A stretch of DNA of 64,000 bases, from positions 34,935 through 98,934 of the forward strand of contig CAZRWW010000010.1 in NCBI GenBank assembly GCA_964603725.1. Reading direction: 5' to 3'. Origin of the DNA: an uncultured bacterium (GTDB taxonomy: Bacteria > Eisenbacteria > RBG-16-71-46 > CAIMUX01 > WJJG01). Within the stretch, counting starts at the first letter, position 1. Each line of letters opens with the position of its first letter. Under the pieces are notes generated by a model. It worked only from the letters and a program-made list of their open reading frames with translations, was not told the DNA's origin and did not search any database. Below, piece after piece: positions 1 to 64,000 of the stretch. The position numbers and the translations under genes are program-made.

Positions 1-1041
1 CAGGAAGCGGGCGCCTTCCGGGTCGGCTTGCGCCATGGCCAGACCGCGCTCCGCCGCTTCCTCCGCCTCGGAGAGATTCACGTCTTGTCTCAGGCACCAG
101 TCGGCGAAGGACAGCATCTCCAGGTAGTTCTCGCGCCAGTTGTCGCTCAAGGTCGCCCGCCGGCAGGCGAGGGCCTGCTCGCGGTCCTTGAGCACGTATA
201 GCGCGTAGTCGACCAGCAGGCCCTGGCGGCCCCAGCTCGCGCAGGCCTCTTCGTCCTGCGCGGTCGCGATGATGACGGCATCGATGTACGACGCCGCCAG
301 GGTCGTGTCGCTGACCGGCGGATAGACGAGCGCCGCCATCGAGCGTCCCAGCTCGATCAGATTGGCGGAGGAGCGGCGCGGGGAAGCGATGACCGCGTCG
401 GCGGCCGCTGCCAGATCCGCCCGCGTGAAGGCCGAGTCGGCGCCGGGACTGAAGACGGCGCCCAGCAGGGTCTCGAAGATGTCCATCAGGTAGTCACGGC
501 CTGCGTCGGTGTTGAGCCGCTGGGCTTCTCGGTAGTACCGCACCGCTTCTGCATACGCGGATCGCGCGACATGATAGCGGGCGAGCCTCACGGCCAGATC
601 GGTGGTCGGCTGGGCCGCGAAGCGGGCGGTCTTGTCCTCGATGGTGGTGGGATCAGCCAGGGCCTCGGCCAGCGATCCGAGGAACCCGGCCTTCTCGTAC
701 CCCACCCAGCTTTCGATCGGGGCGCCTTCGGGAGTGAGCAGGGCAAAGGTCGGATAGGCCCGCACCCGGTGCTCCTGGCTCAGCAGCTTGCCTTCCTCCT
801 GCGCCAGGTCGGCGGTGAACAGGACGACCGCCGCCAACGCCCTGCGCACCTCGGAGTCCGACTTCGCCTCACGGACGAAGACGTCGCAGGCGTGTCACCC
901 GCGGGAGTAGAAGTCGATCAGCAGCGGCCGCCGCAGACTCTGAGCCCGCGCCCGCGCCTCCGCGAGCGTGGTCGGGGCCACGTCACGGGAACAGGACGAC
1001 GTTGTCGCGATGAAAAGCACGAGTGCCAATGGAGCGATCAT
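1..1041 (-). CDS. Thioredoxin-fold protein with signal peptide; 3' end is off-window. In-frame TGA at 895..897 falls at the first Cys of the redox motif (U-H-A-C), so this is a candidate selenoprotein.
   Basis: My own minus-strand translation gives MIAPLALVLFIATTSSCS..LLIDFYSRG[TGA]HACDVFVRE..RVRAYPTFALLTPEGAPIESWVGY, followed by an alpha-helical/TPR-like region that stays open to position 1. The DFYS..xxC..AYPTF pattern is typical of thioredoxin-fold/TlpA-like proteins. TGA is an ordinary stop elsewhere in the window (8112, 8804). Confidence 0.5.
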
Positions 1042-1067
1042 TGCATGGCGCACGCTCACCTCCTGCA

Positions 1068-2300
1068 CTACAGCCGCTCGAGCGGCCGAAACAGCCAGGC
1101 CCACCGGCCGGGCACCAGATCGATCGCTTGCACGGGACAGAACTCGTGGCAGCAGTAGCAGCGTATGCACGTCGCGTCGTCGACGCCACCGCCTTCTTTG
1201 CGCCGAGGATCGACGACCGCAGGGCTGGCGGCAGAGGGATCGACGACCACGGGGTCGTCGGCTGCGGGACCGACTGCGGCAGGATCGATCGCGGCGGGAT
1301 CGACCGGGCACCCCTGCGCGCAGGCGTAACAGCGGATGCAGGCCTCGGCGCGGATTCGCGGGCGGGGTTGCCACTGGCGGCGAATCCATTGCTGGGCGCG
1401 TTCGGGCAGCGGGAGGATGTTCAACAGACTGGTGATCTCGCTCACGCGCTCGAAGTCGTCCAGCCGCAAGGCGGCGAGGTCCGCCCCGCGCACCTCGATC
1501 TCCTCCAGCCGGGTGGTCCCGAAGCCGACCTCGGCCGCGGCGGTCAGGGTGGGGACATTGCGCGCATCGATGCCCACCAGGTGGCAGGCGACAACATCCA
1601 CCGCGGAAAGGTCGGCTCCCGCGATCAGCGCGCCCACTTCCCGCGGGCGGCCGCCGCTCGGCCCCGGCCCCTCCATGCCGACGATGCCGTCCATCACCGC
1701 CAGCACGGGCTGCACGATGCGGTTGATGTCCACGATCAGTCGCGCCAGCCAGATGCGAGTTTGCAGCCGGTAGTGGTAGCGGGCCTTGCGCGTGCCGGGC
1801 ACGAGACCGAACTGGTTCTTGACGGCGCCCGTGAAGGTGAGCTGGCCGTGCGTCTTCAGCTTGGGCAACGTGATCACGGCGTCGACCCCCGCGAGAGCAC
1901 TGGGCAGCTCGATGCGGCGCGCGACGCGATTCTCCGGGGCCTCGAAGACGCGAGTCTGCGTGAGGTCAACCCACTCGGCGCCGCCGTCCGCGATCGCGGC
2001 GAGCAGCCCCGCCTTGCGCGCCAACGCCAGCGGGTCGCCGACGCCCGGGTTGTCGCCCACCCATACGCGCGCGCCGGCCTCGCGGCACAGCTCGATCATG
2101 GCGCGCACGACCGCCGGGTGCGTGGTGATCGCCTTCTCGGGCGCGGCGCCCTGCAACAGGTTCGGCTTGAGCAGGACGGTCTGCCCGGCCCGCACGAAGG
2201 CGCCGATCCCGCCCAGCGGCTCCAGGCAGGCCCGCACCGCGGCGGTCACGCGTCCGCGGTCGTACGTGCGGATCTCGTGAAGCGCGACGACGGCAGCCAT
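1068..2300 (-). CDS. DUF362-domain protein with two C-terminal 4Fe-4S ferredoxin-type cluster motifs
   Basis: Complete 410-aa ORF. C-terminus carries CIRCYACAQGCP and CIRCYCCHEFCP (CxxCxxCxxxCP twice). N-terminal two-thirds matches the DUF362 family commonly fused to ferredoxin domains. Confidence 0.8.
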   Translation of the reverse strand: MAAVVALHEIRTYDRGRVTAAVRACLEPLGGIGAFVRAGQTVLLKPNLLQGAAPEKAITTHPAVVRAMIELCREAGARVWVGDNPGVGDPLALARKAGLLAAIADGGAEWVDLTQTRVFEAPENRVARRIELPSALAGVDAVITLPKLKTHGQLTFTGAVKNQFGLVPGTRKARYHYRLQTRIWLARLIVDINRIVQPVLAVMDGIVGMEGPGPSGGRPREVGALIAGADLSAVDVVACHLVGIDARNVPTLTAAAEVGFGTTRLEEIEVRGADLAALRLDDFERVSEITSLLNILPLPERAQQWIRRQWQPRPRIRAEACIRCYACAQGCPVDPAAIDPAAVGPAADDPVVVDPSAASPAVVDPRRKEGGGVDDATCIRCYCCHEFCPVQAIDLVPGRWAWLFRPLERL

Positions 2301-2320
2301 GTCAGGCGCCGGCCGTCATG

Positions 2321-3442
2321 TCACCGGGTGATCAGCAGCCGCTGCGTCTGCTGCTCGGTGCCGGTCTCCAGGCGGCAGAAGTAGACACCGGACGGGACGT
2401 CTGTACCCGTGTCGGTCCGGCCGGTCCAGGTCACGGCATGGCGGCCCGGAGCGCGGCGGCCCTCCAGCAGCGTGGCGATCCGACGGCCGGCCGAATCGTA
2501 GACCTCCAGACACACGTCGCAGCTCGCGCGCAGCTCGAAGGCGATCTCGGTCTCCGGGCGACCGGGGCTGGGCTGCGCCGGATAAAGGACCGGCGCCAGG
2601 TCGGACGCAACGCGGCTGCCCGGCTGTTCCTGAACGGCGGCCATGTTCATGAGCTCGGGAATCGAGACCTTGGCGCCTTGCCAGATCTCCAACGTGTTGT
2701 CGGCCTGGAAGACGGTGTCCTGGAAGAAGCAGATGACCTCGCACTCTCCCTCGACCCACGTGCCTTGGAGCTGGAAGGGCAGCGTGACGGAAGCGTACCC
2801 GTTTGCGGCGAGCGACACCGGCGTGCCGGTCTCCGTGGGAACCATGTCGCGCATGACGTGGTGGTGCCAATCGAGCTGATTGGGAGCCACATAGTACAGC
2901 TCCGACTCGGTGAGCACGCAATGCAGCTTGCCCGAGAGGCTGCTCGTGCCGGCGTTGTGGAGCATCACGGTCACGAAGCCCGTGCGCGTGCCCGCGTCAT
3001 AGTCGCCGCTCAGATCGAGGGTCACGTTGGACTGAACGGGCAGCCTGTTCAGCAGGTGGTTCTCCCAGCCCGAGTAGATGTATCCAGGGGTCGGGCAGCC
3101 GTCCAGCCACAACCACGGCCAGGCATAGTAGTAGCTGCCCCCGTAGTAGTAGGGCGGCGGATAGGTGTGCCAGCGGCTGTAGCCCTCGGTGGTGTAGTAG
3201 GGAGCGGCGGTGTTGGTGTAGTAGGCGATCGCCGCCACGCGCGTGTTGTACACGTCGGCCAGTCTGTCCAGCTCACGGCTGGCTTGCAGGCAGGACCCTC
3301 AGGTGGTGCTGGTGAAGTATTCCAGGACCGCCATGCGCTCGACGGCGCCGGCCGCGCCCGACCCGATCGCGATGATCAGGGCGGGGACCAGCGTCAGCCC
3401 GAACGCCATCCGCGTCAGGACCCGGCTCCGAGAATCGTGCAT
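2321..3442 (-). CDS. Secreted thioredoxin-like protein (WCGYC-type family) with a C-terminal FlgD-Ig/T9SS-like sorting domain. In-frame TGA at 3299..3301 replaces the first Cys of CxxC (T-U-G-S-C), so this is a candidate selenoprotein.
   Basis: The track ORF 2321..3253 continues upstream in frame through one TGA. The translation is MHDSRSRVLTRMAFGLTLVPALIIAIGSGAAGAVERMAVLEYFTSTT[TGA]GSCLQASRELDRLADVYNTRVAAIAYY.., a signal peptide followed by an EEFTATWCGYCP-like motif. The C-terminus VYDSAGRRIATLLEG..GVYFCRLETGTEQQTQRLLITR matches the FlgD-Ig-like sorting tail also seen at 23350..23607 and 25450..25693. The start could instead be the ATG at 3409. Confidence 0.55.
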
Positions 3443-3445
3443 GAC

Positions 3446-5413
3446 CTACCTCCATGGTTGTGGATGCCCAGGAATTGTACCATGTCGCGGTTGCGCCCGC
3501 GTATAGACGGCCCACCCGCCGCCCTCGAAGGCCGCGCTGAAGCCGCCCGCCGCCAAAACCTCCCCGAGGCGCCGCGCCAGGAGCTCGTCCGGAACGGGCG
3601 CGGGGCAGTAGGGATCCCACACGATCGCCTCGAAGCGCTCGAGCGGACGCCGAGGGGGCCAGCCACGCCAGTCCCGCTCGAAATCGACCGGCCGCAGCAG
3701 GGGGAACGGCTCGAAGCGCGCGTAGAGCGTGCGCCGCGGATCAAGGGCAGCGAGCGCGGCGCGGAGCCGGGGATCCGGCGGATCGGGGCGCGCGCTCTGC
3801 TGGAAGGCGGCCGCGAGCTCGGAGGCGTCCGCCCGGCCGCCCGCCACGGCGTCCGCCGAACCGGGCGGGCGCCAGTCGCGTCGGGCCAGCACGATCAAGG
3901 CCTCGGGCGATGCGCTGACCCGCGCATTGACGTCCGGAAAGCGGGGCGGCGTGTAGCTGGCCGCGAGGATCTCATCGCGCGTGTGCAAGCGCAGGAAGTA
4001 GGCCAGCTCCCAGTCCGAGATCACCTCGCGATGACCCTGCGCCAGCAGCTCGCGGGCCAACAGCGGGCGCAGCGAGGCCTGCGGCAGAACCCAGGCGGCC
4101 GTGGCGGAAAGAGCGGTGATCGCGCCCAGGATCGCCAGGCACACCGCGATCGGCGCGACGTGGCGCGCGGGCCAGACGCCCAGGCCGCGCGCCGCGGACA
4201 GCACGAGGAACGGGGTCAGGGGCAGCGTGTAGCGGAACCACTGGGGGTCGTTCCGGAACTCGGGCGTCACGAGCAGAACGGCCAGGCCCCCCGCGCCCAG
4301 GTACGCCGCCAGCGCCAGCCCGGGGTCGACCGCGCCGAGCCACGCCCGCCGCCGGCGCGCGGCGCGGATCCAGTCGATGACGCCCAGGGCCGAGACGACG
4401 AGATACACGAGCGTGAACAGAGCGAGCGCCACCGCGGCTTCGTTGCTCGACCACGTGCCGGTGGTGAGCGCGGCGGGGAAGGCGCGGGCGAGATCGGCCA
4501 GGAGCGCGGGGCGCAGGATCGACGCAAGCTCCGGCGCCCAGCCGGTGCCCTCCGTGCCGGGAGGACCGAGCGCCGCCGGAACCAGGCGCGGCAACCAGAG
4601 CGGAAGATAGCCGGCGAGGAAGCCCAGCGCGGCGACGCCCAGCGACAGAACGCCCGCCGGCCGCGGCCTCCAGCGCGCCGCAACCTGTCCCACGAGCAGC
4701 GCCAGGGCCGCGGGCACGAACAGCAGCGCCTGATCGTGGGTCCAGACTGCCAGCCCGAGCAGGACTCCGCCCAGGAGCGAGTCGCGGAGGCAACGCGATC
4801 CGGACTCGCGCCTCGCCGGCCAGAGCAGGAGCGTGCCCAGCAGCCCGAGCACGAGCGACTCGAGATACCCGCCGCGCGCCTTGACGCCGGCCAGGAAGAG
4901 GACCGCGGGCGGAAGCAGCCAGACCAATGCCAACCGGAGCGCAGGGCGGCGCGACGCGTCTTCCGTTGCCCGCCTCTGCCAGGCGCGCAGAACCCAGAGA
5001 CCGAGCGGCACCCAGAGCAGCGGCGACAGCCGCACGGCCGTGGCCGAGGGTCCGAACAGAGCCACCCAAGGCGCGGCGATGAGACTCTGCAGCGCACCCA
5101 TGTAACTCTGCCCGGGGAGGAAGAGCGAGAAGCGACCCGCGAGGATCTCACGGGCGTGCAGGCCTACCAGAGCCTCATCGGCGTCGAAGTTGGCGGGCCA
5201 CTGCGCGAGAAACCCGATTCGCGTGGCCACGGCCAGCAGCAGCAGCGCGGGCCAGGCGAGTCGGATCGCGAGGCGCCGCGCGCGCGAACGGCGCGGGACT
5301 TGTCCGGCCTCCTCCGGGTGCAGGCTCATGCGGGCGAGCATACCCCAGCCGGCCGGAGGCTGATAGCCCGTCCGGCGGGACCCGGCCCAGTGGCCGGGGT
5401 ATTCCCGGCGCAC
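3446..5413 (-). CDS. GT-C fold membrane glycosyltransferase (ArnT/PMT, GT39/GT83-like) with a C-terminal soluble domain
   Basis: About 12 predicted TM helices. A FDADE motif sits in the first extracytoplasmic loop, as in ArnT/PMT. The GTG start abuts the radical-SAM stop; alternative ATG starts are at 5341 and 5329. Confidence 0.6.
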   Translation of the reverse strand: MRREYPGHWAGSRRTGYQPPAGWGMLARMSLHPEEAGQVPRRSRARRLAIRLAWPALLLLAVATRIGFLAQWPANFDADEALVGLHAREILAGRFSLFLPGQSYMGALQSLIAAPWVALFGPSATAVRLSPLLWVPLGLWVLRAWQRRATEDASRRPALRLALVWLLPPAVLFLAGVKARGGYLESLVLGLLGTLLLWPARRESGSRCLRDSLLGGVLLGLAVWTHDQALLFVPAALALLVGQVAARWRPRPAGVLSLGVAALGFLAGYLPLWLPRLVPAALGPPGTEGTGWAPELASILRPALLADLARAFPAALTTGTWSSNEAAVALALFTLVYLVVSALGVIDWIRAARRRRAWLGAVDPGLALAAYLGAGGLAVLLVTPEFRNDPQWFRYTLPLTPFLVLSAARGLGVWPARHVAPIAVCLAILGAITALSATAAWVLPQASLRPLLARELLAQGHREVISDWELAYFLRLHTRDEILAASYTPPRFPDVNARVSASPEALIVLARRDWRPPGSADAVAGGRADASELAAAFQQSARPDPPDPRLRAALAALDPRRTLYARFEPFPLLRPVDFERDWRGWPPRRPLERFEAIVWDPYCPAPVPDELLARRLGEVLAAGGFSAAFEGGGWAVYTRAQPRHGTIPGHPQPWR

Positions 5414-6580
5414 TCAGACGGTGACTTCCTCGGTGTGCTCCGGCTCCAGTCGCGGCGCGCGACGACCCGGGCGGGTGCGCCTGTAGATCCGCAGATTCTG
5501 GGCGGCCTTGTTGCAGGTCGTGAAGCACTCCTTGCAGATGGGCCGGCCCGTGCGAGGCATGGCGAGCGAGTTCCGGCGGTACTGGCGGTAGCGCGACCCG
5601 TACCAGATCTCCGCGAAGCTCTGCTCGTGGATATTGCCCAGCACCTCCTCCTCGCAGTAGCAGCACGGGACCACCACGCCGTCGGGTCCGATGACGCAGA
5701 AGACCCATCCTTCGTAGCAGGGGATCTTGCGCTGCAGGGGATTGCTCTGGACTCTGCCCTGTCCGGACCGGAGAGGCAGATGCGTCGTGAACTCGGCGAA
5801 GTTGTGGATGATGCCCGCCCGATCGAGACGGCTTTGCCACTGCGGCACGCCGGCGAGCAGGCGGGCCATGTCCTCGGGCGTCAGGCGCAGATGGGCCGTC
5901 TCGGGCAGCTCGCCCATGACGTTCCAGACGATCTCGTCGACGCCGAGGTCCAGGCAGGTCTGGGCCATGCCGTCGAAGTCGTCCAGATTGTCGCGGCAGA
6001 CGACGTGACTCGCGCGCACCCATGGACGCTGCTGGCCCGCGGCGCGCCGCCGCTCGAGGACATCCTTGAGAAACGCGATGGCCTTGTCCCACAGATCGGA
6101 GCCGTTGATGAGCCGGTAGGTCTCGCGCGTGCCCGCATTGAGCGAGACCGTCAGTCGGTCCAGCTTCGTTTCCACCAGGGTGGGCGCGAAATCGGACCCG
6201 GCCAGAGTGGCATTGGTGACCATGGCGCACGCCATCCCCGTCCCCTTGATCGCCCTCACGATCTCGCTCGGATTGGGGTGCGCGATCGGGTCCCCCTTGC
6301 CGGACAGCTCGACCAGATCGACCCCGGCCTGGGCGAGCTCGCGCGCCAGCCGGCGGATCGTGGGCAGATCCATGGTCTTGCGGCCGCCGGCGTAGGTGCG
6401 CCACGCGGTGACCGGGGCGGGTTGGAGCCTGCCGTGCGATTCGCAGAAGACGCAGCGGAGGTTGCAGTGGTGCGTGACCTCCAGGCTGACCACCTGCGGT
6501 CCGACCAGGGGACGGCCCAGGGCGGCGCCGAGCATCCGTCGCGCCTGGCGAGAGCGGGATGTGAACTTGAACCGATCCAT
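5414..6580 (-). CDS. Radical SAM enzyme with a C-terminal SPASM domain (peptide/protein-modifying maturase family)
   Basis: CNLRCVFC is the CxxxCxxC radical-SAM cluster motif. The C-terminal Cys-rich SPASM region reads CYEGWVFCVIGPDGVVVPCCYCEE...ICKECFTTC. Confidence 0.85.
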   Translation of the reverse strand: MDRFKFTSRSRQARRMLGAALGRPLVGPQVVSLEVTHHCNLRCVFCESHGRLQPAPVTAWRTYAGGRKTMDLPTIRRLARELAQAGVDLVELSGKGDPIAHPNPSEIVRAIKGTGMACAMVTNATLAGSDFAPTLVETKLDRLTVSLNAGTRETYRLINGSDLWDKAIAFLKDVLERRRAAGQQRPWVRASHVVCRDNLDDFDGMAQTCLDLGVDEIVWNVMGELPETAHLRLTPEDMARLLAGVPQWQSRLDRAGIIHNFAEFTTHLPLRSGQGRVQSNPLQRKIPCYEGWVFCVIGPDGVVVPCCYCEEEVLGNIHEQSFAEIWYGSRYRQYRRNSLAMPRTGRPICKECFTTCNKAAQNLRIYRRTRPGRRAPRLEPEHTEEVTV

Positions 6581-6804
6581 GCGCAGTCCCTCCGGACACG
6601 ACCTTCACGGTGAATCTGACCAAGTGTACCACGGGCCTCGGATGGAGACCCAGGCCAAGCCGGGCCGTGGGCCGCGCGCCCGCCGACGCAGCCGGCGAGC
6701 GTCCGGAACCGCACACCCGCCGTCCGCCAGCGAACGATCCGTCGGGGGCGCGACCGACGTAACATGCTCCCTCGCAATCAGTTGCGTTCTGGCCCGGCTG
6801 TTGC

Positions 6805-8108
6805 ATGCCGGTCGGGCGTAGCCCAGCTGATCTCGGAGCCTCACCGGAGGGCATCGACGTGGACCCGATGGATCGCGCCATTGCGCCGCACGAGCTCCGC
6901 CGGCGTCGCGCCCGGCGCCTCCTGACCAGCGCCGCTTGCCTCGCGCTGGCGTTGATCGCGGTGCGCGTGGCCGTCGGCCTGGCGCGGCCGACCGTGGATC
7001 GCTCGCGCCTGCGCACCGCCATCGTCGACCGCGGCCCGATCGAGGCGAGCGTCTCGGCGCGTGGCACGGTCGTCCCCGTGTACGAGCGCATCATCACCAG
7101 CCCGATCGACACCCGCGTGACGGACATCCTGAAGCTGCCCGGGTCCGCGCTGCAGGCCGGCGAGCCGATCCTCGCGCTCGATGTGACCGCCGCGCGGCTG
7201 GCGCTCGAGAAGTCGCAGGACCGGGTCGCGCTCAAGCAGAACGAGCGCGAGCGGGTCGGCGTGGAGCTCGAGCGCGCGCTCAGCGATCTGCGCGGCCGGC
7301 GCTCCGTGCAGGAACTGGAGGTCGAGACGTGCCACCGCCGCGCGGACCGCGATCGGCGTCTCGTGGAGCTGGGGGTGTGCAGCGAGGAGCAGGCCCGCGC
7401 GTCCGAGGCGGACGCGGCGCGGGCGGCCATCGAGCTCGCGCAGCTCGAGGAGAGCATCGCCAACGCGCAGCGCGCCCGCGACGTGCAGATGCGCGGCTTC
7501 GATCTCGAGGTGGGCATCCTGGGCAAGGAACGCGACGAGGCGGCTCGCCTGTTGCGGCTCGCGGTGCCGGCGGCCGATCGCCCCGGTGTGCTGACCTGGG
7601 TCGTCCCCAGCGAGGGCGCGGCCGTGCGTCAGGGGGAGGCGATCGCGCGCATTGCCGATCTGAGCGCCTTCAGCGTCGAGGCCGTCGTGGCCGACGTGCA
7701 CGCGGGCCGGCTGATGCGCGGGCAGGCGGCCGAGATTGTCGCCGGCGAGACCCGCCTGCGCGGGCAAGTCGCCAACGTCCGGCCCACGGTCGAGAACGGC
7801 ATGGTGACCTGCGAAGTGACGCTCGACGAGCCGGACCACGCCATCCTGCGGCACAACCTGCGCGTCGACGTCTATGTCATCACCGAGCGCAGGGACGACA
7901 CCCTACGGGTCAAGCGCGGCGCCTACGTCGCCCTCGACGGCGGCGATGCGGTGTTCGTCGTGCGCGGCAACGTCGCCGAACGAACGCCGGTGACCTTCGG
8001 CATCAGCAACCACGAGACGAGCGAGATCCTGGCGGGCCTGGCGCCGGGCGACGAAGTCGTCATCTCGGACATGAAGAGGTATGCGCGTGTGAAGGAGGTG
8101 AAGCTGCG

Positions 8109-8112
<4 letters not shown>
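6805..8112 (+). CDS. HlyD/MacA-family periplasmic adaptor (membrane fusion protein)
   Basis: N-terminal TM anchor, coiled-coil segment, then beta-barrel/lipoyl-like regions typical of the HlyD_3/MacA family. It is immediately followed by an ABC ATPase and FtsX permeases. The start may be the internal ATG near 6868. Confidence 0.8.
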
Positions 8113-8804
<692 letters not shown>

Positions 8805-8818
8805 TCGGGGAGGGTCGT

Positions 8819-10063
8819 ATGCTCAAGAACCACGTGAGTATCGCAGGGAAGGTCCTGGCGCGCCGTAAGTTCTTCACCTTCATCAGCCTCTTCGGCATCG
8901 GCTTCACGCTGATGGTGCTGACGATCGGAGCCGGCGTGCTCGACGTGGCGGTGACTCCGGGAGCGCCCGAGGTCAACCTCGGCCGCACCCTCTTCTTCAA
9001 TCGCGCAATCATGAAGGGCACCAAATCCGAGTGGTGGAGCTCGCCCGGCTACCGCCTGCTCGATCGTTACCTGCATGACATCCCGGGGCTAGAGCAGTTC
9101 TCGATCACATCGGACCCCGTCATCGCGGCCGCGTTCCTGGGCGACCGGAAGATCGAGATCCACACGCGCTTCACCGACGCGGCCTTCTGGGAGATCCACC
9201 GCTTCGACTTTCTCGAAGGTGAGCCCTACAGCGAGGAGGACGACCGCAACGGGAACCACGTGGCCGTCATCAGTGCCGACACGCGCAAGCGCTACTTCGG
9301 GGGGCGCCCCGCCCTCGGGCGGACGATCGAGCTCAACCAACTCAGCTTCCGTGTCGTCGGCGTGGTGGCGGACGTGGCCTACCATCGCGCCGGCGCCTTC
9401 TCTGGAGTGTGGGCTCCCCTGGGCACCTACCCCAATCGTGAGGTCATGGACAACCTGATGGGCGGCTTCAACGCCATCCTGCTGGCGCGCGGCCGGGCCG
9501 ATTTCCCGCGCATCCGCGAGGAGTTCCAGGCCCGCCTCACTCGGGTGGAGTTCTCCCAACCGGAACGCTTCGATCGCATGATCGGACGGCTGACCACGCG
9601 TTGGGACGACTACCTCTCGCCGATCAGCGACGTCGACGACAGCGGCGAGCTGCGCATCCGGCACCAGTTCCACGCGGTTCTAGGGATCGCCGCGGCGTTC
9701 ATGCTGCTGCCGTTGTTCAACCTGATCAGCATCAACATGAGTCGCATCTACGAGCGCGCCTCCGAGATCGGCGTGCGCAAAGCTTTCGGCGCCTCTGCGC
9801 TCGATCTGGTCGGGCAATTCGTGGTGGAGAACATTGTGCTCTGCCTCATCGGCGGCATGCTGGCCCTGGTGGGCGTCTTTGCCGTGCTGGCCGTCGTCAA
9901 TGCCAGCGGGGTCATCCCGCAGGCCGGCTTCCGCTTCAACTACCGCGTCTTCATCTACGCCATGCTGCTGGCGAGCGCCTTCGGCGTCCTGTCGGGGGCC
10001 TATCCTGCCTGGCGGATGTCCCGCATCCATCCGGTCGCGGCCCTGAGGGGAGGACTCCGATGA
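8819..10063 (+). CDS. ABC transporter permease, FtsX/MacB-type
   Basis: N-terminal TM helix, large periplasmic domain, then three C-terminal TM helices. The architecture is the FtsX fold. Confidence 0.8.
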   Translation: MLKNHVSIAGKVLARRKFFTFISLFGIGFTLMVLTIGAGVLDVAVTPGAPEVNLGRTLFFNRAIMKGTKSEWWSSPGYRLLDRYLHDIPGLEQFSITSDPVIAAAFLGDRKIEIHTRFTDAAFWEIHRFDFLEGEPYSEEDDRNGNHVAVISADTRKRYFGGRPALGRTIELNQLSFRVVGVVADVAYHRAGAFSGVWAPLGTYPNREVMDNLMGGFNAILLARGRADFPRIREEFQARLTRVEFSQPERFDRMIGRLTTRWDDYLSPISDVDDSGELRIRHQFHAVLGIAAAFMLLPLFNLISINMSRIYERASEIGVRKAFGASALDLVGQFVVENIVLCLIGGMLALVGVFAVLAVVNASGVIPQAGFRFNYRVFIYAMLLASAFGVLSGAYPAWRMSRIHPVAALRGGLR

Positions 10064-11301
10064 TCCGCCACTGTTTCAAGCTGGCCTGGAACCGCCGCCG
10101 GGCGAATGGACTCATCTTGGTGGAGCTGATCGGCTCCTTCCTGGTCCTCTGCGGCGTGCTGGCCGCCGTAGTGTACAACCTCGACCAGTGGCGGCGGCCG
10201 ATGGGATTCGAGCACGACGATGTCTGGAGCCTGGCGATCGACTCGGGAACCTACTCGACCTTGAGTGACGAGGGCAAGCTGGCCGCGCACGAGCGGGCGA
10301 CTCGGCTGGCGCAAGAAGTGCGTGCCCGGCCGGAGATAGAGCACGTGAGCGCTTGCGGCTACAACGTGCCCTTCGCGCGCAGCACCGCCCAGACCCTCAA
10401 CTACATCCAGGGCGTGCGCGAGGAGGTGGAGGTGAGTGAGGTTGACCCGGAGCTCCAAGAGGTGCTGGATCTGGAAGTCGTGGCCGGCCGCTGGCTGGAG
10501 CCGGGCGAGGGCGATCTCAACTGGCGGCCGGTCGTGATCTCCCGGAACTACGCCGAGCTGCTCTTCGGGAACGACGACCCGATCGGGCAACCCCTCGTCG
10601 AGCGCGACGAGAAGGGCGCGATCGAACAGCCCGAGGAGGGACGCGGCGAGAAGCGCGTGGTGGGCGTCATCCAGAGCATGCGCCGCCGGGGATCCTGCGC
10701 GCCGGCGCCCCTCAGCGAGTTTCAAGTCCGTCCCAGTGTGGCCGGGGATCCCGGCCGAACCGAGCCCCCGGTCGCGCTCCTGCTCAAGCTCAGACCGGGC
10801 GTCACGGCGGCCTTCGAGGAGCGGCTGCTGCGCCTGGCCCACGACATCGCCCCCGATTGGAAGTTCGAGGTCATTGCGCTGGAGGACGCGCGCCGGGACC
10901 TGCTGCGCGACACGTGGCTCCCGGTGCTCATGGGCGGGTCGGTGGCCGGGTTCCTGGTGATCATGGTGGGGATGGGGCTGGTGGGCGTCCTGTGGCAGAC
11001 GGTCGCGCGCCGCACGCGCGAGCTCGGGCTGCGGCGGGCGTTGGGGGCGACCGCGACGGCCGTGCGCTGGCAGGTGCTCGGCGAGCTGCTGGCTCTGACC
11101 ACGGGGGCCGTGGTGGTCGGAGCCCTCATCTTCCTTCAGTTGCCGATCCTGCACGTCTTCAGTCAGGCCGGGTATCATATCTATCTGATAGCGCTTGCCA
11201 TCGGGGTGGCGGTGATCTATCCCTTCGTCGTGCTCTGCGGCCTCTACCCGAGCTGGCTGGCCACGCGCGTGCACCCTGTGCAAGCGCTGCAGCACGAGTA
11301 G
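10060..11301 (+). CDS. Second ABC transporter permease, FtsX/MacB-type
   Basis: Same architecture as the 8819 gene. ATGA overlap. The real start is MIRHCFKLAWNRR at 10060; the track ORF from 9601 is an artefact extension. Confidence 0.8.
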   Translation: MIRHCFKLAWNRRRANGLILVELIGSFLVLCGVLAAVVYNLDQWRRPMGFEHDDVWSLAIDSGTYSTLSDEGKLAAHERATRLAQEVRARPEIEHVSACGYNVPFARSTAQTLNYIQGVREEVEVSEVDPELQEVLDLEVVAGRWLEPGEGDLNWRPVVISRNYAELLFGNDDPIGQPLVERDEKGAIEQPEEGRGEKRVVGVIQSMRRRGSCAPAPLSEFQVRPSVAGDPGRTEPPVALLLKLRPGVTAAFEERLLRLAHDIAPDWKFEVIALEDARRDLLRDTWLPVLMGGSVAGFLVIMVGMGLVGVLWQTVARRTRELGLRRALGATATAVRWQVLGELLALTTGAVVVGALIFLQLPILHVFSQAGYHIYLIALAIGVAVIYPFVVLCGLYPSWLATRVHPVQALQHE

Positions 11302-11333
11302 GCCCCCGGGTCCCGCAGGTCGTGAGGGGATTG

Positions 11334-12722
11334 ATGTCGGGCGACGCCACGATCCTGATCATCGACGACGATGACTCCGTCACGGCGTCACTGAGCCTCT
11401 TGCTCAAGCAGGCGGGCTATCGCTCGGTGGCGGCGGCGGCCCCCGAGGACGCGGTCGCGCAGCTCGAGCGCCATCCGATCACCCTGGTGCTCCAGGACAT
11501 GAACTTCTCCCGGGCGACGACCGGTGAGGAAGGCCTGGCGCTGCTGCGGCGGATCAAGGCGCTGCGCCCCGAGTTGCCGGTCGTGCTCATCACCGCCTGG
11601 GGGTCGATCGAGCTGGCCGTGGCGGGGATGAAGGCCGGCGCCGCGGACTTCGTCACCAAGCCCTGGAACAACCAACACCTGCTGCAGGCGATCGAGACCG
11701 CCCTGGGGCTCGCAGCCACGCGCGCGGGGGCGGAGGCGGGCGGACGACCAACCCGGAGCGATCTCGATGAGCGCTACGACCTGGCCGACGTGATCGGCGA
11801 GGACCCGCGCTTCCTCGAGGTGCTGGAGCTGGCCTGCCGCGTGAGCGCGACGGACGCCTCGGTGCTCATTACCGGCGACAGCGGCACCGGCAAGGAGGTC
11901 GTCGCGGCGGCCATCCACCGCAACAGCCGGCGTCGCGATGGGCCGTTCGTCAAGGTGAACCTGAGCGCGATCCCCACGTCGCTCTTCGAGAGCGAGATGT
12001 TCGGGCATGTGCGCGGGGCCTTCACCGACGCAGTGCGTGATCGCGAGGGGCGTTTCGCGGCGGCGGACGGCGGCACGATTCTGCTCGACGAGATCGGCGA
12101 CCTCGATCTGCGCTCCCAGGTCAAGCTGTTGCGCGTGCTCCAGGATCGCACGTTCGAGATCCTCGGCTCGAGCCGCGCTCGGCGGATCGAGGTGCGCGTG
12201 ATCTCCTCGACCAACCGCGATTTGCAGGCGGCCGTCGCGCGCGGCGAGTTCCGCGAGGACCTCTTCTACCGCATCAACCTGATCTCGCTGCGCCTGCCGC
12301 CCCTGGCCGAGCGGCGCGGCGACATCGCGCTCCTCGCCCGGCGTTTCCTGGCGGCGTTGGCGGTCAAGCACGACCGGCCGCCGGCAACGCTGAGCGCCGG
12401 CGCGCTCGCCTGGCTGCAGCGGCGGGAGTGGCCGGGCAACGTCCGCCAGCTCATGCACCTGATCGAGCGGACGCTCCTGCTCAGCGCGACGGCGCAGCTC
12501 GAGGCGGGCGACTTTGAGCGGGTTGCCCGCATGGAAGGGCCCGAGACCGAGGAGGACGGCCTGCCCGCGGTCGGCGGCATGACCCTGACCGAGCTGGAGA
12601 GGGCGATGATCGTCAAGAGCCTGGCGTATCACGGCGGCAACCTGAGTCGGGTGGCCGAGTCGCTCGGCATGAGCCGGGCCGCGCTCTACCGCCGCCTCGA
12701 GAAGTACGGGATCAAGCCGTGA
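11334..12722 (+). CDS. Sigma-54-dependent response regulator (NtrC family)
   Basis: Receiver domain with DDDD..K. AAA+ sigma54-activation domain with GDSGTGKE, the GAFTGA-like loop GHVRGAFTDA, and ESEMFGH. C-terminal Fis-type HTH. Confidence 0.9.
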   Translation: MSGDATILIIDDDDSVTASLSLLLKQAGYRSVAAAAPEDAVAQLERHPITLVLQDMNFSRATTGEEGLALLRRIKALRPELPVVLITAWGSIELAVAGMKAGAADFVTKPWNNQHLLQAIETALGLAATRAGAEAGGRPTRSDLDERYDLADVIGEDPRFLEVLELACRVSATDASVLITGDSGTGKEVVAAAIHRNSRRRDGPFVKVNLSAIPTSLFESEMFGHVRGAFTDAVRDREGRFAAADGGTILLDEIGDLDLRSQVKLLRVLQDRTFEILGSSRARRIEVRVISSTNRDLQAAVARGEFREDLFYRINLISLRLPPLAERRGDIALLARRFLAALAVKHDRPPATLSAGALAWLQRREWPGNVRQLMHLIERTLLLSATAQLEAGDFERVARMEGPETEEDGLPAVGGMTLTELERAMIVKSLAYHGGNLSRVAESLGMSRAALYRRLEKYGIKP

Positions 12723-14071
12723 GCCTGAGCTTGCGCCGCCGGTTCTACCTCTACCTGATCGCGGTGCACCTACTGATCGCGGTCGTGGCCGGGCTGGTCC
12801 TGCGGACGACCACGGTCTGGCTGGTCGCGGCGGAGGGGATCTTCGGGCTGTCGCTGGTGATCGGCCTGCTGCTCGTGCGCTCGCTCTTTGCGCCCGTCGA
12901 CCTCATTCGCGCCGGCGCCGAGTTCATCCGCGAACAGGACTTTACCACACGCTTCACCGAGACCGGTCCGCCGGAGCTGGTCGATTTGATCCGGGTGTAC
13001 AACCGCATGATGGACCAGCTTCGCCAGGAACGCATTCACAACCGCGAGCAGGAGCATTTCGTGCGCGAGGTGCTCGCGAATTCGCCCCTGGGCGTGGTGA
13101 CCCTCGACCTCGACGGCCGCATCGCGTCGGCGAATCCCGGCTCCGAGCAGCTTCTGGGCCGGACGCGGGCCGAGCTGATCGGGCAAACGCTGGGAGAGGT
13201 GGGCACGCCCTTCGCCGCCCAGCTCGATCGGATCGGACCCGGCGAGACCCGGGTCCTGCGGCTGCAAGGGCGGCGGCGAGTGAAGTGCCAGAGACTGTCT
13301 TACCTGGAGCGAGGGTTTCACAGGCCCTTCTTGCTCCTGGAAGAGCTGACGGAGGAGCTGCATCGCAGCGAGAAGGCGGCGTACGGCAAACTCATCCGCA
13401 TGATGTCCCACGAGGTGAACAATACCGTGGGCGCGGTCAACTCGCTGCTGCAGTCCTGCCAGGGGTACCGGGGCCAGCTACGGGCGGCCGACGCGGAGGA
13501 CTACGGTCGCGCGCTCGAGGTTGCCATCGCACGCAACAACCGCATGAACGAGTTCATGCGGGGCTTCGCGGAGGTGGTGCGCCTGCCGGCCCCGCGGCGC
13601 GAGCCCTGCGACGTGACGGGGCTGCTGCGCGATGTGGCGCGGCTGCTGCACGCGCAGTGCGAGCGGCGGGGGATCGCCTGGCGGTGGGAGATCCTGGACG
13701 AGCCCGGTCGCATCGACATGGATCCGGCGCAGATGGAGCAGGCGTTCCTCAACATCGTTCAGAACGCGATCGAGGCGATCGCGCCGGTCACGGAGGCAGC
13801 GGCCACGGAGGCAGCACCCGCGGCGGCGAAGGGGGTCATCACCGTGCGGATCGCGCGGGAGCGCGGGCGCGTGTCGGTGGCAGTGCATGACACGGGGCCC
13901 GGCATTCGCCCCGAGGCGCGCGAGCACCTCTTCACGCCGTTCTTCACCACCAAGGCCGGCGGCCGGGGGATCGGGCTCACGCTGGTGCAGGAGATCCTGC
14001 TGGCGCATGGCTTCGAATTCGCCCTGCATGATGCGCCGGGGGGCGGGACGGAATTCGTCATCACCTTCTAG
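12719..14071 (+). CDS. Sensor histidine kinase (TM, HAMP, PAS, HisKA, HATPase)
   Basis: Two N-terminal TM helices. H-box MMSHEVNNTVGAV. G-boxes DTGPGI and GGRGIGL. GTGA overlap with the upstream regulator. Confidence 0.85.
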   Translation: MSLSLRRRFYLYLIAVHLLIAVVAGLVLRTTTVWLVAAEGIFGLSLVIGLLLVRSLFAPVDLIRAGAEFIREQDFTTRFTETGPPELVDLIRVYNRMMDQLRQERIHNREQEHFVREVLANSPLGVVTLDLDGRIASANPGSEQLLGRTRAELIGQTLGEVGTPFAAQLDRIGPGETRVLRLQGRRRVKCQRLSYLERGFHRPFLLLEELTEELHRSEKAAYGKLIRMMSHEVNNTVGAVNSLLQSCQGYRGQLRAADAEDYGRALEVAIARNNRMNEFMRGFAEVVRLPAPRREPCDVTGLLRDVARLLHAQCERRGIAWRWEILDEPGRIDMDPAQMEQAFLNIVQNAIEAIAPVTEAAATEAAPAAAKGVITVRIARERGRVSVAVHDTGPGIRPEAREHLFTPFFTTKAGGRGIGLTLVQEILLAHGFEFALHDAPGGGTEFVITF

Positions 14072-14271
14072 CGGGCGACACCGCGGAGACCGCGAGGAAG
14101 CAGCCGCGGGCGGCGGGCCGCAACGGCTTGCTCGATAACGGATTACGCCTGTCGACGCGGCCTCGGGTGTTCAGCTGGCCCCTCAAGCCTGCCAGGACGC
14201 GTGCCGATAAACGAACCAAGGCGCACGGGCAGCCAACGCTCTTCAGCAGCTAATGTTGCCGGCCAGTCCCG

Positions 14272-17200
14272 TTGGCGCATCCCCCTCTGGACGGGATGCG
14301 GACGGACCGATTTGTGCGCCGTTGCACCCAGGGGCACAGCACCGTGGCCAGGACACCTGTGGCAACAGCGCGTGGGCGCGCGGGCGCGTGGGTCGGCCTC
14401 TGCCTGGCGAGCGGGCTGCTGTCCCCGGGCCAGATCCGGGCCGCGGCGATCGCGCTCCTCCTGCTGGCTGTCCTCGGCCACCCGGCGCTGGCCGTCGACC
14501 GGGTCTGGGACGGCGAGGGGCTGACCACCGCCTGGTCTAACAACCTCAACTGGTCGGGCGACACCGTGCCGGGCGCGGCCGACGTCGCCATCTTCGACGC
14601 GACGAGCTCCAAGGACGCGGTCATCACCGCCAACATCAACGTGGCCGGCGTCTCCATCCGCGCCGGCTACGGCGGCACGATCACGCAGAACGCGGGCCGG
14701 TCCATCACGGTCGGAGCAGCAGGTTTCGATCAGGCCGCCGGGACCTTCGCCGGCGGCACGAGCACGATCGACATCAACGGGCCGTGGACGCTCTCGGGCG
14801 GCAGCTTCACCGCGACCAGCGGCACGCTGGCGGTCAGCGGCAACCTCACCGTGAGCGGCGGGAGCTTCTCGCCCGGCGCCGGCACCGCGCAGTTCGACGG
14901 CACCCAGACGATCGCTGCCGACGGCGTGGTCTTCAACAAGGTCACCATCACCTCGGCCAGCACCCACACGATCACCCCGGGCACCACGATCACGGCCGCG
15001 GGCACGCTCACGCTGAGCAACGGCTACATCTCCGGCGGAACCCTGGCGGCGCAGGCGGCGATTTCCCAGGTTTCAGGCTTTGACGGCGGGACCGGCACCC
15101 TGCTCATCAACGGCGCCGGGGACCAGACCTTCACGGGCGCCAGCACCACCACGACCGGAACCCTGCCCGACGTCGTGATCGACAAGCCCGGGGGCGTCCT
15201 CACCCTGGCGGGGACAATCCGCACGACCAACGACTGGACCTACGTCGGGGGCGCACTGGATCCCGGCACCAGCCTGCTCGTCTTCGGCGGCACGCTGGCC
15301 GTCAGCGGCTCGCACACGCTCAAGCTGGTCCAGATCCGCGGCGCCACCACCGTGGCCGCGGGCACGACGCTCACGGTCGACAGCACGCTGACCATGCCCT
15401 CGGCGGTCGCCTTTGCCGTGAACGGCGGCGTCATCGTCAACCGCACCCTCACCCTGACGGACGGCTCGATCGCCGGCAGCGGCGCCGTGGAGGCGCGGGC
15501 CGATATCGCCCACGCCGCCACCTTTGACGGGGGCCTGGGGACCCTGCTCATCAACGGCCCGGGCGACCAGCTCTTCACGAGCGCGAGCACGACGACGACC
15601 GGCGACTTGCCGCATATCCGGATCGACAAACCGGGCGGCACGCTCAGCCTGGCGGGAACGCTGCGCCTCGTGACCGCCGACTGGACCTATATGGCCGGCA
15701 ACCTGGCGACGGCCGGCAGCGCCCTCGTCTTCGAGGGAACGGTGAACATCAGCGGCTCGCATGCTCTGGATCTGGTGACATTCCGGGGAACGGGGGCGAA
15801 GACCCTGGCGGCCGGCACGAACCTCACCGTGACCGGGGACCTGACCTTGACGGACGGCTCGATCGCCGGGGAGGGTGAAGTGGCGGCGCAGGCGAACATC
15901 GCCCAGGCCGCCGCCTTCGATGGCGGCGACGGGACGCTGCGTATCTGTGGCGCCGGTGATCAAACGCTCACCGGGGCGTGCACGGCCACGACGGGCGCCC
16001 TGCCCGATGTCGTGATCGACAAGCCCGGGGGCACCCTCACCCTGGCGGGGACGATCCGCACCATCAACGACTGGAGCTATCTCGCGGGGACGCTGGATGC
16101 CGGCGCCAGCACGATAGTCTTCGGCGGCACGCTGGCGGTGACCGGCTCGCACGAGCTGACCCTGGTCGAGATCCGGGGCGCCGCCACGGTGGCCGCGGGC
16201 ACAACGCTGACCGTCAAGAACACGCTCACCATGCCCTCCGCGGTGGCCTTCACCGTGGACGGCAGCGTCATCGCCACCAGCACGCTCATCCTGACCGACG
16301 GTTCGATCGCCGGCGTCGGCGCCGTGGAGGCGCGGGCCGACATCACCCACGCCGCCACCTTCGACGGCGGCCTGGGGACGCTGCTCATCAACGGCACGGG
16401 CGACCAGACCTTCACGAGCGCGAGCACCACCACAACCGGCGACTTGCCGCACATCCGGATCGACAAGCCGGCGGGCACGCTCAGCTTGGTGGGGACGCTG
16501 CGCATCGTTGCCGCCGACTGGACCTACGTGGCCGGAGGTCTGGCGCCGGGCGCCAGCCGCGTCATCTTCGACGGCACGGTCAACATCAGCGGATCGCAGA
16601 CCTTGAACCTGGTGACGTTACAGGGGATCGGCGCGAAGACCCTGGGCCCGGGAACGATCCTCACCGTGCCGAACACGCTGACCCTGACCGGTGGCTCGAT
16701 TGACGGAGAGGGCGAAGTCCGCGCCCAGGCGGGCATCACCCAGGCCGCCGCCTTCGACGGGGGCGCCGGCACGTTGCGCATCTGCGGCGCCGGCGACCAA
16801 ACCCTCACGGGCGCCAGCACGAGCACGACCGGATCGCTCTGCGACCTGGTGATCGAGAAGCCATCCGGCACGCTCACCCTGGCGGGGACGATCCGCACGA
16901 CCAACGACTGGACCTACAGCGCCGGCGCGGTGGCCTTGGGGACGTCGGCGGTGATCTTCGCCGGGAACGCGGTCGTCACCGGAACGCAGACGCTGCGGGC
17001 GGTGCAGGTCCGCGGCGATGTGACCGTCCCGGCGGGCACGACGCTCACGGTGAACAACGGCCTGACGGTGAACACGGCCGGCGCGTTGACGGTCGATGGG
17101 GTGGCGATCTCGACCAGCACCCTCACCCTGACGAACGGCGCGATCAACGGCCCCGGCCGGGTCGAGGCCCGCGCCAACATCACCCAGTCCGCCGATTTCG

Positions 17201-20200
17201 ACGGTGGCGCGGGGACCCTGCGAATCAACGGCACCGGCGATCAAACCTTCACCGGCAGCGCCACCCTCACTGAGGGGAGCCTGCCGGTTGTCGAAATCGC
17301 CAAGCCATCCAACACCCTCACACTGGCAGGCACGATTCGCGTGCAGGGATCCGCCTGGCGGCGCCTGTCGGGGACCGTCGCGTCCGGAACAAGCAGGCTT
17401 GTGCTGTCAAGCGGCGCGACAGTATCCGGATCCCATCAGCTGTACAACCTCGACCTCGAGGGCGACGGGGTCAAGACCGTCGAGGCGGGGACGACGCTGA
17501 CCGCGACGCGAACCCTGACCCTCGGCGGCGGAACCATCGATGGCGGCGCGCTGGTGGCCACCGGCGACGTGGTCCAGCTCCCGGCCTTTCTCGGGGGCAC
17601 GACCCTCCTCACCATCTCAGGCGCCGCGGCGCAGACCTTGACCGGGGGCGGCAGTCTGACCGAGGGCTCGTTGCCGTCCCTCACGATTCTCAAGACCGGC
17701 GGCGCACTGACCCTGAGCGGGATCATCCGCACCGAGCGCGACTGGACCTATGGCTCGGGCGCGGTGAACGCCGACACCAGCCTGGTCGTTCTGGGAGGGA
17801 CCGTCAATCTCGCAGCCGCCGGCATGGCCTTCAACGACCTGCGCCTGGATGCAACGGCGGTGACGCTCGCCACGGCGCTCGACGTCGACGACGACTTCGC
17901 CCTGTGCGACGGGGTGTTGGTCACGGCCGGGAATGCCGTGATGATCGGCGGGGACTGGTCCCAGACGGGCGGCACGCTCGTCCCGGGCGCCGCGGCCGTC
18001 ACCTTCAACGGCGGTCTCGATGCCGAGATCGCCTCGGCCGGTCTCGGGGCGGGGGCTCGATTCTCCGATCTGATCATCCAGAAGTCGGGTGGGGCCGCCG
18101 TCAGAGCGCTCGACGACCTCTGCGTGGGCGGGGACCTGCGCCTGACGACCGGGCGGCTCGACGGGGCGGACCGCAGGATCGTCCTGGCGGGAGACTGGCT
18201 CAACGATGCCGGGCCGAGCGCGTTCGCGGCCGGGACGGGCGCGGTCGAGCTGAACGGCGGGGGCCAGCTGATTGGCGGCGCGCACCCGACGACGTTTCAC
18301 GCCCTCGCGCTCGGCGGCAGCGGCGCCAAGAGCGCCGCGCGGGATCTTGCCGTCGTCGATCTGACCCTGGACCAGGACTTGCTCATTGCGCCCCACCTGC
18401 TGCGCATTTCCGGCGAGACGGCCGGCTCCGCCGACGTGGTCGGCACGGTCCGCCGGACCGTCAGCGGCGACGGCCCGTTCAGCCTCGGCAGTGCCCACAC
18501 GACGATCACGTTTGACGGTGTGGGGACGAACCCCGACTCGCTCGATGTGACCTTGACGCGCGGTGTCCCCCCGGTCGGTCTGCCCGATGCGGTCCGGCGC
18601 TACTACGATATCGCCGCTGCCGGCGGCGAGGGCTGGACGGCGACGCTGCGGCTGCATTACCGTCCCGACGAGCTGAACGGCAATGCCGAGGACGGCCTGG
18701 CGGTCTGGAGGCTGGCCGGAGTCTGGGAGCGCCTCGGCCGATCGGGACACCACTACGACCAGAACTGGATCGAGCGCTCGGGCGTCGCCCAATTCTCACG
18801 CTGGGCGCTGGCCTGCGGCTATCCGGATCACTTCGAGATCGATCCCATTCCCAGCCCGCAGACGGCCGGCGTGCCCTTCCCGCTCACCGTGACGGCCGTC
18901 GACTCATCCGGCGTCCGGCTGGCGGAGTACACGGGCGACCTGTCCCTCGCCACGACGGCCGGCAGCATCACTCCGGCGATGATCACGATGACCGCCGCGG
19001 ACAGCGGGCGCATCTCGCACTCGGTGCGGGTCACCGAGGCGGGCGCCGACCAGATCATCCGCGCCGACGACGGCGAGGGGCACCTGGGGCAGAGCAATCC
19101 CTTCACGGTCGCGCCGAGTCCGCTCAGACACTTCTCGATCCGCCCCATCGCCAGCCCACAGACCGCCGGCGTCCCGTTCGGGGTCACGATCGCGGCCCTG
19201 GACTCCTTCGCGAACCGGATCACCACATTCGTGGGTACCCTGACCTTGACGGCATCGGCCGGCGGCGTCAGCGGCGGGCGCATCGACATGACAGCGGCCG
19301 ACAGCGGGCTCGTCACCCGGCAGATCATGGTGGGGCGAGCCGAGCACGACCTCGTGCTGACCGCCAGCGACGGCCACGGTCACGCCGGCGTCACCAATGC
19401 CTTCACGGTTCTGCCGGCGATCACCAGGCGCTTCGCGATCAGATCAATCCCCAGCCCGCAGACGGCTGGCGAGTTCTTCGATCTGGAGATCACAGCGGAG
19501 GATGCTTACGGCAACGTCACGCCCGACTTCACCGGCGGCGTGGATCTCGCCACGAGCGCGGGATCGATCACGCCCAGGCGGGTGATCTTCAGCGTCACCG
19601 ACTGGGGCCGACACATCGAACCCGCCTGCGTGACCCTGGCCGGGCTCGGTCACACGGTCAGCGCCTCCGACACGAGCGGCCATCGCGGCACAAGCCGGCC
19701 GTTCGATGTCGCCGGCGCCCCACTTCATCACTATGACCTGGCCCCGATCGACAGCCCACAGACGGCCGGCGTCCCGTTCGAGATCGCCATCCGGGCGCTC
19801 GACCGCTTCGGGAACCTCTCGCCGGAAATCCCGGGGACGCTCGCCCTGGCCACCACGGCCGGGACGATCATCCCCGCGACCGCGAGGTTCAGCGCAGCCG
19901 ACAGCGGCCGGCATCGCGAAGGCGTCACGGTCACGGCGGCCGGCACCGGGCGCACGATCGAGCTCGTCGACAGCCTCGGGCGGGCGGCGACGAGCAACGC
20001 CTTCGACGTCCAGGCTGGCGGCGTGACACGGTTCGCCGTGAGGGCGATCCCGAGTCCGCAGACGGCGGGCGTGGCCTTCGACATCGCCCTGGAGGCGCTC
20101 GACGCCCAGGGCAATCTCGCCGTCGGCTTCGCCGGCGAGGTCGCGCTGGCGACCACGGCGGGGACGATCACGCCCGCCGCGGTAGTCTTCGCCCCGTCCG

Positions 20201-23200
20201 ATCGCGGCACGCGCGCGCTGTCCGTTCAGGTCACCCAGGCCGGAATGGGGCACGTCATCGCGGCGACGGACGCTGCTGGTCACAGCGGAGTGAGTGGACC
20301 CTTCAGCGTCACGCCCGGCGTTCTGGCGCGCTTCGCGCTCGCCGATGTGGCTAGCCCGCAGGTCGCCGGCGCGGCCTTCGATCTCGTGCTCACGGCCGAG
20401 GATTCCTGGGGCAACCGCGTGACGTCGTTTGCGGGCGATGTGGCCCTGGTCACCACCGCCGGGACCATCACCCCGGCGCTCGCTACCTTCGCCGGCGCCG
20501 ACAGCGGGCGGCACAGCGCGGCGGTCTGGGTGACCCTGGCGGCCGATGGGCGGACGATCACCGCCAGCGACGGCGCCGGGCACTCGGGCGCGAGCGCGCC
20601 CTTCACGGTGACGGCCGGTCCGCCCGCTCGTCTCGCCTTCGTCCAACAGCCGGGGAACGGCCGCAGCGGCGCGCCGCTGAGCCCACAGCCGGTGGTCGCG
20701 CTCGAGGATCTCTTCGGCAACCGCACCAGCCAGGTGGTCGCTATCGTGACGATGGCCCTGGCCGGCGGGGCCGCGGGTCTGCCCGGCGGCACGGCCACCG
20801 TGGTCACCGAAGACGGTGTGGCCGCCTTCCGTGACTTGCAGATCGATCGCGCGGGCGCGGGGCAGAGGTTGATCGCCAGCTCGCCCGACCTCGCGCCGGT
20901 TCTGAGCGCCGAGTTCGACGTCGAACCGGGTCCGGCCGCCAGGCTCATCTTCCTTGTACAACCCGGCGCCGGTGAGGGCGGCAGCGCGCTCGATCCCCAG
21001 CCTGTCCTCGCCGTGCACGATGCGGCGGGCAACCTGGCGGCCACCAGCACGGCCGTGATCCGTCTGGCCCTGGCGGACCCGCCGGTGCCGGCCGTCCTGT
21101 CGGGCTCGAGCAGCCGCGCCGCGAACGCCGGGGTGGCCGCCTTCGAGGACCTGAGCATCGACAGGTCCGCTTCCGGATACCGGCTCATGGCATCCTCCGA
21201 GGGACTCGTGGAGGCGGTGAGCGAGCCTTTCACGGTGCGCGTGGGGCCGGAAGTTGCGCTGGTGTTCATCACCCAGCCGGGACCGGCGATCAGCGAACAG
21301 CCCCTCGCGCCGCAGCCCGTGGTCGAGATCCGCGACGCGGGAGGCAACCGCGCCACCGTCACGGTCGCCGTGACGGTGTCACTGGGTGACCATCCCGCGG
21401 GCGCGACCCTGGAAGGATGCACGGTCGTGACCGCGACCGACGGGGTGGCGGCCTTCCCCGGCCTCATCATCGCGCGGGCCGCAGAAGGTTATACGCTGCG
21501 GGCGGCCTCGCCCGGGCTGATGCCGGCGCTCAGCGCGTCCTTCGGCGTCGCCGCCGGCCCACCGGTCGAGTTGGTCTACATTGAGCAGCCCAGTCATGGC
21601 TTCGGCGGTGAGCCGCTGGAGCGTCAACCCGCCATCGGCATCGCCGACGAAGCGGGCAACCCGACGGCCGCTGATGGCGTGGAGGTCAGGCTCGGCCTGG
21701 AGGGCGGCGACCGGGCTGGACGGCTGCTGGGCGCAAGCGCAGCGCGTTCGCGCGTGGGGCTGGTTCGCTTTCACGGCCTGCGCATCGACCGAAAGGGTCG
21801 CGGGTATGTGCTGGCGGCGCGATCGGACGGCCTGCGCGAGACCGCGAGTGCGCCGTTCGAGATCATCCCCGGGCGGCCAGCGGCGATCACGGCGTTCGGA
21901 GGCGAGGATCAGCGCGGGACAGCGGGGCTGCCGCTGGCCGAGCCCCTGCTCGCGCGCCTGGCCGATGCCGGCGACAATCCGCTGGCCGGCGTTCGGGTCA
22001 GGTTCGCGGTGACCTCATCCCCACGCTGGTCGAGCGGGCAGGGACTGAGCGACCCGCTCGTGGCCACCGACTCCGCCGGTGTGGCCGCGGTCCGGCTCAC
22101 GCTCGGGAGCCACGCCGGCGCCTATCAGGTGACGGCCACATCCCCCGACCTGCCCGGCCACGCGGTGGTCTTCTCGGCGAGCGCCCGTGAGCCGGACGGC
22201 ACCGGCGCGGTCACCATCGTGCCCATGGAGGTCTTCGCCGGCGCCGACGTGGACATCGCCTTCACGCTCCAGGCCGACGAGCGCGCCACCAACACGGAGG
22301 TGGCGATCGAATGGCCGATCGCATGGCGCTGGTCGGGTCGAGCCGCGGACCTCGAGCTGAGCGGCGACGGGTTCCTGGGCGCGCAGAGCTCCGTCTCCGG
22401 GAGCGGATCGGCGCACGATCCGTTCGTCCTGACCGTGACCCGCGCGCGCGTGGCGCCGCGGCGATTGGGGACTCTGACGGTGCGCGCCACGACGGCGCCC
22501 GAGGAGACCCGTGGCTTCGACTTCCGGGTCTCGACCGCCTCGCATTCGGGCTGTCTGACGCCGCTGGCGCACCAGCCCTCAGTCCAGGTGGGCCCACTCG
22601 TCGCGGGCGACGCCACCCTGGATGGGTTGGTGGACCTGCTCGATCTGCTGTCGCTGAGCGATTTCATCCAGGGACGGGGCGGCGACCTGGGCACGGCGCA
22701 GCGGCGCGCGGCGGACGTCTTCCCCGCGCATGCGGCCGCGCCGCGCGCGGGGCCGCCCGACGGGCGGCTGGAGCGCGCCGACATCGAGCTGCTCGAGCGC
22801 GCGATCCTGAACCAGGTCTGGGACGATGGGCTGGCGCTCGGCCGCGGCGGAGCACCGGCTCCGCCCGGCGTGAGCGGCGAAGCGATGCGAGCGGGCGGCG
22901 AAGCGATGCGAGCGGGCGGCGAAGCGATGCCAGCGGGCGGCGGCGACTTCTCGGCGGCCGGCGGGGATCTCACCCTGATCGCCGAGGCGGCCGCCGGCGG
23001 CGCGACCGCCCTGCGCATGACCAACGGGGTGCCCGTGCGCGGCATCCAGATCGATCTGCGGCCGCAAGCGGGTGGGCCGCTGGAGCTGCGCTGTCGCGGC
23101 TTCGATCGCGTCGACGGCTTCCGCCTGGTGTCCGCGATCGCTCATGGAGAGCATCGCATCCTGCTGTGGAGCCCCGGTGACGCCCTGATCGCGTCCGGGG

Positions 23201-23610
23201 CGGGCCACGTCCTCTGGGTCGACGCGACCCCGTCGTTGTACAACTTCGCGGCCTCGAGCGCTGTCGGCGCCGCCGCCGACAATCGCCCGCTGAGCCTGAC
23301 GCTCCGCGCCGGGGGCGACGATGACCTGCCCAAGGCCTTCCGCCTCGATCAGGCGCGACCAAACCCGTTCCGGGAGACGGCGACCATCTCGTTCGCCGTG
23401 CCCCGCTTCGCGCCCGTCACGATCGAGATCTTCGATGTGGCCGGCAGACTCGTGCGCCGGCTCCACGCGGGCGAGACGGACCCGGGCTACCACCGCATCG
23501 TCTGGGCCGGAACCGACGACGCCGGCCAGCGGCTGTTCGGCGGCCTCTACTGGTGTCGGCTGACCTCGGGGGGCTTCACCGCCACGCAGAGGATCATGCT
23601 GCTGGACTGA
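14272..23610 (+). CDS. Giant (3112 aa) secreted repeat adhesin. It has beta-helix-type repeats, two classes of Ig-like repeats, a dockerin-like pair and a FlgD-Ig/T9SS-like C-terminal sorting domain.
   Basis: Single uninterrupted ORF with an N-terminal hydrophobic signal. About seven roughly 145-aa repeats of DGG.GTL.I.G.GDQT.TGA.T.TTG.LPD.VIDKPGG.L.LAGTIR...DWTY lie at 14950..18500. Six copies of a roughly 100-aa ..F.I.PI.SPQTAGVPF..T..A.D..GN repeat lie at 18835..20640. Five copies of P.RL.F..QPG......L.PQPV....D..GN lie at 20610..22100. Dockerin-like D.T.DG.VD.LD.L. segments are near 22590..22830. The C-terminus is LDQARPNPFRETATISFAV..IEIFDVAGRLVRRL..GLYWCRL. Confidence 0.85.
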   Translation: MAHPPLDGMRTDRFVRRCTQGHSTVARTPVATARGRAGAWVGLCLASGLLSPGQIRAAAIALLLLAVLGHPALAVDRVWDGEGLTTAWSNNLNWSGDTVPGAADVAIFDATSSKDAVITANINVAGVSIRAGYGGTITQNAGRSITVGAAGFDQAAGTFAGGTSTIDINGPWTLSGGSFTATSGTLAVSGNLTVSGGSFSPGAGTAQFDGTQTIAADGVVFNKVTITSASTHTITPGTTITAAGTLTLSNGYISGGTLAAQAAISQVSGFDGGTGTLLINGAGDQTFTGASTTTTGTLPDVVIDKPGGVLTLAGTIRTTNDWTYVGGALDPGTSLLVFGGTLAVSGSHTLKLVQIRGATTVAAGTTLTVDSTLTMPSAVAFAVNGGVIVNRTLTLTDGSIAGSGAVEARADIAHAATFDGGLGTLLINGPGDQLFTSASTTTTGDLPHIRIDKPGGTLSLAGTLRLVTADWTYMAGNLATAGSALVFEGTVNISGSHALDLVTFRGTGAKTLAAGTNLTVTGDLTLTDGSIAGEGEVAAQANIAQAAAFDGGDGTLRICGAGDQTLTGACTATTGALPDVVIDKPGGTLTLAGTIRTINDWSYLAGTLDAGASTIVFGGTLAVTGSHELTLVEIRGAATVAAGTTLTVKNTLTMPSAVAFTVDGSVIATSTLILTDGSIAGVGAVEARADITHAATFDGGLGTLLINGTGDQTFTSASTTTTGDLPHIRIDKPAGTLSLVGTLRIVAADWTYVAGGLAPGASRVIFDGTVNISGSQTLNLVTLQGIGAKTLGPGTILTVPNTLTLTGGSIDGEGEVRAQAGITQAAAFDGGAGTLRICGAGDQTLTGASTSTTGSLCDLVIEKPSGTLTLAGTIRTTNDWTYSAGAVALGTSAVIFAGNAVVTGTQTLRAVQVRGDVTVPAGTTLTVNNGLTVNTAGALTVDGVAISTSTLTLTNGAINGPGRVEARANITQSADFDGGAGTLRINGTGDQTFTGSATLTEGSLPVVEIAKPSNTLTLAGTIRVQGSAWRRLSGTVASGTSRLVLSSGATVSGSHQLYNLDLEGDGVKTVEAGTTLTATRTLTLGGGTIDGGALVATGDVVQLPAFLGGTTLLTISGAAAQTLTGGGSLTEGSLPSLTILKTGGALTLSGIIRTERDWTYGSGAVNADTSLVVLGGTVNLAAAGMAFNDLRLDATAVTLATALDVDDDFALCDGVLVTAGNAVMIGGDWSQTGGTLVPGAAAVTFNGGLDAEIASAGLGAGARFSDLIIQKSGGAAVRALDDLCVGGDLRLTTGRLDGADRRIVLAGDWLNDAGPSAFAAGTGAVELNGGGQLIGGAHPTTFHALALGGSGAKSAARDLAVVDLTLDQDLLIAPHLLRISGETAGSADVVGTVRRTVSGDGPFSLGSAHTTITFDGVGTNPDSLDVTLTRGVPPVGLPDAVRRYYDIAAAGGEGWTATLRLHYRPDELNGNAEDGLAVWRLAGVWERLGRSGHHYDQNWIERSGVAQFSRWALACGYPDHFEIDPIPSPQTAGVPFPLTVTAVDSSGVRLAEYTGDLSLATTAGSITPAMITMTAADSGRISHSVRVTEAGADQIIRADDGEGHLGQSNPFTVAPSPLRHFSIRPIASPQTAGVPFGVTIAALDSFANRITTFVGTLTLTASAGGVSGGRIDMTAADSGLVTRQIMVGRAEHDLVLTASDGHGHAGVTNAFTVLPAITRRFAIRSIPSPQTAGEFFDLEITAEDAYGNVTPDFTGGVDLATSAGSITPRRVIFSVTDWGRHIEPACVTLAGLGHTVSASDTSGHRGTSRPFDVAGAPLHHYDLAPIDSPQTAGVPFEIAIRALDRFGNLSPEIPGTLALATTAGTIIPATARFSAADSGRHREGVTVTAAGTGRTIELVDSLGRAATSNAFDVQAGGVTRFAVRAIPSPQTAGVAFDIALEALDAQGNLAVGFAGEVALATTAGTITPAAVVFAPSDRGTRALSVQVTQAGMGHVIAATDAAGHSGVSGPFSVTPGVLARFALADVASPQVAGAAFDLVLTAEDSWGNRVTSFAGDVALVTTAGTITPALATFAGADSGRHSAAVWVTLAADGRTITASDGAGHSGASAPFTVTAGPPARLAFVQQPGNGRSGAPLSPQPVVALEDLFGNRTSQVVAIVTMALAGGAAGLPGGTATVVTEDGVAAFRDLQIDRAGAGQRLIASSPDLAPVLSAEFDVEPGPAARLIFLVQPGAGEGGSALDPQPVLAVHDAAGNLAATSTAVIRLALADPPVPAVLSGSSSRAANAGVAAFEDLSIDRSASGYRLMASSEGLVEAVSEPFTVRVGPEVALVFITQPGPAISEQPLAPQPVVEIRDAGGNRATVTVAVTVSLGDHPAGATLEGCTVVTATDGVAAFPGLIIARAAEGYTLRAASPGLMPALSASFGVAAGPPVELVYIEQPSHGFGGEPLERQPAIGIADEAGNPTAADGVEVRLGLEGGDRAGRLLGASAARSRVGLVRFHGLRIDRKGRGYVLAARSDGLRETASAPFEIIPGRPAAITAFGGEDQRGTAGLPLAEPLLARLADAGDNPLAGVRVRFAVTSSPRWSSGQGLSDPLVATDSAGVAAVRLTLGSHAGAYQVTATSPDLPGHAVVFSASAREPDGTGAVTIVPMEVFAGADVDIAFTLQADERATNTEVAIEWPIAWRWSGRAADLELSGDGFLGAQSSVSGSGSAHDPFVLTVTRARVAPRRLGTLTVRATTAPEETRGFDFRVSTASHSGCLTPLAHQPSVQVGPLVAGDATLDGLVDLLDLLSLSDFIQGRGGDLGTAQRRAADVFPAHAAAPRAGPPDGRLERADIELLERAILNQVWDDGLALGRGGAPAPPGVSGEAMRAGGEAMRAGGEAMPAGGGDFSAAGGDLTLIAEAAAGGATALRMTNGVPVRGIQIDLRPQAGGPLELRCRGFDRVDGFRLVSAIAHGEHRILLWSPGDALIASGAGHVLWVDATPSLYNFAASSAVGAAADNRPLSLTLRAGGDDDLPKAFRLDQARPNPFRETATISFAVPRFAPVTIEIFDVAGRLVRRLHAGETDPGYHRIVWAGTDDAGQRLFGGLYWCRLTSGGFTATQRIMLLD
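14950..22100 (+). repeat. Intragenic tandem repeat arrays of three classes inside the giant adhesin gene
   Basis: Class 1: about seven copies with a period of roughly 420 to 445 nt. Class 2: six copies with a period near 300 nt. Class 3: five copies with a period near 310 nt. All were seen directly in the translation and in recurring nucleotide blocks. Confidence 0.8.
22867..22935 (+). repeat. 21-nt perfect tandem repeat x3 inside the giant adhesin gene
   Basis: GGCGAAGCGATGCGAGCGGGC occurs three times, with one substitution in the third copy, encoding GEAMRAG x3. Confidence 0.8.
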
Positions 23611-23836
23611 GGAGCTCGCCGGCCGCCTCGGAGCCCGCCGGCTGCTCGTGGGCTGGCCGGCCGCCCGTTCCCACCGGCCCCTTCGCTCCCGCCGCGGCGC
23701 GAGACGGATCCGAGACGCTCGTGATGCGCCGTTCCGTCAGACTCCCCGCGATGAGCGATATCGGCGTCATCCAGTGACGGCGGCGGCTTGCCGCCGGCCG
23801 ATCGGAGCGCCGCCGGTCAAGGGCTGGCTGCCCGCG

Positions 23837-25693
23837 ATGGAAAGGATGAGAACCATGAGATCGACAATCGCGCTGTGCCTGTCCGCCTGTCTCGGCCTGC
23901 TCTACGCCGTGCCCGTGTCGGGGGAGATGGCTCAACAGACCGATTGGTCGAGGGGTCCCGGCGCCCCCGGCCCGGTGACACAGTGGAACGATCAGTTCGC
24001 CGCCGCGTCCGCGATCGACTGGGCGGATCCGGCGGGATCCCTGACGCTGCTCTCCGCGCTGCCGCATCCGCATGCGGTCACCACCACGTACGGAGAACCG
24101 GCCTGCGTCGACGCGGCCGACCTGGACGGCGACCAAGACATCGATCTTGTGTGCGCGGCCTACCAGGGGCACGAGGTGGCCTGGTGGGAGAACGACGGCA
24201 CGGGCGGCGGCTGGACCCAGCATTCGATCGCCACGGGATTCACCGAGGCCGCCAGTGTGCACGCGGCCGACATCGACCGCGACGGCGACGTGGACGTGGC
24301 GGCCACGTCGGAGGGCGGTCACACGGTCGCCTGGTGGGAGAACGACGGCACGGGCGGCGGGTGGCTCCCCCACGTGGTCGACGCCAATGTCAGCGGGCCC
24401 TTCTGCGTCTGTTCGGCCGACTTCGACGGCGACCAGGACGTGGACCTTTGCGGGGCGGTCTTCTACGCCAGCGACATCGTCTGGTGGGAGAACCTGGATG
24501 GCGTCGGCCACGCCTGGACCAAGCACACGGTCGATCCCAGTTTCTCGTACGCCTGGTGGACGGTCGCCGCCGACATCGACGACGACGGCGACTGCGACAT
24601 CGTGGGCGCGGCCTACAGCGCGGGCGACGTCTGCTGGTGGGAGAACAGCGGCGACGGCTCGGCCTGGACCAAGCGCTTCATCTGCGCGACGTTTCCCCAG
24701 GCGCTCAACGTGCGGGCCGCGGACCTGGACGGCGACGGCGATCTGGACGTCCTGGGCGCCGCCTATGCCGGCAACGTCGCTTGGTGGGAGAACGAGACCC
24801 CGACCGGCGCCTGGCTGGAGCACCCCATCGACAGCGGTCTGGCGAGTCCCTTCAGCTCGCGCGTCATGGACCTCGACGCGGACGGCGACCAGGACGTGAT
24901 CACCAACGAGCGCGACGGCAACCGGGTGCTGTGGTACGAGAACGTCGATGCCGCCGGCACGGTGTGGCTCAAGCGCGTGGTGGATGAGACGTCCGACGGG
25001 CCCAACGACGTGCTGGCGGCCGACGTCAACGGCGACCTCGTTGCGGAGATCATCGCCACCTTCTCCTGGGATGGAAGCATCATGTGGTACGAGCCGGCCG
25101 ACGAGTACGCCTCCGCCGGCACGCTCGAGTCCTCGATCCTCGACGCCGGAGGCCCCGTGCCCGACTGGGGCCCGATCACCTGGAACTGCACAGCGCCCCT
25201 CGGCGCGTCCGTGGGTGTACAAGTGCGGGCGGGGGCTGATCCGGCCGATCTGGGCGCATGGGTCGAGGTGGTCTCCTCGGGGGACGATCTCTCCGACTAC
25301 ATCGCCGGCGACACCCGCTACTTCCAGTACCGCGTCTCCCTGGCCACAGCCGACGCGGCGCTCAGCCCCACGTTCCAGGACATAGGCATCCAGTGGGAGT
25401 ACCTCAGCGGAGTGGGCGAGAGCGATGGCCCTCGAGGGGCGCGGCCGTGGTGCTCCGCGGCGAGCAACCCGGCGCGGCCCGGCGCGGCGGCGATCCGGTT
25501 CGCGGTGCCCCAGGCGGGCGAGGTCGAGGTGGCGCTCTACGACATCGGCGGCCGGAGGATTGCCACGCTCGCCAAGGGTCTCTACCCGGCGGGCACGCAC
25601 CTGGCGCCGGTGGAGGGCTTGAGCAGCGGGATGTACCTCTACGCTCTGCGCGCGGGAGAGCTGCGGGACGTGGGCAAGATCGTGCTGCCGTAA
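23837..25693 (+). CDS. FG-GAP/VCBS-repeat beta-propeller protein with a FlgD-Ig/T9SS-like C-terminal sorting domain; possible lipoprotein
   Basis: Seven copies of D.DGDGD.D..(GA).......WWEN.G.G..W. C-terminal tail ..EVEVALYDIGGRRIATLAKGLYPAGTH..GMYLYALRAGE. N-terminus MERMRTMRSTIALCLSAC has an L-S-A-C lipobox-like motif. GGAAAGG RBS upstream. The track ORF from 23648 is an artefact extension. Confidence 0.8.
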   Translation: MERMRTMRSTIALCLSACLGLLYAVPVSGEMAQQTDWSRGPGAPGPVTQWNDQFAAASAIDWADPAGSLTLLSALPHPHAVTTTYGEPACVDAADLDGDQDIDLVCAAYQGHEVAWWENDGTGGGWTQHSIATGFTEAASVHAADIDRDGDVDVAATSEGGHTVAWWENDGTGGGWLPHVVDANVSGPFCVCSADFDGDQDVDLCGAVFYASDIVWWENLDGVGHAWTKHTVDPSFSYAWWTVAADIDDDGDCDIVGAAYSAGDVCWWENSGDGSAWTKRFICATFPQALNVRAADLDGDGDLDVLGAAYAGNVAWWENETPTGAWLEHPIDSGLASPFSSRVMDLDADGDQDVITNERDGNRVLWYENVDAAGTVWLKRVVDETSDGPNDVLAADVNGDLVAEIIATFSWDGSIMWYEPADEYASAGTLESSILDAGGPVPDWGPITWNCTAPLGASVGVQVRAGADPADLGAWVEVVSSGDDLSDYIAGDTRYFQYRVSLATADAALSPTFQDIGIQWEYLSGVGESDGPRGARPWCSAASNPARPGAAAIRFAVPQAGEVEVALYDIGGRRIATLAKGLYPAGTHLAPVEGLSSGMYLYALRAGELRDVGKIVLP

Positions 25694-25769
25694 AAGGCCG
25701 CGCGCCGGCCCGGACGCGTCAGGCCGCGGCGAACCGGGTCTCAGATGAGCGCGTTCCCAGGCCTTGATC

Positions 25770-28700
25770 CTAGGCCTTGGCCTGCTTGTCCAGCTCCGCC
25801 CGGACGGTCTGGATCCGCGCCATCAGCGGCCCGTGGTGGGCCGCCTGCGCACCTTGCAGGGCCTGCTCCAGCGCCCGCCGGCACGCGGCGTGGTCGGCTC
25901 GCGCCAGGGCCAACCTGGCCGCCAGCAGATCGCGCCACGCCGAGGACCAGACCCGCGGCCAGCGGTCCCGGTCTGGGTCCGCCGCGCCGATCGCCGGCTC
26001 AGGGGGGGCGCCCGTCATGGCGCGCTCAAGGCACCAGCGGGCTTCCTGCGGATCATCCAGGTCCAGGGCGAGGATGCCGCTCAACACGTGCAAGTGGCGC
26101 GACCAGGACGCATGCTGGGTCTCCTCCGCGACCGCGAGCGCCGCCTCGATCAGCGGGCGCGCTTCCGCCGGCGCTCCGGTCAGCAGGTGGATCTGCGCCA
26201 GGCGCGTGCGGGCCAGCGCGATCTTCCCGCGCTGGCCCAGTCGTTGACCAAGGGCCAGCGCTTCCGCGCCGTGCCGGTGGGCGTCCGGCAACGTTCCCGT
26301 GTGCAAGGCCGTCCTCGTGATGCCTTCGAGGCAATCCAGAGCGCCGTCCGGGTCCACGCCGAGCCGGCGTCGCAGCGTCAGGCTCTCCTCGTAGCGGCGG
26401 CGGGCCCCGCGCAGATGCCCGCGTTCCTCGAGCAGCAGACCCAGGACGTACAGCCCCAGCGCGATCGACCAGCGATCGCGGCAGCGGCGTCGCAGCGTCA
26501 GGCTGCGATGCAGCACGCGCAGCGCTTCCTCCGGCCGGCTGGCGCGCAGGTGGTAGGCCAACACCTCCCACAATAGCCCCGCGCACCAGAGGTCATGGGC
26601 GCGCTCGCAGTCACGGGCGCCCTCCCGCAGCACCGACTCGGTGCGCCGGGAAGTGAGACCGAGGATCGCGGCCACTCCCTCGGCGAAGGCGCGCTCATCC
26701 GGCCGGCCGGCGACGCGCAGATCTCGCCGCCCCTGGCGGGCGAGCTGGCGGCACAGCGCTGGGTTCTCGTAGCGCAGAAACCAACCGCGCGCGGTGCGAG
26801 ACAAGGCGAGGAGTCGGATCGCCGCGCCGCTGCGAGCGCGTCTTTGCAGATGGGGCAGCGCGAGTGCCATGGCCTCGGCCCCCTCCACCGCGCGGCTGCT
26901 CATGTCGTAGAAGAGGAAGAGCGGTCTGACGGCCGGCGACATCTCGGTGAGCCAACCGCGCTCGGCCGCATGGGTCCAGGCCTGACGCAGGTTGTGGCGA
27001 TCCTGGGCCAGAGCGTGGAGCGCCCGCTTCTGGCCGGTCCCCTCGAGCGCGGCGCGCGCGGCGACGACCTTGCCCAGGTAGTGACGCGCGGCGCGGTCAC
27101 GGGCCGCGGCCTCCTCGCGCTTGCTCGCGCCGAGCTTCGCGCGACCGAACTGCCGGAGGGCCTCCAGGATCTCGAAGCGCTGGTCGCGCGTGCGCTGCAG
27201 GAACGACTGCTCGATGAGCGCGGTGAAGGTTGCCAGGGTCGTCTGGCCGATGGCCTGGGCCGCTTCGCGATCGAAGACCCCGGTGAGGATGCACAGGTGC
27301 CCGAAGGCCGCGCGCTCCTCGCGCGAGAGCATCGCCCAGGACTGCTCGAACACCGCGCGCAGACTGCGATGGCGCTCCGGGACGTCGGCCTGCGGCGCCG
27401 CCTCCACGTCGAGACTCTGCGCCAATCGGCCGGCGATCTCGGGCACGCTCAGGCTGTGCGCCCACGTGGCCGACAGCTCGAGACCCAGGGGATGTCCCCG
27501 CAGCCGGCGGCTGATCTGCGCGGCGGCCGACAGGTCCGCGGCCGAGGGCTTGAAGGAGGAACGCGCGCGGCGGATCGCCTGAAGCAGCAGGCGGACGGAG
27601 GCGCAGTCCGCGACCTCGCCCGGAGCCACCTTGCGCTCAGGCCAGGGCAGGCCCTCCACCTCCAGGACGTGCTCGCCCGCCAATCGCAGCCGCGACCGTG
27701 AGGTCGCCAGCACGACGCAGCCCCGCGTCCCCGCCAGGATCTCTCGCAGTGGCCCCAGGTCGCGCGCGACCTGTTCGAGATTGTCCAGGATGAGCAGCAT
27801 GCGCTTGCCGCGCAGGAACTCGATCAGGTCCCGGCATGACCCCGACGACGTGGAGCCCGGAGGCGCGGGTTCGCGAGCGCGCGTCCCGAGCGGGAGAGCC
27901 AGGCCTTCGGCCAGAGCGGCGGGGAGCAGATGTCCCGCGTCCACGGAGACCAGGGGGATGAAGACGACGCCGTCCGGGAACAGCCCGCTCAGCCGGCGCC
28001 CGGCCTCGAGCGCCAGGCGCGTCTTGCCGCAGCCGCCAGGGCCGGTCAGGGTGAGGAGTCGCAGGTCCGGCTCGCTGAGCAGTCCCGCGATCGCCTCCAG
28101 CTCCTGCTCGCGCCCGACGAAGGGCGTCGACGGCTCCGGGAGGATGAGCCGCGACGTCGCTGTCGCCGTCGGCGTGGCCATCGGCGGCGAGCTCGGCTGT
28201 CCGGGATCGCGCGCCAGGATCTCGTTGCGCAGCCGCACCGTCTCGCTGCAGGGCGCCACCTCGAGCTCGCGCGCGATCAGCTTCCTGAAGCGGTCGTACA
28301 GGCGCAGCGCCTCGGTGCGCCGGCCCATGCGCGCCAGAAGCGCCATGAGCGTGCGCAGGGCCCGCTCGTCGAGGGGATCGAGGTCCGCGCGCTGGCGAGC
28401 GCACGACAGCGCGCCGTCCAGGTCGCCGCGCCGCTCGCGCAGGCGGATCAAGGCGTCGAGCGCGCTTTCCTGGGCGGCTTTCAGCGCCTCCTCTTCGCGC
28501 AGTTGCCACTCCTCGAAGGGGAAGCTGCCGGCGAGCGTGAATCCGGCCAGGAAGTGTCCCTGGTAGAGAGCTGCCGCTTCGCTGAGGATCGGCTCCGCCC
28601 GGGCGCCCGGCGGAGTGTCGCCGCCGGAACCCAGGCCGGCGGACTTGAGCAACCGGCGATGCTCCCGCACGTCGACCCACAGGCCTTCGCCCGGCCGCAG

Positions 28701-28964
28701 CTCGACCATCTCGCCCTCGACCGCCAACCACGGGTCGAAACCCGACCGGCGGAGCACCCAGAGATGATTGCGCAGTTGGGCCAGAGCGTCTTCCCGGCCG
28801 CTGTCAGGCCAGAACATCGCCGCCAGCGCGTCGCGCGTGTGGGGTGTGCGGGTCGCGGCCAGGTAAGCTGCCAGGGCGAGCGCCCGGCGGCGTCGTATCG
28901 GCAGCGGGCGGCCCGAGGCTTGCACACGGGGGGGACCCAGCAGGCGGACTTCCAGGTGCGGCAC
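25770..28964 (-). CDS. SARP/AfsR-like regulator with a winged-helix DNA-binding domain, a BTAD domain, an NB-ARC/STAND P-loop NTPase and TPR repeats
   Basis: N-terminus ..HLEVRLLGPPRV...RRRALALAAYLA is an OmpR-type wHTH; a BTAD region follows. Walker A TGPGGCGKTRLA. C-terminal helical TPR-like repeats. The start is assigned to a GTG with an AAGGGAG RBS at about 28964, rather than the 29093 track start, which would overlap the upstream gene. Confidence 0.75.
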   Translation of the reverse strand: MPHLEVRLLGPPRVQASGRPLPIRRRRALALAAYLAATRTPHTRDALAAMFWPDSGREDALAQLRNHLWVLRRSGFDPWLAVEGEMVELRPGEGLWVDVREHRRLLKSAGLGSGGDTPPGARAEPILSEAAALYQGHFLAGFTLAGSFPFEEWQLREEEALKAAQESALDALIRLRERRGDLDGALSCARQRADLDPLDERALRTLMALLARMGRRTEALRLYDRFRKLIARELEVAPCSETVRLRNEILARDPGQPSSPPMATPTATATSRLILPEPSTPFVGREQELEAIAGLLSEPDLRLLTLTGPGGCGKTRLALEAGRRLSGLFPDGVVFIPLVSVDAGHLLPAALAEGLALPLGTRAREPAPPGSTSSGSCRDLIEFLRGKRMLLILDNLEQVARDLGPLREILAGTRGCVVLATSRSRLRLAGEHVLEVEGLPWPERKVAPGEVADCASVRLLLQAIRRARSSFKPSAADLSAAAQISRRLRGHPLGLELSATWAHSLSVPEIAGRLAQSLDVEAAPQADVPERHRSLRAVFEQSWAMLSREERAAFGHLCILTGVFDREAAQAIGQTTLATFTALIEQSFLQRTRDQRFEILEALRQFGRAKLGASKREEAAARDRAARHYLGKVVAARAALEGTGQKRALHALAQDRHNLRQAWTHAAERGWLTEMSPAVRPLFLFYDMSSRAVEGAEAMALALPHLQRRARSGAAIRLLALSRTARGWFLRYENPALCRQLARQGRRDLRVAGRPDERAFAEGVAAILGLTSRRTESVLREGARDCERAHDLWCAGLLWEVLAYHLRASRPEEALRVLHRSLTLRRRCRDRWSIALGLYVLGLLLEERGHLRGARRRYEESLTLRRRLGVDPDGALDCLEGITRTALHTGTLPDAHRHGAEALALGQRLGQRGKIALARTRLAQIHLLTGAPAEARPLIEAALAVAEETQHASWSRHLHVLSGILALDLDDPQEARWCLERAMTGAPPEPAIGAADPDRDRWPRVWSSAWRDLLAARLALARADHAACRRALEQALQGAQAAHHGPLMARIQTVRAELDKQAKA

Positions 28965-28986
28965 GGACCGCTCTCCCTTTGGCGGC

Positions 28987-31900
28987 TCAGGCGCCTTGTC
29001 GATCGACGGCCTCACCGACGGAAGCCATGAGATCGAAGTTGCCCGCCAGCACATGGTCGAGCCGGCCGGTGCGCCAGCCGCGCGCGCTGTCACGGACGAT
29101 CGGCGCTGCGCCCAGGCGATAGCTGCGGACGATGCGCAGGTCGGATGGGCCGAGCGCCGCCAGGGCCGCCCGCGCTTGGCCGCGCAGGGCCCGGAGCCGC
29201 GCCGCCCGCGTGTTGCCCGCCGGCGGCTCGATCGGCTGCGGCACCACCGTCACGTGCGCGCGCTCGCGGTCGGTCCCCTTGCCGCCGCCGCGCGGGTATT
29301 CCGCGACGTGCAGCCCGGTCTCACCGGCGAGGAGCCCGTAGGCGCCCAGGCCGGCGACGGCGAGGAGCAGCCGATAGTCTCCGGCGCGGGGATCCTCGCT
29401 CTCATCCAGCACCGTGCAGTTCATGCCGCGCTTCTGCGCCCAGGCCTGGTACATCATTCCCAGCGTCTGGCCCCAGCTTGGCCGCTGATCGCCGCCGGTG
29501 TCACGCGCCGCGCAAGCGACGCACTCCAGGCTCAGAAACGCCTCGCGAGGTCGCCCCGCGTGCACGTCGGCGCAGGCGGCATCGATCAGGTAGAGTTTCT
29601 GCGCGATGTCGCCGATGAGCTTGCGCGGCAAGTGCTCGCGCTGCCCCGCGGCCGAGGAAACCAGCCGCGTGAGCAGGGAGCCCGCGCTCTCCAGGACGCG
29701 CTCGATCCGATCCTGGTACTCAGCGCTGCCCAAGATCTCAAAGCGATCGAGCGAAGTCCAGAAGTCGCGCTCCGCCGTCCGCGCGAGGGCAGCCTGCTTG
29801 GCCGCCCGCCAGGACTCGGCCTCCACCAGGGCGCGCAGGCGATCGTGGTGCAGCTGCAGCGCCTCGGCCTCGGTCGCGGTGCCCCGCGGATCGAGCACGA
29901 TCGCGCCCAATGGCGGTCGCTCCACCGCCCCGCCCGCGTGGCGACCCCCGGCGGCGGCCGGCGCGTGCTCCGGCGCGTCGGGATCGACAAACTCGACCTG
30001 CAATCCCCCGCCGGCGGCGCGCACGAAGAGAAACTGGTCGCCGGCGGGCGCCTGGCACTTGGCGATCACCGTCGCCAGCGGCGCCAGCAGGTGACGTTCG
30101 ATGGCCCGCCGCAGCGGGCGCGCACCCAGGTCCGGTGTGAAACCCTTCTCCAGCAAGAACTCGATGGCGTCATCGTCCCACTCGATTGCCCAATCGCGCC
30201 AGCGCAAGCCCCGCAACCGGCTGATCGCTCGCAGTTCCTTGCGCAGGATGGCGCGCATCGTCTCGCGGCTGAGCGGCCGGAAGATGATCACCTGATCGAT
30301 GCGATTGAGGAACTCCCGGCGAAACGTCTCGCCGATCGCGCGCTCGATGGCCTCCGGGCGAAACTGCTCATCCTCGCGGGTGAATCCCAGGCGGGCCGCG
30401 CCGGACATCGCCGCGCCGATGTTGGCGGTCATGATGATGATCGCGTGCCGCAGGTTGACGGTCAGGCCGCGATCGTCGGTCAAGCGACCGTCGTCGAAGA
30501 CCTGCAGGAACATGTGCCACACCTGCTCGTTGGCCTTCTCGAACTCGTCCAGCAAGACGACCGCGAAGGGCTGCTCGCGAATGCGCTCCACCAGGGAGCC
30601 CTTGGCTTCCCCGGCGGCACGCCCCCCGAACAGGCGGGTCAGGGACCCGGACGTTTGCAGCTCGCTCATGTCGATGCGGATCATCCGCTCCGGCCGGCTG
30701 AACAGGAACTCGGTGAGCACCTTGGCGATTTCGGTCTTGCCCGTGCCGGTCGGGCCGGCGAACAGGAAGACCCCCAGCGGGCGCGTCGGATCGGTGAGTC
30801 CGGCCTTGATCATCGCCACGCGATCCACCAGGCAGTCGATGGCCTCGGGCTGCCCCATGACGCGCGACTCGAAGTGCGATCGCAACCGCGCCAGATCGAG
30901 CTGCTGTCGGTCGTCCAGGACCACGGCGGGCAAGCCCGTCAGCTGACTCACGGTGGTCATGAGGTCGTCGCGGCCGATCGCGGGCACCTCCCGTCTGGGG
31001 CCGATCGCGGGCACCTCCCGTCCGGGGCCGGTCCGGCCTTCGCGTCCTGTTTCGCTGGCGAGCCTCGCGCAGGTGGTCTTGAGCAAGTCGAGCACGTGGC
31101 CGGGCGCGGCGCGATCGGCCAGGAACTGCTCGGCCAAGTGCACGGCCTCGCACACCGTGTCGGGCGAGACTGGCGCGGCGCCGGCGTTCGTGCCCGCAGC
31201 TTGCGCCCACCGGCAGGCGAGGTCGAGCGTGGTCGCGGGGTCCGGCGGCGCGAGGCGCTCGGCTTGCAGCGCGCCACGATACCGCGGCCGCGCGCGCAGA
31301 ATGCGCTCGTAGCCTTCGGGATCGGTCTCCCCGATCACCACCACCTGCCGCGCTTCGAGGTGCGGCAGAAGGAGATCCAGCGCCCCGGTATCGCTCTTGT
31401 CATGTTGCCCGGTCCAGACGAGCTCGTGGATGTTCGGCGCGTACCAGAGCTGGCGCGGCTTGGCTGCCAGCCGCTTGAGCAGCCCTTCGAAGCGTTCTTC
31501 GAACTGGCCGATGTACTTCTGGCCGGCGATGAGGTCCATGTGCTGAGCTTCGATGATCGTCCAGCCCTTCGGCAGCAATCGCCGGCTCAGCAGGCGCATG
31601 ACGGTGGTCTTGCCTGTCCCCGCTTCGCCCACGAGCACGAAAGACGGCGGGGCGTCCCGTTCCAGGGCGGCCTCGATACGGTCGACCGTCTCCATGAGGG
31701 CCGGGTGCTCCACGATCGCGTCGATCCGCGGATCGACCTCCGCGCGCCACGGTTGGCCGACTCCGCCGCTCGCGGGCTGGTCGGGCGGCCTCTCCGGCAC
31801 GGCCAGCTCGGATTCCCGCCTGAGGCGTTCGATGTGGGTGAGCACTTCCTCGCGGAGGGCTCCGATGAGCTGGTCATCCAACTGGAACAAGAGTCGGCGC

Positions 31901-32658
31901 AGGGGTTGAAGCTGCATCTCGTCGAGCGTGTTCAACAGAGGCGCCAGAGTGGGCTTCTCGCCGGCACCGAGGCGCTCGCGGATGAAGTCCTCGACGAAGA
32001 CTTGTGCCGGCGACAGCCACAGCTCGGGGACGCGCGCCAGGACGGTGCCGACGACCTGGTCGCCAGCGGCGGTGTGCCGCGCGATCGCCCGCAGGGCGAA
32101 GTAGGCGATCCAACTGCTGTGGCGATCGAGAGCGCTGAGCAGCGAACGGGTGGGGACCGATCCCGGGTCCCGGCGCGACAACGCTTCCAGCGCCACGAGG
32201 ATCGCCAGGGGGTTGTCGGAGATGAGGAAGCTCAGCAACCCCTCGGTAGTGTCATGCTCGGCCGTCATGCGGGCGACCGCGCGCTCGAAGAGGGCATTCG
32301 TCAGTAGATCGCTCGGACGCAGCGAGACGTTCCAGAGGGGAATGAGCTCCGCCAGGAGCGCGTCGAGGGGCTGCTCGGCTTCGCCGGGCGGGCCGGGCGT
32401 GACGTCGCCGGGCGGGCCGGGCGTGACGTCGCCGGTGCCGGGGGCGGGCGGCGCGGCTCCGGTGGCCGCGCCGGAGGTGGGCGGCGAGCCCGGGGGGCCG
32501 GCGGCAGAGGGCCGGTCATCGGCGAGACGGGTATAGGGCGATAGCGCGCGGCGCGGACGCGCCGTCAGTCGCACGACGACCCCCGCGATGAGCCCGGCAG
32601 CGACCAACAGAAGTAGAGCCGCACCTATGCTGTCCACACCCCCTCCGGGCGACAACAC
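28987..32658 (-). CDS. Membrane-anchored ClpA/ClpB-family double-AAA+ ATPase fused to a C-terminal class-I peptide-chain-release-factor-like module with GGQ altered to GGK
   Basis: N-terminal TM helix, then a Pro/Gly-rich linker with the repeat GDVTPGPP x2. D1 Walker A VLVGEAGTGKTT. D2 is ClpB-D2-like with FLFAGPTGTGKTE, VVLLDEFEKA and a sensor region. The last ~350 aa align to RF1/RF2 domain 1 (ERDFWTS versus DPDFWND), the PCRF domain, a GGQ-region equivalent RGGGKGTDRERAHVTVVP (versus [21 protein letters not shown]), and domain 4 RIVRSYRLGAAPIVRDSARGWRTGRLDHVLAGNFD (versus [33 protein letters not shown]). Confidence 0.75.
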   Translation of the reverse strand: MLSPGGGVDSIGAALLLLVAAGLIAGVVVRLTARPRRALSPYTRLADDRPSAAGPPGSPPTSGAATGAAPPAPGTGDVTPGPPGDVTPGPPGEAEQPLDALLAELIPLWNVSLRPSDLLTNALFERAVARMTAEHDTTEGLLSFLISDNPLAILVALEALSRRDPGSVPTRSLLSALDRHSSWIAYFALRAIARHTAAGDQVVGTVLARVPELWLSPAQVFVEDFIRERLGAGEKPTLAPLLNTLDEMQLQPLRRLLFQLDDQLIGALREEVLTHIERLRRESELAVPERPPDQPASGGVGQPWRAEVDPRIDAIVEHPALMETVDRIEAALERDAPPSFVLVGEAGTGKTTVMRLLSRRLLPKGWTIIEAQHMDLIAGQKYIGQFEERFEGLLKRLAAKPRQLWYAPNIHELVWTGQHDKSDTGALDLLLPHLEARQVVVIGETDPEGYERILRARPRYRGALQAERLAPPDPATTLDLACRWAQAAGTNAGAAPVSPDTVCEAVHLAEQFLADRAAPGHVLDLLKTTCARLASETGREGRTGPGREVPAIGPRREVPAIGRDDLMTTVSQLTGLPAVVLDDRQQLDLARLRSHFESRVMGQPEAIDCLVDRVAMIKAGLTDPTRPLGVFLFAGPTGTGKTEIAKVLTEFLFSRPERMIRIDMSELQTSGSLTRLFGGRAAGEAKGSLVERIREQPFAVVLLDEFEKANEQVWHMFLQVFDDGRLTDDRGLTVNLRHAIIIMTANIGAAMSGAARLGFTREDEQFRPEAIERAIGETFRREFLNRIDQVIIFRPLSRETMRAILRKELRAISRLRGLRWRDWAIEWDDDAIEFLLEKGFTPDLGARPLRRAIERHLLAPLATVIAKCQAPAGDQFLFVRAAGGGLQVEFVDPDAPEHAPAAAGGRHAGGAVERPPLGAIVLDPRGTATEAEALQLHHDRLRALVEAESWRAAKQAALARTAERDFWTSLDRFEILGSAEYQDRIERVLESAGSLLTRLVSSAAGQREHLPRKLIGDIAQKLYLIDAACADVHAGRPREAFLSLECVACAARDTGGDQRPSWGQTLGMMYQAWAQKRGMNCTVLDESEDPRAGDYRLLLAVAGLGAYGLLAGETGLHVAEYPRGGGKGTDRERAHVTVVPQPIEPPAGNTRAARLRALRGQARAALAALGPSDLRIVRSYRLGAAPIVRDSARGWRTGRLDHVLAGNFDLMASVGEAVDRQGA

Positions 32659-33165
32659 GTGCCCTCGATCGGCATCGCAGTCCGCTCAGAGGGGAGCATA
32701 CGCCAAAGCTACCCGAGCCGTCATGGAGTTGTCGGACCTGCAAGCCCATGATCGAATGCAGTTCTGCCGCTAGCAGGGTGCTTCGGGGCCAAGTTCGAGT
32801 GTCTGGATCGCTTCTTTCCAATCTGAGAGTGGCCAGACCGTGCTGCGTAACGACAGACATGCGTTGGCCTTGCAGCCAGATCCGCCCCTTCTCGCGAAGG
32901 AACGAAGATACGTGGTCGCCGCCTCCGTCAGCGACGAGATTGTGCGGAACACATGGTTGGTCGGATCTCGTGTGCCCAACGGCATCTCGCGCTGACTCCC
33001 GCACCGGGGGCGCCCATTGCCATCGGCCCGCGGACTGCGCGCGCGCACCATGGGTCGTGAGGGAAACGCTCACTCAGATTCCTGGCCGACCTGCGGCTCG
33101 AAAGTCAGGCTGATCACACCCTTGCCGGCCGAGTGAACCATCGCGCTATCCGCTTCACGTGATCC

Positions 33166-34173
33166 TCAGCGGATGATCGTCCACCCCCCCCGCCCATCGC
33201 GGCAGAAGATGAAGCTGATGTAGTTGGCCTCTTCCTCGGCCTGGTCGGCGAAGTAGACGACCGACCTGTTGGTGACGGAGTCGATCGGCTGGTAGAGACG
33301 GCCACCGCCAAAGGGCCTGAACTCGAGGTCGGAGGTGTCGAGATCGGCCAGGTGCCACTCGTCGTCTTCCCACAGATACTTGAACTGCCCCAGGGTCTCC
33401 TGCTCAAAGGCCTGCGGGGTCATGTAGTGCGCCCGCTGCAGATCCGCGTTCCGTGCTGCTAGCGACCGCTTCAGGGCATCCATGTCTTCGCTCTGCAGGA
33501 CATTCCAGAATCTCTTGACCTCTCCGGTCAACGCCACGCGATCGGCGTCGGTGATGGGCTCAGGTGGCAGAGCCATCCAGGACCAGGGTGGGAGAGGCAT
33601 GCTGGCGGGGAAGCTCTGCCTCCCGAGCAGCGTGTGCTCGCCCTCGACTTCGAAGCTAAGTGCGCCACCTGGCGTGGGTACTTCAGGCCCGCCGGAGGAG
33701 GGGGACGGAGAACCTGGCGGCGGGGGGGATCCCGGCGGCGGCGTCTTGACTTGCATGCGCAGGAGGCTCGTCTTTGTGTCCGGCGGCAGGGCGTGCTCGC
33801 GGACAAACACCTCCAGCCGGACTTCTCCCGGGGTGGGGCCGTCCCCGAGCGTCAGGCGGACGGAGATCTCGTTCAGTCCATCGGCAAGCCAGCGATTGAT
33901 CGGCATCTCGGTCGAGACGGTGCCGCGGCCAATGTCGTCGGCCAGAACCGGTCCGTCATTGACCCGAATGTCCCACGGGCGGCCGCCCGCCGTGATACTC
34001 AGCGTGTAATACGGTTCTCGCAGATCCATGGGCATCCTTTCCAAGGTCGCCTGGCTTGCCAGGCCTGCTGCTGCCGCAAGTATGAGCACAGCGGCGGCTC
34101 GGACACTACCCCTTCTGCAGAACAGGCTGCTTACGGAATGGGAACTTCTTCCCTTCCACGATCTTGACCTCAT
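33166..34173 (-). CDS. Hypothetical secreted protein with signal peptide and a Pro-rich linker
   Basis: Hydrophobic AAAVLILAAAAGLASQA with an AxA cleavage site. Low-complexity PPPGSPPPPGSPSPSSGGP segment. No recognisable domain. Start is uncertain, between 34104 and 34197. Confidence 0.45.
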   Translation of the reverse strand: MRSRSWKGRSSHSVSSLFCRRGSVRAAAVLILAAAAGLASQATLERMPMDLREPYYTLSITAGGRPWDIRVNDGPVLADDIGRGTVSTEMPINRWLADGLNEISVRLTLGDGPTPGEVRLEVFVREHALPPDTKTSLLRMQVKTPPPGSPPPPGSPSPSSGGPEVPTPGGALSFEVEGEHTLLGRQSFPASMPLPPWSWMALPPEPITDADRVALTGEVKRFWNVLQSEDMDALKRSLAARNADLQRAHYMTPQAFEQETLGQFKYLWEDDEWHLADLDTSDLEFRPFGGGRLYQPIDSVTNRSVVYFADQAEEEANYISFIFCRDGRGGWTIIR

Positions 34174-35965
34174 TCCCGTACTCTTCTCCGCCCTCAAGAG
34201 CTCCAGTTCGTTCGGTCTTCCCCTTGCCCTTCTTCCGCAGTCCCTCGTGTTGGATCTCCGCTCCTACGTGGTAGTAAGCGCGCCAGCCGAGCACAATGCC
34301 CGACCAGGCGAACTCGCCGTCGATATAGAGCCCCTTCTCTTCGAACGCGCCGGTCAACTCGCCGCTCAGCACCGTCTTTGCATATCCCTCAATGCCCGCG
34401 CAGAAGTTGATGATGACAATGTGGAGCTCGACAGAAACCTCGGGCTTGATCATCAGCTCGAGTTCTCCGCCAATCTTCCCCTCGACCGGTTCGCGCTTCA
34501 TGTCGACACCCGTCACCGAAAGCGTTCCCTCGATTGTGGCTTCGGCAGAAAGCCAGATGGCCATGACCCCCTTGGCGCCGATCACCTCGTTGCCGATTCC
34601 CTTGGCGATGCGCCGCTTGACCTTGGCAATAAAGGTTCCGAGGGCAGGCACAATGTGGCAGAGAATGTCCAGGATGTCGACGCGCCCCATGATGCCGATC
34701 AGCGGTGAGAAGCCGACTGTCACATCATACTTGTACTCAACAAGGGGGCCATCGTCCTGTTCTTCGTACCCCCAGCTCCCCTTCAGCACGAACGTGGGCC
34801 AGGTGAACTCCAGCTCGACGCCGCCGATGTAGTCAATGCAATCGGCGACGTATTCCACCATGCCCTTGGTGTCATTCAAGAGCTGGAGCGCGGTGTTGAT
34901 TTCTTGCTCGTAGCTTGCCTTAAGGCTTTTCTTGTGTTGGTCGCTCTCGACGGAGATCTCCCCTTCGACAGTGAAACTGGAATCCACCTTGGTCTTGCGC
35001 CGCTGGCCCGCCTTGCGCTCCGCCTGAGTCGAATACCCCGCGCTGATGCCGGCCTCCCAATGCAGGTCGGGGAAGACCTCGATCGTGACCTCGGCCGGCT
35101 TGGTGGTCTGGCAGGCGGAGAGCTTGACGCGAGATTCCTTAGGCTTAGCCTTATAAGGCCAGATGATCTTGCGGATGTTCTGCTCAAGAGCGTAGTCCTT
35201 GTGGCATGGGAGATGGAAGGACCCACCCGCATCGGGCAGCGCGGGTTCGAGACCGGGCACGGAGATGAGACGGTTGGCGTGCCTTTCGCACGGTCCGGCC
35301 CCGATCTTGGTCGTGACCTTGATCTCGCCGCCCTTCTTCGCGCCACCGACGACTTGGAACCGGGGCTTCTCCCCGGCAGGGATTTTCCCCGGCACCTCGA
35401 GCTTGTACTCGCGTTCGGGGTCCGCTCCGGAGAGGGTGAAGCCGTCGACGCGGCAGGTGTCGGACTTCTTGCCCTCACCCTCGGTGGCGCCTGCGCCGGC
35501 GCCCGCTTCGGCCTGGTCAGCGGTCGCCGCGCCGGCGGGGGCGCCAGTCGTCGCCCCTGTGTTGGTGTCCGCGCCCTCGCCCTCGGTCGCGCCGAGCCTG
35601 CTGGGATCGGCAACCGTGGCCGTGTCCCCCGCCAGCGCGCTCGAGGAGATGCCGGTCGAGACCATGGCGGCCGTACAGGGCTGGGGGGGTGAAAACAGGA
35701 TGCGCCCGGTCTCGATCCGCGCGATCAGGGCCTCGCGCAGCTCGTACGTGTCGGTGGGAAGGTGAGTGATGTCGCCCTCGGCCAGCTGGAGGACTTCCAA
35801 GAGGCTCCGGACCAGCGACCGATTCTCGGGGGCACGCAAGTAGGGAGCCAGCGTCTCCGTAAGCTGGGTCCGCACCGGTCCCGAAAGACGCCGGTCGGGG
35901 TTGCCCGGGTCGGGGGAGAGCTGCAGCTCAATTTCCAGGTCGATCTTGCGGAGGATGGTTTTCAT
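34106..35965 (-). CDS. Hypothetical 619-aa lysine-rich protein of unknown function with atypical composition for this genome
   Basis: Complete ORF. It is K/E/I-rich and lower in GC than block 1, and sits at the edge of the T6SS island. No recognisable motifs. Confidence 0.45.
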   Translation of the reverse strand: MKTILRKIDLEIELQLSPDPGNPDRRLSGPVRTQLTETLAPYLRAPENRSLVRSLLEVLQLAEGDITHLPTDTYELREALIARIETGRILFSPPQPCTAAMVSTGISSSALAGDTATVADPSRLGATEGEGADTNTGATTGAPAGAATADQAEAGAGAGATEGEGKKSDTCRVDGFTLSGADPEREYKLEVPGKIPAGEKPRFQVVGGAKKGGEIKVTTKIGAGPCERHANRLISVPGLEPALPDAGGSFHLPCHKDYALEQNIRKIIWPYKAKPKESRVKLSACQTTKPAEVTIEVFPDLHWEAGISAGYSTQAERKAGQRRKTKVDSSFTVEGEISVESDQHKKSLKASYEQEINTALQLLNDTKGMVEYVADCIDYIGGVELEFTWPTFVLKGSWGYEEQDDGPLVEYKYDVTVGFSPLIGIMGRVDILDILCHIVPALGTFIAKVKRRIAKGIGNEVIGAKGVMAIWLSAEATIEGTLSVTGVDMKREPVEGKIGGELELMIKPEVSVELHIVIINFCAGIEGYAKTVLSGELTGAFEEKGLYIDGEFAWSGIVLGWRAYYHVGAEIQHEGLRKKGKGKTERTGALEGGEEYGNEVKIVEGKKFPFRKQPVLQKG

Positions 35966-36154
35966 GGGTGCACCTTCTCGCCTGACCGAGGGCGGGTGGA
36001 ACTGCGTCCGTCCCTTCCGATGGCTTCACGAAGGTCCGTAGACGGTCATCAACCTTGCGCTGGACCCGGCAGGGGGACCAGGCCGCAGTCTTACTAGCTA
36101 TCAGGGTAGCACCCTGTCGCGGGGGGCGGCAACGGGAGAGCGGTGCCTAGAATC

Positions 36155-37450
36155 CAGCGCCTCCGATTCGAGCGATGTCGGAGGGTGCTCACCGAAGGGC
36201 TGTTTTCTGCAGACCTCCCATGAGCAGCAGCTCTCCGAGGCTCTATCGCCCAAGTTCACACCCCACGGGCAATTGGAGCGCCCCGGCGAATGCACCTCGC
36301 CCGAGGTCGCTACTCGCGAACTTGTGGTCGTCTCCGCAGTACCCTCCCGGGACACTCCGCTCAGCCCGGTCAACTGCGCGCCAGCAGACCTATGCGCTCC
36401 CGGGCGGCCAACACGAGTTCCATCGAGGGGTGGCCAGCGCTGAGCCGCAGCCACCAACACCGCGCGTGACGCACTACCCGCCCCGGCAGGTGGCTGATGG
36501 CGTAACGGATCGCCTTCAGCCGCTTCGTCACCCACTCGCCCCCCAAGACCAACCGCTTTAGCGCCGTGTTCAAGTTCAGCGCCAACACCATGATCGCCCA
36601 CCAGGCCGCGTTGGCACCGAACGACCCCGAGGGCAGTTTGCCGCCGGCCAAGCCATGCTTCATCTCCCTGTGGATGCCTTCGCTCGTCCCGCACCGCTCG
36701 CGATACCACCCAATCAACTCCTCACCATCGATCGCGCGGTTCGTCGCGATCCCGAACACCTTGTAGCGCCCCCTGTGCACCAAACTCCTTGACCGGAAAC
36801 GGCAGATCCTGCTGGACGCGGTAGCGCAACAACCGGTGGTTGTAACCAACCTTATCCGATTGCAGATACACGCGCCGCACACCCTGCGGCAATCCCGCCA
36901 ACGCCTCGGCGAGCACCCGCAGGATCTCATAGCCGGCCGACGCGTTGCCGTCCCGGAACTCCGAGTGCATGACCAAACCCTGCTCGACCCAATACACGTT
37001 CAGCGGTTGATACCCCTTGAAGCCCCGGTAACAACACAGCGCCTCCCGCTTCTCGCCCGCCACCAAGGTGGCATCGGCGTCCAGCGTGGCCTGTTCCTGT
37101 GCCGCACACCGCTGCACGAACCCCACCATCTCCCGGTTCACCGCCGCCAACCCTTGCAAGGTCGGCTTCGGCGTCGGAATGAGGGCCTTGTGCGCCTCGC
37201 GCAACTTCTTCTGCTCCGGATAGTGAAACTCCGTCAAGTAGCAAAACGTCGCGGTGGGCGACGGCACACTCCGGTGCCGGCTCTTGCGCCACCGCCGCTC
37301 CCGCGCCCGGCGCTCCCGCCGGAAAACGCCGTGACACTCCACTTGGCGCAGCAACCGACCGAGGCCCTCGTCGTCCTGCCGCACGCGCAGATCGTCCACA
37401 CTCTCCCCACCAGCCAACTGCGTCAGCATCAGCAACAACACGATCCAAGT
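36155..37450 (-). mobile_element. IS1380/IS4-like insertion-sequence remnant. The transposase is split across two frames and 5'-truncated by the IS630 insertion.
   Basis: The track ORFs 36370..36930 and 36722..37903 together encode a DDE transposase C-terminal region (..YRGFKGYQPL..EFRDGN.. and GKLPSGSFGANAAWWAIMVLALNLNTALKRL), but the two frames differ. The 3' 340 bp (36155..36494) recurs at 46360..46700. Confidence 0.5.
36370..37450 (-). pseudogene. Frameshifted, N-terminally truncated IS1380/IS4-family transposase gene
   Basis: Two overlapping reading frames (36370..36930 and 36722..37450) each carry part of the transposase. The upstream part of the 36722..37903 ORF is antisense to the IS630 transposase and so is not real. 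Confidence 0.5.
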
Positions 37451-37513
37451 AGCTTCGCCTGATTCGGAATAACCGCGCTTTGATAGATCTTCCTTGACGG
37501 GCCGCCGGAATAG

Positions 37514-37576
37514 AAAGAGACCTCCCTTGTCAACACAACCCTCCCCAGACGGGGAGAGCAATAGGGAGGTCTCTTT
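37514..37576 (+). promoter_or_regulatory. Perfect 13-bp inverted repeat that sequesters the GGGAGG Shine-Dalgarno of the IS630 transposase
   Basis: AAAGAGACCTCCC (37514..37526) pairs with GGGAGGTCTCTTT (37564..37576), which ends 1 nt before the GTG start at 37577. A nested CTCCCC/GGGGAG repeat sits in the loop. Confidence 0.5.
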
Positions 37577-38620
37577 GTGCGCGCTCGTCTGTTGCCACTC
37601 GGCCGCGCCGCCCAGCGGCGCATCCTGGGCCTCGATCGTAAGACCCGCAACGCGGATGTCCGCATCCGCTGTCGCATTGTCCTGAAGGTCAGCCAAGGCC
37701 AAAGCTGTCGGGCCGCAGCACTTCAGCTGGGCTGCGTCCCCTCCACCGGCTGGCGCATCGTACAGCGATTCCGCTGCCTGGGGGAAGCAGGTTTGCTCGA
37801 CGGACGCTGCGACAACGGCACGCCCAAGCTGGACGACGACTTGCGCCAAGCCATTGAAGCGATCCTCTACAACTCCCAGCCAGACTACGGCTGCCAGCGC
37901 CAAAGCTGGACCCTGGAGATCCTGGCCCGCGTCATTGCCGACGCCCTACAGGTTCAGCTCTCTGTCGGCCACCTCTGGAAGATTCTGAAGACCATGGGCG
38001 TACGCTGGGGTCTGCCCAGGCCCGTCGTGGCCTGCCCCTGGAAGGCCGCCCGCCGCAAGCGCCGGCTGCGCAAGCTGCACCGCTTGGCCCGACATCCCGC
38101 CGCCCGCGAGGTCGTCGTCTATGCCGACGAAGTCGATATCCATCTGAACGCCCGCATCGGTCGCGACTGGATGCCGCGTGGCTACCAGCGCCGCCTGCTC
38201 ACCCCCGGCCAGAACGCCAAACACTACGTCGCGGGAGCCTATGATCCCTTGCGTCAGCGGATGGTCTGCGTCTCGGGTGATCGCAAGGTCAGTTGGCTGT
38301 TCCTCAACCTCTTGCGCGCGCTCCTCCAAGCCTACCCGTGGGTCCGCCGGATCCACGTGATCCTCGACAACTACGTGATCCACAAGAGTCGACTGGTCCT
38401 GACTGCGCTGCGCGCCATGCCCAAGACCCAGCTGCCCTTCTTGCTGCCCTACTGCCCGGACCACAACAAGATCGAGAGGGTCTGGAGAGACCTGCACGCC
38501 AGCGTCACTCGTAATCATCGCTCCCCCGACCTCAAAGCCCTGATGAACAACGTCTACAAGTACCTCAGCGCTCACTTCCAGGTGTTCTATGGTTCCTGCT
38601 TCACGCCGATCAGGACTTGA
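37577..38620 (+). CDS. IS630-family (Tc1/mariner-like) DDE transposase
   Basis: N-terminal HTH, then a DDE region (..VVYADEVDIHLN.. ..ILDNYVIHKS..) typical of IS630 transposases. GTG start. Confidence 0.8.
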   Translation: MRARLLPLGRAAQRRILGLDRKTRNADVRIRCRIVLKVSQGQSCRAAALQLGCVPSTGWRIVQRFRCLGEAGLLDGRCDNGTPKLDDDLRQAIEAILYNSQPDYGCQRQSWTLEILARVIADALQVQLSVGHLWKILKTMGVRWGLPRPVVACPWKAARRKRRLRKLHRLARHPAAREVVVYADEVDIHLNARIGRDWMPRGYQRRLLTPGQNAKHYVAGAYDPLRQRMVCVSGDRKVSWLFLNLLRALLQAYPWVRRIHVILDNYVIHKSRLVLTALRAMPKTQLPFLLPYCPDHNKIERVWRDLHASVTRNHRSPDLKALMNNVYKYLSAHFQVFYGSCFTPIRT

Positions 38621-38757
38621 TGCAGAATCAGGCGAAGCTATTCAGTCATCGGTTCATCATTGGCGCCTGCGACGAGCATGAACATGCTTGTCGATCGAGT
38701 CGCGCAGGCGGACCACGTGGGCCAACTCCAGGTACAGCGGCAGGCCGCCCAGGGCGG

Positions 38758-39318
38758 TCAGACCCGGCAGGGAGGCGCCGGAAACCATCCGGAACGGAAG
38801 CACCTTCTGTGGCACCATGGATTCTGCTCGTTGGTGATGGTAGGTCTTGCTATCACCTTCCTATCTACCTGATCTCTTAGGACCCAACGAGGCTTTTCCT
38901 TCTTCAGGCGGTGGATCCGGGCCGAGGCAGCTCTATGACCGCTTGGGCTGTCCAGATCTTCGCCGCCCTTCTGCGAGCTCTTCCCCACCAGTGGATCACG
39001 TTGTGGCGAGGGACACCCGTTCTTGGCGAGCTCGACCTGAACGTAGGCCTTGTCGCCCATCTCCAGGCCCTCGGGCAGGTCGAGCACGTCGTCGTGGCGG
39101 TTCTGCCGAATCACGTCCGAGACTTGGTCGAGATCCTTCCCGCCCTCGGTACGCCTGTGATCTTGATGGGCGCGCCGTTGCTCACGAACTCGGTCAGGAT
39201 CTGGAGGGACGCCTGCCAACAACCCACTCGCCGGGACAGGTCCGAGGGCCGCGATCAGGCGCGACGTGAGCTTGACCTCGTGCTTCGAGTCGGTGCTCTT
39301 GCTGTGGCGCTGCGGCAT
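38758..39318 (-). CDS. Orphan member of the PAAR C-terminal domain family, possibly degraded
   Basis: MPQRHSKSTDSKHEVKLTSRLI.. aligns with the start of the 48888..49772 protein (MDLKFTKDTDTKHTVKLEARLV..) and with internal segments of both PAAR C-terminal extensions. The longer track ORF 38758..39774 fuses it with out-of-frame sequence. Confidence 0.4.
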   Translation of the reverse strand: MPQRHSKSTDSKHEVKLTSRLIAALGPVPASGLLAGVPPDPDRVREQRRAHQDHRRTEGGKDLDQVSDVIRQNRHDDVLDLPEGLEMGDKAYVQVELAKNGCPSPQRDPLVGKSSQKGGEDLDSPSGHRAASARIHRLKKEKPRWVLRDQVDRKVIARPTITNEQNPWCHRRCFRSGWFPAPPCRV

Positions 39319-39332
39319 GGCCGGCCCTCGTC

Positions 39333-39765
39333 TCAGGTCCGGGGTCGGGGCGCGAGGCTGGCGATCATCCCGTCCACCGCGGCGCCCAGGGTCTCCATGG
39401 TCTGCTTCGAGAAGGCGGCGCTGAAGTTGCAGGTCGTGCCCTCGTGCATCACGAAGACGAGCTTCTGGAACACCACCTTGCCCTCGGCCGGCGCCCACTC
39501 GTACACGGCCCCGCAGACGGAGGCACCGTCGGGCCGCTGCCTCGTTCTGCGGCTCAGCAGCTCGGCGCCGGGATGGCTGTCCAGGGAATGCGCGATGCGC
39601 CCCTCGGCATAGTCCTCGATGTCCGTGCTGTTGGGCCGCGCGTTGACCTGGATGAAGAGGATGTGCTGGTGCCCGCCCGCCTCCGGACCCAGGATGAAGT
39701 GGACCAACTGGTCCTTTCAAGCGTCCGGGAGCGCGATCCTGAAGGTGCCGTTGAACCTGTTCATA
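39333..39765 (-). pseudogene. DUF1795/Eag-family chaperone pseudogene; TGA replaces the conserved Trp of the LPDGW motif
   Basis: Minus-strand translation MNRFNGTFRIALPDA[TGA]KDQLVHFILGPEAGG.. aligns with the intact paralog at 50014..50460 (..FKLLLPDGWEDRTVHCFVGPEDVG..). The TGA lies at about 39718..39720. The downstream body is conserved. Confidence 0.5.
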
Positions 39766-39811
39766 TTGCTGCAAACATTTCGGTTAGGAGATCTGCCCTC
39801 ACCAAGGCACT

Positions 39812-41050
39812 CTATTCGAGGCAGTGAATGCCGTCAATGCCCCCGTAGTATATCCTGCCGTCTTCGTCCATGATCATCCTGGTCAAGATGGCCGATTCCA
39901 GCCACTTCGTCAGGATCTCCTGGCCGTCCGCCGAGACGTGCACCAAGACGTGGCCGCACCCCGCGAGGACCGAGCCGTCGGCCAGGACGCTGACGGCGAC
40001 GTCGGGGACGCTGCCGGGGAGCGTGTAGGACCAGACCGCGGCGCCGCTGCGCACCTGCTGGAGCCTGTTGCCGACGACCACGTAGACCGTACCGTCCGGC
40101 GTCGAGGCCGGCGGCTGGGCCGAGGCATCGCCCTTGCCGAGGTCCAGTTCCCAGGCCACGTTGCCGTCTGCAGCGAACTGGCTCAGGCGGGGTGTCTTCT
40201 GCTCGGCGTCCACCAGCAGCGCCTGCCCGTCGGGGGTCATGGCCAGCGAGACGACGGCCGGAGTGACCACCTCGACCACGCCCTTCTCCTCCGTCTCTTC
40301 CCCCCGGAAGAGAAAGAGCCGATCCTCCGTCGCGACGGCGGCCCGCCCCCCGTCGTCGGACAGGGCGACGCCCCGCAGCCGGACCGGGAAGCGAAGCGCC
40401 GACAAGGTCTTCATGCGGTCGGGCAGGTAGCGGATGAAGCGGGAGACCGCGGGGACGGGGTTGTCCTCCGGCGTGCTCACCGGCTCCTCCCGCTCCTCCA
40501 GGCAGTAGACGACCAGCTTGTCCTGCCGCAGGTAGGCGTGCAGAACCACGTCCGGGGAGACGGACGCCAGGTGCACCTTCTGCGCGGCCTGGCCCGCATC
40601 GTCCAGCATGACGCAGTAGCCGGCGTGGTCGAGGGTCAGGATGCCGTCCTCCTCCAGCGCGAAGAGGTGGTTGCCGTACAGAGGATGGGTCCAGCGCACA
40701 TCCCCGCCCGCACGGTCTACGGCGACCAACAGGTCGCCGTAGCAGACCACCAGGAGGTCCCCGCGTAGGCCCAGACAGCGCGGCCGCCGACCCGCGGCCG
40801 CGGGGGCCGATGCGCTCCAGACGACGTCTCCCGCCGGGTGGCCGGCCACCGGCAGGAAGGAGCTGTGGCGCTGGTCGGCGTACATGCGACCGTTGAGGAT
40901 CGTCGGACCAGTCATCATATCCTCCGCATTCTCCAACGTTCTCCGATCTCTTTCGGATCCGCCCCGGCATCCGCTCAGGAGGGGCCAGGACGCCAGGAGC
41001 AGGACCGCCAGGGACAGGATTCGCGCGCCTCTCATGGATTTCTCCTGCAT
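39812..41050 (-). CDS. Lipoprotein with PQQ-like beta-propeller repeats; candidate immunity protein for the upstream metalloprotease-like effector
   Basis: Signal peptide with lipobox LLSGC. Repeated ..DG.V(W/Y).. segments consistent with a beta-propeller. It lies immediately downstream of the 1338-aa effector in the PAAR operon. Confidence 0.6.
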   Translation of the reverse strand: MQEKSMRGARILSLAVLLLASWPLLSGCRGGSERDRRTLENAEDMMTGPTILNGRMYADQRHSSFLPVAGHPAGDVVWSASAPAAAGRRPRCLGLRGDLLVVCYGDLLVAVDRAGGDVRWTHPLYGNHLFALEEDGILTLDHAGYCVMLDDAGQAAQKVHLASVSPDVVLHAYLRQDKLVVYCLEEREEPVSTPEDNPVPAVSRFIRYLPDRMKTLSALRFPVRLRGVALSDDGGRAAVATEDRLFLFRGEETEEKGVVEVVTPAVVSLAMTPDGQALLVDAEQKTPRLSQFAADGNVAWELDLGKGDASAQPPASTPDGTVYVVVGNRLQQVRSGAAVWSYTLPGSVPDVAVSVLADGSVLAGCGHVLVHVSADGQEILTKWLESAILTRMIMDEDGRIYYGGIDGIHCLE

Positions 41051-41117
41051 TTCTGCGCCGCTCCGGACCGCGCGCGGTCCGCCCCGGCCGCCTCTGGGCG
41101 TCCCGGGCCTGCCCAGG

Positions 41118-44100
41118 CTACGGCGTGATCCTCTGCAGGCTGTAGGTCGCCGGCGTGGTGCCGTCGGATCGCATCTTGTCGTTGACCCAAATCTCCAGGA
41201 ACTTCAGCGCCGCTTCCTCGCTGACCCCGGCGTCCATGTTCAGGAAGTGGGCCTTCAGTTCGTCGGCCCTGACGGACTCGGCGACGTCGAGCCGCCCGTC
41301 CGCGCTGATCAGGAGCGTCTTATCGCAGAGCTCGTCCATCGCCCGCTTGTCCGCGGCGCCGGTGAACAGGCCGCGCAGCTCATTCCGGTGGGCGTCGCTC
41401 AGGGCGCCCGTGCCCGTGTACGACACCTTCCGAGACGCGTTGTTGTAGCTGATGTCCGCCTGCAGGCCGACGGACAGAGTGGTCAAGTCCGGCGCCGTCG
41501 ACACGGTCACCGCGTAGTCGGTGATGAAGCTCAGAGCGTGGTTCCAATCGCCGCCGCCGTGGCCCTCCTGGAATCCGGACAGGAAGTGGACGTACAGGTC
41601 GTCCATCCCGGCCGGTCCGCCGACGAGGCGATACTTCTGACCGAGGTCGTCCCAGAACTTCCGGATCAGGCCCAGCCGGTCGTGGGCGTCGGCCGCGGCC
41701 ATGGCCGGCGCACCCATTGCGGCGCCGATCATCACGCGCACGAGCAGGACTCCGTGGTGGCGGTGCGTGGGCTGGTTCTTCGTGAAGCAGCCCTTCGAGC
41801 CCGCCTCGCCGTGGGACGATTCGTCCTCGGCCGTGTCGTAGAGCGCCAGGTGGAGCCGGCGCTGGGAGCGCGACTTCCGCTGCAGCCGGTTGACCGCGCT
41901 CTTGTCGGCCGCCCCGGCGAAGAGGTCGCGCAGGTCGTCGCGCTCGTCGTCGGTCATCGCGCCGCTGTCGGTCCAGAACAGGAACCGATCCGTCGCTTCG
42001 TGGCGCACCTTGGCCCGCAGCGCGGCGTCCAGGGTGGTCAGATCCGGGGTCGTGGACACGGTCACCCAGTTTGGCAGCCGGTACTGGGCATCCCGCACCA
42101 TCGGCTCGCGAAGATCGCCCTGGATCTGCGGCGTGCCCGCGGGCGCCGCGGCGCCCGTCCAGGGCGTCCAGCCAGTGGCGCGCTTGAAGGTCTGGTCCTT
42201 TCCGCCCCGCACGAAGCGGATGATGAACTTCTTCCCCTTCAGCGGGTGGTCCCCCGCGGCCGTGGGCGGCGGGCACTGGGCGTTCAGGTAGTGCAGGTGA
42301 TACCAGCAGTGGCGGCTCCGCGTGACGCCGTTGTGGAACATGATGGCTGCTTCGTTGTTCGGGTCCATGCTGTACTGCGCCAGGTGCGTGGAGAAGGCGT
42401 TGTAGTTACGCTTGTCTCCGCCGAGGTCGACGCCTCCCTTCTTGATGTACTCGTCCTGCAGGCTGGTGGCATGGCCCAGCTCGTGGGCCATGACGAAGCA
42501 GTCGTAGCTGTCGCCGTCCTCCGAATAGCCACCTCCCGTCTCGTATTTCCAGCCGGCATTGGCGGCCTGGTAGGTCGACTTGCGCAGCAACATGGCCGAA
42601 TGGGCCGTCGCGCCGTCCCGCACCGACCAGGCCCACGAGCCCGTCGCCTCGGGAACCAGAAAACACACCCAGCGCACAGACCCGCCGAAGGCACTCTCCT
42701 GGGCAGTCCGGAACTTCCCGTCGTTGTAGACCTGCTGCAGATGCACCAGCCTTTGCGCCGTCGAGAGAGTACTGCTGACGAAGTCCTTGTTCTTGGGATG
42801 GTCCGCCAGCGGGATCTCGAAGGTCTCACGCTCGTCGAAGAAGTAGAATGGCTTGATGCGCAGGGAGTCGTCCGCGGCCGGATCGATGTCCTCGTCGTAG
42901 TGGAAGCGCTTTGAGTTCCAACGCGCCATGGCGTTGTAGGGCGCCTGGTTGACGAAGTTCGAGATGTCGTCCAGGTCCGGGTTGGCGGCGACGGCGGACC
43001 AGGCCGTCCGATCCTGCGCCCCGCGCGTGTCGAGCATCACGTTCCAGGCAACCTCGATCACCAGGAAGGACAAGGGGTGGGTCCCCTCGATGTCCAGATG
43101 GTGGAAGTAGCGCAGCCCGTAGTCGCCGGTGTAGCCGTACTCGTTGTCCGAGACGTTCCGGTCCCAGGTGAAGGCGGCGTCCAGCTTCACCGCCTTCCGC
43201 GCCCCCACCACCGGCCGGTGCGCCAGGTCCATCCAGTTGGCCGGCTGGTCGGTGGTCCGCTCCCGGCCGATGACGAAGAAGTCGTTGCGGAAGTGGATGA
43301 TCCGCGCGTTGGGCGCCATGCCGCTGACCAGGTTCCGCTCGAAACGGATGCGCTCGTCGCGGGCTGTCGTGATGTTGGCGCCGCGGGACGGCGAGGCCGG
43401 AGCCGCCAGCCGCGGCGTCCGCAGCGAGGTGTTGTCCTCGGAGGGCTTGGTCCACAGGCGGAGGGTGTGGTTCGCGGTGTCGACGACAAGCACCTTGACC
43501 CGCGAGCCGGGATTCGCCCGGCCGTCGCAGAGCGCCTTGGCGATGCCCCGCTGGTTCGCGTCCTGGATGTTCTGGTCGTGCGAGGCGGCTGTCTCGAAGA
43601 TGACGACGTCGTCGAGAGAAAACTCCAGCGGCTCGCTGCGCGTCGTCGTGTTGGCGCCAAAGGGCTTCAGCTGGCGTTTGTCCGCGAGGTGCTCGTGGAA
43701 GGCGCAGTCGTGGCTGTGATCTCTGTCGTGGCGGGTGTGGTAGTTATGCGCACTCCACTTCATCGGCAGGTCGTAGTAGTGGAACTTCTGGGCGAAGGTC
43801 AGTTTAGCCCAGTTGTCGGGGCGGTTCACGATGCAGGGCGTCGCGTCGGCGTTCCGCGTGTGGATCATCCGCACGACGGGCGTGCCCTCGTGCTCGGGCG
43901 CCTCGAAGGCGAAGTAGAAGTACCTGTCCATGAAGTCCGGGTTCGGATCCTCGCTGTCGAAGCGGACGCGGACGGAGTGAATGCCCTCCTGGTACTGCGT
44001 AACGCAGGGGATCTCCTCCGGGGCGCTGCCGGCCGTCCGGAGTCGCTTGAAGGCCCTGACGTTCACGCGGCCGGGGATGTCCCGGAATTCCTCCTTGATC

Positions 44101-45134
44101 ACGTCGTAGTAGCGGAACTTGAGGTGGTAGACCACCGCGAAGCGGTCGCCCGGCCCCACGTAGTAGCGGTTGAAGTGCCGCTCGTACCACATCGGACAGT
44201 CGTGCGCCAGATCGTGCACCGCGCTCGTCGGGAGGGTGGGGCAGGCTGCCAGGGCGCCCGACTCGGCGGTGCCGGCCTGGTAGATTAGGACCTCGATGCG
44301 GCTGTCCGTCTCGGAGCGGATCTTCTCGTCGCCTCGCTCGCCGTCGGGCACGGGAAAGGAGTGGGCGCAGCCGACCATCTTGACGGTGCCGTTGATCCAG
44401 TGCAGGCCGCCGCGCAGGGCCGCCAGCTCGGCCCGGGTCTTGCCGAGGAAGTCGCCGACCATCAGCTCGTAGACGTGATAGATCGCACGCCAGTGCGAGG
44501 TCGCGAGCAGGTTTCCCTCCGCCCCGCTCACCACCTCGCCCAGGTTGGGCGGCAGGTCGGCAATCTCCTTCATGTGGGCGGCCACGTCGCTGTTAAAGTG
44601 GGCGGCGAAGTTGTCCAGGGCCGTCTGCGTGGCCTCGTCGAAGGAGTTGTTCACCTCGCCGGGGTCGCACTCCCAGTCGCCGTTCTTCCAGCCGCCGGAC
44701 TCATCGTACTCGTGGACGTGCTTCAGGATCTGCTTGTAATCCCCGACGGTGTGCCGACCACGGCAGGTCAGAGCCCAGCGCTCCGCGTTGCCGGCGATCA
44801 GCTGCAGGATCCCGTCGGCCCGCTCGCGCGAGAGGCGGAAGCTCTCCGGGATGTCGTCCTGCGCCGCCGTGTGGCCGGTGACGAGCAGGCCGCGCTCCGG
44901 ATAGAGCCGCGCCAGGACGAGGGCCAGGCCCACGGCCCTCAAGCCGGTCGCGGGAGGGTCGTCGGCATCGGGATCGACGTCCGGCGACTCGGGCATCATG
45001 ACCGCGCTGTTTTCCCGGAAGAGGACGTCCTCGAACTCGACGATGTCGACGGGGATGCGATCGACCCGGGCCTCGACGGTGGTGCCGGTCACACCGGTGG
45101 CGCCGACCCCGCCGCTGCCGCCGTTCATTGCCAT
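41118..45134 (-). CDS. Giant (1338 aa) T6SS cargo effector candidate with an OmpA/MotB-like N-terminal domain, a central zincin HExxH metallopeptidase-like domain and a duplicated C-terminal ~65-aa module
   Basis: N-terminal LLVTGHTAAQDDIPESFRLSRERADGILQLIAG resembles the OmpA_C peptidoglycan-binding motif. CFVMAHELGHATSLQDEY is an HExxH motif. The C-terminus has two homologous segments (VTVSTTPDLTTLDAALRAKV..LRDLFAGAADKSAV and VTVSTAPDLTTLSVGLQADI..LRGLFTGAADKRAM). It lies directly downstream of a PAAR gene. Confidence 0.65.
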   Translation of the reverse strand: MAMNGGSGGVGATGVTGTTVEARVDRIPVDIVEFEDVLFRENSAVMMPESPDVDPDADDPPATGLRAVGLALVLARLYPERGLLVTGHTAAQDDIPESFRLSRERADGILQLIAGNAERWALTCRGRHTVGDYKQILKHVHEYDESGGWKNGDWECDPGEVNNSFDEATQTALDNFAAHFNSDVAAHMKEIADLPPNLGEVVSGAEGNLLATSHWRAIYHVYELMVGDFLGKTRAELAALRGGLHWINGTVKMVGCAHSFPVPDGERGDEKIRSETDSRIEVLIYQAGTAESGALAACPTLPTSAVHDLAHDCPMWYERHFNRYYVGPGDRFAVVYHLKFRYYDVIKEEFRDIPGRVNVRAFKRLRTAGSAPEEIPCVTQYQEGIHSVRVRFDSEDPNPDFMDRYFYFAFEAPEHEGTPVVRMIHTRNADATPCIVNRPDNWAKLTFAQKFHYYDLPMKWSAHNYHTRHDRDHSHDCAFHEHLADKRQLKPFGANTTTRSEPLEFSLDDVVIFETAASHDQNIQDANQRGIAKALCDGRANPGSRVKVLVVDTANHTLRLWTKPSEDNTSLRTPRLAAPASPSRGANITTARDERIRFERNLVSGMAPNARIIHFRNDFFVIGRERTTDQPANWMDLAHRPVVGARKAVKLDAAFTWDRNVSDNEYGYTGDYGLRYFHHLDIEGTHPLSFLVIEVAWNVMLDTRGAQDRTAWSAVAANPDLDDISNFVNQAPYNAMARWNSKRFHYDEDIDPAADDSLRIKPFYFFDERETFEIPLADHPKNKDFVSSTLSTAQRLVHLQQVYNDGKFRTAQESAFGGSVRWVCFLVPEATGSWAWSVRDGATAHSAMLLRKSTYQAANAGWKYETGGGYSEDGDSYDCFVMAHELGHATSLQDEYIKKGGVDLGGDKRNYNAFSTHLAQYSMDPNNEAAIMFHNGVTRSRHCWYHLHYLNAQCPPPTAAGDHPLKGKKFIIRFVRGGKDQTFKRATGWTPWTGAAAPAGTPQIQGDLREPMVRDAQYRLPNWVTVSTTPDLTTLDAALRAKVRHEATDRFLFWTDSGAMTDDERDDLRDLFAGAADKSAVNRLQRKSRSQRRLHLALYDTAEDESSHGEAGSKGCFTKNQPTHRHHGVLLVRVMIGAAMGAPAMAAADAHDRLGLIRKFWDDLGQKYRLVGGPAGMDDLYVHFLSGFQEGHGGGDWNHALSFITDYAVTVSTAPDLTTLSVGLQADISYNNASRKVSYTGTGALSDAHRNELRGLFTGAADKRAMDELCDKTLLISADGRLDVAESVRADELKAHFLNMDAGVSEEAALKFLEIWVNDKMRSDGTTPATYSLQRITP

Positions 45135-45146
45135 AACCAGAGCCTC

Positions 45147-46229
45147 TCAGGATCGATTCTGATCCCGCACGTTGACGGTGACCCGTATTCGCCCGGGCGA
45201 AATGTCCTCCACCTTGCCGCAGCCGTTCTCGTCGAGGGTGCCCTCGATCACCTGGCCGTTGGCGCAGACCACGCAGTAGGGTTCGTAACCCACCTCGTTG
45301 CCCTCCTCGTCCCACAGCTGCAGCTCGATCCAGTCCTTGAAGATCCGCGATCCGGAGCGCGCCGCGCAGATGCTGGCCTCGGCGATGCAGTGGAAGGTCG
45401 GCGCCGAGTTCCCCTGCCAGACGCTGCGCTCCTCCTGGACCGGCAGCAGGTCCTCGGCCACGTCGAGGGTCCACTCTCCCTCGATCCGGTCGCCGTCGAC
45501 CTGGGTCTCGATCATCCGGAGCTCGCGCTCGGGGGCGTTGAGGTCGCGCATGAAGATCGGCAACCGCGCCGGGGTTCCCGACTCGAGCGCCGAGCACTTG
45601 CCCTGCGGCCGGACGACTTCGCCCAAGCCCGCCCCGCCGACAGACCAGGCGGCCCGGGAGGTGACGCACACCTCGATGTCGTAGCTGCCGGACTCGAGGT
45701 CCGTCTTGCACAGGGTGCCGTCAAAGGTGCCGACTTCCTTGACCGTGCCGCGACCGCAGAGGGCGCAGCCAATTCCCGTGACCGGGAAGCCGCCCTCGTC
45801 CACGAAATCGACGTGCAGAAAGTGGTCGTCGGCCTCCTCGGTCTGGGAATCGATGCCGGCCTCGCTCTCACAGGCCGAGCTGCCGGCCCCCCCGGCGGTC
45901 GCGCAACCGGCTGCGGTGCCGGTCCCCATCAGAACGGTCGGGCAGCCAGGTGGCGCAATGGTGTCGAGCGGTCCGACGCAGGTGGCCATGTCGCCGGCGC
46001 AGGCCGCCGGGAGGCCGCCGGTCAGCACGGTCGCCACTTCGGGCGGCATTACGGGCCCGCCGACGTGGGCGATGGGTGGGGTCCCTGGCGTCCGCATGGG
46101 GCAGGTGCGCATGTCGCCGACGCGGGCCGCCGGAACTCCCCCGATGAGCACAGTCGGCGCGCCAGCGACGACCTTTCCGCCATGGGCGGTGGTGTCACCC
46201 AATCGCGCGTCCGGTTTGGACATACCCAA
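45147..46229 (-). CDS. PAAR-repeat spike-tip protein with a ~200-aa C-terminal extension domain of unknown function
   Basis: N-terminus RLGDTTAHGGKVVAGAPTVLIGGVPAARVGDMRTCPM..TVLTGGLPAACAGDMATCVG carries the PAAR motifs. The C-terminal half is homologous to the 50507 PAAR C-terminus and to the standalone ORFs at 48888 and 38758. Confidence 0.85.
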   Translation of the reverse strand: MGMSKPDARLGDTTAHGGKVVAGAPTVLIGGVPAARVGDMRTCPMRTPGTPPIAHVGGPVMPPEVATVLTGGLPAACAGDMATCVGPLDTIAPPGCPTVLMGTGTAAGCATAGGAGSSACESEAGIDSQTEEADDHFLHVDFVDEGGFPVTGIGCALCGRGTVKEVGTFDGTLCKTDLESGSYDIEVCVTSRAAWSVGGAGLGEVVRPQGKCSALESGTPARLPIFMRDLNAPERELRMIETQVDGDRIEGEWTLDVAEDLLPVQEERSVWQGNSAPTFHCIAEASICAARSGSRIFKDWIELQLWDEEGNEVGYEPYCVVCANGQVIEGTLDENGCGKVEDISPGRIRVTVNVRDQNRS

Positions 46230-46359
46230 GCCCCAGGAACGTCGGTAGGATTCCTCAGTTCCCGAAGATCATACCAGCAGCAAGCCCCAGTGTCATCTGT
46301 TGGCAATCAGCACTCACTCGACGGTAATGACTGGGGTGGGGAGAAGTCAACGGAGCCCC

Positions 46360-46700
46360 GGGAATCCACCGCCTCCGATTCTGGCGATGTCGGAGGGTGC
46401 TCATCGAAGGGCTGTTTTTGCAGGCCTCCCATGAGCCGCAGCTTTCCCAGGCTCTATCGCCCAACTTCGCACCCCAAGGGCAATTGGAGCGCCCCTGCGA
46501 ATGCACCTCGCCCGCGGTCGCTACTCGCGATCTTGCGGTCTTGCTCGCAGTACCTCACGGGACACTCCGCCCAGCTCGGTGACCCGCGCGCCAGCAGGCC
46601 GATGCGCTGCCGAGCGGCCAACACGACGTCCGTCGAGGGGTGGCTGGCGCTGAGCCGCAACCACCAACACCGCGCGTGACGCACCACCCGCCCCGGCAGG
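46360..46700 (-). repeat. 340-bp partial copy (about 88% identity) of the 3' end of the IS1380/IS4-like element at 36155..36494
   Basis: Directly alignable nucleotide blocks, for example GATGTCGGAGGGTGCTCA.CGAAGGGCTGTTTT and CACCAACACCGCGCGTGACGCAC.ACCCGCCCCGGCAG. The copy lacks the stop codon, producing the chimeric ORF 46454..46975. Confidence 0.8.
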
Positions 46701-46975
46701 GAGTAAGAGGAATCTTGTGTCCTTGACCGCTGGGATCTAAGGGGCTTGCGAGACTGGCACGACCGTCGTCGCCCTAGGCGCCGGTGGCCGGGGTGGGGGA
46801 GTATGCTCTGCGCCTGTGCCTGGGCCGGTGGCCACCCCCGGGAGTCTGCATGCCGCGCGTACCGGCGGATCGCCTTGCCATCCACGCCCGTGTGACGTGC
46901 GATCTCCCGCTGGCTGAACCCGTAGCTTATTAGAGTCTTGATCGCTATCCGTAGATGGCTCTTCAAACTGTTCAC
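46454..46975 (-). pseudogene. Chimeric IS remnant ORF: an N-terminal IS-type HTH fused to the C-terminal tail of the IS1380/IS4-like transposase
   Basis: N-terminus MNSLKSHLRIAIKTLISYGFSQREIARHTGVDGKAIRRYARH is an HTH. C-terminus ..LPGRVVRHARCWWLRLSASHP.. equals the end of the 36370..36930 ORF. There is no DDE core. Confidence 0.5.
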
Positions 46976-47170
46976 TCCTTCCCCCCTTCCCTGTGGTGAA
47001 GGGGGTAGGGTAACGTCCCGCCGCTGAGCCGGCGATCAGGTGATGCTCAGCTCACTGCCAGGTGGGGAGTTTGAGGTGGCCATCGCTGGCGGAGCTTGGG
47101 TGGCCACCGGGGCTTTGTGGAAGGAAGGACTCCATCTCATCACTTACAGCCCAACATTGCTGGGGGCGCT

Positions 47171-48181
47171 CTACCCTCCTGCACCATCCGCACACCAGAT
47201 GTGTTTCCACGTGATCCGGAGGGTCTTGCCCTCGGTGCTGACGTCGATCCAGTAGCCGTTGTCCATATTCCAGTTCTTGACCACGGATCGGAACTGGTTC
47301 TGCTGATCCTCGCTGCTTGGATTGCCCTGATAGAGAGTGATCAAAGCCTCGCAGAGCTTCTCCGCCAACCCCACAGCGCGTGTCCGCAGAAGGTCGGGAT
47401 AGTACTTCGTCTTCGACTTGATCCGGTCGTGTTCGACCAAGGACATATGCGGTTTCGTGGGCACGGGACTTCCAACAACGCCCCAGATGATCCGAGACTT
47501 GTCATACGCCTCGTCCAGAACCACGTCATAGTAGTTCTCGTAGCAGTTCTTCAGGTAGGCGAAGCCCGGGGACTGGCCGTGCGTGTTCTGGAAGGCGAGT
47601 TCTATGTCGCGTAGAACATCTTTGGTCTCGGCATGGAGCTGCGTATAGCCCGGCATGGCAGGCAAAGTAACCTGAGTGCAGGGAGGGACTAAGTGGACCC
47701 AGGAGGAACCCGTGTGGATGTCTTTGCGTCCGTAGAATTCCTTCGCGAGGTATGAGTCCTGGTGACACTCAGAGGTCTTGTGAATGTCCTTGATGACCTG
47801 GGAGTGGTAAGCACCCGCGTAGCAGTTTACGTAAGGGTGAACCATCGCATCCGCCGCAACGTGCGTGGCATGCCCGAGCGCGTAGGCCAGCGTCCGTTCC
47901 CGGCGGTCCTTGTCCTTCGTGGTCTTTGCCACGAGGACCAGCTGCAGTAGGAACTCTCCCTGCTTGTTGTAGTGGAATAGGTCCGCATAGACGCTGTGGC
48001 CGGACTTCTCCCGGCAGTATGGCAGATCGGGTCCATTCGCGCCGAAGTAGACGTACTTGGAGATGCCCTCGTTCTGATCGTCCGCACGACCCTTGAAGAG
48101 CTCGTAGCCCTGCTTTTTGCCGTTGATGAAGCGCCAGGCGACATCCTTGGCAACAGCCCAATGCGCCAGAATAGCAGGCAT
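47171..48181 (-). CDS. Zinc-dependent phospholipase C / S1-P1 nuclease-fold protein; candidate T6SS lipase effector
   Basis: N-terminal MPAILAHWAVAKD and LAYALGHATHVAADAMVHPYVN match the H/D zinc-ligand pattern of the Zn-dependent PLC family. It is the last gene of the PAAR2/Eag operon. Confidence 0.55.
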   Translation of the reverse strand: MPAILAHWAVAKDVAWRFINGKKQGYELFKGRADDQNEGISKYVYFGANGPDLPYCREKSGHSVYADLFHYNKQGEFLLQLVLVAKTTKDKDRRERTLAYALGHATHVAADAMVHPYVNCYAGAYHSQVIKDIHKTSECHQDSYLAKEFYGRKDIHTGSSWVHLVPPCTQVTLPAMPGYTQLHAETKDVLRDIELAFQNTHGQSPGFAYLKNCYENYYDVVLDEAYDKSRIIWGVVGSPVPTKPHMSLVEHDRIKSKTKYYPDLLRTRAVGLAEKLCEALITLYQGNPSSEDQQNQFRSVVKNWNMDNGYWIDVSTEGKTLRITWKHIWCADGAGG

Positions 48182-48253
48182 CGCAGACCCTCTTGATCAA
48201 CTCTGCCTGAGCCTACGGCGCTAGGCCACTAGCATCAGGCAGTAGTAATAGCA

Positions 48254-48859
48254 TTAGACAGTGGTGACGACTTGCTTGCCGTTTTTCCAGTAGATGACCC
48301 CGTCAATCAGGCAATCGAGAATCTTGGCCTCCTCCTTCTTGTCGAGACGGATCAGGATCCGGTTGATGCCTGCATCCGACTTCTGCAGATCCTTGGCAAG
48401 CTCATCGAACGTCTTGGTCTCTCCGGTCAGACAGAAGTCACCGCGGAACAGGATGATCTGCGCCCGTAGAGAGGCTGTTGGATATACGTCCGCATCCTCC
48501 CGGAAGACCGTCTTCCCGCTGTCCTTGTCGTACGTCTTCAGAAGACCGCCTTTCTGCGGTTTCAGGGTGACACACAGGTTTTCAAGAGAATTGTTGACGC
48601 AGTCCACATCTCGCAGAGTGATGGAATGGCGATTGCCCTTGGTGACGACTCCGCGATCGCTCACCTTCCGAAGCCGTCCCTCGTGCATTTCCATCAAGAG
48701 CCGGCCGCTTCTGTCTCCCAGCTCAAGATCAGCTTTGGTCTTCAGGCCAGCCGTGGGATCGATCTCGATGGCGAGTTCGATGTTCACTTGCGACAGGACG
48801 AGGGGATGGCTCTCACCGGTCTTCAACTTGCTATCGGTCTGCTCGGGGTCACCCATCAC
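48254..48859 (-). CDS. Hypothetical 201-aa protein; candidate immunity or adaptor within the PAAR2 effector operon
   Basis: Complete ORF with plausible composition and no recognisable motif. It lies between the PAAR C-terminal-domain-family ORF and the PLC-like gene. Confidence 0.4.
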   Translation of the reverse strand: MMGDPEQTDSKLKTGESHPLVLSQVNIELAIEIDPTAGLKTKADLELGDRSGRLLMEMHEGRLRKVSDRGVVTKGNRHSITLRDVDCVNNSLENLCVTLKPQKGGLLKTYDKDSGKTVFREDADVYPTASLRAQIILFRGDFCLTGETKTFDELAKDLQKSDAGINRILIRLDKKEEAKILDCLIDGVIYWKNGKQVVTTV

Positions 48860-48887
48860 GTCTCTCCTGTACAGGCATGCCTACCCG

Positions 48888-49772
48888 TCACTCTCCGGCT
48901 TGCTCAGGCAGGATGGTAACGGTGCAGGTTCCGGGAGGGATGTTATCGAGACGGATGAGACCCTCCTCGTTGATCTGCTCCTCGCGTTCACTACCGTCGG
49001 GAAGCGTAATCCGTGCCCTTCGGTTGGCGGCAGGTTGGCCGTCGACCCCGGCGCAATGGACTTCCATCCAATCCTTGAATCTCAGAAGCTCCGATTCCTG
49101 TTCCGTCCCAAACTCCTTCTCCCCGACCTTCACCGTAAAGAAGTACTCTGGCGGGTTGTAGCCTCCTCCGTACTTCTCCATCTCTTCCTGGGTAGGAATC
49201 TCGTCCGTGTCCTCGTAGTACTCGTACTCCCACTGTACGTCGATCCGCTCGTCGACTACCTGCGCAGGCAGCTCCACGATCTTGTCCGGTGCCCCATTTT
49301 GGTCATACTCGTAGACGGTGACAACAGCCTCTGTCCCGGGTGGCGCCCCCTGCACTCTGGCGGTCATCTTCAGGAGATCCCCCCGGCGAGCCTCCGTCGC
49401 ACTCCACTTGAGGTTGGAGACCTTGATGGGTGGGTAGGCCTGTATCCGATCCGACTCCCCCCGAATCGAGTGCTTGGGCAGTTCCACCATGAAGTAGACT
49501 TCATCCCCGACCTCGATGTCCTCCGGTATGCTGAGTGCTGTGCACAGGACGTTTCGTGAGATCTTCTCTTTGACCTTGCCCAGCTTCTTGCCTCTGACGC
49601 TGCGCCCCTCGATGGTCACCGGCGCGCCCAGGCCGACCATCTCCGTGCGCACCTCGAGTCTGACCTTCTGGCCGCCGAATGCGCATGGGGACAGCCACTG
49701 CGCTCGCACGAGACGCGCCTCGAGCTTGACGGTGTGCTTCGTATCCGTGTCTTTGGTGAACTTGAGATCCAC
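48888..49772 (-). CDS. Standalone member of the PAAR C-terminal domain family (294 aa)
   Basis: Aligns with the C-terminal extensions of both PAAR proteins, for example ..YFFTVKVGEKEF..LLRFKDWMEVHC.. versus ..YYFIVMAGDCMAQSGVLKYKDWIEIKL... It has no PAAR motifs. Confidence 0.5.
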   Translation of the reverse strand: MDLKFTKDTDTKHTVKLEARLVRAQWLSPCAFGGQKVRLEVRTEMVGLGAPVTIEGRSVRGKKLGKVKEKISRNVLCTALSIPEDIEVGDEVYFMVELPKHSIRGESDRIQAYPPIKVSNLKWSATEARRGDLLKMTARVQGAPPGTEAVVTVYEYDQNGAPDKIVELPAQVVDERIDVQWEYEYYEDTDEIPTQEEMEKYGGGYNPPEYFFTVKVGEKEFGTEQESELLRFKDWMEVHCAGVDGQPAANRRARITLPDGSEREEQINEEGLIRLDNIPPGTCTVTILPEQAGE

Positions 49773-50013
49773 TCTATTCCCCTAATGAACTTGGCCCGGG
49801 GGCTGTCGGGAACATCCCAGAACCGAACACGCTGAGCCGGTAGCCCGACGGTTGGCGGCCGGCAGCACACCCTTAGGGCCATGCCGCCCCCAGCTCAACG
49901 AAGCACCCCAACAGCCGCCTACGTCATTCCCGCCACTGAGGACTACGTCACCCCGCGACACCGGTCTACGTCACCGCTGCGATCGCCGCTTACGTCACCG
50001 CCGCGACCGCCGC

Positions 50014-50460
50014 CTACGTCCCCCCCGCGATCGTATCCACCATGCTCGTGATCTGCGGAACCAGCATCTTATTCGCCCGCTTCGAGAGATCCACCCAGCA
50101 AGTGTACCCCGTCCCATCGAGCATCAAGTAAAAGTGCCTGCGGATCAGGGTCCGTCCGTCGGGGTGCGCCCAGCGGCACACCAAGCTGTAGCACTTCTTA
50201 CCGCTCGGGAGCGCCTCCTCGCCTTCGCTGGTGACCTCTGCCCCCGCCAGGGCGTCCAGGGCCGCATCTCGACGCAGGCGTGCATACGCCTCCAGGGCTG
50301 CCGACTCGGGTTTCGGATCAATGTTAATCAGTAACGTGGGTTGTTCGCCCACGTCTTCCGGGCCAACGAAGCAGTGGACCGTGCGGTCTTCCCACCCGTC
50401 GGGTAGGAGCAGCTTGAACTGATGATTCGTCCGATCCGTCACGATGGCCTCACGACCCAC
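50014..50460 (-). CDS. DUF1795/Eag-family effector-associated chaperone
   Basis: 148 aa with the F.LLLPDGWEDRT motif characteristic of DUF1795 (EagR/EagT) adaptors. It lies immediately downstream of a PAAR gene. Confidence 0.65.
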   Translation of the reverse strand: MGREAIVTDRTNHQFKLLLPDGWEDRTVHCFVGPEDVGEQPTLLINIDPKPESAALEAYARLRRDAALDALAGAEVTSEGEEALPSGKKCYSLVCRWAHPDGRTLIRRHFYLMLDGTGYTCWVDLSKRANKMLVPQITSMVDTIAGGT

Positions 50461-50506
50461 CGGCGGCGGGCAGCGTCCGCAAGGACTCCCCGGCCCTCAG
50501 TGCCGC

Positions 50507-51634
50507 CTAGCTGCCTTGGCTCCGAAGATCGAATGACACCTCAACCTTCCCCGGAGCAATCTTCTCGACCCTGGCCTGGCCCTGCGAGTCCAGCTGGCCT
50601 TCCCTTATCTCACCGTTCGGCATGCGCAGCTTGTACTTGGCGTTGCCGATCGGCTGATCCTTTTCATCAACCAGCTTGATCTCGATCCAATCCTTGTACT
50701 TCAGCACGCCCGATTGCGCCATGCAGTCGCCCGCCATGACGATGAAGTAGTACGATGGGGTTGAATAGGCGCGTTTTGGAGCGCTTTCGTCGTCTTCCGG
50801 GATGGCATTCTCGACCTTGAACTCCCATTCGGCTTCGATCTTATCGCCACTGACCTGGGAATCCAAGGTGTACAAGATCCGGTCGGGGCGCTTGTTGTCG
50901 CGGGCGAAGATGCGCAGGGTCGCCGGTGTGCCGCCGTCGATGCCGGAGGTCTCGGCGGTCAGCTTGACCTTGTCGCCGACCGCAGCCTCCGCGACGGACC
51001 AGTTCGCGTGATGAATCACCCGTAGCTGGATCTCGTAGCTGCCTTCCTCGACCCCTGTACACTTGAGATGTCCCGCTAGCATTCCTTGGGTCACCTTGCC
51101 GGAGGGGTACTTGAGTTCGTACTTGAGATCCGACACCGGGAACCCGCCTTGATCGACGAACTTGACGTCGAGGAAATGGGTCTCTTCCTCAGCTTCAGCC
51201 TCACCCTCACCGGCGGCCTGGCCCTCAGCGCTGCGATCAGCAAGCGCGAGCTCGGCGGCCACCTGCGCGCCGCCCTTAACGCCCGCACCCCGGCCCGAGC
51301 CCGTACGGCCGGCGCCGCCTCCACCTCCGCCTCCGCTCTGGCCGATCAGGACGGTGAAGCATCCCATGGCGATCGTATCCGGCGGTCCCGCGCATTGGCA
51401 CATGTCGCCCACGCGAGCTGCCGGCATGCCGCAGATCAGGACATTGGGGGATCCCATCGAAATCGGACCGCCGACGTGAGGGGAGGGACCGGGGTTCATC
51501 ATGGGGCAGACGTGCATGTCGCCGACGCGAGCCGCCGGGGCTCCCCCGATGAGCACAGTCGGCGCCCCGGCGACGACCTTCCCGCCATGGACGGTGGTGT
51601 CACCCAATCGCGCAGCCGGCTTAGACATGAGCAA
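50507..51634 (-). CDS. PAAR-repeat spike-tip protein with a Gly-rich linker and the same ~200-aa C-terminal extension domain
   Basis: N-terminal PAAR motifs (AARLGDTTVHGGKVVAGAPTVLIGGAPAARVGDMHVCPM..). A poly-Gly linker is followed by a C-terminal domain homologous to the 45147 PAAR C-terminus. Confidence 0.85.
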   Translation of the reverse strand: MLMSKPAARLGDTTVHGGKVVAGAPTVLIGGAPAARVGDMHVCPMMNPGPSPHVGGPISMGSPNVLICGMPAARVGDMCQCAGPPDTIAMGCFTVLIGQSGGGGGGGAGRTGSGRGAGVKGGAQVAAELALADRSAEGQAAGEGEAEAEEETHFLDVKFVDQGGFPVSDLKYELKYPSGKVTQGMLAGHLKCTGVEEGSYEIQLRVIHHANWSVAEAAVGDKVKLTAETSGIDGGTPATLRIFARDNKRPDRILYTLDSQVSGDKIEAEWEFKVENAIPEDDESAPKRAYSTPSYYFIVMAGDCMAQSGVLKYKDWIEIKLVDEKDQPIGNAKYKLRMPNGEIREGQLDSQGQARVEKIAPGKVEVSFDLRSQGS

Positions 51635-51980
51635 GCCTCAGTGACGCTAGCGAAATCCCACGATTCGTCACGATCATACAAGCGGCCGGACTTGCTGTCA
51701 CCTGGTTGTCAGCGGAGCTTGTCTTTGCGTAGGCACCTGACTCAGCTTCTTGGTTATCGGACGGATCGCCCCAGCCCCGCCCGGGAGGTTAAGACGCAAC
51801 AGGAGATACAGATGTAAGCATTCCTGGCGCTGTAGCGACCCGCCGGTCACGCGCCTGCCTTGCACCCCCTGCGTCTGGCCCATAACCTCGCCACAGAATC
51901 GCACAATCCCGATTGACGGTCGCCCCCCGAACTCACTACTATCGACGTGTTCGGCAGCGCGTAGATGGCGCGGAAGGTCA
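51635..51980. promoter_or_regulatory. Divergent intergenic region between the PAAR2 effector operon (minus strand) and the ClpV-TssBC-Hcp-VgrG-TssEFG operon (plus strand)
   Basis: About 350 bp of non-coding sequence sits between two divergently oriented T6SS gene sets. No specific promoter motif could be assigned by eye. Confidence 0.3.
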
Positions 51981-54725
51981 ATGCCCAACTTGGGTTGGGC
52001 CTCAGGTTCGGTACGCAGATGGCTTCCTGCGGAGTACGTGCCCGTGGAAGTAGCGAAGCTTGAGGCCGGGGTGCTGCGACTGCTGGAGCTGGCTAACAGC
52101 TTCGCGCGGGAGCGGCGCCACCGCTATGTGATGCCCGAGCACGTCCTCTTCGTGCTGGTCGGGGAGGAAGCCGGGCTGATTCCCTTGCTCCTCGATAAGT
52201 TACGTACGACGCGCAACCGCATCCGCAGCCATCTCGAAGACGTGCTCCGCTTCGCCGTGCAGCAGGCCTACCTTCCCGATGCGCTCCCTCTGGCCAAGAA
52301 GACGCACGGCCTCTTCGATCACGCCGTGAAACTTGCCGCTGCGAACGGGCACCCCAAGGCCGGTCCGGGCGACCTGTTCCTGGCGCTCATCTCTCAAGAA
52401 GGCTTCCTGGCGCAGGAAACCATCGCCAAGATCGGCATTTCGGCAGAGAAGGTGCGCCAGGCGCTCGCCGAGCTGGCCAGCATTGAGGACATGGTCGCGT
52501 CCGAGTCCGGCGAAGAAGAGGCCGACGAGTTTGGCGTCGAACACGCGTCCGATAAGCCCCGCGCCCAGGGCTCGGCGCTGCGCTTCTGTGCCGACGTGAC
52601 CGTCGCGGCCGAGGAGGGCCGGCTGCCGCCGCTCATCGGCCGCAAGACGGAGCTGTCCCAGATCGTCGAGATCCTGAGCTGCCGGGAGTCCCGCAATCCC
52701 CTGCTGGTCGGGGACGCCGGGGTGGGCAAATCCGCCCTGATCGAGGGACTCGCCCAGAGGATCATTGCTGGGGAGGTCCCTGACAGCCTCAAGGGCAAGC
52801 GCATCCTGTCGCTCGATGTGGGAGCCCTCGTTGCCGGCGCCTCGTACCGGGGCGAGTTCGAGGAGCGGTTCAAGAACGCTCTGGCCGAGCTGGAGCGCCG
52901 CAAGGGGATGGTGATCCTGTTCGTCGACGAGATCCACACCCTGATGGGCGCGGGTGGGCAGCGGGGCGGGACGGACGCGGGCAACCTGCTCAAGCCCGCC
53001 CTGGCCCGCGGTGAGGTGCAGGTTATCGGCGCGACGACCTACGACGAGTACCGGCAGCACATCGAGAAGGACAAGGCCTTCTCGCGCCGCTTCGCCAAGG
53101 TCGACATCGCCGAGCCCGATCCGTGCGAATGCCTCGAGATCCTCAAGGGCGCGGCGGCGCGTTTCGAGGCACACCATCGCGTTCATTACACCGAGGCCGC
53201 CCTCGACCAGGCGGTGAAGATGAGCATCCGCTACCTGCGTGACCGCGCGAACCCGGCCAAGGCCGTCGGGCTGATTGACCGCGCTGCAGGGACGCTGCGG
53301 GTGGCGCTGGAGAACTGCGCGAAGGAGCTCGAGCTGCTGCAGGGCATGGCGAGCCTTGCAGCAGAAGCGTCCACGGAAGCGGTCGCGCCGGGTGAGCTTC
53401 AGGCCGTGCCAGGGGATCCTCAAGTCGCGTCGGGCTCGCCAGGGGCGGAGGCGAGACCGCTCGGACCGCGGGGCGACGGCGATGAGGACGTCGACTGGCC
53501 GACCACCCAGGCGCGTTTGATCCGGCTGCTGCCGGAACGCCAGCATCCGCCGGGCCTCGCCGGCGCCGCAGCGGGGATTGCCGGCAGCGCACCGGAGCCT
53601 CCCGCTGGCGCGCAGCTCCAGGCGATGCGCGAGTACTTGGCCACGTTGGTTCCCGATGTGGGCCCGGCCGCCATTGCCGAGGCCATAGCGTCGCAGACCG
53701 GCATCCCGGTGTCCAAGGTCACCCAGGATGAGAAGGAGAAACTGCTGCGGCTCGAGGAGGCGCTCGGCACGCACGTGATCGGCCAGGACGAGGCGATTCG
53801 CGAAGTGGCCCGCGCCATCCGCCAGGCGCGGATGGGTGTGAAAGATCCGCGCCGGCCGGTCGGGTCGTTCCTCTTTCTGGGGCCGACCGGCGTGGGCAAG
53901 ACCTGGCTCCCGAAGGTGCTGGCGGAGCAGCTGTTCAACGATCGGGACGCGTTGCTGCGTTTCGACATGAGCGAGTTCGGCACATCCGAGCAGGTGTCGC
54001 GTCTGAAGGGCACTTCGCCCGGCTATGTTGGCTACGAACAGGGCGGGGAATTGACGGAGGCGGTGCGTCGCAACCCCTACAGCGTGGTCCTCTTTGACGA
54101 AGTCGACAAGGCGCACGTCGAGTTGTACAAGATCTTCCTCAACATCCTGGAAGAGGGCGAACTCACCGACGGTCAGGGCCGCAAGGCGGACTTCCGCAAT
54201 GCCGTGGTCATCATGACCGCCAACTGGGGCGCTCAGGAGCTGCTGACCGCCGGTGAGAAGGGTCGCAAGCTGTCGAACGACGAAGTCCGCGCCATCGTCC
54301 GCAAGGGGAGCGCCATTGTCCCCGGTCGGCAGGTGGGGGTGGGATTCACACCGGAGCAGATGAATCGCTTCGATGCGCTCGTTCCCTTCTATCCGCTCGG
54401 GCGCGACCACATCTACCGCATCATCGACCTTGAGTTCGAGGCCGTTGCCGCCCGTTTGCGCGATCGGCACATCAGCATCGCGCTCACTGAGGAAGTCCGG
54501 CAGTTTCTCCTCGCAGGTGGGCACGATCCCCAGTACGGCGCCCGCCCCCTGCGCAATTTCATGACGCGCACGCTGGTGGATCAACTCGCCACAAGCCTGC
54601 TCGAAGGGGACGTGGTTGACGGGGGTGATTACCGCGCCGTCGTTCAAGACGGGGCGATCAAGATCGTTCGCATGTCCGATGAGCCCAACCAAGGTCCGGG
54701 CGAAGCGGACATGACGGATGGATAA
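51981..54725 (+). CDS. tssH: ClpV/TssH-type AAA+ ATPase (Clp_N domain plus two AAA+ modules)
   Basis: Clp_N-like N-terminus ..[29 protein letters not shown]... D1 [13 protein letters not shown] and [11 protein letters not shown]2 [25 protein letters not shown] and a sensor-2 region. The start is uncertain, either ATG 51981 or GTG near 52039; the track start 51750 is an upstream extension. Confidence 0.8.
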
Positions 54726-54769
54726 TGGGAGACCCTTGGCGGGCTCCGAGACCATGAGCAGAAGGTGAG

Positions 54770-55237
54770 GTGCAAATGGCGGAGAAGTACCAGCGGCTGA
54801 TTGACGCTCTCCCCGCTGAGCTCAAGGAGAATGTTCAGGCCATGGACCTGAGCAACACGATCATCGTGGGGGAGTTCGGTGAGCACAAGCAGAACGAACT
54901 GGTTCCCGTGCCGACCATCAAGAAGGCCTTCGAGACCTACGAGCCGTCCGTCGAAATCTCGGTTGAGACGGTGGATGGCGACACTGCCAGCGAGGTGCTT
55001 CGCTTCCGCGAACTGAAGGACTTCGAGGTCGAACGGGTCGTGCCGCAGTCCAAGGCGTTGTCGGAGCTGAGTGCGGCCGTTGACGTGTATGCCGATCTGA
55101 AGGGCACGCTCGGCAAGTCCCCCAAGTGGAAAAAGCTGTTCGAGGACCCCAAGCTGCGGGCGGGTCTGGTGGAACTGCTCGATCAGATGCTGAAGGTCAT
55201 TGATCCGGAAGACAAGACCAAGGTGGCAGAGAAGTAA
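54770..55237 (+). CDS. tssB: T6SS small sheath subunit TssB (VipA-like)
   Basis: 155 aa. The motif TIIVGEFGEH matches the conserved TLVVGDFKGH segment of VipA. It lies immediately upstream of a ~460-aa TssC-sized gene. Confidence 0.6.
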   Translation: MQMAEKYQRLIDALPAELKENVQAMDLSNTIIVGEFGEHKQNELVPVPTIKKAFETYEPSVEISVETVDGDTASEVLRFRELKDFEVERVVPQSKALSELSAAVDVYADLKGTLGKSPKWKKLFEDPKLRAGLVELLDQMLKVIDPEDKTKVAEK

Positions 55238-55255
55238 GGAAGCGGGGGAGCAGTC

Positions 55256-56638
55256 ATGGCAGATGCAGAACAGAAAGAAACGCGTGAAAAGGTCAAGCTT
55301 GAAGAGAAGGAGCTTGAGAAGATCAAGGAACAGCTTCTCCCGATGCTCCCGGCGCTCTTTCCCCGAGGAGGCACATTCGTCGGGGAGATGTTGCCCAGTG
55401 CTGGCTTGTTCGACCCCGAAGATCCCGGCGCCACCAAGGAAGCGGTTGAAGCACTCACCCCCTACCAGTGGCTAGCGCTGGCGATGCGCCTGCGCCTGGC
55501 CCGCCGGATGCTCGACGAGGCCGCCACCCTGACAGATGCTGTTCAAGCGGCTGAGAAGCAACACACCCGGCACCAGGAAGCCCTGGACAAGAATCTTCGC
55601 TCGGTCTACGAGCAAATGCGTCCGCTGGAGATCCAGTACCGCACGCTGAACCAGTTCTTCGACAACGCTGCGGCATCCCCGGGGGCAAATGTCTCGGTGG
55701 AGATTTACAACACCCCACCAGCGTCGTTGTTCGAGGACGCGAGCGAGTCGCTGGCCGTGCTCACGAAAGAGATCCAGGGAACCAATGCCGAGGCATTTCA
55801 CCAGAGCAAAGCCAAGTCCTTGCTCGTGATTCCCGGGCACTGGGCTGAGAACAAGTATCTCAATCGCCTCGAAGCTCTGCTGGCGGACAACCGTGTCAGC
55901 TTGTTCACAGACATTTTCGCCGGTCAAAAGCGCATGGACAACTACGACGCCGTACAGGACAAGCTGGAGCTCGAGACCTACAAGGGGCTCAAGCAGGGTT
56001 CTGAGGGTCGGGCGCACATGTCCGTCTGCGTAAATGAGATCTGCGGGCGCCAGAAGTACGCCTGGGAAGATGATCACATCTGGATTCCTGCCTCCACAAC
56101 TGTGGCCGGGCGTGTGTACAATGTGGACCAGGCATGGGAGGCCATCAAGGAGGGTGCGGCTGGCTACAAGCGCGGGAAAGCCCTGGTCTCCTCCCCGATG
56201 GTGCGCATCAAGCTCAACAACGCCAGCACGGGCGCTCTGGCCAACACGTACAATTTGATTCCCATGATCGAGTCGAAGGGCGACGTGTTTATCATGGGTG
56301 TCGGTTCGCTCTGTACCGACGAGACGATGAAGCAGTACCCCACCGTGCGGATCTACGATTTCATCCAGAAGTCGATGCTGGATTACAGTCGCACACTCCT
56401 GTTCGAGCGGTTCAGCGAGAAGTCGAAGGAAACCGTCAAGGCAGGCCTGCGGCGGTTCTTCGATGGCCTGGTGAAAGAGGGTGTGATCGAGTCCTACTCA
56501 GATTTGACCGTGGAACGGGATGGGAAGCCCGGGGAAAAGGGGAAAGCGCGAGTCTTGGTGAATGTCAAATTCTACGACATCGTGACACAAGTCCGAACGG
56601 GCGTGAAATTCGACGAAGAGGGCAACGTCGAGAAGTAG
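55256..56638 (+). CDS. tssC: T6SS large sheath subunit TssC (VipB-like)
   Basis: 460 aa. Position and size fit the TssB-TssC pair. The assignment rests on context and on homology to the downstream paralog; no signature motif was verified by eye. Confidence 0.55.
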   Translation: MADAEQKETREKVKLEEKELEKIKEQLLPMLPALFPRGGTFVGEMLPSAGLFDPEDPGATKEAVEALTPYQWLALAMRLRLARRMLDEAATLTDAVQAAEKQHTRHQEALDKNLRSVYEQMRPLEIQYRTLNQFFDNAAASPGANVSVEIYNTPPASLFEDASESLAVLTKEIQGTNAEAFHQSKAKSLLVIPGHWAENKYLNRLEALLADNRVSLFTDIFAGQKRMDNYDAVQDKLELETYKGLKQGSEGRAHMSVCVNEICGRQKYAWEDDHIWIPASTTVAGRVYNVDQAWEAIKEGAAGYKRGKALVSSPMVRIKLNNASTGALANTYNLIPMIESKGDVFIMGVGSLCTDETMKQYPTVRIYDFIQKSMLDYSRTLLFERFSEKSKETVKAGLRRFFDGLVKEGVIESYSDLTVERDGKPGEKGKARVLVNVKFYDIVTQVRTGVKFDEEGNVEK

Positions 56639-56642
56639 GCAA

Positions 56643-58184
56643 TTGAATCGAGGGGCGGCGAGCCATGACCCAGCAGCCTGGAAAGGCAAGCTGGAACGGC
56701 AACCGGAAAGGCAAGCCGGCAAGGGCACGGCGGGATGGGTGGGATGGATGGCGGGGCAGGGCTACAGCGAATTCCTAGCGGGCTTCAATCTGAGCTGTGG
56801 CATGCGAATGCCGAGCAGCGGGTCGGTGTTTGCAGAACACGCCGACGGTTCGCTGGAGCTGGCCGCGGACGCGTCGAATCTTGACCGGAGGCTACTGAGA
56901 CGCCGGCTGCGGTGCCTGCGGGAGATCCTGGAAGACGGACAGGACATCGAGGCGGCGCGAGCGCAAGCTGAGGCCCGCCATGGGGCTCTGACGCAGCGAC
57001 TCGAGGGAGCGCTGCGAGCCGTCTACAGACAGACGCGGCCGATCGAGGCGGTCTGGCGAGGTCTGGGGGTCTTTTACGAGGAGGCGGCGCCTGAGGGCAA
57101 GGAGATCCCGGTTTGGGTCTGGAATGGCAACTCCCCGAAATGGGTCACTGTAATGCGCGACCTGGATCCAACATTCGTCCTCGCCCCGGGGTGTCAGGAG
57201 CCGCCGCCGCAGTTGGACGAATGGAACGGCACCTACCCGCAGCCGATTCTGTTCGGTGACCGGGAGCTGCCTGCCTACGACGAGCCTGTGGGATCTCACG
57301 ACCATCGGGAGGAGACCAGCCCCGGACCCGGCCGGCAGGACGGTCCGGAGACCCTGCCATCACGCTATGCCGCGTGCGTGAACGAAGTGGAAGGCCGCGC
57401 TGCCTACCCCTGGGAGGACGAGCCGCTCTGGGTTCGGCCGAGTTTCGCGGTAGCTGGCGTGCACGTTCGGCACTGGCGGGGAGGGTACTGGCGGAGCACC
57501 GGGGCAGGGCACTGGACTGGACGGCTGCAGCGTGCCCGCAAGACGAGGGTGCGCATGCAGGTGACCCAGGCCGTCACCTTGCATGAGGCGGGCTACGCCG
57601 CCATCACGGAGGACGGCCGAGGAGTGATGGCCATCGGCGATCGGACATTCCCGTTGCCGGGGCATCATCCGGCGGGACTCGGGGCCCTCAAGCTGGAAGC
57701 GGCCGTCACCCGGATCGTCTGCCAGCGCTTTGCAGCGCGCGCCCGCAAAGCCACGCCGGGTCCTGGCCCGGGGCTTGACCCCCGACAGGAAGCCGAGGCC
57801 GTCCTGCACGATTTCAAGGTGCACCGCGTGCTTGATGACTACAGCGTCAGGCGGCAGTTGGGCGCGGGTCCGGAAGCCCCCATGGAGATGACGCTCACTG
57901 TGGACGGGGTCTCTGCCAGTTCATGGCTGATCCGCCGCACGCGCGAGGAAGTCGTCTCGCGGTCGCGGGCGGACAAGCTGCCGATGCCCGAGCGGTTGGA
58001 GGCCGCCGTCCGGAGACGGGAAGCAAAGCCTGAGCCGGTCGCGGTCGGCGTGTCTGTGAACGCGCCGGACGCCAAACCACAGGAGGGGCTGGAGCCGATC
58101 CCCGCCAGAGAGAGGGGTGGAATTGGGGAGTTCATCAGCTCCCTGTTCGGACAGATGTTCCGCGGACGGGACCGGAAGCGCTGA
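56643..58184 (+). CDS. Diverged TssC-like paralog (513 aa) with markedly higher GC and Arg content than the neighbouring genes
   Basis: Alignable with the 55256 protein (LRSVYEQMRPLEIQYRTLNQFFDNAA..VSVEIYN versus LRAVYRQTRPIEAVWRGLGVFYEEAA..IPVWVWN, and MSVCVNEICGRQKYAWEDDHIWIPASTTVAGRVYNV versus YAACVNEVEGRAAYPWEDEPLWVRPSFAVAGVHVRH). Confidence 0.5.
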   Translation: MNRGAASHDPAAWKGKLERQPERQAGKGTAGWVGWMAGQGYSEFLAGFNLSCGMRMPSSGSVFAEHADGSLELAADASNLDRRLLRRRLRCLREILEDGQDIEAARAQAEARHGALTQRLEGALRAVYRQTRPIEAVWRGLGVFYEEAAPEGKEIPVWVWNGNSPKWVTVMRDLDPTFVLAPGCQEPPPQLDEWNGTYPQPILFGDRELPAYDEPVGSHDHREETSPGPGRQDGPETLPSRYAACVNEVEGRAAYPWEDEPLWVRPSFAVAGVHVRHWRGGYWRSTGAGHWTGRLQRARKTRVRMQVTQAVTLHEAGYAAITEDGRGVMAIGDRTFPLPGHHPAGLGALKLEAAVTRIVCQRFAARARKATPGPGPGLDPRQEAEAVLHDFKVHRVLDDYSVRRQLGAGPEAPMEMTLTVDGVSASSWLIRRTREEVVSRSRADKLPMPERLEAAVRRREAKPEPVAVGVSVNAPDAKPQEGLEPIPARERGGIGEFISSLFGQMFRGRDRKR

Positions 58185-58240
58185 CCGATGCGTTCCAGAC
58201 CGTTCTAGGCACGACGTAACAGCCAACGGAGGACAAAGCC

Positions 58241-58672
58241 ATGGCAGAGAGACTCGGTCGGGTCGAAGTGATGATCGAGGGGCAGCCCGAGCAGGAGGTA
58301 CTCACTTTCGTGCTCGAGGCCGAGACACCCGTCGACTACAAAGGCGCGCCGCAGGGGCAACCCGTCTTCAGGCGGCTGACATTCACGACGCGTGTGATGC
58401 AGGGGATGCACGATGCAGTGGGCTGGTGCCTCAACGAGCCGCGCACCGCACACAACCTTCGCAACGGGACTGTCAAGTTCTACGACAAGAATGGCGAAAA
58501 CTACCAGACGCTCGAGTGGACCAATGGATTCATCGAAGATGCATCGTGGGTCCTACCCGATGCGGAGAAGGACGAGCAGCAGAGAGTCTACATGAAGTAC
58601 CAGGTAGTTGCACAGCGGATCAACATCGGCGGCACGGAACTTGCGAACCCGTGGCCCAACATCTACGGGTAG
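58241..58672 (+). CDS. Hcp-like tube protein paralog 1
   Basis: 143 aa. Size, position between sheath and VgrG, and similarity to the next ORF (VKFYDKNGENYQTLEWTNGFIEDAS versus VIEFYDQAQVVLKAEFTNALVADYR). Confidence 0.5.
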   Translation: MAERLGRVEVMIEGQPEQEVLTFVLEAETPVDYKGAPQGQPVFRRLTFTTRVMQGMHDAVGWCLNEPRTAHNLRNGTVKFYDKNGENYQTLEWTNGFIEDASWVLPDAEKDEQQRVYMKYQVVAQRINIGGTELANPWPNIYG

Positions 58673-58713
58673 AGACCCTATTCCAGAAGCTGAAATGAAG
58701 GAGGATCGCAGTC

Positions 58714-59136
58714 ATGGCATTTGACGGAAGAGTCGTCATCGACGGTAACGAGATCGACAAGATCCGCAATGTGCAGTTCGGTGTCCGGAACAAGGTCGAC
58801 GATATCACCACCAACCCCTCCGGAAGCACCCGTAACAACCTGATCATCATCGAGCGCGAGCACGACCAGTCGAACTTCCTCTGGGAGTGGGCGGTGAGCG
58901 CCAAGAAGGAGAATCGCAAGAACGGCGTCATCGAGTTCTACGATCAGGCTCAGGTGGTTCTCAAGGCAGAATTCACCAACGCGCTCGTTGCCGACTACCG
59001 CATCATGCTGGGCGAAACGCAGTACGAGCGCACGGCCATGCAGATCCGTGAGCGTGTCGAGATCTCCACAGAGCAGTTGGCGCTCGAAACCCTCGGTGGA
59101 AGGGTTGAGCACAGCGATCAGTGGGATATTCGTTAG
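58714..59136 (+). CDS. hcp: Hcp (TssD) tube protein paralog 2
   Basis: 140 aa. Typical Hcp size and context immediately upstream of vgrG. Sequence pattern is consistent with the Hcp family. Confidence 0.6.
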   Translation: MAFDGRVVIDGNEIDKIRNVQFGVRNKVDDITTNPSGSTRNNLIIIEREHDQSNFLWEWAVSAKKENRKNGVIEFYDQAQVVLKAEFTNALVADYRIMLGETQYERTAMQIRERVEISTEQLALETLGGRVEHSDQWDIR

Positions 59137-59227
59137 CAGGGCGGCCTCCTGATCAGGATATCGTCGGCCGGCCGGAGGCTGCTGATTCCGGCCGGCCCGC
59201 CAGCCTGTGCTAGCCGGAGGTGCCCTC

Positions 59228-61201
59228 ATGCATGTCGTGACAGAGATCAAGATTGGCGGCGCCTCGTTGCCATTCAATGTCAGGAGCATCCGCTGGCTCC
59301 AGTCGCTCTACGACTACGACCGATTCACGATCACGTTGGCAGACCCCAATCTGGTGGACGGTTCGGGTCCTGTAGCTGACATCACTCAACGCCTGGCCGC
59401 GCAACTCGGTCAGCCGGTCATCGTTGATCTGCAGTCAGGCGGTGAGGAGTGGCGCGAGCACCTGGCGGGATTCGTCACGGGGGTTCGCGGGCGGTACGTC
59501 CAGCGAGGGGTGGAGGTCGTGTTGGAGGGAGCTGGGGCCGCGCACACGCTGGACAAGGCCGTTCACACGCGGGTCTTTCAGCAGTTGACCTGGAAGGAGA
59601 TTGTCGAGCAGATTCTCGCGCCCGCTTCTAGCCAACTGAAGGGCTCTACTGTGAAGCTGGGGCCCTTCGAATCCGTCAAGGTCCCTTTCTGCTGCCAGTA
59701 TCAGGAGACGGACTTTGCTTTCCTACGGCGTGTGTGCGGCCGGCTCGGGCTCGTGCTGTGTGCTGGCGGGAATGGTCTCGTGCTGGTGCCGGCCAAAGAC
59801 TTCAAGGGCATTCCCGGGTGTGATGTCCGGAGGGAGCTCATTCCCGGGGCCAACTGCCGCTACGTGGAATCGCGTGTCCAGGCGGTTCCGGCAATGACAG
59901 AAACGGCAGGCTACCAACACTACGGCGAGCGCGGTCTCCAGGATGGCAACTACGGCGATGAAGAGACGCGCACGTGGTCGTCGACTCCCGAAGCTGCCGG
60001 CGGTGGGCTGACCGCCACGGGCCTGGATTCTGGCCGCACGCTGTATACGTCTCCGGGGTCGGTCCATGAGAGCGGCGTGCACTGGTCCCAGGAGGAGTTC
60101 GACAACCGAGTTGCCCGGTGGGGGATGCACGCTGCAGGTGCGGTCGTGCGTTTCGAAGGAAGGACCTGGGTCCCCGACCTCAGGCTGGGACATCAGGCAG
60201 TGGTGAAGCCGGAGAGCGCCCTGGCTGTCGACTGGGTCAGCAGTGAGAGCATCCTGGTGACCTCTGTGGAGCACACGATCGAAGCTGGCGACTACACCAA
60301 CCTGTTTGTAGGCTGTTCGGTGCCAGCCCCACCGCTGCTGAACCCGAATGACTTTCCGCCGCGGCAGCGCTTCGTAACCTTGCCGGCCCGGGTCGTGCAG
60401 AGTGATGATCCGAGCCGAGTGGGGCGCGTGCGGGTGCAGCCGCTCGTGCTGGAGAGCAGCTGGCTTCCCGAGACGATCCACGTCCGTGTGGCAGCCCGAT
60501 CGGCCGGGCCCGATCATGGCGAGTTGATGCTTCCGGAAGTGGGAGACGAGGTTCTACTGGCGTTTCATCCGGACGCTTGCGAGGAGCCGTACGTCACGGC
60601 CATCTTCTACAATGGCACGCACAAGACGCTTCCGGACAAGCTTCCGGCGCACACCGAGCTGGAGCAAGCGCAAGTCGATAAGAACGACCTCAAGTGGGTA
60701 CTGACTCGCGGCGGAAACGCACTCATCTTCGATGATACCCAGGGCAAAGAACGTCTCCTGGCAGTGACCAAAACCGGATCCTTGGAGCTCAGCGAAGTCG
60801 CCGCCGGTCCGCACATGGCGCTGACGGTGCGGGATGGCAGCGAACCGATGTGCATTCTCACGTTCGACAAGAAGGGCCAAGTCACGTTGAAGGCCACCAA
60901 TGTGCTCTTCGACATCAAGGAGTCGATGGAGATCAAAACGGGCGAGCACTTCACGCTGGATGCGAAGGGGAAGATCACCCTCAAGGCGGGTGAAGACTAT
61001 GATCTGAAGGCCCAGGGCAAGGTCCAGACGAAATCGGGAACTGACACGATGCTCGACGCGGGGACCAAGGCCACGGTCAAGTCCGGAACGGACACCAGTG
61101 TCCAGGCGGGGATGAACCTGAAGCTCCAGGGGGCTGCTCAGGGTGAGCTCAAATCCGGAGCCATCATGACGATCAAGTCTGGCCTAGTGAAGATCAACTG
61201 A
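59228..61201 (+). CDS. vgrG: VgrG (TssI) spike protein: gp27-like hub, gp5 OB-fold and a C-terminal beta-helix
   Basis: gp5-OB/Phage_base_V-like segment ..HVRVAARSAGPDHGELMLPEVGDEVLLAFHPDACEEPYVTAIFYN... C-terminal repetitive K/T/G-rich beta-helix (..LKAGEDYDLKAQGKVQTKSGTDTMLDAGTKATVKSGTD..). Confidence 0.85.
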   Translation: MHVVTEIKIGGASLPFNVRSIRWLQSLYDYDRFTITLADPNLVDGSGPVADITQRLAAQLGQPVIVDLQSGGEEWREHLAGFVTGVRGRYVQRGVEVVLEGAGAAHTLDKAVHTRVFQQLTWKEIVEQILAPASSQLKGSTVKLGPFESVKVPFCCQYQETDFAFLRRVCGRLGLVLCAGGNGLVLVPAKDFKGIPGCDVRRELIPGANCRYVESRVQAVPAMTETAGYQHYGERGLQDGNYGDEETRTWSSTPEAAGGGLTATGLDSGRTLYTSPGSVHESGVHWSQEEFDNRVARWGMHAAGAVVRFEGRTWVPDLRLGHQAVVKPESALAVDWVSSESILVTSVEHTIEAGDYTNLFVGCSVPAPPLLNPNDFPPRQRFVTLPARVVQSDDPSRVGRVRVQPLVLESSWLPETIHVRVAARSAGPDHGELMLPEVGDEVLLAFHPDACEEPYVTAIFYNGTHKTLPDKLPAHTELEQAQVDKNDLKWVLTRGGNALIFDDTQGKERLLAVTKTGSLELSEVAAGPHMALTVRDGSEPMCILTFDKKGQVTLKATNVLFDIKESMEIKTGEHFTLDAKGKITLKAGEDYDLKAQGKVQTKSGTDTMLDAGTKATVKSGTDTSVQAGMNLKLQGAAQGELKSGAIMTIKSGLVKIN

Positions 61202-61203
61202 GC

Positions 61204-61593
61204 ATGGGTGGCACCATGAGCAGAGTGGATGCGAGGTCTGGGCCGGGACGCATCATTGCGCTGCCCGTGCGGATGCGCGATGGGAGATTCCAGGTGCAAG
61301 AGGCGGCGGATGCGCTCGCGCGCTTCGCCCGCTGTTTCTTTAGCGAGTACCAGGGGGCAGTGCCTGATGACCCCGCGTTCGGAGGACGCGGGATTCCGTG
61401 GGGGACGAAGGCCGCTCCCTTGCTGCCCCTGGAACCGGTGATTCAGGAATTCAGGAACCGCTACGGAGCGGACTTCGCGATCACTGTGTTGTTGGAGGAG
61501 CGGCCTCATGGTTCAGGTGGGCGACAACGGATACGTGTGATCCGCATCACCTTGAGGGCTTTCCCTGAGCTCAAGATCGAGATAGAAATCTGA
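61204..61593 (+). CDS. gp25/TssE-like baseplate wedge protein (tentative)
   Basis: 129 aa, located directly between vgrG and tssF as in many T6SS and contractile-injection-system loci. The call rests on size and context only. Confidence 0.4.
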   Translation: MGGTMSRVDARSGPGRIIALPVRMRDGRFQVQEAADALARFARCFFSEYQGAVPDDPAFGGRGIPWGTKAAPLLPLEPVIQEFRNRYGADFAITVLLEERPHGSGGRQRIRVIRITLRAFPELKIEIEI

Positions 61594-63368
61594 TGTCTGT
61601 CAGCCAACGGCCAGTACCCAGTCGAGCCGATGTTGCCGCAGTGTACGCGCGGCTGAAGAGCGAGGCCGTGCGCTGCGGCCTGCTAGGACCAGCGGGTCGC
61701 CCCGATCCAATCCTGGAGACGCTGCTGCAGGGTTTCGCCCGCGAGATCGCTGCCCTGCAGCTCGAACTCGAAAGGTCGCTCGACGACAACCGGCGCAACC
61801 TGCTCGCGCATTTCCTGGGGCTTGGCTACCGGCGTCAGCCTGCGCAGGCTCTGGTGGCGTTCTGCATGGATCGCCCCCAGGGTGTGGACTGCCTGCTCAA
61901 ACTCGCGGGCACGCCGGCTGCCGAGGGGCGATCCGACAAGATCCGCCTCTCCATTCCGGGGTCATTCCGGCTACCGGCGCTCAAGCTGTCGGCGGCGGCC
62001 TACACGGGTCCGGGAGGTTTGGTTCTGTGGGAGTCGGACGCCAAGCAGTCTGTCAGAACGGTGGATGCACCGCGAGCGTGCGGAGCATTCGGCGAACCGG
62101 GTCCCCCGACGATTCACCTTGGGCTGGCCGGGACACCGCCGGGCGCCGGGGAGATCTTGTCGATCGCCGTAGTACCTCCGGAGGAGACCACGTCGATCCT
62201 CGCTCGCGACGGCGCCGAACTGGTCTCATATCGCCGCTGGCTGATGCGCGGCCGTTTCCTGTCAGGGGCGGGCCCTCTGGGGCCACCAAGGCGGCCTGAT
62301 GAGGTCACGCGGCAAACATCGGTTCGTGATGCCGTCAGCAGCCAGCTCCCCACAAAAGGAGCGGCCATGCGGCTGGCCCTCGAGCGCCACATCTACGGCG
62401 AGCTCCTGTTCATTTGGGAGGGCCCGCTCGTAGAGTCCTTGGCGGTCGGAGAACCGCCGGAGACGCTGAGACGCGCCGCGGCTGATCTGGCGCCCGATGA
62501 TCTCGAAGAGTGGGGGGGCGAACTGCGTTGGCTTTCGATCGAGTTGCCGAACCTGCCCCGGGGTGACCCCCTGCGCCTCTTCAAAACGCTCGCGGTCAAC
62601 GCGTTGCCCGTGATCGCCTACCGCGAGCTGCGCCCCGATCGCAACAACATCAGCTACGATGAAATCGTCGCGCAGACCGGTGTGGTGTCCTACCCCTTGT
62701 CCAATGAGCTGCACCAGGCGCTCCAGCGAGATGACTGGGTCGTTGACCGGGTTGAATGCTCCGGGGAGGAATTCCCTCACGTTCAGGAACACCCCGATCC
62801 TGAGAAGGGATGGTACGCCTTGGTTTCAGATTCGCGCAGTTCAACGATCTATTTCCATGTGCCGGAAGACAGACCGGTACACATGGGGACGTTGGATCTC
62901 TACATTGGACAGCTTGTAGGAGAAGAAGGCAATGGGGCGCTGATCGAACCCAACCCGTACAATCGAGCCAGCTACTCCGGCCTCCGCAGTGTGACTGCTG
63001 TCACTGAGACCGTGGGGGGCACTGGCGAGTACGAGGGTGACCACGAGCTGCCCTGGGAAGCGGTAGGGTCTTTTCTGCGGACGCGGGACCGCCTCATCAC
63101 GCGTTGGGACTATGACGGGTTCATCCGGAGATTCGACCCGCGCATTGCGGCCTGCAGCTTCCGGAATGTGGCCCTACAACGCGAAGACGCCTTCTTGCCC
63201 GGTGTCGCCATAACTGTCCACTTCGATCAGGAGCTCAACGTGCCGCGGGCGGATTGCCAAGTGGCCATCGCTCTGCTGGCACGGGAACTCGAACGCCGGG
63301 CAGCTCTGGGTACGCAATTGGAGGTGAGATTGGGAGAGCCGCGGGCTCGGATGGCGGAGGCGCTGTGA
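61593..63368 (+). CDS. tssF: T6SS baseplate subunit TssF
   Basis: 591 aa. N-terminal DPILETLLQGFAREIAALQLELERSLDDNRRNLLAHFLGLGYRRQPAQA matches the conserved TssF N-terminal segment (DP.VERLLEGFAFL.ARI..KLDDEFPE.T..LL..LYPHYLRPIPS). Confidence 0.75.
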   Translation: MSVSQRPVPSRADVAAVYARLKSEAVRCGLLGPAGRPDPILETLLQGFAREIAALQLELERSLDDNRRNLLAHFLGLGYRRQPAQALVAFCMDRPQGVDCLLKLAGTPAAEGRSDKIRLSIPGSFRLPALKLSAAAYTGPGGLVLWESDAKQSVRTVDAPRACGAFGEPGPPTIHLGLAGTPPGAGEILSIAVVPPEETTSILARDGAELVSYRRWLMRGRFLSGAGPLGPPRRPDEVTRQTSVRDAVSSQLPTKGAAMRLALERHIYGELLFIWEGPLVESLAVGEPPETLRRAAADLAPDDLEEWGGELRWLSIELPNLPRGDPLRLFKTLAVNALPVIAYRELRPDRNNISYDEIVAQTGVVSYPLSNELHQALQRDDWVVDRVECSGEEFPHVQEHPDPEKGWYALVSDSRSSTIYFHVPEDRPVHMGTLDLYIGQLVGEEGNGALIEPNPYNRASYSGLRSVTAVTETVGGTGEYEGDHELPWEAVGSFLRTRDRLITRWDYDGFIRRFDPRIAACSFRNVALQREDAFLPGVAITVHFDQELNVPRADCQVAIALLARELERRAALGTQLEVRLGEPRARMAEAL

Positions 63369-64000
63369 TTTCCGCAGAGGCCAGCAGTGCCCCGCGGGGC
63401 AGGCCTGTAGCTGCAGCAACGGGACGTGTTCCCGAAGTGCGCTTCCGACGAAAGCACTGGCTTAGCTTCACCTGCGAGGAGGCGATCACTCTGGCGCTCG
63501 ATGCGATCGGCCGTGGCGAAGAGGGCCTGGAGCAGATCCGCGTGTTCATGGAGGGCTCCCATCGAGCACCGCTGCCGGACTTCTCGGAGAAGACGGGAAG
63601 CATTGTTCCTTCCTCCCGCACCAGCATCACACTTGGGCAGCAGATTGAGCTCCACGTGCGACGCGCGGGTCTTTTCGAACGCTTCCCGAGCGTGCTCTTC
63701 TCCGATTCGGCGGCCTACGTCAATGCCAGGGGTGATGCGGCGTCGGTTCAGCACGTGGACCAGAGCGAAGAAGAGGCCCGCCGCTATCTTCAGCCTTTCG
63801 ATCGCGAGTCGATGTTCGTACGGGCGCGCAACCGTTTCTGGACCAGCATGATCGCTGGAGCGCGGCCCGGTGAGCTCTACCGCGACTTCGTGTGGAGGCT
63901 CTTTGGGCTTCCGGAGGCATGCCGGGCGCTTGTCCGCCAGATGCTACCGGAACGCGATCAAACCGTCCTCACGTTCCTCCTGCCGCATCTGGGTCAGATT
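63365..64000 (+). CDS. tssG: TssG-like baseplate subunit; partial, continues beyond the window
   Basis: The frame is open from the GTG at 63365 (GTGA overlap with the tssF stop) to the window end. Its position immediately after tssF is the conserved tssF-tssG order. No signature motif was verified by eye. Confidence 0.45.
   Translation, partial: MISAEASSAPRGRPVAAATGRVPEVRFRRKHWLSFTCEEAITLALDAIGRGEEGLEQIRVFMEGSHRAPLPDFSEKTGSIVPSSRTSITLGQQIELHVRRAGLFERFPSVLFSDSAAYVNARGDAASVQHVDQSEEEARRYLQPFDRESMFVRARNRFWTSMIAGARPGELYRDFVWRLFGLPEACRALVRQMLPERDQTVLTFLLPHLGQI

What the first reader, a model, noticed from the sequence alone, without database searches (positions are those of the whole stretch)
54770..59136. 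Duplicated sheath (TssC plus a diverged GC-rich TssC paralog) and duplicated Hcp-like tube genes inside one T6SS operon
Seen in sequence: the 513-aa ORF at 56643 is clearly homologous to the 460-aa TssC-sized ORF at 55256, yet it has a very different composition (Arg/Trp/Gly-rich, about 65% GC versus about 52%). Two ~140-aa Hcp-like ORFs with mutual similarity precede vgrG. Established knowledge: canonical T6SS loci carry one TssC and one Hcp, whereas paired tube and sheath paralogs are a hallmark of extracellular contractile injection systems (Afp/PVC). The presence of ClpV and a VipA-like TssB (TIIVGEFGEH) argues for a recyclable T6SS. Inference: the locus may therefore be a hybrid or a new T6SS variant.
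Basis: partly seen in the sequence, partly recalled or inferred. Interest (0 to 1): 0.6.

Follow-up and report, generated by a model that had tools for sequence, protein, structure and literature searches.

The report
Extra sheath-like subunit in a T6SS
A type VI secretion operon from an uncultured, Eiseniibacteriota-like bacterium carries, besides the normal sheath genes, a conserved, fast-evolving second copy of the large sheath protein with a flexible basic tail, plus two old tube-protein paralogs. Specialised sheath and tube subunits of this kind have so far been described in extracellular phage-tail-like injectors, not in a T6SS.

Summary
The operon reads ClpV–TssB–TssC–TssC'–TssD1–TssD2–VgrG–(TssE-like)–TssF-like–TssG-like. 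TssC' most likely starts at ATG 56748 (478 aa), not 56643.

- **The GC contrast is 67.7% versus 58.0%.** GC3 is equal, so the difference lies in amino-acid composition, not in foreign origin.
- **The gene order recurs** in five other metagenomic loci, one from an Eiseniibacteriota MAG. TssC' is the fastest-evolving protein of the operon (37% mean identity versus 58% for TssC), yet it is always intact and its tree partly mirrors the TssC tree.
- **TssC' keeps both predicted terminal strands, at the positions of the sheath's linking arms,** loses peripheral helices, and gains a disordered basic tail ending in a conserved amphipathic helix.
- **An exhaustive search of 1.84 billion proteins** finds only about seven TssC' clusters. 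More distant T6SSiii-type loci lack it, and one of them still has two TssD genes.

It is not an eCIS hybrid. It is a new variant of a T6SSiii-like system. My best guess, which is inference, is that TssC' forms a low-copy terminal sheath ring like Pvc4/Afp4.

The parts
50507..51634 (-). PAAR-domain protein with a C-terminal extension, divergently transcribed upstream of the operon
   Evidence: PF05488 PAAR_motif, E 4.8e-25
52044..54725 (+). ClpV/TssH AAA+ unfoldase. The ORF opens at 51750, but the likely start is GTG 52044.
   Evidence: TIGR03345 VI_ClpV1 scores 649 bits over the full length, which is below its cut-off; ClpB scores higher. Clp_N, AAA, AAA_2 and ClpB_D2-small domains are present. 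The gene holds the same position in all related loci. Ortholog N-termini 'MELAKLEPGVL' align with '[11 protein letters not shown]' at 52044, which has GGAG upstream.
54770..55237 (+). TssB (VipA-like small sheath subunit), single copy
   Evidence: PF05591 T6SS_VipA, 26.2 bits against a cut-off of 24. Orthologs average 54% identity.
55256..56638 (+). TssC, the canonical large sheath subunit, of T6SSiii type
   Evidence: PF17541 TssC E 1.6e-38 and Phage_sheath_1C 3.8e-6. PHROG tail sheath 1.2e-6. AF2 model pLDDT 73. Foldseek's significant hits (E < 0.001) are all sheaths, with VipB at TMq 0.46-0.47.
56748..58184 (+). TssC', a diverged TssC paralog with a sheath fold (478 aa). The ORF opens at TTG 56643.
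57930..58184 (+). C-terminal tail of TssC' (residues 395-478). It is a variable Pro/Ala-rich, low-confidence linker that ends in a conserved basic amphipathic helix (GGIGxxhRxhFxRhFxGxG).
   Evidence: pLDDT is below 50 for 395-414 and 426-458, and a helix is predicted at 459-471. The alignment shows a variable linker and a conserved terminal motif. The tail has pI 11.0 and net charge +6. Hydrophobic moment is 0.52-0.88. TssC has no such tail.
58241..58672 (+). TssD1 (Hcp-type tube protein paralog 1)
   Evidence: PF17642 TssD, 44.0 bits against a cut-off of 25.8. Orthologs average 60% identity, but identity to TssD2 is only ~23%. Best PDB match is Hcp1 6bdc, then Bacteroidales TssD.
58714..59136 (+). 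TssD2 (Hcp-type tube protein paralog 2). It is the one closer to TssD in outgroup loci.
   Evidence: PF17642, 43.4 bits; the T4 gp19 match is below threshold. Orthologs average 63% identity. 6bdc Hcp1 E 5.3e-6. TssD proteins of L014, L011 and L013 score higher against TssD2 than against TssD1.
59207..61201 (+). VgrG/TssI spike
   Evidence: Phage_GPD 2.6e-19 and Phage_base_V 1.8e-14. TIGR01646 and TIGR03361 match below their cut-offs.
61204..61593 (+). TssE-like small basic protein. The assignment rests on position only.
   Evidence: No Pfam, NCBIfam or PDB hit. Only the L014 homolog gives a weak gp25 hit, E 0.051. Its position after VgrG is conserved in all loci. Mean identity is 42%.
61593..63368 (+). 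TssF-like baseplate protein
   Evidence: PF05947 T6SS_TssF gives E 0.064 here and 9.6e-5 in the L008 ortholog, both below the cut-off. Size and position are conserved.
63368..64000 (+). Start of a TssG-like gene, which runs off the window
   Evidence: tblastn with the L008 380-aa protein gives 46% identity, E 5e-57. The gene at the same position in outgroup L014 carries PF06996 T6SS_TssG.

Best explanation
**What is shown.** This is the core operon of a T6SSiii-related type VI secretion system in an uncultured lineage whose only named relative is a Candidatus Eiseniibacteriota MAG. It encodes a ClpV-recycled sheath split into TssB and TssC, an Hcp-type tube, VgrG and PAAR. In the ancestor of this small clade tssC was duplicated, and the copy, TssC', has been kept ever since directly downstream of tssC.

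TssC' retains the sheath core:
- the long helical hairpin;
- the beta-sheet core and the C-terminal domain;
- both the N-terminal and the C-terminal predicted strands, at the positions of the arms that link sheath subunits.

It has lost four peripheral helical segments of TssC, including the N-terminal Lys/Glu-rich helix. It has gained variable disordered loops and a basic tail of about 85 residues that ends in a conserved amphipathic helix. It evolves about twice as fast as TssC.

**What is inferred.** TssC' is a genuine protomer of the sheath lattice, probably paired with the single TssB, but it is used in low copy number as a specialised terminal ring. The most likely position is the baseplate-proximal 'sheath initiator' ring, the role Pvc4/Afp4 play in extracellular contractile injection systems. 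Its tail would then dock the sheath end to the inner membrane or to a baseplate or membrane-complex partner.

The two TssD paralogs come from an older duplication and are both strongly constrained. Most likely one builds the bulk tube (TssD2, the more canonical one). The other would form a specialised ring or adaptor next to VgrG and TssC', or carry cargo, analogous to Pvc5 and Pvc1.
For: **Homology and fold of TssC'.**

**Conserved synteny.** ClpV-TssB-TssC-TssC'-TssD-TssD-VgrG recurs in six loci: the window, L001 (Eiseniibacteriota MAG GCA_017991665.1), L004, L007, L008 and L012.

**Vertical co-inheritance.** TssC' is monophyletic (70% bootstrap). Its topology partly mirrors the TssC tree: (L001,L012) has 100% support in both, and L007 and L008 fall outside the W/L001/L004/L012 group in both.

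**Evolutionary rate.** Mean ortholog identity is 37% for TssC', 58% for TssC, and 60% and 63% for TssD1 and TssD2. TssC' is nevertheless intact in every locus, with 47 invariant columns and a coding-type GC3. High divergence plus length-variable loops fits a low-copy part better than the main polymer.

**Structural comparison.** Secondary-structure maps of the two AF2 models show a retained core and terminal strands and lost helices.

**Precedent.** In PlPVC1 the paralog Pvc4 forms the initiator ring and binds the gp25-like Pvc9 and the Pvc5 tube ring. Pvc2 and Pvc3 build the trunk, and Pvc7 and Pvc5 precede Pvc1 in the tube (PMC12546770). Cis5 and Cis7 form the first tube layers in Anabaena (PMC8894136).

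**Room for a new end-organising part.** T6SSiii systems lack TssA (PMC13584744).

**Possible lower dosage.** In L008 a strong hairpin followed by U6 sits directly after tssC (z -3.1), which would fit lower TssC' dosage there.
Against: - There are no expression, stoichiometry or localisation data, so the position of TssC' in the machine is pure inference.
- The AF2 alignments contained TssC sequences, so the model leans towards the TssC fold. Sequence homology is independent of this.
- The amphipathic moment of the terminal helix is not exceptional compared with internal helices. The resemblance to membrane-targeting helices such as that of MinD is recalled from memory, not tested.
- The window has no terminator or other regulatory signal between tssC and tssC', and the intergenic DNA is not conserved.
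- tssD genes lie downstream of tssC' and must be highly expressed, so polarity cannot be the general way to lower TssC' dosage.
- Outgroup locus L014 has two TssD genes without TssC', so the two duplications are not functionally tied.
- The direction in which sheath arms point (towards the baseplate) is from my memory of the pyocin and T4 literature.
Confidence: 0.45

Rival explanations
1. TssC' is a distal-end cap or anchor. A sheath-fold subunit would occupy the last ring and stand in for the missing TssA/TagA functions. Its basic amphipathic tail would hold the extended sheath at the opposite membrane until firing.
For: TssA is absent from T6SSiii and T6SSii (PMC13584744). No ImpA_N or TssA hit was found in the window genes scanned. 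The tail is a long flexible linker plus a cationic amphipathic helix. Low-copy behaviour is suggested by the fast evolutionary rate.
Against: Known caps (TssA, Afp16/Cis16, gp15) are not sheath-fold proteins (my knowledge). A protomer that keeps both donor strands would not by itself stop polymerisation. Nothing in the sequence distinguishes the distal from the proximal end.
Confidence: 0.2
2. TssC' co-polymerises with TssC along the whole sheath, for example as alternating TssB-TssC and TssB-TssC' layers like Pvc2/Pvc3. It would decorate the surface with its loops and tails.
For: TssC' keeps the full sheath core and both terminal strands. Alternating sheath paralogs exist in PVC (PMC12546770). 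The gene lies inside the operon next to tssC in every locus.
Against: A stoichiometric lattice subunit should be about as constrained as TssC, but TssC' averages 37% identity against 58% and has large length-variable insertions. It has lost the N-terminal helix and other peripheral helices of TssC. In canonical systems these belong to the surface domain recognised for ClpV recycling (my knowledge).
Confidence: 0.15
3. TssC' is not part of the sheath lattice. It would be a soluble assembly factor or regulator, for example a TssB/TssC chaperone, a decoy that limits polymerisation, or a ClpV adaptor that uses its C-terminal helix as a docking peptide.
For: TssC' evolves fast, has lost Pfam-level TssC signatures in its C-terminal half (18.5 bits against a cut-off of 25), and carries a conserved terminal short motif after a disordered linker. 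That layout is typical of docking peptides.
Against: The predicted terminal strands and the core are retained, with invariant core residues shared with all TssC proteins (E100, R104, N126, G148, D171, N212, R217, E223, G237, G297). This argues for retained lattice contacts.
Confidence: 0.12
4. The locus is a T6SS/eCIS hybrid. On this reading the second sheath and tube genes were acquired from an Afp/PVC-like extracellular injection system.
Against: - The closest sequence relatives of TssC' are PF17541-type TssC proteins, and it is monophyletic beside them.
- GC3 is the same as in neighbouring genes.
- Both TssD proteins pass PF17642 and match Flavobacterium/Bacteroidales Hcp best.
- There is a split TssB/TssC sheath and a double-ring ClpV, not an Afp15-type ATPase.
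- No tape-measure, cap or fibre family was found among the scanned genes.
Confidence: 0.04
5. TssC' is a decaying duplicate with no function.
For: It has the lowest conservation in the operon. It fails Pfam's TssC threshold. It has low-complexity insertions.
Against: The reading frame is intact at 430-560 aa in all seven lineages, across divergence at which TssC itself has dropped to 48-65% identity. There are 47 invariant columns, including W, C, G and P motifs. Position is conserved, the tree partly matches the TssC tree, and the periodicity is coding-type with GC3 0.78 above GC2 0.53.
Confidence: 0.03

Closest known systems
T6SSiii of Bacteroidota (Flavobacterium johnsoniae and Bacteroidales GA1-3 loci)
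   Same: - TssC and TssD belong to the Pfam families PF17541 and PF17642, which to my knowledge were built from T6SSiii.
- The best solved relatives of both TssD proteins are Hcp1 6bdc and Bacteroidales TssD.
- There is a split TssB/TssC sheath plus ClpV, VgrG and PAAR.
- No TssA was detected, as in T6SSiii (PMC13584744).
- More than one tssD gene is present.
   Different: - The extra TssC-derived subunit TssC' has no sequence relative outside about seven clusters in 1.84e9 proteins.
- The host lineage is not Bacteroidota. The named relative is Candidatus Eiseniibacteriota, whereas T6SSiii is described as restricted to Bacteroidota.
- TssC is only 22-25% identical to the nearest other PF17541 TssC proteins found.
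- No TssN-R family was detected in the window or in the available flanks.
- Some related loci carry a divergent operon with a TssK-like protein and an IcmF-N/GTPase-like protein.
Sheath and tube paralog sets of extracellular contractile injection systems (Pvc2/3/4 with Pvc1/5/7; Afp2/3/4 with Afp1/5/7)
   Different: - TssC' arose from a T6SS-type TssC, not from an eCIS sheath.
- The sheath is split into TssB and TssC, and a ClpV recycler is present.
- No tape measure, cap, fibres or Afp15-type ATPase was seen.
- The C-terminal tail with its amphipathic helix has no counterpart that I know of in Pvc4 or Afp4.
- The resemblance is one of organisation, probably convergent, and not of membership.
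TssA/TagA end-organising proteins of T6SSi
   Same: They are candidates for the same job: organising or anchoring one end of the growing sheath in a system that has no TssA.
   Different: There is no sequence or fold relationship. TssC' is a sheath-fold protein with no ImpA_N domain.

Membership tests
Type VI secretion system (any class) | Contractile sheath split into a small (TssB/VipA) and a large (TssC/VipB) subunit | tested here: met
   PF05591 scores 26.2 bits against a cut-off of 24, and PF17541 scores 133 bits. The TssC model matches VipB, TssC1 and other sheaths.
Type VI secretion system (any class) | ClpV/TssH double-ring AAA+ ATPase encoded with the sheath genes | tested here: met
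   TIGR03345 aligns over the full length at 649 bits. This is below the equivalog cut-off of 885, and ClpB scores higher. Two AAA modules plus Clp_N are present. The gene sits immediately upstream of tssB in all six loci.
Type VI secretion system (any class) | Hcp/TssD tube, VgrG spike and PAAR tip | tested here: met
   PF17642 matches twice, Phage_GPD and Phage_base_V match VgrG, and PAAR_motif matches the tip protein.
Type VI secretion system (any class) | TssE/TssF/TssG/TssK baseplate | tested here: inconclusive
   - TssF matches only below threshold: E 0.064 in the window and 9.6e-5 in L008.
- TssG is assigned through orthology to the gene at that position; Pfam TssG matches only in outgroup L014.
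- The TssE-like protein has no hit.
- A TssK-like 479-aa protein is found only in L004, L007 and L008 (E 0.11) and not in the window.
Type VI secretion system (any class) | Envelope-spanning membrane complex (TssJLM or TssNOPQR) | tested here: inconclusive
   No such family was found among the window ORFs scanned or in the flanks of related loci. The window ends inside the operon at 64000, so downstream genes are unseen.
T6SSiii (Bacteroidota class) | TssC and TssD of the PF17541 and PF17642 type | tested here: met
   PDB neighbours.
T6SSiii (Bacteroidota class) | TssN, TssO, TssP, TssQ and TssR membrane complex (PMC10781749 abstract) | tested here: inconclusive
   Not detected in any scanned neighbour. 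The loci are incomplete and the proteins may be too diverged.
T6SSiii (Bacteroidota class) | Restriction to the phylum Bacteroidota (PMC13584744) | tested here: not met
   The only named relative is a Candidatus Eiseniibacteriota MAG.
TssC family (PF17541), applied to TssC' | Score above Pfam's gathering threshold | tested here: not met
Extracellular contractile injection systems (Afp/PVC) | Unsplit phage-type sheath (Phage_sheath_1 with 1C) and a T4 gp19/TIGR02241-type tube | tested here: not met
   There is no Phage_sheath_1 hit. Only TssC matches Phage_sheath_1C, at 27.3 bits. TssD2 scores 21.3 bits against gp19 (cut-off 28.2) and 20.9 bits against TIGR02241 (cut-off 62.4).
Extracellular contractile injection systems (Afp/PVC) | Tape measure, terminator cap, tail fibres and Afp15-type ATPase; particles released from the cell | tested here: inconclusive
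   None was found among the scanned genes, but downstream DNA is missing. Particle release cannot be tested with these tools.

The most novel reading that the evidence does not exclude
This Eiseniibacteriota-like clade represents a separate T6SS class that has independently evolved eCIS-style division of labour. A dedicated sheath-fold initiator or anchor ring (TssC') would use a MinD-like membrane-targeting tail to couple the sheath end directly to the cytoplasmic membrane or baseplate. That would replace part of what TssA/TagA or the membrane complex does elsewhere. It would be paired with a specialised first tube ring (one of the two TssD proteins).
Probability: 0.25. Interest if true: 0.75.

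Novelty: new variant of a known kind. Interest (0 to 1): 0.55.

Why it matters
T6SS sheaths are described as polymers of a single TssB-TssC protomer. How the first ring is seated on the baseplate, and how the ends are organised in classes without TssA (T6SSii and T6SSiii), is still open.

A conserved second sheath-fold subunit inside a T6SS operon would show that a T6SS can use specialised sheath rings, as eCIS and phages do. It would also give a concrete candidate for the missing end-organising function.

The finding extends T6SSiii-like machinery to a candidate phylum outside Bacteroidota. The limits are real: the clade is tiny and uncultured, and nothing about function has been measured.

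Tried and rejected
**Searches that led nowhere**
- The word-indexed homolog search with TssC' found nothing. With the TssC' profile it found only one member. The exhaustive search was needed.
With the TssC alignment it found a single GTDB representative contig, the same contig as L004.
- The PDB sequence-profile search with TssC' gave only a marginal TssC1 hit, E 0.27. Fold comparison was needed.
- Rfam found nothing in the window.
- There is no promoter, terminator or stable RNA structure between tssC and tssC' in the window, and no conserved intergenic DNA across loci.
- The TssE-like protein could not be confirmed as gp25-like.
- Literature searches found no report of a TssC paralog within a T6SS operon or of T6SS in Eisenbacteria.

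**Ideas rejected**
- Foreign origin of TssC' on GC grounds: GC3 is equal and the gene matches the window mean.
- Pseudogene: the ORF is intact in all lineages, with invariant motifs.
- eCIS hybrid.

**Not attempted**
- A TssB-TssC' complex prediction.


Full report
**1. What is there**

Between 52.0 and 64.0 kb the + strand carries one operon.

| Gene | Coordinates | Evidence |
|---|---|---|
| ClpV/TssH | ORF opens at 51750; likely start GTG 52044; ends 54725 | see below |
| TssB | 54770-55237 | PF05591, 26.2 bits against a cut-off of 24 |
| TssC | 55256-56638 | PF17541, E 1.6e-38, plus Phage_sheath_1C |
| TssC' | ORF 56643-58184 | see sections 2 and 3 |
| TssD1 and TssD2 | 58241-58672 and 58714-59136 | both PF17642, 44.0 and 43.4 bits against a cut-off of 25.8 |
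| VgrG | 59207-61201 | Phage_GPD and Phage_base_V |
| Small basic protein at the TssE position | 61204-61593 | no family hit |
| TssF-like | 61593-63368 | sub-threshold hit only |
| TssG-like | from 63368, runs off the window | |

A PAAR protein is transcribed divergently at 50507-51634.

ClpV aligns end to end with TIGR03345 at 649 bits. That is below the equivalog cut-off, and ClpB scores higher. I call it ClpV because of its conserved position.

**2. The observation**

TssC' is homologous to TssC:
- BLASTP gives 24% identity over 206 residues, E 1e-12.
- Profile against profile, the match covers 331 columns (TssC' 17-367, TssC 42-416) at 99.4% probability, E 1.9e-21.

The two TssD proteins are also homologous to each other (BLASTP 2e-4; hhalign 92%, E 5e-7).

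The composition claim needs correcting.
- GC is 67.7% for tssC' and 58.0% for tssC.
- The window mean is 67.4%, so tssB, tssC and tssD are the low outliers, not tssC'.
- GC3 is 0.78 versus 0.76. The contrast sits in codon positions 1 and 2, that is in Arg/Gly/Ala/Pro versus Lys/Glu content.
- It therefore says nothing about a separate origin.

The real start of tssC' is most likely ATG 56748. This gives 478 aa. A 478-aa protein (P0020) clusters with the 100%-identical fragment P0008 and sits on an NCBI contig of 101,425 bp, the same length as the contig that carries the window's TssC, so it is probably the source genome's own gene call. The start is also consistent with the ortholog N-termini.

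**3. Fold**

An AF2 model of TssC' reached mean pLDDT 71.5 and pTM 0.65 (18-sequence alignment of TssC' and TssC proteins).
- With Foldseek it matches only contractile sheath proteins. All 50 listed hits are sheaths, and M. xanthus TssC, P. aeruginosa TssC1 and VipB align over 427-477 columns.

The TssC model (pLDDT 73.3) gives the same kind of list and the same TM-scores to VipB, 0.46-0.47. TssC' is therefore as sheath-like as TssC.

One caveat: the alignment used for TssC' included TssC sequences. The sequence homology is independent of that.

**4. How TssC' differs from TssC**

I mapped the two models' secondary structure through the alignments.

TssC' keeps:
- the N-terminal strand region (invariant Pro in the M/LPG motif);
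- the long helical hairpin (TssC H69-88/H92-138, TssC' H44-61/H67-113);
- the central beta core with the motif PSRFAxCxNxxxxRxAYPWExxPxW...AVAGVH;
- the C-terminal domain;
- a C-terminal amphipathic strand that aligns with the last conserved strand region of TssC.

TssC' lacks:
- the N-terminal Lys/Glu-rich helix of TssC (H3-27);
- the helices at TssC 155-174, 199-210 and 230-245.

TssC' has in addition:
- a disordered loop (178-200) whose length varies greatly between orthologs;
- a tail of about 85 residues (395-478), made of a Pro/Ala-rich low-confidence linker and then a conserved terminal helix of the form GGIGxxhRxhFxRhFxGxG.

The tail has pI 11.0 and net charge +6, whereas the core has net charge -5. 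The helix has a hydrophobic moment of 0.52-0.88, which is not exceptional compared with internal helices.

From memory, it resembles C-terminal membrane-targeting helices such as that of MinD. That is a lead, not a test.

**5. Distribution and evolution**

*TssC relatives.* TssC has only seven relatives in the word-indexed search of 5.8e9 proteins. One is from a Candidatus Eisenbacteria (Eiseniibacteriota) MAG.

*Synteny.* The contigs carrying those proteins, plus one reached through a TssC' homolog, show the same order ClpV-TssB-TssC-X-TssD-TssD-VgrG-~120 aa-~590 aa-~380 aa. X is 430-560 aa. The loci are L001, L004, L007, L008 and L012.

*X is TssC'.* Orthologs are 33-39% identical to the window protein, with 47 invariant columns among seven sequences.

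*Exhaustive search.* A phmmer search of 1.84e9 cluster representatives with TssC' gave 13 hits. Seven are TssC' clusters (two of them fragments), and the other six are all TssC-sized proteins; four of these were looked up and carry PF17541.

*Mean pairwise identity over five loci:*

| Protein | Mean identity (%) |
|---|---|
| ClpV | 67 |
| TssB | 54 |
| TssC | 58 |
| TssC' | 37 |
| TssD1 | 60 |
| TssD2 | 63 |
| VgrG | 58 |
| TssE-like | 42 |
| TssF-like | 54 |

TssC' is thus the fastest-evolving protein of the operon. Between paralogs, identity within a genome is about 25% (TssC versus TssC') and about 23% (TssD1 versus TssD2).

*Tree.* A neighbour-joining tree gives three groups: TssC' (70% bootstrap), the clade's own TssC (72%), and more distant PF17541 TssC proteins (100%). 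The order of the three is unresolved. Within TssC' the branching partly mirrors that of TssC: (L001,L012) is 100% supported in both, and L007 and L008 fall outside the W/L001/L004/L012 group in both. TssC' was therefore probably already present in the clade's ancestor and inherited with the operon.

*Outgroups.* More distant T6SSiii-type loci lack TssC'.
- L011 has TssC followed by TssD.
- L013 has TssC followed by a TssD2-like start.
- L014 has TssB-TssC-TssD-TssD-VgrG-...-TssG.

The tube duplication is therefore older and wider than the sheath duplication. TssD2 is the copy closer to outgroup TssD proteins.

**6. Which system**

*Shared with T6SSiii.* TssC and TssD fall in the Pfam families PF17541 and PF17642, which to my knowledge were built from T6SSiii. 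Both TssD proteins match Hcp1 6bdc best, and TssD1 also matches Bacteroidales TssD weakly. 6bdc is a Flavobacterium Hcp1 by my recollection.

*Differences.*
- A 2026 review lists four T6SS classes, restricts T6SSiii to Bacteroidota, and notes that TssA is absent from T6SSiii and T6SSii. It mentions no TssC paralog (PMC13584744).
- Here the lineage is not Bacteroidota.
- TssC is only 22-25% identical to the next PF17541 proteins.
- No TssN-R or TssJLM family was detectable in the window or in the available flanks.
- Some related loci carry a divergent operon with a weakly TssK-like protein and an IcmF-N/GTPase-like protein. This operon is not in the window.

I therefore call the system T6SSiii-related. 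Its class membership is open.

*Not an eCIS hybrid.*
- TssC' descends from a T6SS-type TssC.
- The sheath is split.
- ClpV is present.
- The eCIS-type tube families are matched only below threshold by TssD2.
- PHROG tail-sheath profiles hit TssC but not TssC'.

**7. Mechanism**

*Shown.* TssC' is a conserved, intact, sheath-fold paralog. It keeps the core and both predicted terminal strands and carries a basic, flexible tail with a conserved terminal helix. It evolves twice as fast as TssC and tolerates large loop insertions.

*Inferred.* It is a lattice-competent protomer used in low copy at one end of the sheath.

The documented precedent is PlPVC1 (PMC12546770):
- Pvc4 forms the single sheath-initiator ring. 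It exchanges strands with the gp25-like Pvc9 and sits on the Pvc5 tube ring.
- Pvc2 and Pvc3 build the trunk.
- The tube starts with Pvc7 and Pvc5 and continues with Pvc1.

In Anabaena, Cis5 and Cis7 likewise form the first tube layers (PMC8894136).

Sheath arms are donated towards the baseplate, which I recall from the pyocin and T4 literature. A C-terminal extension would then be easiest to accommodate in the first ring. From there it could reach the baseplate, the membrane complex or the inner membrane.

I give this reading 0.45. The rivals are:

| Rival | Confidence | Note |
|---|---|---|
| Distal cap or anchor replacing TssA/TagA | 0.20 | |
| Stoichiometric co-polymer like Pvc2/Pvc3 | 0.15 | disfavoured by the evolutionary rate and indels |
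| Soluble assembly factor or ClpV adaptor | 0.12 | |
| eCIS hybrid | 0.04 | |
| Decaying duplicate | 0.03 | |

For the TssD pair, both copies are strongly constrained (60-63% identity) yet only 23% identical to each other. This argues for two non-redundant roles: a bulk tube plus a specialised ring, adaptor or cargo carrier. Which copy does which is not decided, and several tssD genes per locus are ordinary in T6SSiii (my knowledge; L014).

**8. Regulation**

No promoter-like or terminator-like site and no unusually stable RNA fold lies between tssC and tssC' in the window. The intergenic DNA is not conserved between loci.

In L008 alone, a 12-bp GC-rich hairpin followed by U6 sits directly after tssC (minimum free energy -38.7 kcal/mol, z -3.1). 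This would fit reduced read-through into tssC' in that lineage.

**9. Verdict**

- A second, conserved sheath-fold subunit inside a T6SS operon does not appear in the literature I could search.
- It is a new variant of a known kind, found in a rare uncultured clade, with a testable role.
- Interest is 0.55.

Noticed in passing
window 41118-51634 (- strand): There are two PAAR-domain proteins with long C-terminal extensions (50507-51634 and 45147-46229). Around them lie a DcrB-like 148-aa protein (50014-50460), a Zn-dependent phospholipase C-like protein (47171-48181), a 1338-aa protein with no family hit (41118-45134) and several unassigned ORFs. These look like T6SS effector and immunity/adaptor modules. 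They occupy the position where related loci L004 and L008 instead carry a TssK-like/GTPase operon.
   Followed up: partly
window 36722-37903 (-) and 46454-46975 (-): Weak transposase-type hits (DDE_Tnp_1_4 E 1.7e-4; TnsD-like E 6.7e-4) lie among the putative effector modules. This hints at mobile-element activity next to the T6SS locus.
   Followed up: no
window 56680-56724: A 20-nt direct repeat (GGAAAGGCAAGCTGGAACGG and GGAAAGGCAAGCCGGCAAGG, 25 nt apart) lies in the stretch between the tssC stop and the likely tssC' start. It is not conserved in the other loci.
   Followed up: partly
L008 11396-11480: A strong hairpin followed by U6 lies immediately after the tssC stop codon and looks like a terminator (minimum free energy -38.7 kcal/mol, z -3.1). 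The consensus scan missed it. Nothing comparable is present in the window.
   Followed up: partly
window 53300-53750 (inside clpV): This is the GC-richest stretch of the region (0.72-0.73). It encodes an Ala/Pro/Gly-rich low-complexity segment between the two AAA modules of ClpV, roughly where ClpB would have its middle domain. The window protein is also longer than most orthologs, about 893 aa against 833-882 aa.
   Followed up: no
window 25770-32658 (- strand): Two adjacent large regulatory or ATPase genes lie here. One is a BTAD/NB-ARC/TPR STAND-type protein (25770-29093). The other is a 1223-aa protein that combines a STAND-like P-loop, a ClpB-type AAA_2 module with D2-small domain, and a PCRF (peptide chain release factor) domain (28987-32658), which is an unusual combination.
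   Followed up: no
window 14272-23610 (+): A 3112-aa ORF whose only family hit is a C-terminal FlgD_ig-like domain. A similar C-terminal hit, much weaker, is found in the 1144-aa protein downstream of the T6SS genes in L012. It may be a secreted or cell-surface giant protein.
   Followed up: no
L004 410-6228 and L008 522-6475 (- strand): Related loci carry a conserved divergent operon upstream of clpV. It encodes a ~480-aa weakly TssK-like protein, a ~312-aa protein, a ~835-aa protein with Double-GTPase/IcmF-N-like hits, and a 289-aa GAP1-N2-like protein. These are candidates for the missing baseplate and membrane-complex parts of this T6SS type. The operon is absent from the 64-kb window.
   Followed up: partly
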